Of a DNA stretch of 50,892 nt, positions 1-50,892 are shown one piece after another. Each line of letters starts with the position of its first letter. Within the stretch, counting starts at the first letter, position 1. The notes under the pieces are model-generated. The model was given only the letters and a program-made list of their open reading frames with translations, was not told the origin of the DNA and made no database searches. The DNA lies in contig NIVC01004311.1 of the NCBI GenBank assembly GCA_002269645.1, forward strand, positions 1 through 50,892. Direction: 5' to 3'. This stretch comes from Macrostomum lignano. Taxonomy: Eukaryota. The position numbers and the translations under genes were made by a program.

Positions 1-567
1 ACGGATAGAAGGATCAACTGATAAAACTCGCCGATCTATACATGCATTCAGTTTGGTCCTTGTATTTTATCCGACCGTTCTCTGCGCTATCAGTGTGTAG
101 AAATGTATGCGTGTTGCACCGAACATCAATCTGTAGACTTTTAATATGCCTTTTTTCAGACTGGCATATCCTTGTTTTCTTATCGTTCTGTTAACCATAT
201 GTTTATAGTCTCCGCGTGGCATATCCTCGTTTCTTTATCATGTGACTGTACTACTGATGATGAGAGGTTAGTACCTTAACTATGGCCTGTCAATTATTGC
301 AATTAGAGCCCAAATAATTAATCACCGAGTTATTCCAACGAAGATTACCATTATGGTGAGAATGGCGTTGACACGTGTATTTTTCATTAAAATATTGCAA
401 ACGCTGATCAAGAATTATAGTTTACGGAATCTAATCTCGAAGTCTTAAAATGTTGTTTTTCCTGTCTTGCGCAAAACTCTGTAGCGACAGCTGCAAGAAA
501 ATATAATATCGAGAGAAATATAGGAATATAGCATTACTGCGCTGAGGCTGTCCGAGTTTCTCTCTTA

Positions 568-843
568 TCAGCGCCGGCCCCACCAGCCGCCCTTCTCAGA
601 ATCGAAGTACTTCTCCAGGCACTTCAAGTAGTCCCGGAGCTCCTTCTCGCTGCCCGGCGGCTTCGGCTTCGGGCAGGGATTCGAGACCGGGACCGGCCCC
701 TGCGGCGGATGGTGCGCCAGGACCTGCCGCGGGCTGGGCGCGGTGGCCTGCGGATGAGCGGCCGGCGAAGCCGTCAGCAGAATCGGCAGCAGTAGCAGAA
801 GCAGCAGCAGCTGAGCGCCTCGAAGATGCATCAAAGCTGGCAT
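568..843 (-). CDS. NPY/NPF-like neuropeptide precursor (91 aa, single exon), predicted C-terminal GGWW-amide
   Basis: ATG at 843. Leu-rich signal peptide ([28 protein letters not shown]), then a Pro-rich segment and the helix SEKELRDYLKCLEKYF. Tyr residues sit 17 and 10 residues from the amidated end, the invertebrate NPF spacing. Ends G-R-R-stop (amidation plus dibasic site). The ORF-track start at 912 is a TTG. Confidence 0.75.
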   Translation of the reverse strand: MPALMHLRGAQLLLLLLLLPILLTASPAAHPQATAPSPRQVLAHHPPQGPVPVSNPCPKPKPPGSEKELRDYLKCLEKYFDSEKGGWWGRR

Positions 844-928
844 GAAGTTTCCTTCAGTAGAATTTTTTAAAGTTCTCTGCTCAACTAAGACTGGGAACTT
901 TCTGATTGACAATCGTAGCCTTCCAGCG

Positions 929-967
929 ACTGAGTGAGCTTCGCATCAGTCGACTTTGCATTTTATA
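929..967 (-). promoter_or_regulatory. TATA box and Inr-like element upstream of the neuropeptide gene
   Basis: Minus-strand TATAAAA at 967-961, followed about 30 nt later by TCACTCAGT (937-929), roughly 90 nt before the ATG. Confidence 0.5.
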
Positions 968-1622
968 AGCCCAGCTTATCAGCGCACGGCTTATCAGAGC
1001 GTGGCTAATTGAGGCTCTGCGGCCAGCGGTGCAACTTCCTCTCGCTCCCTCGCCCTTCGTTCCAAATTGATGTCTGCAATAATTGCTATTTAAACATCTG
1101 TATTTTCCTTTGTTCTCGCCGCTTTGCTCATAGAAACAAGGTCAACACTGTTTAAACAGACCGAGTTAGCAAGAGTTAATAATTACTTTTGGCAGACCAA
1201 TGCGACTTGAGACTAAACTCTGCCATTTTAATCCCATTTTCTTCAGAAGAAAATTAATTAAGTACCGCTGGTGGAGGTCAGCTGACTTCGTTAGCAAATA
1301 CCTTAGGCCCTATATTATAGAAAGGGCGTAACACCAAATGAGTATCTTTCTAAGAAAGCTGCCAAGCTCCTGGAATTTAGTTGGTCTGAAACCAAGTCCG
1401 ACTTCCTTCAATGTCTCTGCTTATCCCTATTGTACTTAAGCGATCTCTGCTAGCTCCTACCGGTAAATTGCTTTTTATTAAAGGCGACTGTGTACTGTGT
1501 GCACCTTGGCGCACTTTAAGCAATATTGTCGCACAACCGGCGAGAGGCATTGCTGCCCATTCCACTAACTTGGGCATCTACGAGTACCAATAGAGGAAAC
1601 TATTCATACTAACCGAGGAATC

Positions 1623-2465
1623 TAATAATAATAATAATGTCACGCCTCGCGCCGAACACACAACTGGCCAAAGGGGGGGGGGCGTCAAATCGCGCGCTTC
1701 AGGGCAAGGTCTCTGACGTGCTTCACGCCGGCTGCCTGGCTGGGGGCTCGCGCATCATCGAAAAGACGGTCGATATAGCGAGCCGCTCGTCTCTGTCCGT
1801 GCCTGCGCGGTCCCTGCGGAGTCCCCAGTAGGGCGTCCTGCAGCGGCTCTGGGCAGTAGGCTTCGGCCCGGATGACATGCCCGGCAAGCCGCAGACGTCG
1901 CTTGCTTAGCAGGACAGAAGGCCGCGTCAGGCGCGCTCGCTGGTACAGGGAGTCGGTCGTCTCGCTGCCGGGCCGCGGCGGGCGCCGAACGCGGCACGAA
2001 CCAGAGCCGCATGCGCCGCGTCGAGCGGTCTCAACAACAGCCTGGAACAGCTGTTACCTGGCGCTGACCGACAGGGCCTTTGAGAGCAGCACCGCCCGAA
2101 CAGATCGAAAGGCGGCCCAGGCCTTGCCGCGCCATCTCGCCAGATCGTCGCTGACGTCCGGCACCAGCCCGCCGAGGTAGAGGAACTGAGGCACCTCGGG
2201 AGCACCGTCCCAGGGCCATCGCCGTCTCTGAGTCGAATCTCGGTGGGTAGATCGTGGGGCACCGTCAGCACCTCGGTCTTTTTGGCGTTGATGACGTGGC
2301 CGAACCTCGCAGCCGCCACAGTCAGGCCATCCAGCAGCCGTTGGGCGCCTTCGACCGTCGTGGACAGCAGGGCGAGGTCGTCCGCGTAGCCGAGGAGGGA
2401 CAGCCTCTTCTCCGGGTGTCGCCGACCGGTGCGCCTTTGCAGTAGAAAGCCGTCCTCTGCAGGAG
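1623..2465 (-). mobile_element. 5'-truncated, frameshifted non-LTR retrotransposon (LINE, RTE-like) reverse-transcriptase fragment
   Basis: Minus strand reads SLLGYADDLALLSTTVEGAQRLL (YADD at 2388-2377), then INAKKTEVL, FLYLGG and RRLRLAGHV across several frames. The 3' end is an (ATT)n tail at 1623-1638. Confidence 0.85.
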
Positions 2466-2635
2466 AAATCTGTCTTATTCAATACTTACAGTCACAAGCT
2501 TGAAGTTGCATATGCTAGTAGCTGGGGCCTAATATGCTCATTGCTCTTGCAGTTGACTCTTTGACTTACTTGACTTACTGTACTTACAAGGCAGTCCCGG
2601 GGGGACACAGCGGGAAGGCACGGACGCCCATTCCG

Positions 2636-3261
2636 CTAATTACTGAACGGCCGACGCGTCGTCGCTATGGACGGGGGTTGCTGCCGTGCCGTCCAGGTGG
2701 GTTCTTCGGTTTTGAATTTACTGCGTGTGGCTCGAAGGTAGCGCATGAGCTGATCGAGTTGATTTGAGTTGATCGGCGGCCTTGTCACCTGACCTGAGCT
2801 GCAGGAACTACAGTTGGGACGATTCGTGATTTCCTATTTATCTTGAACGCTCTCATCTAAAAAAAAAGTTTCTTGAAGCAAGGGCCACTAGAAGTTACCA
2901 TTACCATCTCCAATATTGTACTTCACTGCTCTCTGTTATCTCAGTGCTCTCTGCTAGCTCCAGCTATCCTTCAGTGGCTACCCATCCGATTCCTTACATT
3001 TTTGTTAAAAATATTTTAAAGTCAATTTTCAGAATTATTTACGTTTATTGCTACTAGCCTGGCGCTAGTAAGTAGTATGTACGAAACTCGCGCGTTCAAA
3101 TATTTATTTTTTGTTGTCAACAGAACCGATAAACAGAAACAAACGGCGGAATTACGGAAGGAAAATTGCCGCAATTAGTAGGAGGAAAAAAACAGAATGA
3201 GAAAGCAGAAATTCAGCTTGTTACTGGGTGCCTTCAGGCGTTTTTCTGACATTTTTTTCAT
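2636..3261 (-). pseudogene. Possible second, divergent peptide-precursor gene (two exons, one homopolymer frameshift)
   Basis: Exon 3261/3252-3156 reads MSEKRLKAPSNKLNFCFLILFF, then (+1 T in the T7 run at 3192-3186) FLLLIAAIFLP. Donor CC|GTAATT and acceptor TTCCTGCAG|C at 2798 are both phase 2. Exon 2 reads SGQVTRPPINSNQLDQLMRYLRATRSKFKTEEPTW...*, which aligns ungapped with the neighbouring peptide helix. Confidence 0.3.
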
Positions 3262-3879
3262 GATTTCTGAAACAGCTGAGCAGTGCGAGATATAGATAAG
3301 GGGGAGCAGGCAGAATGCATTGCACACTAGTCGCAGTAGTAAGCGGCGGGTCTAACGTGACAAATACTGACAAGGGAAATCCGAAAAATTGCTATTATTT
3401 TTGCTGCCGCGAAAGCAGCAATTATTGCGGCACTGGAATACTTTATTTACTTTCGACTCAGCTGTGGCAGAAACTGCAGATTTGAGCTCAGGAGAGGAGC
3501 GGACTGACAAATGTCTGGACAGCCAAGGTCAACGTGGGTCAAGATGGTGTCCAACAGCAATTTGGGTCCTAAGTGAATTTGCTGTACACCTTAGAGCCAA
3601 CCAAATGCAACAGGTTATTGCTGCAGAGAGCGCTACAGGTTGCCGCCCTGGCAGTCCTTATTGAAAAGTGATGAGGCAGAGAGACTGGGCTGCTGGGTTT
3701 CTGGCAACCTCAGAAGCAGCCATCGGGGATGGGGGTTAATTGAAGACTTTGGCGCGACTGTTAAATAATGATCTCCCGCTTTGACTTGAATTAATTCATT
3801 TCACCCAGCAAAACAGCCACCGTTCTGACCAAAGAAGCAGACGCGCTGCAGGCTTGAGCTCAGAAAAAGTTCCTCATCA

Positions 3880-5436
3880 TCAGGGCGTGCTCGGTTCCAG
3901 CTTCTCGCTCAGCGGCATCACCGTAGGAAGCTGCGGCTGCTGCTGTTGCGGCGGCGGTGCTGGCAGCGGCGGCTGCTGCGTCGGCGGCGGGGGAGACGAC
4001 ACGGAGATGGCCGCGGAGTCGGGCGAAGTCGAGCCGACGCCGCCAACGCCGATGACGCCGCCGCTGCTGTCGACAGAGCAGGGCGGCTCCGGAGACCGCA
4101 GCCCGGCGACCCGGTAGAGATCAAATCCGGGCACCGTGCGGCCTTCCTGCAGCGGCTTCACGTAGCGGCGTCGGGCATTGATGAACCAGTTGTTCACGGT
4201 GGTCTTGGTCAGCTGGGTGTCCCTAGCCAGGGCCTCCTTCTGCTCCTCGGACGGGTAGGGCTGGTGCAGGTGCGTGGCCAGCCAGTGGAACAGCTTCCTG
4301 CGCGCCGAGTAGGGCAGGTTGGGCCGCGAGCCCCGCTTGATGGAGCACCAGTCAAGGCGCAGAGAACCGACGCTGCCGCCTCCGCCACCGCCGCCGCCGC
4401 TGCAAGGCGAAGAGCCGAGAACTGCGGAGGACGGCGAAGCGGCAGCCGCGGACACGCCGGATCCGTGCTGCAGACGATGTCGCTGCTGGAGAAGCTGCGC
4501 CTGATGCTGATTTTCCACGCCGGCATCGGAGCCGGGACTGTCTGTTGCCGGCTGGGCTTCCCTGACTGCTGCGTCAGCCACTTCACCGGAGGCCACGACG
4601 GAGGTTGCCGACGAGGAGGATGAGGCCGACTGCGTGAGCGGCTGAGGCAGCTGGGAGGGATGCGACGGAGTTTGGAATGCGCTGGACTTGGACGGCTGGA
4701 AACTCTTGCGTAGCAGCTCCAGACTGCTGGTGGTGGTGGCGCTGCCTGTAGTCTGCGGGGGCGGCGGAGGCGGCGGCGGCGGCGGCAAGAACAGCGGAGC
4801 GGCCGCCTGGCCAGCGAAGGCGGCAAACGAGTGGTGCAGCGCCATCGGGCCGAGGGCGCCGCTGAAGAACGGGAAGCCCGGGTAGGAGGCTGCGGCGGCG
4901 GCGGCGGCTGCGTAGGACAGAAAGCCGTCGGAGCCGCCGGCCGACTCGGTGGTGTCCTCGGAGCCGGAGTGGTTGTTCAGCGCGTCGGGCCCCTCGTCGA
5001 GCTCCTCCTCCAGCTCCTCCAAGTCTTCTTCATCGACTTCATCACCGGAATTGACCGCGGCGAGCTCCTCGACCTTGACGTTGGGCGCGGAGCCGCCGCC
5101 GTTGGTGACGCGCTCAGTTGAGGAGATCGGCGTCGGTGACTGCAGAGGCAGCGCTGGCCGCGGCGGGGGCGTCAGGGGCAGCGGCTGCGGCAGGTGACGC
5201 CGCTTCTGCTGCTGCTGCTGCTGCTGCAGTTTCTGCAGTTGCTGCTTGTGCGGCTGCCTGGCGGGCGACTCGTTCGCAGGTCGCTTGCGCCTTGCCGGTG
5301 CCGACTTTGTGTCCAAGTTCACCGGGGATTCAGGCGACTTGTTGGCAGCCGCAGCAGCGGATGCGGCAGACGCGTTGCCGGCTGCTTCCTCGTCTTCTGA
5401 AGCTGCCGCCTCATCGGCCAGGCCGTTGCGGCTCGT
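3880..5436 (-). CDS. TALE-class homeodomain protein (Meis/Prep/TGIF-like), large terminal exon
   Basis: Homeodomain [61 protein letters not shown] has the TALE PYP loop and WFINARRR (Ile50), closest to the Meis pattern. It is flanked by poly-Ala/Gln/Pro/acidic tracts. Likely acceptor TTCGCAG|ACG at 5436 (phase 0); stop at 3880. Confidence 0.9.
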
Positions 5437-5468
5437 CTGCGAATGCCAATCGGTTGGAGATTCTTGCA

Positions 5469-5878
<410 letters not shown>

Positions 5879-6319
5879 GGGCATATACACTCGTACAGAC
5901 GGATAGACGGACGGTGAGACAGACGGACACTAATACTAACTATATTCCAGTTTGCTTCTGTGTTTCGAAGAAAATCTAGATGCATTCAAACCACAGAGAA
6001 ACTGGCAAAGTGAGGCAGCTGATCCGATCCAGCTGACCCAGGGCCCTCCTGGTTATCCCCAGTAAACATCTGTCCATCAGGCCTGGCGGTCTTTCGCGCC
6101 CCAGTTCTGCTTGTTGACAGAAAACAGATCAACTTGCTGCTTCTGCTCTGCTCGACGGTGGGAAAGTTCTCTTTTAGTGCGGCTGCGATGCGCTTAAAAA
6201 CAGGTCCGAGTAGAAAAGCAGAATTGTGAAATTGCCCAGAAGCAGCAACGAAAAAGTAATCCGGAAGCCAGAAAGCTTTCAAGAAGCCAGAAAGAAGCCA
6301 GAAGCCAGAAAGGCTACTC

Positions 6320-6640
6320 TTAATTAATGTCGAGAGGAGGTGAGAGGATGGATGGGAGAAAAGAAAGGAGAGGAGAAGAGAAGGGAAAAAGAGGAGAGAG
6401 GTGAAGATAGAAAAGAGGTGAGAAGAGAGAGAAGATAGAGAAGAGACAAGAGACAAGAGGAGAGACAAGAGGAGAGAAGAAAGAAGAGAAGAGAAAAGAG
6501 GAGAGAAGAGAAGAGAAGAGTAGATGGAAGAAAGTGGAGAGAACGGTTAAGAGAAGAGAAGAGAATAGAGAAGAGAAGAAAAGAAAGAAAAGAGAAAAGA
6601 TGAGAGAGGAGAAGAGAACAGAAGTGAGAAGAGAATAGAG
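6320..6640. repeat. Purine-rich (AGAAG/AGAGG) low-complexity tract
   Basis: Almost entirely A/G with degenerate pentamer periodicity. Confidence 0.85.
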
Positions 6641-8114
6641 CTGAGAGGAGACACGAGCCTTGAGCAGGCCGGATTGCTATTATGAAAGCACCCAAAGGCC
6701 GGGGTTTGCCGGCTTAGGCTGAATGCCACAGCAAGGGCAGTAGCAGCAGGGCTAAAGTAGAAACAGAAAAACAGCGACAGACAGTCAGCATGTCAAAGGG
6801 CATTGAAGTTGGAAGAGACAGGCAGGATTAGAAGTAGCTGTCGCAGTGCACCAGGTGCCCCTGTCAAGCAGTCCCGGCCTCTGCCCCAAGCCTTGCTGCC
6901 ATGCAGCCCCGCAAAGACGGACATCCGAAAGCTGTCTGCCGGATGCTCCCCCACCCACTGTTAGCAGCGATTTCAGCCAAGGATAAGGGGCCAAGTGTCA
7001 ACAAGATTTCGCCCAGCCGCCCAATGGGAAAATTGGAGGGTTCCAAGCCCCTCTTTAGCTGGGGGATTTATTTATGCGATTAAAGTGATAACCGGCCAAG
7101 AGAGGGGAGGGGAGAGCCGGTCTGGCGGGGAACGCGGCTTGTTAGCGATGGGGCCGCAGAGGGCCTGATAGATCAGTAGAAATGGATGTCGCTGAAGCGA
7201 GAGGCGACCCCCCGGGGGTCTCGGCCCTAAGTGTGCGGCTCGGCAGGGCAGGCTGGGGTGACAGTTGTAGCCCGACAGCTGGCATGTCAAAGAGCGACGG
7301 GACACGGGGGGGGGCAGCACGCGAGCCCGAGAGCCGTCTCCCCGCCCCCACCACCCAAACCTGGGGGCACTGCAAGGCTGGAGAATTCAAAGCCGCCTTT
7401 TCTCTTATCTGTCAGTGTCATCTGTCAAACCGGGGGCCATTTGGGTTCCTCGCCCTCAGCCCCTTCTGTCGCCCCTCCCTGCCCAGCACGCAGCCCCATT
7501 CTGCTCCTGTCCCTCATTTGTCCAGCTCCTTAGCTCCTCCCGTGTTCCATCCTAATGTTTCTCTTAACTGCTGACTCCCAGCTCGGCGGGGTGCCCCCCC
7601 CCCCTGGGGAGTCGGCGGCGGCATAGACGGCTGAGTGGGAGTGGGGTGTCCCCTATTGCCTTGCTTCTAGGAGAAGATCTTCCGCAGAGATGGTTCCACA
7701 GAGAGCCCAGCTTTCTTGGCAGTTGAGAGACCTATCGAAGGGAGCTGACGAGGTGGCATTGAATTCGCGGTCAGGTGACATCAGGTGCATCCATTCTCAG
7801 ACAGAGACCTGGCAGGGAGAATCCAGAAGAGAGTAGGAGCCGCTTGAGAAAGGCAATCGGCAAGACAATTTAGCAATGATGGAAGTCACTTCAGAACCCC
7901 AGAAATGTCCTGCCCATTTGCCGGTCAGTCCTGCAGACTCTTTTATCCCTTCACTGCTGTTTTCGTCCAATTCCTGCCAATTCGTTCCAGATCCTCTGTA
8001 AGCCCTCCAAGCCTTGGCTGCTTCTCCCAGCCCAAACCCCTCGGTTTCTCCCCTGTCAGTTGGGGCTCCGGTCTCGGACAGGGGAGCTGAGGCCGCTGGG
8101 GCTGGGGAGGAGAG

Positions 8115-8359
<245 letters not shown>

Positions 8360-9484
8360 AGTGCTTTGGGAAGTCCGAGGTGAGCCCAGCCTGCAGCATG
8401 CTGCCTGCTGCCGCTGCAGCCCCCCCCGCTACGGTGAATTTGGGAGGCCGTGGGGGGAGGGGAGGCCAGCTGTCACTGTCACGCAGCCGCTTCTCCCCAT
8501 GCAGAGATCCTTTCATTTTTTAGAAAAATCCTGCCTTTTAGGCCCGGCGCCCAGGCCTTGGCTCAGCTGACAGCCATCCCCGCTGTCATCCCAAGGCTCC
8601 GCTCTGCTGCTTCCGCGGAATCGCCGGCTAAGAAGCAGAAATCCTCTTTCTGTCTGTCGCGCTCTCTCTCTCTATTTCTTCCCAAAACGCCTAAAAAGGT
8701 ATCCGAATCTCAACCTGATCCTGTAAGCCAGTTCCCACCTAATAGCTGCATCTTTGCCTTGCCTGTGCCAATTATTGATATCGGATGCACGGCAGGCCGG
8801 CTGTGCCAGACGGGGGGGGGGAGGCTGCGTCTTGTTGTCAGGGTAAATACCCACTGCCAGTTCGTCTTTTGTATAAAACCTGAATCTGCTCTCCATGCCA
8901 GGCGGATTTAAAATGCCCCCAGCCTGATGGCACTGCAGAGGTTGGATAATACACAGAGTAACTGGCTGGCATCCACAAAAGACGCGATGAGCTGGCAGGC
9001 TTAAAAGCATTGCAGCAAATGCGAGTTTGAGGCCCGCCTTTTATGCCCCAGCGTCGGGGGAGAAGAGCGAGAGCGAGAGAAGAAGAAGAAGAAGACTCAT
9101 AGCAGTCGCGCTGGGCTTTTCCTGTCCCAGAAATTTTCACACGGGTATCAAGCCGAACTTCCGGTTGGAATAGCAAAAATATCTGTTAGCTTGTTGCTCC
9201 GCCGGCTGCTTGACCGAGTAGGGGGTGCCGGGCCCCCCGCTTCCTGCAGCTCAGACTGGACCTCCAGCATGTCGTCTTGGGAATAGAAAATTGCAGGAGA
9301 GAATGGGGGGGGGAAGGCTGTGCAACAGATTGAAGGTGGGAGCAACGGAAAGGAAGTAAACAAGGAGGGAGAATGAAAATAAAGATGTAGAGAAAGAAAC
9401 AGGGAAGACTTGGTGAGAGCGAAGGTGGTTGATGAGGGGGAGCCAGCAGGAAAGAGTCAAAGAATAAGATGGAATCAAGACGGA

Positions 9485-10410
9485 ACAGCTGAGGAGCTCC
9501 TGAGACAGTCCTGACAGAAGCTTAAAGGACATGCAGCTGATGAGCTTCTGAGACAGTCATGACAGATGCCTGAAGGGCACGGTCAGGTGCAGCTGAGGAG
9601 CTCCTGAGACAGTCCTGACAGAAGCCTGAAGGGCACGGTCAGGTGCAGCTGAGGAGCTCCTGAGACAGTCCTGACAGAAGCCTGAAGGGCACGGTCAGGT
9701 GCAGCTGAGGAGCTCCTGAGACAGTCCTGACAGATGCCTGAAGGGCATGCAGCTGAGGAGCTCCTGAGACAGTCCTGACAGATGCCTGAAGGGCATGCAG
9801 CTGAGGAGCTCCTGAGACAGTCCTGACAGATGACTGAAGGGCATGCAGCTGAGGAGCTCCTGAGACAGTCCTGACAGATGCCTGAAGGACATGCAGCTGA
9901 GGAGCTCCTGAGACAGTCCTGACAGATGCCTGAAGGGCATGCAGCTGAGGAGCTCCTGAGACAGTCCTGACAGATGCCTGAAGCACATGCAGCTGAGGAG
10001 CTCCTGAGACAGTCCTGACAGATGCCTGAAGGGCATGCAGCTGAGGAGCTCCTGAGACAGTCCTGACAGATGCCTGAAGGGCATGCAGCTGAGGAGCTCC
10101 TGAGACAGTCCTGACAGATGACTGAAGGGCATGCAGCTGAGGAGCTCCTGAGACAGTCCTGACAGATGCCTGAAGGACATGCAGCTGAGGAGCTCCTGAG
10201 ACAGTCCTGACAGATGCCTGAAGGGCATGCAGCTGAGGAGCTCCTGAGACAGTCCTGACAGATGCCTGAAGCACATGCAGCTGAGGAGCTCCTGAGACAG
10301 TCCTGACAGATGCCTGAAGGGCATGCAGCTGAGGAGCTCCTGAGACAGTCCTGACAGATGCCTGAAGGGCATGCAGCTGAGGAGCTCCTGAGACAGTCCT
10401 GACAGAAGCC
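9485..10410. repeat. 48-bp minisatellite (GCAGCTGAGGAGCTCCTGAGACAGTCCTGACAGATGCCTGAAGGGCAT), about 19 copies
   Basis: Direct 48-bp periodicity. A few 57-bp units near the left end; variant units recur with a 6-unit period. Confidence 0.97.
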
Positions 10411-11350
10411 GGAACGCCCAGTCCAAAAGGCAAAATCGGTTGACACTGCGCAATTACGCAAACCTACCTGACTGCAGTCCGCACTCATGCCAACACTTAA
10501 CACTCAGGGTGCCACAAGCTCTGTGTGGTTTCTACCTCAGAATTCGGGCCGTCCCCCCCCCCTCTCTCTCTCTGCAGCTCGGCAATCTTCTGCGCAATTT
10601 TCATCTTGGCTCCGTGGCCCTCGGAGTGAGCGACCCATTGGGCCCCACCTTAGTGCCGGTCCGCATGCCGAACTACCTTTGCATGTCTCTGCCAGCTTCA
10701 ATGTTTATAACGCTTCAACCGTGTCTTGTAATGTCAAAAACGCGCGACCTGGGGGGAACTTTCTCACCGATGTCGCTGCGCAGACCCCCTGGTATAAAGT
10801 CAGTTGCAAAATTTATGCCCTGTTTGTGTTTGCATTTCCTATGTTTTGCTGCCCCACGCTGGCTACGGTATGTCATTAGCTCGGCTGCAGAGCCTGGTTG
10901 TCCCCCGCTCTCCGCATCTTCCCTTCCTAATCGCGTGGTCGAGTACCATTGTGTGATCTCGTGGTGCCGCTCCGACCACAGCTCACAGACGGGATCGGGA
11001 CCCCGATCGCCGAAATGATCTGCTCCAGGGGACATTGATACTGAAGGATTCCTTTTCTAAGAATCGTTGGATCTTCGATCCTCAAAGGGGAAGGGAGCAG
11101 AGCGGAAGCAATGGAACAGACGCTGTATATGAGTCTTGGAAATTGCATCACGTCATCGCGTGTCCCCAGCTTCACCGAGTCCAAGCTCGTTAATTTTCCG
11201 CTTCTAAAATCTCCCATAGTCCATCCTAATCCTTTAGGCAGGGATTTTCACTCAAAAATCCGGCGCAGATTTTTTAACTCGAACCAAAGCAAGAAAGCCG
11301 ACGCTTGACTGGAAGCCATTTTACTGTCACAAATTTACCGCTGACCCTTA

Positions 11351-11760
11351 GTGGCAGTGAAATAGTGGCAGTCAGATAGTGGCAGTCAAATAGTGGCAGT
11401 CAAATAGTGGCAGTCAAATAGTGGCAGTCAAATAGTGGCAGTCAAATAGTGGCAGTCAAATAGTGGCAGTCAAATAGTGGCAGTCAAATAGTGGCAGTCA
11501 AATAGTGGCAGTCAAATAGTGGCAGTCAAATAGTGGCAGTCAAAAAGTGGCAGTCAAATAGTGGCAGTCAAATAGTGGCAGTCAAATAGTGGCAGTCAAA
11601 TAGTGGCAGTCAAATAGTGGCAGTCGAATAGTGGCAGTCAAATGGCGGGCAGTAAAGTGGCAGGCAGTCAAGTAGTGGCAGTCAAATGGCGGGCAGTCAA
11701 GTGGCAGGCAGTCAAGTGGCAGGCAGTCAAGTGGCAGGCAGTCAAGTAGTGGCAGTCAAG
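11351..11760. repeat. 14-bp minisatellite (CAAATAGTGGCAGT)n, degenerating at the right end
   Basis: Direct 14-bp periodicity. A related short copy lies at about 12341-12367. Confidence 0.95.
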
Positions 11761-12049
11761 GGGCAGACTGCCGGCTGGAAGCAATTGTCAGCATCATTGA
11801 CACTTTTGCCAGTCCAACTGGGGAGATCAGAAAGCAGGAGAAGTGGAAGGCGGACCACCCACAGGGCCAGACAGGCAGTCCCGCATGCTGCTCGCCAGCA
11901 GGCAGCGGAAATTCGTGCCGAAGCCGCGGGCCCACCCCGTGCAGGCAGGTCCTGCCAGCGACTGTCTCGAGCCTGAACTAATATTCCAATACTATTTCTA
12001 CTCTGCATGGCACGGTCATAAAAACTTTTGACGCGAATGAATCGAATAA

Positions 12050-12053
<4 letters not shown>

Positions 12054-12102
<49 letters not shown>
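12054..12102. repeat. (GA)n microsatellite
   Basis: Perfect dinucleotide run. Confidence 0.95.
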
Positions 12103-12105
<3 letters not shown>

Positions 12106-13009
12106 TGGGTCGGAAATCCAGGTCAGAAACAGCACGACCGTAAACTGAAAAAACTCTGGACTGTATCGGATTCGAAAACGACATGCAGGCTTGCATGGGC
12201 CTTTGAAGCGCTGGTAAAGTGAAACAAAGACTGGTTGAGAGCCTGTGCCTCTGTGCTATAAGTGACTGAAGAGCTGAGTGACAATGTCTATATTTGAACT
12301 CGTAAACGCAGGCGGGGACTCGTTCTAGTGTTTTTTCTGCAGTGGCAGTCAAATGGCAGGCAGTCAGGCACCCGCAATGCTAATCATTTTTGAGAGAGGA
12401 CCCGTGATGTAGCAAAGCAGCCCAGCCTTGGCAAATATCTCACTGAACGCCGAGTCTACGGGCCCGAGGAATGCTCTGTACAATTCGATTCGCTAGCAGC
12501 AAGCACAATCCGCTTGGCGACCCCTTCAAAGAGCGGTTCAGCCACCGCCCGCCCCCCTCGATTAAAATGTAGCAATGCCAGCCTACTGGGGGGGGGGGGT
12601 AGCTTCGCCAAGCAATCGAGCCATGAATTCAGAAAAAAACTTTTTTTCATTTTCCTGGGAAATGCCGATCCTCTGACAGAGAGAGGCGGAAAATTTCTTT
12701 ACCGAGGCCTTCGAGCAGCTCGGGAGAGTCTCCGGTTTTCAGTTCAAGCGGGGTCCCGGTGCCCCCCCGCAGTGTCCCCCGGGCCAGCAACTTGAGTGAA
12801 TTCAGCAATGTCTCGAAGCTTACTCAAGCCTTCATTTTGTTTTTCCAGAGTTTCTATATTAGCAAACTTTTAATGAGGTTAGTGAAGGAATTTGACTGAG
12901 CCTGGTTGACTGACTGGCTGAGTCATTTGCTACACTATCGAGCTGCTCAAGTGTTGATGTCTAATTTCTAAGTTTCTTTCGATTTAGACCAGACAGAGGC
13001 CAAAACCAG

Positions 13010-14040
13010 AATGACGCTAGATTCTATGACCAGAATAAGAGTGAGTTCTATGACCAGAATAAGAGTGATCTCTATGACCAGAATAAGAGTGAGCTCTATG
13101 ACCAGAATAAGAGCGAGCTCTATGACGAGAATAAGAGTGAGCTCTATGTCAAGAATGACACAAAATTCTATGGTCAAAAAGAAAATTCCGACTAGATTCC
13201 GACTAGACTGAGACTAGATTCTATGATCAGAATGAGAGACTAGACTGAGACTAGATTCTATGATCAGAATGAGAGACTAGACTGAGACTAGATTCTATGA
13301 TCAGAATGAGAGACTAGACTGAGACTAGGTTCTATGATCAGAATGAGAGACTAGACTGAGACTAGATTCTATGATTAGAATGAGAGACTAGACTGAGACT
13401 AGATTCTATGATCAGAATGAGACTAAGTTGAGATTAGATTATATGATCAGAATGAGACTAGAATAGACTCTCTATGACCAGAATGAGACGAATGAGACTA
13501 GATTCTATGATCAGAATGAGACGAATGAGACTAGATCCTATAATCAAAATGAGATGTAAATGAGACTAGATTCTATGACCAGAATGAGATGAAAATGAAA
13601 CTAGATTCTATGACCAGAATGAGATGAAAATGAAACTAGATTCTATGACCAGAATGAGATGTAAATGAGACTAGATTCTATGACCAGAATGAGATGTAAA
13701 TGAGACTAGATTCTATGACCAGAATGAGATGTAAATGAGACTGGATTCCATGACCAGAATGAGATGTAAATGAGACTGGATTCCATGACCAGAATGAGAT
13801 GTAAATGAGACTAGATTCTATGACCAGAATGAGATGTAAATGAGACTGGTTCCATGACCAGAATGAGATGTAAATGAGACTAGATTCTATGACCAGAATG
13901 AGATGTAAATGAGACTAGATTCTATGACCAGAATGAGATGTAAATGAGACTAGATTCTATGACCAGAATGAGATGTAAATGAGACTAGATTCTATGACCA
14001 GAATGAGATGTAAATGAGACTGAATTCTATGACCAGAATG
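13010..14040. repeat. Composite minisatellite of 24-, 37- and 35-bp units sharing the core TTCTATGA(C/T)CAGAAT
   Basis: Unit length changes along the array while the core is retained. It lies just inside the intron after the zinc-finger exon donor. Confidence 0.93.
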
Positions 14041-14083
14041 GCCAGAAAGCAGCTCAACTCAATGACAGGAATGCCGGACTCAC

Positions 14084-14593
14084 CAGTGGTGCGGCGGTCC
14101 CATCGGCCTCGGCGCAGCTCAGGCCCGCCACGTTGCGCAGGCCGTGGTACTCGAAGTGCCGCCTCAGCTCTGCAACGCTGGCCGCTCGGAACGGGCAGAA
14201 CAGGCACCGGCGGGACGGCGAAGCCCCGGCTGCGTCTCCGGTGGCGCTGGTGGCAACGGCGGTCGGCTTGAGCAGGCCGCGGAAAACGGTCTCAACACCC
14301 GTACTCGAGCCGGACTCGCCGGGATGCGCGATGGCCAAATGCTCGGACATGAAGGCCGCCGAGTTGCTGACCTTGGCGCAGACAGAGCAGCGGAGCAGGT
14401 TGAACCGGGAGCCGTCAGCGTCGGCGTCGGCTGCCTCCGCCGGCTCGCGCGCTGCGTCGCCATTCAGGTGCTGGTGCTGGTGCTTGGCGGTGAAGTGCGC
14501 CTCCAGCTTGTCCACGTGGTGCGTGACGAAGTGGCAGAGCGGACAGCTGAGCACGAGGACCTCGGCCGGGGCGATCTGAGGAAATATTCCCAT
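14084..14593 (-). CDS. Exon encoding three widely spaced C2H2 zinc fingers; probable 5' coding exon of the TALE homeobox gene
   Basis: CPLC-x12-H-x4-H, CSVC-x12-H-x4-H and CLFC-x12-H-x3-H. ATG in good context (GGCATGG) at 14593. Strong donor CTG|GTGAGT at 14084/14083, phase 0. Confidence 0.8.
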
Positions 14594-17221
14594 GCCGGCT
14601 GCTGTCGCTGTTTGTGCCGACTGGCCCGCGCCGGGCGAGGAGAGCGAGTAGGGAAACGGAGAGGATAAAAGTTTTGAGGAGCCTGGATTTGGGAGTGAAA
14701 GCTTCTTGTTGAAAATTTATCCGAGCGGCTTTCTAGAGTATCGGCTCGGAGAAAGGCAGAGGCGGGCCTGGGAGTATTCGGGAGGATTTGACGCTGAGAA
14801 GAGGTTTATCTGCCTTCAAAAGCTACAGCAGGAATGGATGGGGCGGCGGCGGGATCAGGTGGGCCATTCTTCGGCTTGGAGCTGCTGGGATCAGAGGAAG
14901 AGGCGATATGTGGCAAGCAGGGAGGGGGCGTCTCGTCTTACTGACGGTGAAGAGACGGAGCGGAGTGGGTTGGATGAAGGGAGGGGGATATTTTTATAGT
15001 CGCTGATGAAGCTTGATGAAGCGCTGACGCCGCGTGCGGAGGGTTTGAATAGCAGCTGCGTCCCGGCGGCTGGCCGGCTCAAACTGTGTTTCGAATGCTT
15101 CTGGCAGCTGATTCGAATTCGACAAAGAAGCCGCTGGCAGCTCCCGGGGCTCCGATCAGTCAGTGTCTCGGTTGCATCGCGAAAAGAAGCGAATAGAGGA
15201 GGCGGCGGCGGCGCAGGAGAACCGAGGCGGCTCGAGCTGGGAGGGTCTTCAGCGCATGAAAAGCAGGCAGAGAAGGAGGGTGAGCGAGAGGGGGGCTGTG
15301 GGAGGTGTGTGGGGGAGGGGTGGAGGGCGAGTCAAGTCAATCAGTCACCGTTCACCCCTCCAGTTTGCAGCCACGGCCCGAGGGCTCGATGGGGGTGGCG
15401 GCACGCAGCGATAGGGCAGGGGCTGGGCCCGGCGTCCACCGGTTGGCGGAGCGGAGAGAGCGAGAGAGACAGCCAGACAGGGGGGGAGGGGCAGAGAGTG
15501 GGAGGGCGAGCTGTGCGCAGTTTTGTACATGCGTCAAAGTCAGCTCGGCCTGCCACTGCCCCACCGCCTCGGCAGCTCTCACATCCCTGCCGTCAAGGGC
15601 GACTGACTGGTCAGGGTATAGAGGAGAAATTGCGACTGGGCTCTGGGGGAGGATGAGCGCCTGCTCAAATCCCAAACTGACCGGCCGTGCCGCCCCATTT
15701 CTCCATTGCTCTCCCCTCCCTGACTTCAGATTCAGCCCGGCCCGTGGCACTGCAGCGGCAGGCTAAGGTGAAATGCAGGCCGAGCACGCAGGGGTCTGGC
15801 ACTGGGACTCGCGCACAGCGGCTCCCTTCTTTACTCATTCCCGTCTATTTTCCCCTTCAGTTCGCCCAGCGAGCCGAGGTGATTGAACTGGCAAAAGGGA
15901 GAGGGGAGAGAGTTCCAGTCCTCACTGCCAGCCAAGCCAGTCCTCAATGCTGCCGTCCCCGTGAGAGCCGTCATGGCTGGCAGTCTGGCCCAACTGACCC
16001 GAGCCCCTACGAGGCGGAGTCTGTCCGTCCCCATCAAAGTCCTGCTGCTGGGGGGGGGGGGCTGGCAGGATGAAGTTTTCTCACCCCCAGTCAGCTGAGC
16101 ACCCGCTCCCCACCAGAGAGACTTGAACTCGGGGCGGAGCAGCTGAGACGTCAAACTGCCGCCTCACCTCCCATTCCCCAGTCGGCTTAATCGAGCCGTT
16201 AGCTAATCCCAGATCCCTTTGAATTATTTTTTTCCTATCCGCCTCTCCCCCAGTCCTCTCAGGTCTGTCCGCCCTTGTCAGTTTGAAGTGAGTCAGTGCG
16301 ATAGCGGGTTGGGGAGGGGCGAGGGAGACTGGGAGAGCAGGGGAAAAGAAGATCCTGCAAGAGCCTCATCATACAGCAGTATCTCATCCCCTGTCTATGC
16401 GCATCTTCACGGAAATCCTGGCTTTCCTATACTCAACTCGGTTCGCTGCTCAATAATCCAGCGGCTCTAGCAAGCCGGCAGAAGTCGTGCCAGCCGAAGA
16501 TCACAACTAAGAAGACTTGATTCTCTGATATGCTTAGAAAAAATCTCGTTGCTTCCATGCCACCCCAGTGAGGGTGACAGTGGTGGGAAATCCCTCACTA
16601 GCAAGCCACCCCCGGCCAAGTGGAAATGCTATAATAGAATACAATGCAGCAGTGGCAGCAGTGGGGGGGAGTTCAGTGCTGGGCAAGCATACAGAGTTAC
16701 AGAGGCGCAATTTACAATAATTGTTCCAGCAAGCACACTGCATGCGCCTCAGGCTCTCGATTCACAGGACTTGACTGGACTGGCAGGCCACTGCTGCTGG
16801 GGCAATGGGGTGGAGAGAACGAATTAGCTGTCAACAAATTGACAGACAGACAGATAGACAGACAGACAGAGAGAGAGAAAGCTGGCGGGTGCTGGCCGCT
16901 GCAGTTGGCAGGTCTGCAGAGGAAGACGCGAGCCCCGCAGTTTTGACAGACAGCGGGCGATTGCGCCGGAGTGGGGGCGGGCGGCTGCTCCGACCGGGCT
17001 GCGAGTTGCCGGGGAGAATTATTTCAGCAACCCGCGGGAATGAAGGATTAAAAAGTGAAACAACAAATCACCTGACAGACAGGCGAGTAGGCAGACAGAC
17101 GGGGCTGCGTTGCGGCTAGCAGAGTTTGTGCTGTGCTGCACACAGGTAAACATGGACAGCAATCTTGCTCGCTTGGAATGTGTGTGCTGATGCTGGTTAC
17201 TCAGATGCACACCTGTGACAT

Positions 17222-17416
<195 letters not shown>

Positions 17417-18104
17417 TTCACAGAATAATTAAGAGGGTGAAGTCTCCTGACTTTTCTGGCGGCGGCGGCGACAGCAGAAAGCAACAAGAATTTTCTGGGC
17501 CACTTGTCACTAGGGAGGTCGACTGGGGGGGGGGGAGGGCGGCCGGCTCTTTAAAGACAGAAAATCTTAGGAAACGGCGCAGAAAGTCTCGACCGCGTCG
17601 GGGCGGAGGGCTGGGGATAATCTTCCCCACTCCGACCCAGCCACTCCGCGGCGATCGTTACAATCCAGCCTCCGCTTCATCAATATCGAAACCGAAGCCA
17701 GAAGTTGGATTTTTGTTGTTTTTAGGCGCGCCACTTTTTAGGCCACAAAGAGGAGCAGGTGCAGGGAGGTGCAGGGAGGTGCAGGGAGGGACCTACCGCA
17801 CCGCGGCAGTCACCGAGGCGGAGTGAAATCTTATGGCCTCTGGGATCACTGCTGCCGTTCGCGCCGAATCCCATTTGAGAGATTTCCACCGCAATTCGTC
17901 AGGCAAAAAGCCCCGACACGGAAAATTGAAAGCGAAATTGGGGAAAAATGCGGAACTTCTGCGGTGGGTGCCGCTGCAGTCAGTTACTCACTCTGCTGTT
18001 TTCACAAGTAAAATGCTTTTTACAATTATTTTTCTTAACTACAGAAACACAGACCGCCTGTGTCATTGAAGTTTGCAATCCCAATATTCCGATTTGAAGA
18101 TTTC

Positions 18105-18982
18105 CCCAGATCTCAGATCCCAGATCTCAGATCCCAGATCTCAGATCCCAGATCTCAGATCCCAGATCTCAGATCCCAGATCTCAGATCCCAGATCTCAG
18201 ATCCCAGATCTCAGATCCCAGATCTCAGATCCCAGATCTCAGATCCCAGATCTCAGATCCCAGATCTCAGATCCCAGATCTCAGATCCCAGATCTCAGAT
18301 CCCAGATCTCAGATCCCAGATCTCAGATCCCAGATCTCAGATCCCAGATCTCAGATCCCAGATCTCAGATCCCAGATCTCAGATCCCAGATCTCAGATCC
18401 CAGATCTCAGATCCCAGATCTCAGATCCCAGATCTCAGATCCCAGATCTCAGATCCCAGATCTCAGATCCCAGATCTCAGATCCCAGATCTCAGATCCCA
18501 GATCTCAGATCCCAGATCTCAGATCCCAGATCTCAGATCCCAGATCTCAGATCCCAGATCTCAGATCCCAGATCTCAGATCCCAGATCTCAGATCCCAGA
18601 TCTCAGATCCCAGATCTCAGATCCCAGATCTCAGATCCCAGATCTCAGATCCCAGATCTCAGATCCCAGATCTCAGATCCCAGATCTCAGATCCCAGATC
18701 TCAGATCCCAGATCTCAGATCCCAGATCTCAGATCCCAGATCTCAGATCCCAGATCTCAGATCCCAGATCTCAGATCCCAGATCTCAGATCCCAGATCTC
18801 AGATCCCAGATCTCAGATCCCAGATCTCAGATCCCAGATCTCAGATCCCAGATCTCAGATCCCAGATCTCAGATCCCAGATCTCAGATCCCAGATCTCAG
18901 ATCCCAGATCTCAGATCCCAGATCTCAGATCCCAGATCTCAGATCCCAGATCTCAGATCCCAGATCTCAGATCCCAGATCTC
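18105..18982. repeat. Perfect 14-bp tandem array (CCCAGATCTCAGAT)n, about 62 copies
   Basis: I saw no variant units. It is a dimer of the 7-mers CAGATCC and CAGATCT. Confidence 0.99.
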
Positions 18983-20414
18983 AAATCCTAACTAACCGCG
19001 CTCACTCATAGGCCCTACTTCATCTTTTGCACCCCGGAATTCCTGTGCCGTGCCAAAACCTCTTGTCACAAGACAACCGCTGCCCGCCTCTGCCTCCCAT
19101 GCGACACGATCTAATCAAAACTTGCAGGAGAGCAGCTGGGGGCGGGGCGCTGAGTGCGCATGCAAAAGCGGGCTTGAAGGCTTTCAATTTTCCCAATCCC
19201 TTCTGAGTGACCAGAAGCTCCGCTCTCTGAGAAGTCACTCGAGGAGCCCGAGAGGCAGTCGCTGCTGCCGCTGACCCCTCGCCGCTCTCTCCGGACCCGC
19301 CAAGAACTCTACCCCCCCCCCTGCGCCGCAGTCTCCCTTCCTCCATTTTCTCCATCAGTCTGGACTCGTCCTCCGCCTTTCCCAGCCTCCCAGGGGGGCC
19401 GCAAGCGGAGAAGGGAGGAGGGGGGCAAGGAGGCCTTGGGTTTTTGACAAGCAGCTCCCCGGCTTGATAAGGCGCTGTCATTTTGCGTAATTGATGGGGC
19501 TGAGAGAGGAGAGGAGAGAGAGAGAGGGAAGCGGACTGCCCAGCCTCTCTCCTTCATCAGATTGGCCGCTGCCCGCTTCACTGGAAGAGACGGGGGGAGT
19601 CCGGTGCTACTCAAGTCTGCAGTCGCCCATGACAGACAGACGTCAGTCAGAGGCTCTGATAATGGAAATAAGGGGGATTGGCTTGCGAGTCAAGGAGGCA
19701 GGCGTTGGGAAAATACGAAAGTATGAAAGAATTTTCGCATATTTTATGAATCGCCTCTCGCCCACCTTGAGCTGCACGGGAAAAGTCTTGCCAGCCTCTA
19801 ATGGCTGGTAAAGCGTTGGTCGCTTGAGTCAATCTGATTGAACAGAAACTAATGCAAGATTCCGGTATCAAAATGGCAGATTCCGTAATCAAAAGTGGCA
19901 TAGACCAACATCAAAAGTGGCATCAAAAGTGGCATAGTCCGACATCAAAAGTATACGGTTTCTAGGTTATGATTTTGATTTGATTTCTGCCGCTTTCATC
20001 GCTACTTGCGATGAAACCCTCGCAGGAGCGGCTCAGCTTTTTGAGCTTCCGACACTCCTTCCATGGCGGCGGCGGCGGCAGCGGCCGTCCACCGAATCTA
20101 TCAAAAAAGTGTCAAGACACGAGCGAGACAGCGGAGAGGCCCGGCAGCCCATCTGCGGGCTTAGCGGCAGAGTCCGCAGCTTTATTTACTTTTCATTCCT
20201 TTTCAATCTTTTCCCCTCTTCCTTCTTCCCGAACCCCCCCCCCGACGTGCCACCAGCGGCGCCGCCTGAAAGGGGGGAGGCGAGGAGGGACTGCGGGGTG
20301 TCGCACGCGAGACGAACAGCGGGCAGCCACCCAGCTTGATTGATAAGAAAATGATGGATGCCCGGCCACCGGACACCGCTCACAGTCTCCTGCCCTGCTC
20401 TCCCATCTCTGACC

Positions 20415-20962
20415 GCCACTCACCCTGTCTCTGCCACTGTCCACCAGCCAGCCTCCCCTGTCCCTGCCACTGTCCACCAGCCAGCCTCCCCTGTCCCTGC
20501 CACTGTCCACCAACCAGCCTCCCCTGTCCCTGCCACTGTCCACCAGCCAGCCTCCCCTGTCTCTGCCACTGTCCACCAGCCAGCCTCCCCTGTCTCTGCC
20601 ACTGTCCACCAGCCAGCCTCCCCTGTCTCTGCCACTGTCCACCAGCCAGCCTCCCCTGTCTCTGCCACTGTCCACCAGCCAGCCTCCCCTGTCTCTGCCA
20701 CTGTCCACCAGCCAGCTCGCCCTGTCCCTGCCACTGTCCACCAGCCAGCCAGCCTCCCCTGTCTCTGCCACTGTCCACCAGCCAGCCTCCCCTGTCTCTG
20801 CCACTGTCCACCAGCCAGCCTCCCCTGTCTCTGCCACTGTCCACCAGCCAGTCTCCCCTGTCTCTGCCACTGTCCACCAGCCACTCTCCATCTGTCTCTG
20901 CCACTGTCCACCAGCCACTCTCCATCTGTCTCTGCCACTGTCCACCAGCCACTCTCCATCTG
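20415..20962. repeat. 33-bp minisatellite (CCCTGTCTCTGCCACTGTCCACCAGCCAGCCTC)n
   Basis: Direct 33-bp periodicity, about 16 copies. Confidence 0.96.
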
Positions 20963-22544
20963 TCTCTTCCTTCTCTATTCCTTCTCTTCCTTATCTCTAT
21001 CCGCTCCAATCTCAAGCTTTTAAACTGGAGTCCCGGTTTCCATGCCGTCTCCCTCACAGCTTAAAACCTCCAGCCTGGGGGGGGGGGTCAATTATGCTCA
21101 AATAACACCTGCATTAGTGTGGTGCATGTCAAACAGAAACATTGATAAGGCAGGCAGGCAGGTACACAGAAAAAGCGATCACATGTCCAAATTCAGCCCA
21201 TAGCTTTGTCAGTGCAATCAACGCAGTGTCCATCAAGCAGCCAAAATCGAGCAGTGACACGAACTGACTGATGATGGACAGGTTGACAGGCTGATTAGTG
21301 CAGCACAGCCTCGCTGTAGGAACAGATTTTTAACGAAGCATGTTGCAGCCGGCCGTGATATTAACAATTGATACGAGGGCCGTGATCCGCATCTATGAAT
21401 ACGTGCAGCAAAAATGAATGGCTGTCAAAATCAGCCACACCTTTATATGCCCCAGTGAAGCCCCCCCCTCAGTCACGACCGCCGCCTTATCTCTCCCTCT
21501 GTCACTTCACACTGCATTTCAACAAACTGCCTCTTTCAACTTCTTTCTTGCACTAGAAATTTCTTCTTCACTGACACACACCCGCGCTTCATTTGTGTGC
21601 CCCCAGGGAGCGGGAGTGTGCAGTTGAAGACGAGCTCTTGACAAAGAGAAGCACAGGAAATCCTCGGCTTTGTTGTTCAATCGATAGTCGGAGCTGCTTC
21701 AATCTACCTAGACAGGCGCAGAAGAGGTTGTTCGAAAATTTTCAATTTTAACAAGAGAGTAAAACAAGCCCGTTGTCAAAGCCCGACTTGGGACTGGAGT
21801 GTGTTTAGTCTATGGCCCAACCCCCCCCCCCCCGCAGCGCTGGTCCATCGCCCGTCTACACTTGTAACCTGAATACTGTGAAGGGGAGAGGGGAGGGGCG
21901 CACGATCCCCCCCCCTCCCCGGCACCCCGAGGCTTGCCCGGGTGTGCCGTGGCCGAGAGAGACGAAAGCAGAAGTGGCCCGGGCTTGCTTGAAGCCACCT
22001 GTTGCTCGCCGATGCCATTCAAAACAGTTTGTGCTCGCTTCAGAGAGACAGACGGGGCAGGCAGACACGAAGGCCAGAGAAGTGTTTGCTTCTAGCAGCC
22101 AGCCAGTCCAATCAACTTTTGTGAATTTCTTTGTGAACCGTAAAAACTTGTAGTGGGCGAGGCACGCGTCGGGATGGCTTTGATTGACAATTTGTTAAAA
22201 TGATTGATAGATTAATAGGGGCGACAATGTTCACTGGGATATTGAAGGGAAACCGCATTTTTGCACAACTAGACCAAGCTTTGAGGCTATGAAATTAAGA
22301 TTGACGTTGTGACACATCGACTCAAACCCCTCAAGTCTGAGTCGAGGTTTAAAAAATTCAATTGTATCACCCACTTTCGCACCAAAGTCAATGCACCTGG
22401 AGCTGGCAGTCATAATGAATGGAGGCTCGCATCGTCGCACCTCACGCAATGGCATTAAGGCAGAAAGGTAGCTTCAGATTTCTATAACAATTGCAACACC
22501 CTCACAATTTACCTTGTGACAGCTATAAATTCTATTGGCCTCCG

Positions 22545-22880
22545 TAACACCCTCAGTAACACCCCTACAATTCTGCACTCACACTGCAACACCCTCAGTA
22601 ACAGCCCCACCATTCCACACCCACTCTGCAACACCCTCAGTAGCAGCCCCACCATTCCACACCCACTCTGCAACACCCTCAGTAGCAGCCCCACCATTCC
22701 ACACCCACTCTGCAACACCCTCAGTAGCAGCCCCACCATTCCACACCCACTCTGCAACACCCTCAGTAGCAGCCCCACCATTCCACACCCACTCTGCAAC
22801 ACCCTCAGTAGCAGCCCCACCATTCCACACCCACTCTGCAACACCCTCAGTAACAGCCCCACCATTCCAGACCCACTGTA
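22545..22880. repeat. 42-bp minisatellite (ACCCTCAGTAGCAGCCCCACCATTCCACACCCACTCTGCAAC)n
   Basis: About 8 direct copies. Confidence 0.96.
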
Positions 22881-23464
22881 ACAATGAAGGCAAGTGAAGC
22901 ACTTGCAAACGGCAGAGCCAACCTGGCCCAAACCGCATCAGCCATGCGGTCGGGATTCATGGGAATATTCGACCTCCGCGCCAGCTGAGCCGGCAATTCT
23001 GCAGCGGTCCCGATTCAAAAATTGGCCGCTTTGTGTGGAGGCGCCGGCCCTGCAAAGCGAACTCGGAGCGGCTAAGATTAAAAGCAAAACGAGGCTTTGG
23101 CCTTTCATCCACCCCGCCTTCCATCGAGCTTTGCCGGCTGCAGCGATAAGATAGCGGAAAAAACACCGTTAAACCTGAGCAGTCTGATGCAGCTCAAACA
23201 TGCGCTGTGCCGCAGACTCCACCGCAGCTCTGCAGACTTGTGCGGGATGGGATCCAAGCATAAATCAGGGCTAGCAACCCTGGGCCCAGTTCCTCCTATT
23301 CGCTTGGAGACAAAAATGGCGTTTTCTACGTCCCCGAAAACTTGCTCGAACCTGTCAATCATCAACCGCCTGGAAACAATTTTGAAAATTTATCTGAGTC
23401 TCCAAGGGCAATTAATATTATCTGGCGGAGTTGGCAGGTGGAGATGTCTGGTCACTAAGCTATA

Positions 23465-24612
23465 GATATCCAAAAATCTATTCCTGCCTTCATGATCTCT
23501 ATCCAAGTATCTATTACTGCCTTCATGATCTCTATCCAAGTATCTATTCCTGCCTTCACGATCTCTATCCAAGTATCTATTCCTGCCTTCACGATCTCTA
23601 TCCAAGTATCTATTCCTGCCTTCACGATCTCTATCCAAGTATCTATTCCTGCCTTCATGATCTCTATCCAAGTATCTATTCCTGCCTTCACGATCTCTAT
23701 CCAAGTATCTATTCCTGCCTTCACGATCTCTATCCAAGTATCTATTCCTGCCTTCACGATCTCTATCCAAGTATCTATTCCTGCCTTTATGATCTCTATC
23801 CAAGTATCTATTCCTGCCTTCATGATCTCTATCCAAGTATCTATTCCTGCCTTCACGATCTCTATCCAAGTATCTATTCCTGCCTTCACGATCTCTATCC
23901 AAGTATCTATTCCTGCCTTCACGATCTCTATCCAAGTATCTATTCCTGCCTTCACGATCTCTATCCAAGTATCTATTCCTGCCTTCACGATCTCTATCCA
24001 AGTATCTATTCCTGCCTTTATGATCTCTATCCAAGTATCTATTCCTGCCTTTAAGACCTCTATCCAAATATCTATTCCTGCCTTCATGATCTCTATCCAA
24101 GCATCTATTCCTGCATTCATGATCTCTATCCAAGTATCTATTCCTGCCTTCATGATCTCTATCCAAATATCTATTCCTGCCTTCATGATCTCTATCCAAG
24201 TATCTATTCCTGCATTCATGATCTCTATCCAAGCATCTATTCCTGCATTCATGATCTCTATCCAAGCATCTATTCCTGCATTCATGATCTCTATCCAAAT
24301 ATCTATTCCTGCCTTCATGATCTCTATCCAAGCATCTATTCCTGCATTCATGATCTCTATCCAAGTACCTATTCCTGCCTTCATGATCTCTATCCAAGTA
24401 TCTATTCCTGCCTTCATGACCTCTATCCAAGTATCTATTCCTGCCTTCACGATCTCTATCCAAGTATCTATTCCTGCCTTCATGATCTCTATCCAAGTAC
24501 CTATTCCTGCCTTCATGATCTCTATCCAAATATCTATTCCTGCCTTCATGATCTCTATCCAAGTATCTATTCCTGCCTTCATGATCTCTATCCAAGTATC
24601 TATTCCTGCCTT
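23465..24612. repeat. 33-bp minisatellite (TATCCAAGTATCTATTCCTGCCTTCA(C/T)GATCTC)n
   Basis: About 35 direct copies with point variants. Confidence 0.97.
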
Positions 24613-25519
24613 CTTAGTTATCGCTTCTCTGTTCTCGCAATAATTTTTTATACTTCGATCTTAACTGACGAGTAATTTGACCCATTTTGGATAGTTTCTT
24701 CGAACCCCTCAATAAATGTAACTCCCGCAATTATATCCATTTGTTTATTGCTCCACCGCAGCAGGAGAACGGATCAGCGCAGCTTCCAATTCCTGCTCCG
24801 CCAGTTGCTGCAACCGTTGCCGCAGAAATCCCGGGAAAGGCCAGTCGCAGCTTTCACTGTCCCCTCGGCATATCCAGCTGTCAATCTGGCCGCCTGCCCA
24901 GCCCCAGAGTAGCATCATCATGGACAGGCCGCCCCCGCTCCCTCCCGACACCCTCCATCGACGGGAGGCCCCGCTGCCAATCAGGCGCCCTCAACAATCA
25001 CTCCCGGTCCTCCTTGAGCTTGCTTAGGCCGGCAGCCTTCCCCCTGACACCGTCCAAGATACTGACTGGCAGCTGTCAGTCAAAACCCGTGTCTGTGTGC
25101 TACACTGTTAAAACTGCGCCTCGAGAGGCGATGCCGAGGCAGCGGGGAGAGCAGGCGAGAAGAGCGTCTTATTGTGCGACTGGCTGCCTATCTGCAGCCT
25201 GTCTGTCTGTCCGTCTGTCTCTCTTTCTGCGGCCACTAATTGCTAGCATCAGCGGGACCTCTTCAAGCCGTTGGGGGTCTCGGCCTCCCGCCGCCCCTCT
25301 TCCCAGCCTTCCCCGACTTCCCCGCGGCTAAAGACACTCAAACTTTCTGCGAAGTAGAGGAGTGGCGCTAAGAGACGAATTCAGGGAGTTGCTCCTTCTG
25401 GCAGTGATCTGACTTGCGTGTCTGCCTGTCAGAGCTGCTCAACAAGCGGCTTGACTCAACACCAAACTTGCAGTGCTTGACTAAAGCAGTCAGTGTTTGA
25501 TCGCTCTGTTGTCGGATAG

Positions 25520-27917
25520 ACATCTATCAGTCTCGAATATAGTCACCCGTCAATCTCATATAGGCATCTATCAGTCTCGAATATAGTCACCCGTCAATCT
25601 CATATAGGCATCTATCAGTCTCGGAAATATATACTCGTGCATCTATCACAGCAGGATATAGACATCCATCAGAGCAGGATATAGACACCATTAGAGCAGG
25701 ATATTGACATCCGTCAGAGCAGGATATAGACATCCATCAGAGCAGGATATAGACACCATTAGAGCAGGATATTGACATCCGTCAGAGCAGGATATAGACA
25801 TCCATCAGAGCAGGATATAAACATCGATTAGAGCAGGATATATAGACATTCATCAGAGCAGGATATAGACACCATTAGAGCAGGATATTGACAACCGTCA
25901 GAGCAGGATATAGACATCCATCAGAGCAGGATATAAACATCGATTAGAGCAGGATATATAGACATTCATCAGAGCAGGATATAGACACCATTAGAGCAGG
26001 ATATTGACAACCGTCAGAGCAGGATATAGACATCCATCAGAGCAGGATATAAACATCGATTAGAGCAGGATATATAGACATTCATCAGAGCAGGATATAG
26101 ACACCATTTAGAGTAGGATATTGACATCCGTCAGAGCAGGATATAGACATTGATCAGAGCAGGATATAAACATCGATTAGAGCAGGATATTGACATCCGT
26201 CAGAGCAGGATATAGACATCCATCAGAGCAGGATATAAACATCGATTAGAGCAGGATATAGACATTCATCAGAGCAGGATATAGACACCATTAGAGCAGG
26301 ATATTGACATCCATCAGAGCAGGATATAGACATCCGTCAGAGCAGAATATAGACATTGATCAGAGCAGGATATAAACATCGATTAGAGCAGGATATAGAC
26401 ATTCATTAGAGCAGGATATAAACATCGATTAGAGCAGGATATTGACATCCATCAGAGCAGGATATAGACATCCGTCAGAGCAGGATATAGACATCCATCA
26501 GAGCAGGATATAAACATCGATTAGAGCAGGATATAGACATTCATCAGAGCAGGATATAGACACCATTAGAGCAGGATATTGACATCCATCAGAGCAGGAT
26601 AAAGACATCCGTCAAAGCAGGATATAGACACTGATCAGAGCAGGATATAAACATCGATTAGAGCAGGATATAGACATTCATCAGAGCAGGATCTAGACAC
26701 CATTAGAGCAGGATATAGACATTCATCAGAGCAGGATCTAGACACCATTAGAGCAGGATATTGACATCCATCAGAACAGGATATAAACATCGATTAGAGC
26801 AGGATATAGACATTCATCAGAGCAGGATATAGACACCATTAGAGCAGGATATTGACATCCATCAGAGCAGGATATAGACATCCGTCAGAGCAGGATATAG
26901 ACATTGATCAGAGCAGGATATAAACATCGATTAGAGCAGGATATAGACATTCATCAGAGCAGGATATAGACACCATTAGAGCAGGATATTGACATCCATC
27001 AGAGCAGGATATAGACATCCGTCAGAGCAGGATATAGACATCCATCAGAGCAGGATATAAACATCGATTAGAGCAGGATATAGACATTCATCAGAGCAGG
27101 ATATAGACACCATTAGAGCAGGATATTGACATCCATCAGAGCAGGATATAGACATCCGTCAGAGCAGGATATAGACATTGATCAGAGCAGGATATAAACA
27201 TCGATTAGAGCAGGATACAGACATTCATTAGAGCAGGATATAAACATCGATTAGAGCAGGATATTGACATCCATCAGAGCAGGATATAGACATCCGTCAG
27301 AGCAGGATATAGACATCCATCAGAGCAGGATATAAACATCGATTAGAGCAGGATATAGACATTCATCAGAGCAGGATATAGACACCATTAGAGCAGGATA
27401 TTGACATCCATCAGAGCAGGATATAGACATCCGTCAAAGCAGGATATAGACACTGATCAGAGCAGGATATAAACATCGATTAGAGCAGGATATAGACATT
27501 CATCAGAGCAGGATCTAGACACCATTAGAGCAGGATATTGACATCCATCAGAACAGGATATAAACATCGATTAGAGCAGGATATAGACATTCATCAGAGC
27601 AGGATATAGACACCATTAGAGCAGGATATTGACATCCATCAGAGCAGGATATAGACATCCATCAGAGCAGGATATAGATATCGATCAGAGCAGGATATAG
27701 ACATCCATCAGAGCAGGATATTGACATCCATCAGAGCAGGATATAGACACCATTAGAGCAGGATATAGATATCGATCAGAGTAGGATATAGACATCCATC
27801 AGAGCAGGATATAAAACATCGATTAGAGCAGGATATCGACATCTGTCAGAGCAGGATATAGACATCCATCAGAGCAGGATATAGACATCCATCAGAGCAG
27901 GATATAGACATCCATCA
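25520..27917. repeat. 22-23-bp minisatellite (AGAGCAGGATATAGACATCCATC and variants), about 2.3 kb
   Basis: Invariant AGAGCAGGATA core with several recurring variant tails. It is preceded by two longer related units at about 25520-25620. Confidence 0.97.
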
Positions 27918-29329
27918 GTATAATATCTATCAGTTTCAAATGGCATATTTCAGATACAGATTGTCTCAAGAGTGTCTTGTCAATTGCTCTGTCAAGCACT
28001 GCATTACAACTGGAATGCAGGCAGAACAGAAAATAGAAACTATAGCAGTTGGGCACGCACCTAATTAAAAAATTACCGAACCGCTAATTATAAAAACGAA
28101 GCCATGCTGCAATAAATACGGATAACAGCCTTATCGGTAGGTATAATTATATATATAGGCCTCGAGTCATACAGCCAACCGCTAAATTATCTTTACGACT
28201 GTGACTGAATAGAAATGAATAAGCCAGCAGAGTAAAGCATATAAAGATAATTTATTGTGCCACAGAGAGAGACTTTATATATTGTTCAATTGATATAATA
28301 TAATAAAAGGAATGTGCGACTATGCAGTTATATTTTTGTCCATAAATGACGTGGTTGAACGAGTTTTAAATTGGCAGACAAGTTATTAAAACACAATTTT
28401 AATAAATGAAATTTTATGAGGCAATTTCTAGAATTAACGCAAGCAAGTGGACGCTTAGCACATCAGATCGCTTTAAAAAGTAAATTTATTTGACAACTAA
28501 TGTCCTAACTATGCTACTCAAAGCATTGTCTGTCAGTAGTATAAGAGCGGACACAATCGATTCAGCATTTTTGTCAACAATAGTAAAAAACCTGACACAC
28601 ATAATAAAACCTTTAAAACCATATGTGCAGTTTTCTATGAAGCAAAAAACGAAGATTCACACAAAAACAGAAAAAATTGCAGGAGTCAGAGAAAAAGAGA
28701 GAAAGTGACTGGAATGCAGGGATAGTTTGACTAACATAGAATTGATTAATAAGCAGTTTGAGATTATAAAAACACGTGTCCACAGTACACTACTCACCCC
28801 GACAGTAGGTAAGTAGTGCAATCCAACATAAATAAACGCGGGAGGCACAGCCATCTAAGCGGGATAAAAAGTGTTGTATAAAACGGAGATCGTATTGCAA
28901 TTGGTTTACGTAAAACTAGGGAAAAATCAGACAACAATTGCACAACAGCTCACATAAAACGCTACTTAATCAGTAATATATATATATAGTGTACAGTTTG
29001 GACAATAAGAGGTAACAAACTCAGATTATTAGTACATATATACATTGAGACACTAGAACTGACTTATCCGACGCATATGATATTAAACTACTGCCAACTC
29101 AGTAGTATATAAATTTCTGCAAGTACTTCAAAAAGCCCCGGCAAGGCAGTAAGAATTGACTAGAGCATCGAAAAGTGACGAAGCAACTTTCCTATGCTTG
29201 TACTTATTCAATGCTTGCCATTTCAGTTGCAACTAACCTGCTAAACACTGGGAAAGACGCACAAAAAAGATACAAAAAGGTGACGCTACACATCAAGTCT
29301 TTAGCTAAAAGCTTCAGTTGGGTTGCTAA

Positions 29330-29450
29330 TCACACAACCAGGTGATTCAGCATGCGCTCAGGATCCAGTGCAGTGTACAGGTACACCGGGTCGCGGTTGC
29401 TGTTGCGCGATTTGATGCTGGCGCTGGCGGCCGCCAATTCCTCCTTGAAC
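29330..29450 (-). CDS. Lipoxygenase-like protein, exon 6 (C-terminus)
   Basis: CTAATATTCCCAG|G acceptor, phase 2. Reads (E)FKEELAAASASIKSRNSNRDPVYLYTALDPERMLNHLVV*, matching the LOX C-terminal pattern I..RN....PY.YL.P..I.NS..I. Confidence 0.85.
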
Positions 29451-29531
29451 CTGGGAATATTAGCGGTGGCGGGTTCCATTTTTTTCTTGACTGTCTTCGC
29501 TCCTAATCTTTGCTCTACCATGTAAAGTAAG

Positions 29532-29710
29532 TAATGTAATCAGCCATTAGTGAGTCGTCAAGCCAAAAGGTGCAAGAAGGCACAGCGGCAGTGACTCGTG
29601 GAGAAGGCCGATCTCACGCGTTCTGTAGACTCGCGCTGACCCCAGACTGCTATGCTGTTGCACAATATTGGAATTATACACAGAGCGGACCGGCAACACT
29701 GGCGAGTCAG
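29532..29710 (-). ncRNA. Box H/ACA snoRNA, copy 1 of 11 (intronic)
   Basis: Hairpin-H box (ACAGAA)-hairpin-ACA+3 nt. Pockets complementary to 18S rRNA UUGAC-U-C-AACAC and UUAGU-U-G-GUGGAG. ACA box about 85 nt from the 3' splice site. Confidence 0.85.
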
Positions 29711-30036
29711 CAAACAAACTGCCTGTTGCTAAAGCACTAGATACTTTGCATTTGTCAGGCATTTTTAATGCACTTGATCACTAAAAAAGTGCTTTTGTAA
29801 GTTGTAATTTGGTAAATATCTTCACCTGACATTATGCAGCCTAATTTTAACTAACTCGTAGTTTAATCATTTTAAAGTGACTTCCCATAGTTATTAAAGG
29901 CACAAACCAAGAACGCACTAAAGTCTATTAAGTTGTAGGCGAGCCAAGAACTGTTTAAATATTAACTAGAGTCTTTGTTTAACGACTGGTTAAACCCTAT
30001 TTGGTCCTTGATATACTGATTACTAAAAAGATATCA

Positions 30037-30215
30037 GACTGTAATCAGCCGTTAGTGAGTCGTCAAGCCAAAAGGTGCAAGAAGGCACAGCGGCAGTGAC
30101 TCGTGGAGAAGGCCGATCTCACGCGTTCTGTAGACTCGCGTTGACCCCAGACTGCTATGCTGTTGCACAATAATGGATTTGTGCACAGAGCGGACCGGCA
30201 ACACTGGCGAGTCAG
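30037..30215 (-). ncRNA. Box H/ACA snoRNA, copy 2 of 11
   Basis: 179-nt unit. Stems GACTCGC/GCGAGTC and ATCGGCC/GGCTGAT, H box ACAGAA, terminal ACAGTC. Confidence 0.87.
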
Positions 30216-30571
30216 AGACTATCATTGACTAGCCCGTCTGTCCAATAGCTACATCACTGTTTCGCTGAGGTACATTTTGCATGCCTTTGATCACTACACA
30301 TGTGGCTTGTTTAGTATCTTGAGAGTGTCTTTATTTGTAATCGGATTTGTCAAGTTCAAAAAAGGCCTCTACAAGTCACATCAAACGTTTTGCTTGAATT
30401 CAAAGCTTACGATATGTATTTGGACAAAAGATGAGCTAATTGCAAACTTATTTATCATTTTAAGGTGGTAATCAAGTCGTGGACCGCTTACATATTAATT
30501 TGAGTCAATGTTTAACGACTAGTCGAATCTTCGTTTGGTCCGTGCCATAAATTATTGCTAAAACAATATCA

Positions 30572-30750
30572 GACTGTAATCAGCCATTAGTGAGTCGTCA
30601 AGCCAAAAGGTGCAGGGAGGCATAGCGGCAGTGACTCGTGGAGAAGGCCGATCTCACGCGTTCTGTAGACTCGCGTTGACCTCAGACTGCTATGCTGTTG
30701 CACATCAATGAAATTATGCACAGAGCGGACCGGCAACACTGGCGAGTCAG
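30572..30750 (-). ncRNA. Box H/ACA snoRNA, copy 3 of 11
   Basis: Same unit with apical-loop variants. Confidence 0.85.
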
Positions 30751-31205
30751 CAGCATAAGTAACCAATGGTGTATAAGCCAATGCTACGCGGATGACTGCC
30801 TGGTAATCTTATTGCATAATGGGCGTTTTGTCACTATTAAAATGATCCATTGCTCCGCAAGACACCTTTCTTTAGACACTACATGGCATACAAGGATTTA
30901 TCTGTAATTATCTTTGCTTCTTTATTACCAGTAGAACATTTATCACTTAACAGCCCTAACAACAATATCTGGAAGGTTGTGGACACTCTGGTGCAACGGT
31001 ATCGGCGACATCGTCTCACAACCAGCGCTGAGGCAATTCTGTCCATCCTGTGGTCTTCAGAAAGCATGCTCATACAAGGTGTACACTGTACATCGACTCC
31101 GACCTTCTAATCCTCAAACATCTACACTCTGTGTCTTGGGTTGGCTCTCATGGGTGAATCGTAAGATAGCTACGGGAAATTTTCTGTGTAAAAGCAACAA
31201 ATGAA

Positions 31206-31278
31206 TGCGGTCGCGCATGGAGTCGAACTAGGAGTTTGGCAAGAGAGTAAGACGCGTTTACCGCTGAGCAACTCCGCA
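31206..31278 (-). other. Degenerate tRNA-like sequence (tRNA pseudogene or SINE head) inside a snoRNA spacer
   Basis: 73 nt, TGCGGAGTTGCTCAGCGGTAAACGCG...TAGTTCGACTCCATGCGCGACCGCA. Has an A-box-like TTGCTCAGCGG, a B-box GTTCGACTC and terminal TGCGG/CCGCA pairing. D and anticodon stems do not pair well. Confidence 0.55.
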
Positions 31279-31408
31279 TCGTACCTAATTACCAGCCTTA
31301 AAGTCTAATGCAGTTTCGAGAAATTACTATTCGTTTTTCAATTCTTTCAACCTAATCACCAAAGAAATATAATATGAAAATGGCAATTAACCATTCTCAA
31401 AAACAACA

Positions 31409-31587
31409 GATTGTAATCAGCCGTTAGTGAGTCGACAAGCCAAAAGGTGCAAGAAGGCACAGCGGCAGTGACTCGTGGAGAAGGCCGATCTCACGCGTTC
31501 TGTAGACTCGCGTTGACCCCAGACTGCTATGCTGTTGCACAATAATGGATTTGTGCACAGAGCGGACCGGCAACACTGGCGAGTCAG
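31409..31587 (-). ncRNA. Box H/ACA snoRNA, copy 4 of 11
   Basis: Same unit; boxes and both pockets intact. Confidence 0.85.
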
Positions 31588-31943
31588 AGACTATCATTGA
31601 CTAGCCCGTCTGTCCAATAGCTACATCACTGTTTCGCTGAGGTACATTTTGCATGCCTTTGATCACTACACATGTGGCTTGTTTGGTATCTTGAGAGTGT
31701 CTTTATTTGTAATCGGATTTGTCAAGTTCAAAAAAGGCCTCTACAAGTCACATCAAACGTTTTGATTGAATTCAAAGCTTACGATATGTATTTGGACAAA
31801 AGATGAGCTAATTGCAAACTTATTTATCATTTTAAGGTGGTAATCAAGTCGTGGACCGCTTACATATTAATTTGAGTCAATGTTTAACGACTAGTCGAAT
31901 CTTCGTTTGGTCCGTGCCATAAATTATTGCTAAAACAATATCA

Positions 31944-32122
31944 GACTGTAATCAGCCATTAGTGAGTCGTCAAGCCAAAAGGTGCAAGGAGGCATAGCGG
32001 CAGTGACTCGTGGAGAAGGCCGATCTCACGCGTTCTGTAGACTCGCGTTGACCCCAGACTGCTATGCTGTTGCACATCAATGAAATTATGCACAGAGCGG
32101 ACCGGCAACACTGGCGAGTCAG
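31944..32122 (-). ncRNA. Box H/ACA snoRNA, copy 5 of 11
   Basis: Same unit, copy-3-type variant. Confidence 0.85.
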
Positions 32123-32447
32123 CAAACAAACTGCCTGTCTGCTAAAGCACTAAAATGTATTGTTCAGGCACTTTTCATGCCTTGTATCACGACAAGAGTG
32201 CTTTTGCCCGTTGTAAGTTCGTGGATATCTTTACCTGACATTATGCAGCCTAATTTTAACTTACTCGTAGTTTAACCATTTTAAGTGACTTTCGCATAAT
32301 TATTAGACCACCAACCAAGAACGCATTAAGGCCTATTAAGTTGTAGGCGAGTCAAGAACTGTTTAAATATTAACTAGAGTCTTTGTTTTACAGCAGGTTA
32401 CAGCATTATTTGGTTTTTGTCATACTGATTACTAAAAAGATTTCAGA

Positions 32448-32626
32448 GACTGTAATCAGCCGTTAGTGAGTCGTCAAGCCAAAAGGTGCAAGGAGGCACA
32501 GCGGCAGTGACTCGTGGAGAAGGCCGATCTCACGCGTTCTGTAGACTCGCGTTGACCCCAGACTGCTATGCTGTTGCGCAATAATGAAATTGTGCACAGA
32601 GCGGACCGGCAACACTGGCGAGTCAG
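32448..32626 (-). ncRNA. Box H/ACA snoRNA, copy 6 of 11
   Basis: Same unit; one mismatch in the apical stem of hairpin 1. Confidence 0.85.
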
Positions 32627-32919
32627 CAAACAAACTGCCTGTTGCGCACTTCTCAGGAATTCTTAATGCACAGGATCACTACAAAAGTGCTTTTGTCTAT
32701 TTAAGCTTGTATATATCTTTATCTGGCATTATGCGGGTTAATTTTCATTTAGTTAATTCAATTAAGAGTGATTCTTGCTTATCTACGAGTATTAGGGATC
32801 TAACTGCTAACTTGCATCAAGTGATGGACTGTTTAGAAAATGATCCAAGTCATTGTTTAATGACTGGTTAAATATTCGGTTGGTCCTCGCCGTAAGAATA
32901 TTGCTAAAACAATATCAGA

Positions 32920-33098
32920 GACTGTAATCAGCCGTTAGTGAGTCGTCATGCCAAAAGGTGCAAGAAGGCACGGCGGCAGTGACTCGTGGAGAAGGCCGAT
33001 CTCACGCGTTTTGTAGACTCGCGTTGACCCCAGACTGCTATGCTGTTGCACAATAATGGATTTGTGCACAGAGCGGACCGGCAACACTGGCGAGTCAG
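32920..33098 (-). ncRNA. Box H/ACA snoRNA, copy 7 of 11
   Basis: Same unit; H box is ACAAAA, still ANANNA. Confidence 0.85.
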
Positions 33099-33445
33099 AG
33101 ACTAACATTAATTAACCTTTCTGCTGAAAATCTACTCCATCATTGTACAGATATCTCTATTTGTCATCATACAGGTTAACTTCCAATTTCCATATACATT
33201 CAATAGAACTGCTTTTATTTGAAAGTGCAGAGACGTTCAAGTTACATCAAAGGTCCTAAGTCAATTCGAAGCTTACTGATATATGCGCTCGTATTTAGAC
33301 AAAAGCGATGCCAATTCAAAAGTTGTTTGTCCTTTTGAAGTTGTAATCTAGTCAGACTGTTTGGATATTAATCTGAGTCACAGTGTACCGACTAGAAAAA
33401 TCTGTTTGGTCCTGCCGTACTATTTATTACCAACAATATAGATCA

Positions 33446-33624
33446 GACTGTAATCAGCCGTTAGTGAGACGTCAAGCCAAAAGGTGCAAGAAGGCACAGC
33501 GGCAGCGACTCGTGGAGAAGGCCGATCTCACGCGTTCTGTAGACTCGCGTTGACCCCAGACTGCTATGCTGTTGCACAATAATGAAATTGTGCACAGAGC
33601 GGACCGGCAACACTGGCGAGTCAG
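33446..33624 (-). ncRNA. Box H/ACA snoRNA, copy 8 of 11
   Basis: Same unit; substitutions in the upper stem of hairpin 2. Confidence 0.82.
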
Positions 33625-33945
33625 CAAACAAACTGCCTGTTGCTAAAGCACCAGAGATGTTGCACTTCTCAGGCATTCTTAATGCACTGGATCACTACTG
33701 TACAAAAGTGATTTTATAATTTTGTAAATATCTTTACCTGACATTATGTTGCTTAATTTTACACTAGTAACTTACTCGTAGTTAATCATTTTAAAGTGAC
33801 TTTCGCATAGTTATTACCAAGAATGCATTAAGGTCTATTAAGTTGTAGTCGAGCCAAGAACTGTTTAAATATAACTAGAGTCTTTGTTTCACGACTGGTT
33901 AAACCCTATTTGGTCCTTGATTTACTGATTACTAAGAAGATATCT

Positions 33946-34124
33946 GACTGTAATCAGCCGTTAGTGAGTCGTCAAGCCAAAAGGTGCAAGAAGGCACAGC
34001 GGCAGTGACTCGTGGAGAAGGCCGATCTCACGCGTTCTGTAGACTCGCGTTGACCCCAGACTGCTATGCTGTTGCACAATAATGGATTTGTGCACAGAGC
34101 GGACCGGCAACACTGGCGAGTCAG
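33946..34124 (-). ncRNA. Box H/ACA snoRNA, copy 9 of 11
   Basis: Same unit as copy 2. Confidence 0.87.
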
Positions 34125-34480
34125 AGACTATCATTGACTAGCCCGTCTGTCCAATAGCTACATCACTGTTTCGCTGAGGTACATTTTGCATGCCTTTGAT
34201 CACTACACATGTGGCTTGTTTAGTATCTTGAGAGTGTCTTTATTTGTAATCGGATTTGTCAAGTTCAAAAAAGGCCTCTACAAGTCACATCAAACGTTTT
34301 GCTTGAATTCAAAGCTTACGATATGTATTTGGACAAAAGATGAGCTAATTGCAAACTTATTTATCATTTTAAGGTGGTAATCAAGTCGTGGACCGCTTAC
34401 ATATTAATTTGAGTCAATGTTTAACGACTAGTCGAATCTTCGTTTGGTCCGTGCCATAAATTATTGCTAAAACAATATCA

Positions 34481-34659
34481 GACTGTAATCAGCCATTAGT
34501 GAGTCGTCAAGCCAAAAGGTGCAAGGAGGCATAGCGGCAGTGACTCGTGGAGAAGGCCGATCTCACGCGTTCTGTAGACTCGCGTTGACCCCAGACTGCT
34601 ATGCTGTTGCACATCAATGAAATTATGCACAGAGCGGACCGGCAACACTGGCGAGTCAG
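34481..34659 (-). ncRNA. Box H/ACA snoRNA, copy 10 of 11
   Basis: Same unit as copy 5. Confidence 0.85.
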
Positions 34660-34984
34660 CAAACAAACTGCCTGTCTGCTAAAGCACTAAAATGTATTGT
34701 TCAGGCACTTTTCATGCCTTGTATCACGACAAGAGTGCTTTTGCCCGTTGTAAGTTCGTGGATATCTTTACCTGACATTATGCAGCCTAATTTTAACTTA
34801 CTCGTAGTTTAACCATTTTAAGTGACTTTCGCATAATTATTAGACCACCAACCAAGAACGCATTAAGGCCTATTAAGTTGTAGGCGAGTCAAGAACTGTT
34901 TAAATATTAACTAGAGTCTTTGTTTTACAGCAGGTTACAGCATTATTTGGTTTTTGTCATACTGATTACTAAAAAGATTTCAGA

Positions 34985-35163
34985 GACTGTAATCAGCCGT
35001 TAGTGAGTCGTCAAGCCAAAAGGTGCAAGGAGGCACAGCGGCAGTGACTCGTGGAGAAGGCCAATCTCACGCGTTCTGTAGACTCGCGTTGACCCCAGAC
35101 TGCTATGCTGTTGCACAATAATGGAATTGTGCACAGAGCGGACCAGCAACACTGGCGAGTCAA
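34985..35163 (-). ncRNA. Box H/ACA snoRNA, copy 11 of 11
   Basis: Same unit; two stem C>U changes retain G-U wobble pairing. Confidence 0.85.
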
Positions 35164-35295
35164 TAAACCTATGAAACCATACTGAATTGTCGAATGCTTT
35201 TAACCGGGTGAAAAATGAATCCTTATTTCGTAGTGCGTAAATTGATGTGAGTAATTTATCAGTCTGAGAAACACAACAGCAGAATAAAAACTCAC

Positions 35296-35459
35296 TCTTG
35301 CAGCATCCTGACGGCCGCTGGATCGTGGTTCAGCTGCAGCTCGTACTCGCCAAGCCGGCTGCCTCGCTGGCGCTGGCACAGGCGAAAGGACAGCAGCGTG
35401 TCTAGGAATTCCCGCTTGCAGGGCAGCGTCTGGAGGCTCTCGTCTAGAGCCAGGTCCTC
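35296..35459 (-). CDS. Lipoxygenase-like protein, exon 5
   Basis: CGCAG|GAG acceptor (phase 0). Reads EDLALDESLQTLPCKREFLDTLLSFRLCQRQRGSRLGEYELQLNHDPAAVRMLQ. Donor GA|GTGAGT (phase 2). This frame is not in the ORF track. Confidence 0.85.
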
Positions 35460-35589
35460 CTGCGATGTTTTTGGGTGAATCCAGGTGAAGCAATAATAAT
35501 TTAATACATTTAATAATCCGGAATAATTACCTTTCTAAACTGACACACAACCCATCTTACTAAACCTGACAACAACCATAGCAATCCTG

Positions 35590-35928
35590 CCCAACCAACA
35601 CCCATCCCAACAATCCCCAACCAACACCCATCCCAACAATCCCCACCAACACCCACTCCAACAATCCCCCAACCAACACCCACTCCAACAATCCCCCAAT
35701 CGACAGCCACTCCAACAATCCCCCAACCAACACCCATCCCAACAATCCCCAATCAACACCCACTCCAACAATTCCCCAACCAACACCCACCCCCAACAAT
35801 CCCCCAACCAACACCCATCCCAACAATCCCCAACCAACACCCACTCCAACAATCCCCAACCAACACCCACTCCAACAATCCCCCAACCAACCCCCACCCC
35901 CAACACTCCCCAACCAACACCCACCCAA
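35590..35928. repeat. About 27-bp C/A-rich minisatellite (CCAACAATCCCCAACCAACACCCACT) in LOX intron 4
   Basis: About 12 degenerate direct copies. Confidence 0.92.
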
Positions 35929-35974
35929 ACAGTGCCGCCTCAGCTCTAAATACAGGCAACAAGGCGAAACTCAC

Positions 35975-36326
35975 GGCAGGATCCTGCGGCAGGCAGCCGT
36001 GCAGGGCCAGGGGATAATTAGGCGCGAATCCGTACTCGTCAAACTGGGGATTCCAGGCGGCGGAGCCCTGCACGCAGATCATAAACAGGAAGTTGGTTAT
36101 CAGCGACACCAACTCGTCTACGTGTTGAATGCCATTTTTGCCGGGCAGACCTTTGAGTCCGAGGCCGCCCTTCTCTAACGGGTTGGTCATTTCAACCCAC
36201 CAGGCCTGCAGTTCGATGTCTTCCATTAGTCGGCGCTTCATCGCCTCCATAGGGTTGGCGTAGTAGTGACGGGACAGGCGGTCGCTGTAGCCGTTGATCA
36301 CTTTGTGGAGCAGCATGGCGTCTTCG
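35975..36326 (-). CDS. Lipoxygenase-like protein, exon 4
   Basis: ACGCCAG|C acceptor (phase 2). Reads EDAMLLHKVINGYSDRLSRHYY...DIELQAWWVEMT...KGLP...NPQFDEYGFAPNYPLALHG. Donor GCC|GTGAGT (phase 0). Confidence 0.9.
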
Positions 36327-36494
36327 CTGGCGTTTCGGGCAAGGATTGGGATGGGTTTCATGAAATTGGTGCATATCTGCAGCTGCTGGAATGAGTGTTC
36401 ACCGACACATTTTCTCTAATGTCGGGGGAGGTGTCATATTTCGACAGATCAGTTCAACAGACTCTTTCACAACTGCGAAACTTCAAATCTTCGC

Positions 36495-39400
36495 CTCCTC
36501 ATATCTCCGCCACTGTATATCCCCGACACTTCATATCCCCAACATTTCATATCCCTGACATTTCATATCCCTGACATTTCATATCTCCGACACTTCATAA
36601 CTCCGCCACTGTATATCCCCGACACTTCATATCCCTGACATTTCATATCCCTGACATTTCATATCCCTGACATTTCATATCTCCGACACTTCATATCTCC
36701 GCCACTGTATATCCCCGACACTTCATATCCCTGACATTTCATATCCCTGACATTTCATATCTCCGACACTTCATAACTCCGCCACTGTATATCCCCGACA
36801 CTTCATATCCCTGACATTTCATATCCCTGACATTTCATATCCCTGACATTTCATATCCCTGACATTTCATATCCCTGACATTTCATATCGCCGACACTTC
36901 ATATCCCTGACATTTCATATCCCTGACATTTCATATCCCTGACATTTCATATCGCCGACACTTCATATCCCTGACATTTCATATCCCTGACATTTCATAT
37001 CCCTGACATTTCATATCGCCGACACTTCATATCTCCGCCACTGTATATCCCCGACACTTCATATCCCTGACATTTCATATCCCTGACATTTCATATCCCT
37101 GACATTTCATATCTCCGACACTTCATAACTCCGCCACTGTATATCCCCGACACTTCATATCCCTGACATTTCATATCTCCGACACTTCATATCTCCGCCA
37201 CTGTATATCCCCAACATTTCATATCCCTGACATTTCATATCCCTGACATTTCATATCCCTGACATTTCATATCCCTGACATTTCATATCTCCGACACTTC
37301 ATATCTCCGCCACTGTATATCCCCAACATTTCATATCCCTGACATTTCATATCTCCGACACTTCATATCTCCGCCACTGTATATCCCCGACACTTCATAT
37401 CCCAACATTTCATATCCCTGACATTTCATATCCCTGACATTTCATATCCCTGACATTTCATATCCCTGACATTTCATATCCCTGACATTTCATATCTCCG
37501 CCACTGTATATCCCCGACACTTCATATCCCTGACATTTCATATCCCTGACATTTCATATCCCTGACATTTCATATCTCCGCCACTGTATATCCCCGACAC
37601 TTCATATCCCTGACATTTCATATCTCCGACACTTCATATCTCCGCCACTGTATATCCCCGACACTTCATATCCCAACATTTCATATCCCTGACATTTCAT
37701 ATCCCTGACATTTCATATCCCTGACATTTCATATCTCCGCCACTGTATATCCCCAACATTTCATATCCCTGACATTTCATATCTCCGCCACTGTATATCC
37801 CCGACACTTCATATCCCAACATTTCATATCCCTGACATTTCATATCCCTGACATTTCATATCCCTGACATTTCATATCCCCGACATTTCATATCCCTGAC
37901 ATTTCATATCGTCGCCACTGTATATCCCCAACATTTCATATCCCTGACATTTCATATCCCTGACATTTCATATCCCTGACATTTCATATCTCCGACACTT
38001 CATATCTCCGCCACTGTATATCCCCGACACTTCATATCCCTGACATTTCATATCCCTGACATTTCATATCCCTGACATTTCATATCTCCGACACTTCATA
38101 TCTCCGCCACTGTATATCCCCGACACTTCATATCCCTGACATTTCATATCCCTGACATTTCATATCTCCGCCACTGTATATCCCCGACACTTCATATCCC
38201 CAACATTTCATATCTCCGACACTTCATATCTCCGCCACTGTATATCCCCGACACTTCATATCCCAACATTTCATATCCCTGACATTTCATATCCCTGACA
38301 TTTCATATCCCTGACATTTCATATCTCCGCCACTGTATATCCCCAACATTTCATATCCCTGACATTTCATATCCCCAACATTTCATATCCCTGACATTTC
38401 ATATCTCCGCCACTGTATATCCCCGACACTTCATATCCCTGACATTTCATATCTCCGACACTTCATATCTCCGCCACTGTATATCCCCGACACTTCATAT
38501 CCCTGACATTTCATATCTCCGCCACTGTATATCCCCGACATTTCATATCCCTGACATTTTATATCCCTGACATTTCATATCCCTGACATTTCATATCCCT
38601 GACATTTCATATCCCTGACATTTCATATCGTCGCCACTGTATATCCCCAACATTTCATATCCCTGACATTTCATATCCCCAACATTTCATATCCCTGACA
38701 TTTCATATCTCCGCCACTGTATATCCCCGACACTTCATATCCCTGACATTTCATATCTCCGACACTTCATATCTCCGCCACTGTATATCCCCGACACTTC
38801 ATATCCCAACATTTCATATCCCTGACATTTCATATCCCTGACATTTCATATCCCTGACATTTCATATCCCTGACATTTCATATCGTCGCCACTGTATATC
38901 CCCAACATTTCATATCCCTGACATTTCATATCCCTGACATTTCATATCTCCGACACTTCATATCTCCGCCACTGTATATCCCCGACACTTCATATCCCTG
39001 ACATTTCATATCCCTGACATTTCATATCCCTGACATTTCATATCTCCGACACTTCATAACTCCGCCACTGTATATCCCCGACACTTCATATCCCTGACAT
39101 TTCATATCTCCGACACTGTATATCCCCAACATTTCATATCCCTGACATTTCATATCCCTGACATTTCATATCTCCGACACTTCATATCTCCGCCACTGTA
39201 TATCCCCGACACTTCATATCCCCAACATTTCATATCCCTGACATTTCATATCCCTGACATTTCATATCCCTGACATTTCATATCCCTGACATTTCATATC
39301 CCTGACATTTCATATCGTCGCCACTGTATATCCCCAACATTTCATATCCCTGACATTTCATATCTCCGCCACTATATATCCCCGACACTTCATATCCCTG

Positions 39401-40130
39401 ACATTTCATATCTCCGACACTTCATATCTCCGCCACTGTATATCCCCGACACTTCATATCCCTGACATTTCATATCTCCGCCACTGTATATCCCCGACAC
39501 TGTATATCCCCGACACTTCATATCCCAACATTTCATATCCCTGACATTTCATATCCCTGACATTTCATATCCCTGACATTTCATATCTCCGCCACTGTAT
39601 ATCCCCAACATTTCATATCCCTGACATTTCATATCTCCGCCACTGTATATCCCCGACACTTCATATCCCAACATTTCATATCCCTGACATTTCATATCCC
39701 TGACATTTCATATCCCTGACATTTCATATCCCTGACATTTCATATCCCTGACATTTCATATCGTCGCCACTGTATATCCCCAACATTTCATATCCCTGAC
39801 ATTTCATATCCCTGACATTTCATATCCCTGACATTTCATATCTCCGACACTTCATATCTCCGCCACTGTATATCCCCGACACTTCATATCCCTGACATTT
39901 CATATCCCTGACATTTCATATCCCTGACATTTCATATCTCCGACACTTCATAACTCCGCCACTGTATATCCCCGACACTTCATATCCCTGACATTTCATA
40001 TCTCCGACACTGTATATCCCCAACATTTCATATCCCTGACATTTCATATCCCTGACATTTCATATCTCCGACCCTTCATATCTCCGCCACTGTATATCCC
40101 CGACACTTCATATCCCCAACATTTCATATC
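36495..40130. repeat. 16-bp minisatellite (CATATCCCTGACATTT, CATATCTCCGCCACTG, TATATCCCCGACACTT), about 3.6 kb, LOX intron 3
   Basis: More than 200 units built from three to five interleaved variant 16-mers. Confidence 0.98.
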
Positions 40131-40270
40131 TACAAAACTTCATATCTTCAAGCTTAACCTTAACCCTAACTTAACGTTTCGGGAGTTGTGAAAGAGGCTG
40201 TGTCAGAGATATAAAACCCCTCTTGTCGAGAAACAATGAGGCTATTCTATGAGGCTTAGTGAAACCTTAC

Positions 40271-41041
40271 CGATAGGGGTATCCGGGCAGCACACTTGAA
40301 TCGTACACTCCGCGCGACTCCAGCTCCCGATAAATATTAACGTGCTGATCGAATCGCCAGCCTTTATAAGCCTTCTTCAGCAGCTGCCGGATGCCCTTGC
40401 GGGACAGCTGCATATTCTGGCCAATCCAGCCGCTGTCGTTGAAGAACCAGTCCTTCAGCCGCGAGTTCACCGCTAGCAGGTGTTGAAAATGCGGCGCCAA
40501 AGCCTGATAGATAGGATGCGATTGGGCCAGGTTCTTCCGCATGGCAACGTACACGCCTTCAAGGATCAGATGGTGCATTAGGCGGTGCACAACCAGGTGA
40601 TAGCAGGAATCAGCCAGATTGAACCACAGCTTGGCCTGCAGCCAGGCGTGAGGGCTGTCAGTCGGCATGATGACTGGCGAGGCCGGGCCGACGGTCTGGT
40701 TGAGCTGAATGGCCAGCGGCACCAGCTGTAGCCGCTCAGTCCAAAAAAACAGGGCCATTGGGGAGCAGAACTGCCTGCCGTTCTTGCACTCCACGCCCTC
40801 CATGATGGCGTAGTCAACAATGAACAATCGCCTGGCGTCGAGAATGTGCTGCAGCGTCCAGCCCTCCAGGTGCGGCTTGAGCCATTCGACGGCCACGCCG
40901 AAGTTGTCCGGGATTGCTTTGCACACTCGGACAGCGAACGGGTTGCAGCCGCGGAGGCGCTGAGCGCCGAACACAATGTCGTGCTCCTGCGCCATTGGAG
41001 ACCAGCGCTGCACCGACAGCGGCTCCGTGATACTGTACGTC
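40271..41041 (-). CDS. Lipoxygenase-like protein, exon 3 (catalytic-domain core)
   Basis: TTATCCAG|G acceptor, donor CG|GTAAGG. Contains FGAQRLRGCNP, LFIVDY, PLAIQLNQ, WLQAKLWFNLAD, HRLMHH (H-x4-H), HPIYQALAPHF and YPYR. Confidence 0.95.
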
Positions 41042-41209
41042 CTGGATAAGGCGGGGACGAGATTCTTCAATACTGCATTGTATTGTCAGACATTCGGATT
41101 TTTAATAAAATAAAACGCACTGCGAATTGGTTCAAACCAGCGAGTTTCGACAGCGATGAAGGGCTATTGTTGATGGCGTTAAAGTCAATAAATAGGATTT
41201 TCCGTTAGA

Positions 41210-41590
41210 TTAGACGCTGATTTTTTATGGGATTTGGGATTAGACGCTGCTTTTCTATGGGATTAGAAGCTGCTTTTCTATGGGATTAAAAGGTGATTTT
41301 CGATGGGAATAGAAGCTGCTTTTCTATGGGATTAGAAGCTGCCTTTGTATGGGATTAAAAGGTGATTTTCTATGGGATTAGAAGGCAATTTTCTATGGAT
41401 TTGGATTAGAAGGCGATTTTCCATGGGATTAGAAGGCGATTTTCTATGGGATTAGAAGCTGCTTTTCTATGGGATAAGAAGTTGATTTATCGTGGGATTA
41501 GAAGCCGTTTTTACGAGATTAGAAAACGATTTTCCTTCGGGTTGAAGGGCGATTTTCAAAGAGATTAGAAGGCGATTTTCTATGGAATAT
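41210..41590. repeat. About 23-bp minisatellite (GCTGCTTTTCTATGGGATTAGAA) in LOX intron 2
   Basis: About 16 degenerate direct copies. Confidence 0.9.
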
Positions 41591-41638
41591 CAAGGTTATC
41601 GTTACTAACCCTGCCCAAAGCAATAATAAAAAGCCTAC

Positions 41639-42001
41639 CTATAGTAGTTAACCATATCGTCAAAGCTAGCAAAATGGTCCACACTGGAATAGTGCACATC
41701 CAGACCCTTGCTCATTATAATTTCATCCTTAGTCTTTTCAATCGCCCATCGATTATCGAACGTGAATGTCTCGTCAGCTGGTACACACTGCAGCTCCAGG
41801 GGCAGGCCGGGACCTCGCTGATAGAGTTGGAAATTGTTCCTGCGCTCGGTGAGCTCGGCGATGCGCTCGTCCGGCATGGGGTCGTCGGCCGGCAGGAAGG
41901 ACTCGCAGTCGTGGGAGAAATAGTGCCTGTCCGGGTGGATCCAGCGGTGCACAGGGAAGTAGGAATACAGCCACTTGCCGCCGATGCCCTGGCGCCTGTC
42001 T
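41639..42001 (-). CDS. Lipoxygenase-like protein, exon 2 (end of PLAT domain and linker)
   Basis: CCCTGCAG|A acceptor, donor AG|GTAGGC (both phase 2). Reads ...YFPVHRWIHPD...LPADDPMPDERIAELTERRNNFQ...VPADETF. Confidence 0.9.
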
Positions 42002-42059
42002 CTGCAGGGGTGGGTGATTTGTCCATAGGCTGTTAGATAGTTTTGATGGTATGAGATAT

Positions 42060-43243
42060 GCGACCAGGTGCTAGCAGTGTCCTAATGAAGGACCAGGTGC
42101 TAGCAGTGTCTTAATGAAGGACCAGGTGCTAGCAGTGTCTTAATGAAAGAACAGGTGCTAGCAGTGTCTTAATGAAAGACCAGGTGCTAGCAGTGTCTTA
42201 ATGAAAGACCAGGTGCTAGCAGTGTCATAATGAAAGACCAGGTGCTAGCAGTGTCCTAATGAAGGACCAGGTGCTAGCAGTGTCCTAATGAAGGACCAGG
42301 TGCTAGCTAGCAGTGTCCTAATGAAGGACCAGGTGCTAGCAGTGTCCTAATTAAAGACCAGGTGCTAGCAGTGTCCTAATTAAAGACAGGTGCTAGCAGT
42401 GTCCTAATGAAAGACCAGGTGCTAGCTGTGTCCTAATGAAGGACCAGGTGCTAGCTAGCAGTGTCTTAATGAAGGACCAGGTGCTAGCTGTGTCCTAATG
42501 AAAGACAGGTGCTAGCTGTGTCCTAATGAAAGACAGGTGCTAGTTGCGTCCTAATGAAAGACCAGGTGCTAGCAGTGTCATAATGAAAGACCAGGTGCTA
42601 GCAGTGTCATAATGAAAGACCAGGTGCTAGCAGTGTCCTAATGAAAGACCAGGTGCTAGCAGTGTCATAATGAAGGACCAGGTGCTAGCAGTGTCCTAAT
42701 GAAAGACCAGGTGCTAGCAGTGTCCTAATGAAAGATCAGGTGCTAGCAGTGTCCTAATGAAGGACCAGGTGCTAGCAGTGTCTTAATGAAAGAACAGGTG
42801 CTAGCAGTGTCTTAATGAAAGAACAGGTGCTAGCAGTGTCCTAATGAAAGACCAGGTGCTAGCAGTGTCATAATGAAGGACCAGGTGCTAGCAGTGTCCT
42901 AATGAAAGACCAGGTGCTAGCAGTGTCCTAATGAAAGATCAGGTGCTAGCAGTGTCCTAATGAAGGACCAGGTGCTAGCAGTGTCTTAATGAAAGAACAG
43001 GTGCTAGCAGTGTCTTAATGAAAGAACAGGTGCTAGCAGTGTCTTAATGAAAGAACAGGTGCTAGCAGTGTCTTAATGAAAGACCAGGTGCTAGCAGTGT
43101 CTTAATGAAAGACCAGGTGCTAGCTGTGTCCTAATGAAAGACAGGTGCTAGCTGTGTCCTAATGAAAGACAGGTGCTAGTTGCGTCCTAATGAAGGAACA
43201 GGTGCTAGCAGTGTCCCATAGAAGGACCAAGTGCTAGCAGTGT
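42060..43243. repeat. 29-bp minisatellite (GACCAGGTGCTAGCAGTGTCCTAATGAAA) in LOX intron 1
   Basis: About 40 direct copies with point variants. Confidence 0.97.
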
Positions 43244-43286
43244 TAATTCCATAATTTCTTACAAATAGAATAAAGAAATGCTTTAC

Positions 43287-43585
43287 CTGATAATAACTTT
43301 CTCGCAAAACCAGTCAAACTCCACACCAGACGCATCTCGCCAGAATTCAATTTTGTGCACTTTGCCAAATCCTTTGCGGCACCAGCTGGCTTGCGGTATT
43401 GTGAACTTGTCCCGCACACTGCCGTCCTCCTCTTGAAAGAATGCATTACTAAGTGAGAATGCAGGCGAGACGTTGCCATCCTTGTCGTACATGTGCAGGG
43501 TTACCATTGGCCCCTGGTCTGCTACTTTGTAATCTGAAGTTACTGAGCAGATCTCAAATGCAATCTTAGACGACTTGGAACCCAT
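43287..43585 (-). CDS. Lipoxygenase-like protein, exon 1 (PLAT/LH2 domain); full gene 43585->29330, 689 aa
   Basis: GCGCCATGG start. MGSKSSK fits an N-myristoylation motif; IEFWRD and DWFCEKVII are PLAT motifs. Donor AG|GTAAAG. The six exon lengths (299+363+771+352+164+121 = 2070 nt) join in frame. Confidence 0.88.
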
Positions 43586-44354
43586 GGCGCTGTAGCATAG
43601 ATAGCAATTAGGATAAACAGTTGTAAAATTTTCAATAAACTGTCAAAATTCATAAATCTTATTAAAATTATAGTTTATTACTTTTAGCCTTAATAAAAGA
43701 ATAATAAAGGCTAAGTAGCCACAATAAGAATGAAGTTATTTTAAAGCAAGAGGGTTGTCAGCACCCAAGTGAAACACATTCAATAACATTTTTCCACAAA
43801 CAGCAAAATGTAATGCTGTCAATTCCATGGACCCTTGACCTATATCTATTTTTGGATTCTAAAAATATAAAAACAATATTCAAACATTTAACAATTATTT
43901 TCTGATTCATTTCCAAAGAAAGCTATTTTTGAGTATTGGTAATTCATGGCCTAGCATATTTTCAGAGTCAATTGTGAAATTACTACTTTGTAAAATATTG
44001 ATTGTCAATTTAATGAACTTCTGATGCTCTATTTTTTAAATTAAGTTAATAAACTAAAGTAACAACGCCGCAGCCTTGGGCTAGGCCACAAAATACCAAC
44101 ACCTGCTATTTTTATTCAATATTTGTTTTTTGCAAGCATATTAATAAACCATAGGACCTTTACTATTAGATATTAGTGTGCATGCACTAATCCACTTCTA
44201 CTTAATATTTATTATTGATACTAAATATCTAAAGTTTAGTTCACCATCTATGGTTTTTATTTTGAGGGCAACAGCCTACAAATGTCTTATTGGCCATAAC
44301 TTGACAGTGACAATAAGTATCTAGGATCCATTGGTAGAATCCTTACATACAGCA

Positions 44355-44970
44355 AACTCTGATATGGACATCTACCTGAAAAGGTTTGACCAATTCCTCA
44401 AAAAGGATATTAAAAATGAAGCAAAGATTGCAACACTTGTAACTAAAATTAGAAAAGAGGCATATAAAGTGCTTTCCAATCTGTGCTAGCCAGATGCTAT
44501 GTCTTCAAATTCATACAAAGATCTGGCAAAACTTCTGAAATAGCACTATGCCCCAAAGACTTCTATACTCTCAGCAAGATTTTGGTTCTAACAGTGCATG
44601 TAGAGACCAGGTGAGAAAATCTTTGCTGACTTTATTTTTAGTCTCAAGGCTGCATCCAAGCACTAAAAATTTGACATAGCTGATAAAAAATAAGGCTGAG
44701 GGATCAACTTATCTTCAGTCTTTCAGCAGCAACTTTTACTATGCCAAGCTTCTAGAAATGGAAAAGCCAGACCTGGACTCTAGACTTTGCCTGTAGCTAA
44801 CTTCCACAATTCTTAAAACCTACACTGGTGAGAGTTTCTAGCCAATTGGTAAGATGGAGGTCATAGTCTAGCAAAATGGCCAAGATTGGCAACTGATACT
44901 AGTAGTGTTCAAGTGAAGCAATGTTGCACTGCTTGATTATGACTAGTTAATGGAGCTGAAACTAGACTGC
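44355..44970 (+). mobile_element. Heavily decayed Ty3/gypsy-type LTR retrotransposon gag-protease relic
   Basis: Stop-riddled translation resembling gypsy gag and aspartic-protease flank: YLKRFDQFL...EAYKVLSNLC*P...SYKDLAKLLK*HYAPK...ARF...*RPGE, RDQLIF, LKTYTGES..PIGKMEVIV..NGQ...ALLDYD*LMELKL. Confidence 0.7.
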
Positions 44971-45440
44971 CAAATATCCTTAGGCAAGTCAACTCAATAG
45001 CTGGTGAAGCAGGCAACTGGCTAATATATTTCCCCAAGATCTTCTACATGTAAGGATACAATATACATTTAGTCTTTAAAATGTTGCATAAGCTAAGGCT
45101 ATCATATCTTATATTTTATTGCTATATAATTTCTTTCCCTACTTGAATTTGGGTGTACAAACTGGAATGATACTATAGAACTACTTCTCACAAAACAACA
45201 AAAGCTTGATTGCTTTTTTTAGCCAAAACCCTTGTCAGAACAAACTCAAAAATCTTTAAAACACCAGCAACTAGGCTCTAGGCCAATTATAATATCATTG
45301 CCTTTGCAGCAGGCATCTAACCTAGACATACTATGTCAGGTCAGGCAACAAGTGAAGCCTAGTTTGAGCTCCTTGCCCTGAACTATGTACACTATGTACA
45401 CTTCAGGTTGAACCTAAAAATTCTATATGCCAAGTATATA

Positions 45441-46230
45441 CGGCCCATTCCATATAAGATGGACATATTTAGAAAATAGAAAAAAGTCAATCTTTTTGCT
45501 TGTCATTGCCTTATCAGCCAATTTTTTTACCAAATCTTTTTTGTATGTAATATATACAATCTAAGAAAAAATAAATGATAAAATGTTGGATTAGTATGTT
45601 ATCAATTGGCAAAAAGTTATTTTTGTAAAAAATTGGACATTTTCTAAGCAAAAGACATCATTAAGTTTATGTACCTTTTAAAAACAAATAGAAAGCTTTA
45701 GAAGGTTAAAACAAACTATTTATAAAATTATAGTACTTGCATCATCAGGTAAAAACATTAGCAACCATATAATCTATTATATTTTTAATACATTAGTACT
45801 TCAAAGTTACTGAATTGACAGAAAAAAAATATGTTACGACCATAATGTTACGACCATAAGGCTGCCTTTTCTTTTGTATCTTTTTTGCCTTTTTGAGTTT
45901 ATATTTTCTAATAAAAGAGTATGATTTCTAAAGATGTTCTTAGTCAAATTTAAAAAAAATTATTGCAAAATATCAAAAATGAAAAATGTTATAAGACTTT
46001 TACCTTTTAGTTTCTATATGTCAAAAATCCTGTTGTTACGACCATAAGTGCCATTCAAGGGTTAATAGCATCTATACTAATGATGATATCTATATGAAAC
46101 TTTATAAATATATTCTTGACAAAATAATCTTTCATTCAAAATATTGGTTTAGTATATTCTATTATTAGATTTCATTTTATAAGTAAAAATAGTCTGTCAT
46201 GTTACGACCATAATTATATGGAATGGCCCA
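45441..46230. mobile_element. MITE with about 17-bp terminal inverted repeats flanked by TA (Tc1/mariner/pogo-type signature)
   Basis: Left end TA|CGGCCCATTCCATATAA, right end TTATATGGAATGGCCCA|TA. Four internal copies of TGTTACGACCATAA; non-coding. Confidence 0.7.
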
Positions 46231-48277
46231 TACCAAGATTGTCAGTGGGAGGCAAAAATACTGGTAAGATGGAATTTTTTGGCATTAAGGCCACTGGCCA
46301 TCTTCCAGACTATGGTTTTTAGCCTGTCAAAAAAAGGAGAAAATAAAGAGACTTTAAAACCACTTTTAGACACTAGCAGTTATCTTGGAAAACTTTTCTA
46401 TGCTACCCTATTATTACCAATATATCATTATTATTGCTACAACCTAACCACCTCAATGGCCAACAAGATGAACAGATAGTTTAACTTCATTATAGCAAAA
46501 GTAAAGGTTTGGGTACAAAGGGGAAAGAAGATATAGTTGATATTTTCTACATAAAAATATATGCATAACTTATAATTAGGATATTATAACCTTGTTATTT
46601 CAACTAACTAATAAAAATGCTTTTTAAAATATAAATAAAAAATAGGAGAATAAGGAGACAAAGTCCAAAATAAGGAAAAACAAATATGATAAGAATAAGA
46701 AGACTGTCAACACCCTATATGACTTGCCAAAGGGTGTAAAAGCAGCTTAAATCAGCTTAGTTAAATTAAAAAGGTTTCTTTACTTACAGATAAATAAAAA
46801 ATGCAAGGCATTTATCCTATATAGTCATAGAATAGAATAAAAAGCAAATATAGGCCTATATTATTATTATTAGTACTATAAGGTTAGTAAGAAGAAAAAA
46901 TATCATGAAATAAAATCTTTTTGTTAGGTCTAAAAGATAATATTTGGCCTATTTATTTTTTAATATTAGGTATCAGCTTAGCAAGCATTTTCTTGGCATG
47001 GATTTGCCAAATATTAGGCCTAGCTCCATTGGCAACCTTAGCAGCATCTATGGTATAGCTCTCTTGGAATACTACAGAAACTAAATTATTCTTGCATGGC
47101 CTAAATAGAAAACTATAATGTCAACATATTTGACAAATCTGCTTAACATTTTTGCCTTATATTGCAAGTCTCAAAAATTGCTTACAACTGATAGATTCTA
47201 GCACATATAGTGGCATTCAAATAAGAGTGGCACTAGTAGGATATTCAATGACCTCTAAAAATGCCCTTGTTAATCTCACCCACATAGTCCAAATCATGCT
47301 AGATGCATATGTGGTAGGCGAGGCTGCTATGTGTCTTTCTTGTCTCACTCAGGGTAACCCTTTTCTTCCCAGTGGCTCATGAGAGCCTATTTAAGAGTCT
47401 GCACCCCACCTTTCCTAGCCAGACTCTTGTGTCTTTACCCAACTCTTATGTGGCTTTTCCCAACTCTCAAGTGGCTTTACCCAACTCTTGTGTGGAACCA
47501 CCTGACTCTTGTAGTACTGTCCATCTCCAGTACATCTCTAGCCTAATACAAGTCGCCCCTACTTGTAAGCCTAGCATCCCAACCCAACCAGCTCTTTGTC
47601 CAACCCATCAATTTAAGTTGCTACTAATTTGACAATAGTGAACTTGCTTATAGTTGCGTGTGCTCGAACTTTGTGTTGGTACAATAATAATATTTACTCA
47701 GTTTTTAGCCCTTTAATATGCCAGCAAATTTAACCTTGTGTTGAAATGGTGTCTTAGCCTTCATGACCTTGGAAGCTTTATTTGACCCTTAGTGGGCTCA
47801 AGAGAAGTCTTAAAGCAAACTTGAGCTAGTTTTGAGCTTTAGAGCTTTTACTGCATATAACTGCAATGGTGGCAGCGAACTACTACTATAGTAGCAGAGT
47901 AACACTCCTGACAAATTAGCTTATTTTGAAGTTTTTCATATTGGCTACGAATTTCTACATTTGGCATTCTGATTGTTGGCAAAACTAGACTGCTCAGCCA
48001 CGACCATAGCTACCTCCCTGAGCCTGAGGAACTCAGCAGCCAGAGCTCCCCATTATCTGCAAGCCAAGATCTTTGCTTAAGTTTGTTTAAATTGTCAAAA
48101 CCACACCAATTTGAATGGCTGAAACAAATGAATTAACCAGAACCCATGTGGGACCTAACCGCCAAAGCCCCTTGACCTCATATGCTTAAATAGAAATTGA
48201 ATAATTACAAATGCACATAAAAAGGTGAATACGAATTTTGTATTGGTAAAATTAATAAAATTGGTAAAATTGACGAT

Positions 48278-49893
48278 TATAACTTTGGCCTTCAACTTTT
48301 CCATCAAATATTCCATCAATTTTTCCATCAAGTATTCTGTCAAATTTTCCGTCAACAATTTATTGTTCTGAAAAAACATATGTGACTTTCTCAAATAGGA
48401 TCATCATGCGAGTAGCTCTTTGATCATTTATTGTGTTTGCATGCTTATATATCAATGAAAAAACAAGCTTGCGTTAGTAACAATGTGCATCTTTTCCATT
48501 TTCAAGTTTTTCTAAAACCATATAAACTCGCGAAAATTCATACTAATATAAAGTGCAAAGTTTGCCAGCAAACATCTTTCTCTAAAAGTAAATATATCGC
48601 TAATTCCTTGTTGCAAAATAATCTTTAAGTTGTTTTCTTTCATTTAAATATCAACTTGCATAGTATTAATGTTTGTAATATGCCTATATTTAGACTTCAA
48701 AATTTTGGGCAAAAAATGGTACCACAAAATGTGAACCCGGCATCCAAATCAGATGCTTACTGTATGCTCATTAAGCGACGAAGAACAATAAAATTACACT
48801 AAAACATGTATCATCGCGGCGTGTATGCAGGAAAAAAAGAATTTTCCAAATCGCTTTAGTAGAAGCTGAGTAAAATGCAATTTTCCAATCCTTATGGGAA
48901 TTCCAATGTGTTACCCAGCTTCCAAATCAGATGCTTACTGTATGCTCATTAAGCGACGAAGAACAATGAAATTATACTAAAACATGTATCATTGCGGCGT
49001 GTATGCAGGAAAAAAAGAATTTTCCCAATCGCTTTAGTAGAAGCTGAGTAAAATGCAATTTTCCGATCCTTACAGGAATTTGTATGTTTAAATAATAAAC
49101 TTATGTTGAATACAATTTATTGCAAACGAACTCTACAAAAGAACTCGTTGTCAAGAGTAACAAAAGTGATAAACAAATAAACCCTTGAAAATAATGTTAA
49201 ATATGTTGTAGAATTATAGAGTGTAACATTATAAGATAGTTAAAGTTAATAAAATATATTATTATAGCTTTTCTAGCATTTTCATTCGACTCATTTTAGG
49301 TCGTAATTAAACTTACCGTTTCAACAAATCATTTTATTAAAAATAAAGCTATACGAAAATAATTTGTGCTTTAATAGACTTTTTTACCTTTTAAAAACTT
49401 GAATAAATTTATTTTATAGCTTTATTGCTTTCAAATTGCCAAAAAACGAATTTTCATAAACTTGCCCCGATTTTTGGATTTCACTATGTATATGTATACT
49501 CAACAAATTTAAAGCATGTATAAAAAATTGCAAAGGAAACTGCACTTATGCAAAAAATTATCACTTTCCATTTAGAGAACACAAAATTCTTGATAGAATA
49601 TTTTATGGACTTGCATAAATGTTGATGAAATAGTTAACAGAAAAGTGATAAGATATTTGGTGGAATGTTAATGAAATAGTAAATGGATTATGTTGACAGA
49701 AGAGTTAATGGAAAAATTTAATGGAATACTTGATGGAAAAGTTAACAGAAAAGTTCATGGAATACTTGATGGAAAAGTTAACAGAAAAGTTGACAGAATA
49801 GTTAACAAATAAAGTTATTTATCCTACTAACATGAAAAGTTGACAGAATAGTTGACGGATTAGTTAACAGAAAAGTTGATGGCCAAAGTTATA
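48278..49893. repeat. Inverted-repeat pair built from a 12-bp subrepeat (GATGGAAAAGTT-like); possible foldback/MITE ends
   Basis: TATAACTTTGGCCTTCAACTTTTCCATC (48278 onward) versus GAAAAGTTGATGGCCAAAGTTATA (ending 49893). Subrepeats at 48290-48360 and 49640-49880 are in opposite orientation. Confidence 0.55.
48743..49080. repeat. Tandem duplication of about 178 bp
   Basis: TCCAAATCAGATGCTTACTGTATGCTC... starts at both 48743 and 48921, with few differences. Confidence 0.9.
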
Positions 49894-50513
49894 CTTGTGT
49901 GAAATTGCATGCCATTGTGACAATAAATAGCCTTTTTATAAATTGCATATTGAACCAATTTTGGCTTATAATTTAATTGATTTTTATGCTTTTTAGGCAG
50001 TACTATTTATAGTAGAAAATCAATTATACAAAGATTTATTTAACTACTTTATTATGTGCTAAAAACTGCAAAGCTTGAAATTTATACCCAAAAAATGAAC
50101 TTTCTTTTTTTCTTTCTACTTCACAATAACTTTTTACATGATTATGCCAGGTGTGTATATATACTATTTTTAAGAGTGATGCATGCCAATTATGTACATC
50201 ATTGCATGCCCAATTTTTTTTGGGCATATACTAATTAATTATATGATAAGAGTGTGGCCTTACCCTCCTAACCCACAGAGGCCATGTCTGTCCAGTCACT
50301 GTCCTATACTCTAGAAGTCATACATCATGCCAGAAGCAGAAAATTATGGCATACATTTGATTTGGCCTGAAAATTGTGGTATGCATTTGCGTGTATTTGG
50401 GTATTGCATGCCAAAAGTGGTATGTTGGAATAGCTGGCATAGAATGTGACCAAATTTTTTGGGCATGTATACTACATGATCCGAAGGTGAAGTGTGGGCG
50501 TGTGGCCTAAGTC

Positions 50514-50660
50514 CAGTGTTGGGCAAGTTACTCAAAAAAGTAACTTGCGTTACTGTAACTTAAGTTACCAATTTTTAAAAAGTAACTTACGTTAGCCTAG
50601 TAACTTTAGACAAAAACCTGGTAACTTTTAAGTTACTGTCTGTTACTCACTTCCGTTACC
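50514..50660 (+). mobile_element. Left end of a probable non-autonomous hAT-like element
   Basis: Begins CAGTGTTGGG, followed by many GTAAC/GTTAC subterminal motifs in both orientations. The right end was not identified. Confidence 0.45.
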
Positions 50661-50892
50661 TATGTTATTAACAAAAATTTCTGCTTTTTTTCACATTGCA
50701 CATTTTTTCACATTGTTGTTACTGAAATTTGCCATTGGGCATTGGATTAACCAATTAACAGACAGAGACAGGAATTGGCGACATGATATGAGGCAAGTAG
50801 AAGGACCAATGGGCAATGGCAATCAATAATTAAAATTATAAATGATAAATTAAATGAATATCAATAATTCAATAGAGTAAAATAAATAGAAC

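What the first reader, a model, noticed from the sequence alone, without database searches (positions are those of the whole stretch)
30037..30215. One guide appears to target two conserved 18S sites that use separate snoRNAs in human and yeast
Pocket 1 strands GUCAA (3') and GUGUU(G) (5') pair with 18S UUGAC-U-C-AACAC. From recalled conserved 18S sequence, this U is human U1248 / yeast U1191, the precursor of m1acp3-psi near the decoding site (guides SNORA13/ACA13 and snR35). Pocket 2 strands ACUAA (3') and CUCCAC (5') pair with UUAGU-U-G-GUGGAG, human U1347 / yeast U1290 (guides SNORA4/ACA4 and snR83). Two independent pockets each hitting a known pseudouridine at the correct 14-nt register is unlikely by chance. 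The pairing of these two specificities in one molecule suggests hairpin shuffling (inference).
Basis: partly seen in the sequence, partly recalled or inferred. Interest (0 to 1): 0.8.

Follow-up and report, generated by a model that had tools for sequence, protein, structure and literature searches.

The report
Tandem dual-target H/ACA snoRNA array
The flagged stretch is one of eleven tandem copies of a box H/ACA small nucleolar RNA in the last intron of a flatworm-like lipoxygenase gene. Its two guide pockets match two conserved pseudouridine sites in 18S rRNA, which makes it a real but fairly ordinary new member of a well-known RNA class.

Summary
On the minus strand, 30214-30037 is a canonical hairpin-H box-hairpin-ACA RNA of 178 nt.

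**Targets.** I tested the pockets on real eukaryotic rDNA.
- The 3' hairpin pocket has one strong hit, UUAGU-U-G-GUGGAG in 18S (5+6 Watson-Crick pairs).
- The 5' hairpin pocket's best hit is UUGAC-U-C-AACAC in 18S (5+5 pairs).
- Both target U's lie 14 nt from the ACA or H box and 99 nt apart. That equals yeast 1191/1290 and human 1248/1347, the snR35/SNORA13 and snR83/SNORA4 sites.
- The 5' pocket match is weak alone. The 3' match is significant alone, and the two together are convincing.

- There are eleven copies, 96% identical, while their spacers are only 60-65% identical.
- All eleven sit in one 5,845-nt intron of a lipoxygenase gene whose closest relatives are trematode and cestode proteins.

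**Limits.** No Rfam family matches. No orthologue from another species could be retrieved. There is no covariation and no expression data.

**Origin.** "Hairpin shuffling" cannot be tested here. Regrouping of guide functions between lineages is already documented, and so are intronic snoRNA clusters.

**Verdict.** New member of a known kind, of modest interest.

The parts
30037..30214 (-). Reference copy of the 178-nt box H/ACA snoRNA (the finding)
   Evidence: Sequence read. MFE fold shows two hairpins, -61.5 kcal/mol, z = -1.8. Boundaries coincide with the sharp drop in conservation between repeat units.
30199..30206 (-). Pocket 1, 5' strand CAGUGUUG. GUGUU pairs with 18S AACAC, 3' of the target U-C.
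   Evidence: Invariant in all 11 copies.
30140..30146 (-). Pocket 1, 3' strand GGUCAAC. GUCAA pairs with 18S UUGAC, 5' of the target U. 14 nt follow the first pairing G before the H box.
   Evidence: One copy has GUCAG, which keeps pairing through G-U.
30126..30131 (-). H box ACAGAA (ANANNA)
   Evidence: One copy has ACAAAA, which still fits ANANNA.
30103..30110 (-). Pocket 2, 5' strand UUCUCCAC. CUCCAC pairs with 18S GUGGAG.
   Evidence: Invariant in all copies.
30051..30056 (-). Pocket 2, 3' strand ACUAAC. ACUAA pairs with 18S UUAGU. 14 nt from its first base to the ACA box.
   Evidence: Only the last, non-pairing base varies, C/U.
30040..30042 (-). ACA box, 3 nt before the inferred 3' end
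   Evidence: Invariant. Conservation decays right after it.
29532..29709 (-). snoRNA copy 11, the last in transcription order. It ends 80 nt before the 3' splice site.
30572..30749 (-). snoRNA copy
31409..31586 (-). snoRNA copy. Its unit is 837 nt because the spacer carries an extra stretch of about 330 nt.
31944..32121 (-). snoRNA copy
32448..32625 (-). snoRNA copy
32920..33097 (-). snoRNA copy (H box ACAAAA)
33446..33623 (-). snoRNA copy
33946..34123 (-). snoRNA copy, identical to the reference copy
34481..34658 (-). snoRNA copy
34985..35162 (-). snoRNA copy 1, the first in transcription order. It starts 133 nt after the 5' splice site.
29451..35295 (-). Inferred last intron of the lipoxygenase gene (GUGAGU...CCCAG, 5,845 nt). 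It holds all 11 copies.
   Evidence: Splice sites and reading frame read. No RNA data.
35296..35459 (-). Penultimate lipoxygenase exon
   Evidence: tblastn with the Echinostoma caproni lipoxygenase P0001, residues 350-402, E = 0.017. The spliced product matches lipoxygenase C-termini.
29330..29450 (-). Last lipoxygenase exon, including the TGA stop
   Evidence: The spliced 94-aa C-terminus aligns colinearly with the last ~90 residues of coral and human lipoxygenases in PDB. All 10 hits are lipoxygenases, best E = 0.017.

Best explanation
Each of the eleven 178-nt units is a gene for a canonical box H/ACA snoRNA. The units are transcribed as part of the last intron of a lipoxygenase gene on the minus strand.

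By analogy with all known H/ACA RNPs, the RNA should assemble with dyskerin/Cbf5, Nop10, Nhp2 and Gar1 and act on pre-18S rRNA with both hairpins.
- The 5' hairpin pocket clamps UUGAC-U-C-AACAC in the helix 31 loop. It would convert the U equivalent to yeast U1191 / human U1248 to pseudouridine. This is the first step towards m1acp3-pseudouridine, later completed by Emg1/Nep1 and Tsr3.
- The 3' hairpin pocket clamps UUAGU-U-G-GUGGAG and would convert the U equivalent to yeast U1290 / human U1347.

One RNA thus combines the jobs of snR35/SNORA13 and snR83/SNORA4.

Shown here: the architecture, the boxes, the 14-nt spacing, the complementarity, the copy number, the selective conservation and the intron context. 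Inferred: expression, RNP assembly, actual pseudouridylation, and how several snoRNAs are released from one intron (probably endonucleolytic cuts in the spacers followed by exonucleolytic trimming).
For: - Architecture, boxes and 14-nt register are read from the sequence.
- On real rDNA, the 3' pocket has one strong hit (5+6 pairs, -9.4 kcal/mol; 17/1000 shuffles reach this anywhere). The 5' pocket's best-energy hit in both rDNA sets is the helix 31 site.
- The two target U's are 99 nt apart, as are yeast 1191/1290 and human 1248/1347. At the exact sites, only 29 and 31 of 200000 shuffled pockets do as well.
- The sites and their guides are documented.
- Chicken ACA13 also uses a short 5+6 duplex in its 5' hairpin, and ACA4 uses its 3' hairpin.
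- The eleven copies are 96% identical to each other while their flanks are 60-65% identical, and conservation drops exactly at the snoRNA ends. This argues for selection on the RNA.
- The pocket 5' strands, the ACA box and both lower stems are invariant or change only to G-U.
- The array shares strand and intron with a lipoxygenase gene. The last copy ends 80 nt before the 3' splice site.
Against: - There is no expression, RNP or pseudouridine data.
- No orthologue from another species could be retrieved, and the paralogues are too alike to give compensatory changes: 0 double changes.
- The 5' pocket pairing (5+5, A/U-rich, with one spare G on each side of the pocket top) is reached somewhere in rRNA by 35% of shuffled pockets.
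- A weaker alternative exists in 28S: 6+6 pairs, 4 of them G-U.
- The host species' own 18S was not available. The motifs were checked on environmental eukaryotic rDNA only.
- No Rfam family detects the RNA.
- Conservation restricted to the snoRNA could in principle come from localized gene conversion rather than selection.
Confidence: 0.65

Rival explanations
1. It is a genuine H/ACA snoRNA, but only the 3' hairpin is a true rRNA guide (the U1290/U1347 equivalent). The 5' pocket would be an orphan or serve another substrate, for example the 28S site GAUUUUGAUU[U]UCAGUACG or an snRNA, and the match to the helix 31 site would be coincidental.
For: - The pocket 1 match is only 5+5 pairs at -5.8 kcal/mol, and 355/1000 shuffled pockets reach that somewhere in rRNA.
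- One unpaired G sits on each side at the top of the pocket.
- An alternative 6+6 pairing with 28S sits flush against the upper stem.
Against: - The helix 31 site is the best-energy hit in both rDNA sets.
- It falls exactly on a known, universally conserved pseudouridine; the site-specific shuffle rate is 1.5e-4.
- The 14-nt register is correct.
- The vertebrate guide for this site is just as short, 5+6, and also in the 5' hairpin.
- The 28S alternative needs 4 G-U pairs and scores -2.7 kcal/mol.
- Pocket 1 is conserved in all 11 copies, and its one change keeps pairing with the 18S site.
Confidence: 0.2
2. The array is a decaying or non-expressed tandem repeat, that is snoRNA pseudogenes or a satellite that happens to look like an H/ACA RNA, with no current function.
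For: - No expression data.
- Parts of the array are very recent segmental duplications, with spacers 100% identical between units 34658, 32121 and 30749.
- The window is full of other tandem repeats.
Against: - Between old unit types the spacers have diverged to 60-70% identity, yet the 178-nt core stays 93-100% identical, with sharp edges.
- Boxes, lower stems and guide strands are intact in all 11 copies.
- Two independent pockets hit known pseudouridine sites in register.
Confidence: 0.07
3. The copies are not released from one long intron. The spacers would contain short cassette exons of a nested or alternative non-coding host transcript, restoring the usual one-snoRNA-per-intron arrangement.
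For: In some unit types the spacer carries a plausible 3' splice site (UUUAAACAG|UU) about 85 nt after the snoRNA, and a 5' splice site (GUCAG|GUAAAG or GUGAAG) about 120 nt further on. A modestly conserved block, 0.68-0.73 identity, lies at that 3' site.
Against: - Both sites are present in only some units. Type B units have GCGG instead of CAG and AAAUAAAG instead of GGUAAAG, and another unit has AGAUAAAG. The putative exons are therefore not conserved.
- The flanking lipoxygenase exons join in frame with consensus GUGAGU...CCCAG sites across the whole array.
Confidence: 0.2

Closest known systems
SNORA13 (ACA13) / yeast snR35
   Same: It has the same predicted job: an H/ACA pocket for the 18S helix 31 U (human U1248, yeast U1191), the first step of m1acp3-pseudouridine. 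As in chicken ACA13, the guide lies in the 5' hairpin and uses a short duplex, 5+5 here against 5+6 there.
   Different: No Rfam covariance model, SNORA13 included, matches even at E <= 10. Here the other hairpin carries a second, well-matched rRNA guide. The gene is present in 11 tandem copies in a lipoxygenase intron, whereas human SNORA13 is a single copy in a lncRNA intron.
SNORA4 (ACA4) / yeast snR83
   Same: It has the same predicted job: an H/ACA pocket for the U in UUAGU-U-G-GUGGAG (human U1347, yeast U1290). As in chicken ACA4, the guide lies in the 3' hairpin, 5+6 here against 7+5 there.
   Different: No detectable sequence or structure homology. Besides U1290, yeast snR83 guides U1415, whereas this RNA's other pocket fits the helix 31 site.
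Intronic snoRNA gene clusters of rice and Drosophila
   Same: Several snoRNA genes lie in one intron of a host gene, on the host's strand (for the published description; for this locus).
   Different: Here the cluster is eleven near-identical copies of one H/ACA snoRNA arranged as a higher-order tandem repeat, in a lipoxygenase gene of a flatworm-like genome. Whether the published clusters include comparable homogeneous arrays could not be checked, because the Drosophila paper is not held.
H/ACA snoRNAs that regroup guide functions between lineages (e.g. N. crassa ACA6, chicken GGgACA27)
   Same: One two-hairpin RNA unites two guide functions that sit on different snoRNAs in yeast or human.
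   Different: This particular pair (U1191/U1248 with U1290/U1347) did not appear in the tables I could read for yeast, chicken, Entamoeba and Neurospora. Drosophila and nematode tables could not be consulted.

Membership tests
Box H/ACA guide snoRNA (class) | Hairpin-hinge-hairpin-tail fold with an H box (ANANNA) in the hinge | tested here: met
   Two hairpins in the MFE fold. The H box is ACAGAA in 10 copies and ACAAAA in 1.
Box H/ACA guide snoRNA (class) | ACA triplet 3 nt from the mature 3' end | tested here: inconclusive
   ACA is invariant, and conservation between units decays right after ACA+3. The true 3' end needs RNA data.
Box H/ACA guide snoRNA (class) | Internal loop (pocket) whose two strands pair with the substrate on either side of an unpaired U-N | tested here: met
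   5+5 and 5+6 Watson-Crick pairs with 18S on real rDNA.
Box H/ACA guide snoRNA (class) | Target U positioned 14-16 nt upstream of the H or ACA box | tested here: met
   14 nt in both hairpins, counted on the sequence.
Box H/ACA guide snoRNA (class) | Stable expression and binding by dyskerin, Nop10, Nhp2 and Gar1 | not testable with these tools
   No transcriptome or RNP data available.
Box H/ACA guide snoRNA (class) | Structure supported by compensatory changes | tested here: inconclusive
   98.3% of cells are paired, but there are 0 double changes among 9 distinct paralogues. Four changes preserve wobble pairing.
SNORA13 / snR35 family (homology) | Match to the family covariance model | tested here: not met
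   No Rfam hit at gathering score or at E <= 10, even on the 201-nt stretch alone.
SNORA13 / snR35 family (function) | 5' hairpin pocket complementary to UUGAC-U-C-AACAC of 18S | tested here: met
   Hairpin position as in chicken ACA13.
SNORA4 / snR83 family (homology) | Match to the family covariance model | tested here: not met
SNORA4 / snR83 family (function) | Pocket complementary to UUAGU-U-G-GUGGAG of 18S | tested here: met
   One strong rRNA hit, reached anywhere by 17/1000 shuffles. Hairpin position as in chicken ACA4.
Intronic snoRNA gene cluster | Two or more snoRNA genes within one intron, on the sense strand of the host gene | tested here: met
   All 11 copies lie between the GUGAGU at 35295 and the AG at 29451 of an in-frame lipoxygenase exon pair. 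The gene model is inferred, with no RNA-seq.
scaRNA (Cajal-body H/ACA RNA) | CAB box (UGAG) in the apical loops | tested here: not met
   The apical loops are AUCCAUUA and CUUCUU. The only UGAG lies in the hinge.

The most novel reading that the evidence does not exclude
The flatworm RNA may preserve an ancestral bifunctional guide. The helix 31 (SNORA13/snR35) function sits in the 5' hairpin and the SNORA4/snR83 function in the 3' hairpin, the same hairpin positions as in the separate vertebrate genes. Those separate genes would then be duplicates that each lost one pocket. In addition, all eleven copies would be matured from one 5.8-kb intron of a lipoxygenase gene, which would require an endonucleolytic snoRNA release pathway not yet described in flatworms.
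Probability: 0.1. Interest if true: 0.55.

Novelty: new member of a known kind. Interest (0 to 1): 0.33.

Why it matters
Flatworm snoRNAs are known almost only as computational candidates. For Schistosoma, 352 H/ACA candidates were reported.

This locus gives a concrete, well-supported H/ACA guide for two conserved pseudouridines in the 18S head domain. One of them is the precursor of m1acp3-pseudouridine next to the P site.

Because one RNA species would serve both sites, a single knock-down in an RNAi-amenable flatworm could test both modifications at once. The homogeneous eleven-copy array in one intron is also a convenient case for asking how clustered intronic snoRNAs are released in animals.

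None of this changes the current picture of H/ACA guides. It extends the catalogue.

Tried and rejected
1. Rfam on the whole window at gathering score, on 29500-30800 at E <= 10, and on the 201-nt stretch alone. No snoRNA family was found; the only hit was a chance 13.7-bit match to Plastid-rpoB.
2. Looking for related species through spurious ORFs. The 53-aa translation of the snoRNA was searched against 5.8 billion proteins, with no candidate.
3. Synteny. The Echinostoma caproni lipoxygenase contig (L001) ends about 620 nt into the orthologous last intron. No copy was found by eye or by nhmmer. The Logan contig L002 is too short.
4. Covariation among the 11 paralogues. There were no compensatory pairs, because there is too little variation.
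5. A pair-counting target scan that allowed G-U freely. It gave many spurious hits for the G/U-rich pocket 1, so I replaced it with a stacking-energy scan and shuffles.
6. The cassette-exon idea for the spacers. The splice-like sites are present in only some unit types.
7. Pfam on the spliced lipoxygenase C-terminus. The model covered only the upstream part, so I used PDB sequences instead.
8. Literature on Drosophila Psi18S guides and their pocket combinations. The key paper is not held, and searches gave nothing usable.
9. I could not decide whether the weak 28S alternative for pocket 1 is a known pseudouridine, for lack of a numbered reference sequence.

Full report
**What is at the coordinates**

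The finding lies on the minus strand. Read 5'->3' from 30214 to 30037, the sequence has these parts:
- A 7-bp lower stem, GACUCGC/GCGAGUC.
- An internal loop with strands CAGUGUUG (5') and GGUCAAC (3').
- A long, imperfect upper stem.
- A hinge with ACAGAA (ANANNA).
- A second hairpin with an 8-bp lower stem, GAUCGGCC/GGCUGAUU.
- An internal loop with strands UUCUCCAC (5') and ACUAAC (3').
- An upper stem that starts GAGUC/GACUC.
- ACA, followed by three more nucleotides.

The minimum-free-energy fold recovers both hairpins (-61.5 kcal/mol, z = -1.8 against shuffles). In each hairpin, exactly 14 nt separate the first target-pairing base of the 3' pocket strand from the H or ACA box. Neither apical loop has a CAB box.

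**Are the targets real?**

The window holds no rDNA, so I fetched eukaryotic rDNA from metagenomes with a pattern joining the two claimed motifs. Rfam confirmed complete 18S, 5.8S and 28S in two divergent units, L003 and L031.

I scanned every U of these rRNAs in the H/ACA register. In that register the 3' pocket strand pairs 5' of the U, the 5' strand pairs 3' of U-N, and I allowed 0-1 spare nucleotide at the pocket top.
- **Pocket 2.** One strong hit, 18S CGUUCUUAGU[U]GGUGGAG, with 5+6 Watson-Crick pairs at -9.4 kcal/mol. It was the only site to pass the energy scan. The looser pair-count scan also listed a weaker 3+7 site in 28S.
- **Pocket 1.** The best-energy hit in both sets is 18S UUAAUUUGAC[U]CAACACGGG, with 5+5 Watson-Crick pairs at -5.8 kcal/mol.

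The two U's are at 1190 and 1289 in L031 and at 1194 and 1293 in L003. They are therefore 99 nt apart, exactly as yeast 1191/1290 and human 1248/1347.

Published tables give these assignments:
- U1191 is m1acp3-pseudouridine, made by snR35, Emg1 and Tsr3. U1290 is guided by snR83.
- snR35 corresponds to ACA13 at human U1248, and snR83 to ACA4 at human U1347.
- SNORA13 guides position 1248, which lies in a HinfI (GANTC) site. That fits GAC[U]C.

**Chance**

- Shuffled versions of pocket 2 reach its energy anywhere in the three rRNAs in 17 of 1000 trials.
- For pocket 1 the figure is 355 of 1000, so its match is not significant alone.
- At the exact site, only 29 (pocket 1) and 31 (pocket 2) of 200,000 shuffled pockets do as well. 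For random-composition pockets the counts are 11 and 3.
- Allowing about 100 known rRNA pseudouridine sites gives roughly 0.015 per pocket, and about 1e-4 or less for both together.
- The chicken guide for the helix 31 site is just as short, 5+6.

A weaker alternative exists for pocket 1: 28S GAUUUUGAUU[U]UCAGUACG, 6+6 pairs of which 4 are G-U, at -2.7 kcal/mol. I could not decide whether that U is a known pseudouridine.

The 5' end motif occurs 11 times on the minus strand, every 472-535 bp with one 837-bp unit. An nhmmer profile finds exactly 11 full-length copies and nothing else in the window. The copies align without gaps over 178 nt.
- Mean pairwise identity is 96% for the RNA. It is 60% for the 120 nt upstream and 65% for the 120 nt downstream.
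- Among the five old unit types, identity is 0.89-1.0 across the RNA. It falls to 0.55-0.7 immediately after ACA+3 and to 0.3-0.6 further on.
- The array is a higher-order repeat. The unit types run A-B-C-D-E-A-B-C*-B-C-last, and some spacers are 100% identical while others are barely alignable.
- The pocket 5' strands, the ACA box and the lower stems are invariant or change only to G-U.
- The one change inside a guide strand (GUCAA to GUCAG in copy 29709) keeps pairing with the 18S U.
- Variation is too low for compensatory changes: 0 double changes and 4 wobble-preserving single changes.

The sharp conservation edges at the predicted RNA ends are the best evidence here that the RNA itself is under selection.

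**Host gene and organism**

The ORFs at 40267-41070, 41635-41952, 43283-43585 and 35753-36361, all on the minus strand, belong to a lipoxygenase. The best database relatives of the catalytic exon are Echinostoma caproni (a trematode, 58% identity) and Dibothriocephalus latus (a cestode, 51%). The window is therefore most likely from a flatworm; this is an inference.

The gene model around the array rests on these results:
- tblastn with the E. caproni protein places its last 53 residues at 35453-35295.
- That exon ends CAAGA|GUGAGU at 35296/35295.
- Downstream of the last snoRNA copy, CCCAG|G at 29451/29450 opens an exon that continues the frame to a TGA at 29332-29330.
- The spliced 94-residue product matches only lipoxygenases in PDB. 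All ten hits align colinearly with their last ~90 residues, best E = 0.017.

All eleven copies thus lie in the sense orientation in one inferred 5,845-nt intron. The first copy starts 133 nt after the 5' splice site, and the last ends 80 nt before the 3' splice site.

Splice-like sites in the spacers are present in only some unit types, so a one-snoRNA-per-intron arrangement through cassette exons is not favoured. Only RNA-seq can settle this. Intronic snoRNA gene clusters have been described in rice and Drosophila.

**How it most likely works**

This part is inference from established H/ACA biology. The intron is transcribed with the lipoxygenase pre-mRNA. Each copy is bound by dyskerin, Nop10, Nhp2 and Gar1. 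The spacers are cut and trimmed back to the RNP boundaries. The mature RNA then uses its 5' hairpin on the helix 31 loop U and its 3' hairpin on the UUAGU-U-G-GUGGAG U of pre-18S. The first product would later be methylated by Emg1/Nep1 and aminocarboxypropylated by Tsr3.

**Comparison with known families**

In function, the RNA equals SNORA13/snR35 plus SNORA4/snR83. As in chicken, the first function sits in the 5' hairpin and the second in the 3' hairpin.

In homology, it is not detectably a member of either family, or of any Rfam family.

The origin of the combination cannot be told from these data. It could be an ancestral bifunctional RNA, a hairpin swap, or a spare pocket re-targeted by mutation. 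Published tables already show one snoRNA uniting functions that are split in other species, for example N. crassa ACA6 with the snR8 and snR5 functions, and chicken GGgACA27. I could not check Drosophila or nematode guides for the same pairing.

Flatworm H/ACA snoRNAs are so far known only as computational candidates.

**Verdict**

- The functional reading is well supported computationally. The 3' pocket is strong; the 5' pocket is credible in context.
- The evolutionary reading is untested.
- The object is a new member of a known class in a known type of genomic arrangement. Interest is modest, at 0.33.

Noticed in passing
window 29188-35162 (-): The snoRNA array is a higher-order repeat. Unit types run A-B-C-D-E-A-B-C*-B-C-last. 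Some spacers are 100% identical (units 34658, 32121, 30749) and others only about 50-70% identical, so old and very recent duplications are mixed.
   Followed up: yes
window 30750-31408 (-): The 837-nt unit carries an extra spacer stretch of about 330 nt with no counterpart in the other units. It has short ORFs and unknown origin, possibly an inserted element.
   Followed up: no
spacers, about 65-100 nt downstream of each snoRNA, e.g. window 29940-29975 (-): This is a second, modestly conserved block (0.68-0.73 identity among old unit types): AAAACAAAGACUCUAGUUAAUAUUUAAACAGUU. It looks like a 3' splice site in some units but not all. It could be a processing signal.
   Followed up: partly
spacers, about 55-100 nt upstream of each snoRNA, e.g. 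window 30265-30310 (-): C-box-like motifs (AGUGAUC; AUGAUGA in unit 33623) are followed about 25 nt later by CUGA in several units, with short flanking inverted repeats. This may be a degenerate box C/D remnant. Rfam found nothing there.
   Followed up: partly
L003 28S position 2691 / L031 28S position 2978: Pocket 1 can also pair with GAUUUUGAUU[U]UCAGUACG of 28S: 6+6 pairs, 4 of them G-U, flush with the upper stem. I did not establish whether this U is a known pseudouridine.
   Followed up: partly
window 29330-43585 (-): A lipoxygenase gene with a PLAT-like first ORF (43283-43585), catalytic exons (41635-41952, 40267-41070, about 35969-36325, 35296-35459) and a last exon (29330-29450). Its C-terminus ends ...NHLVV rather than the usual Ile.
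   Followed up: partly
window 35587-35961: A 27-nt tandem repeat (11 or more copies) lies in the lipoxygenase intron just upstream of the penultimate exon. It produces long spurious Gly/Trp/Val-rich ORFs.
   Followed up: no
window 3880-5985 (-): An ORF with a TALE-class homeodomain (Pfam Homeobox_KN, E = 6e-18). It is preceded in the same frame by a long (CLSV)n run encoded by a tetranucleotide microsatellite, which is probably not coding.
   Followed up: partly
window 14054-14593 (-): An ORF with weak C2H2 zinc-finger matches, below the Pfam cut-offs.
   Followed up: partly
window 5300-5900, 8000-8400, 9580-10500, 17130-17490, 18060-19010, 20190-21060, 22500-22940, 23390-24640, 25500-28000: Numerous micro- and minisatellite arrays, for example a 23-nt unit over about 2.5 kb at 25.5-28 kb and a 33-nt unit at 23.4-24.6 kb. 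They account for most of the long ORFs in the six-frame list.
   Followed up: no
window 1-25000 versus 44000-50892: Base composition shifts strongly, from GC 0.50-0.63 in the first half to 0.30-0.34 at the right end. GC skew is strongly negative at 36-40 kb.
   Followed up: no
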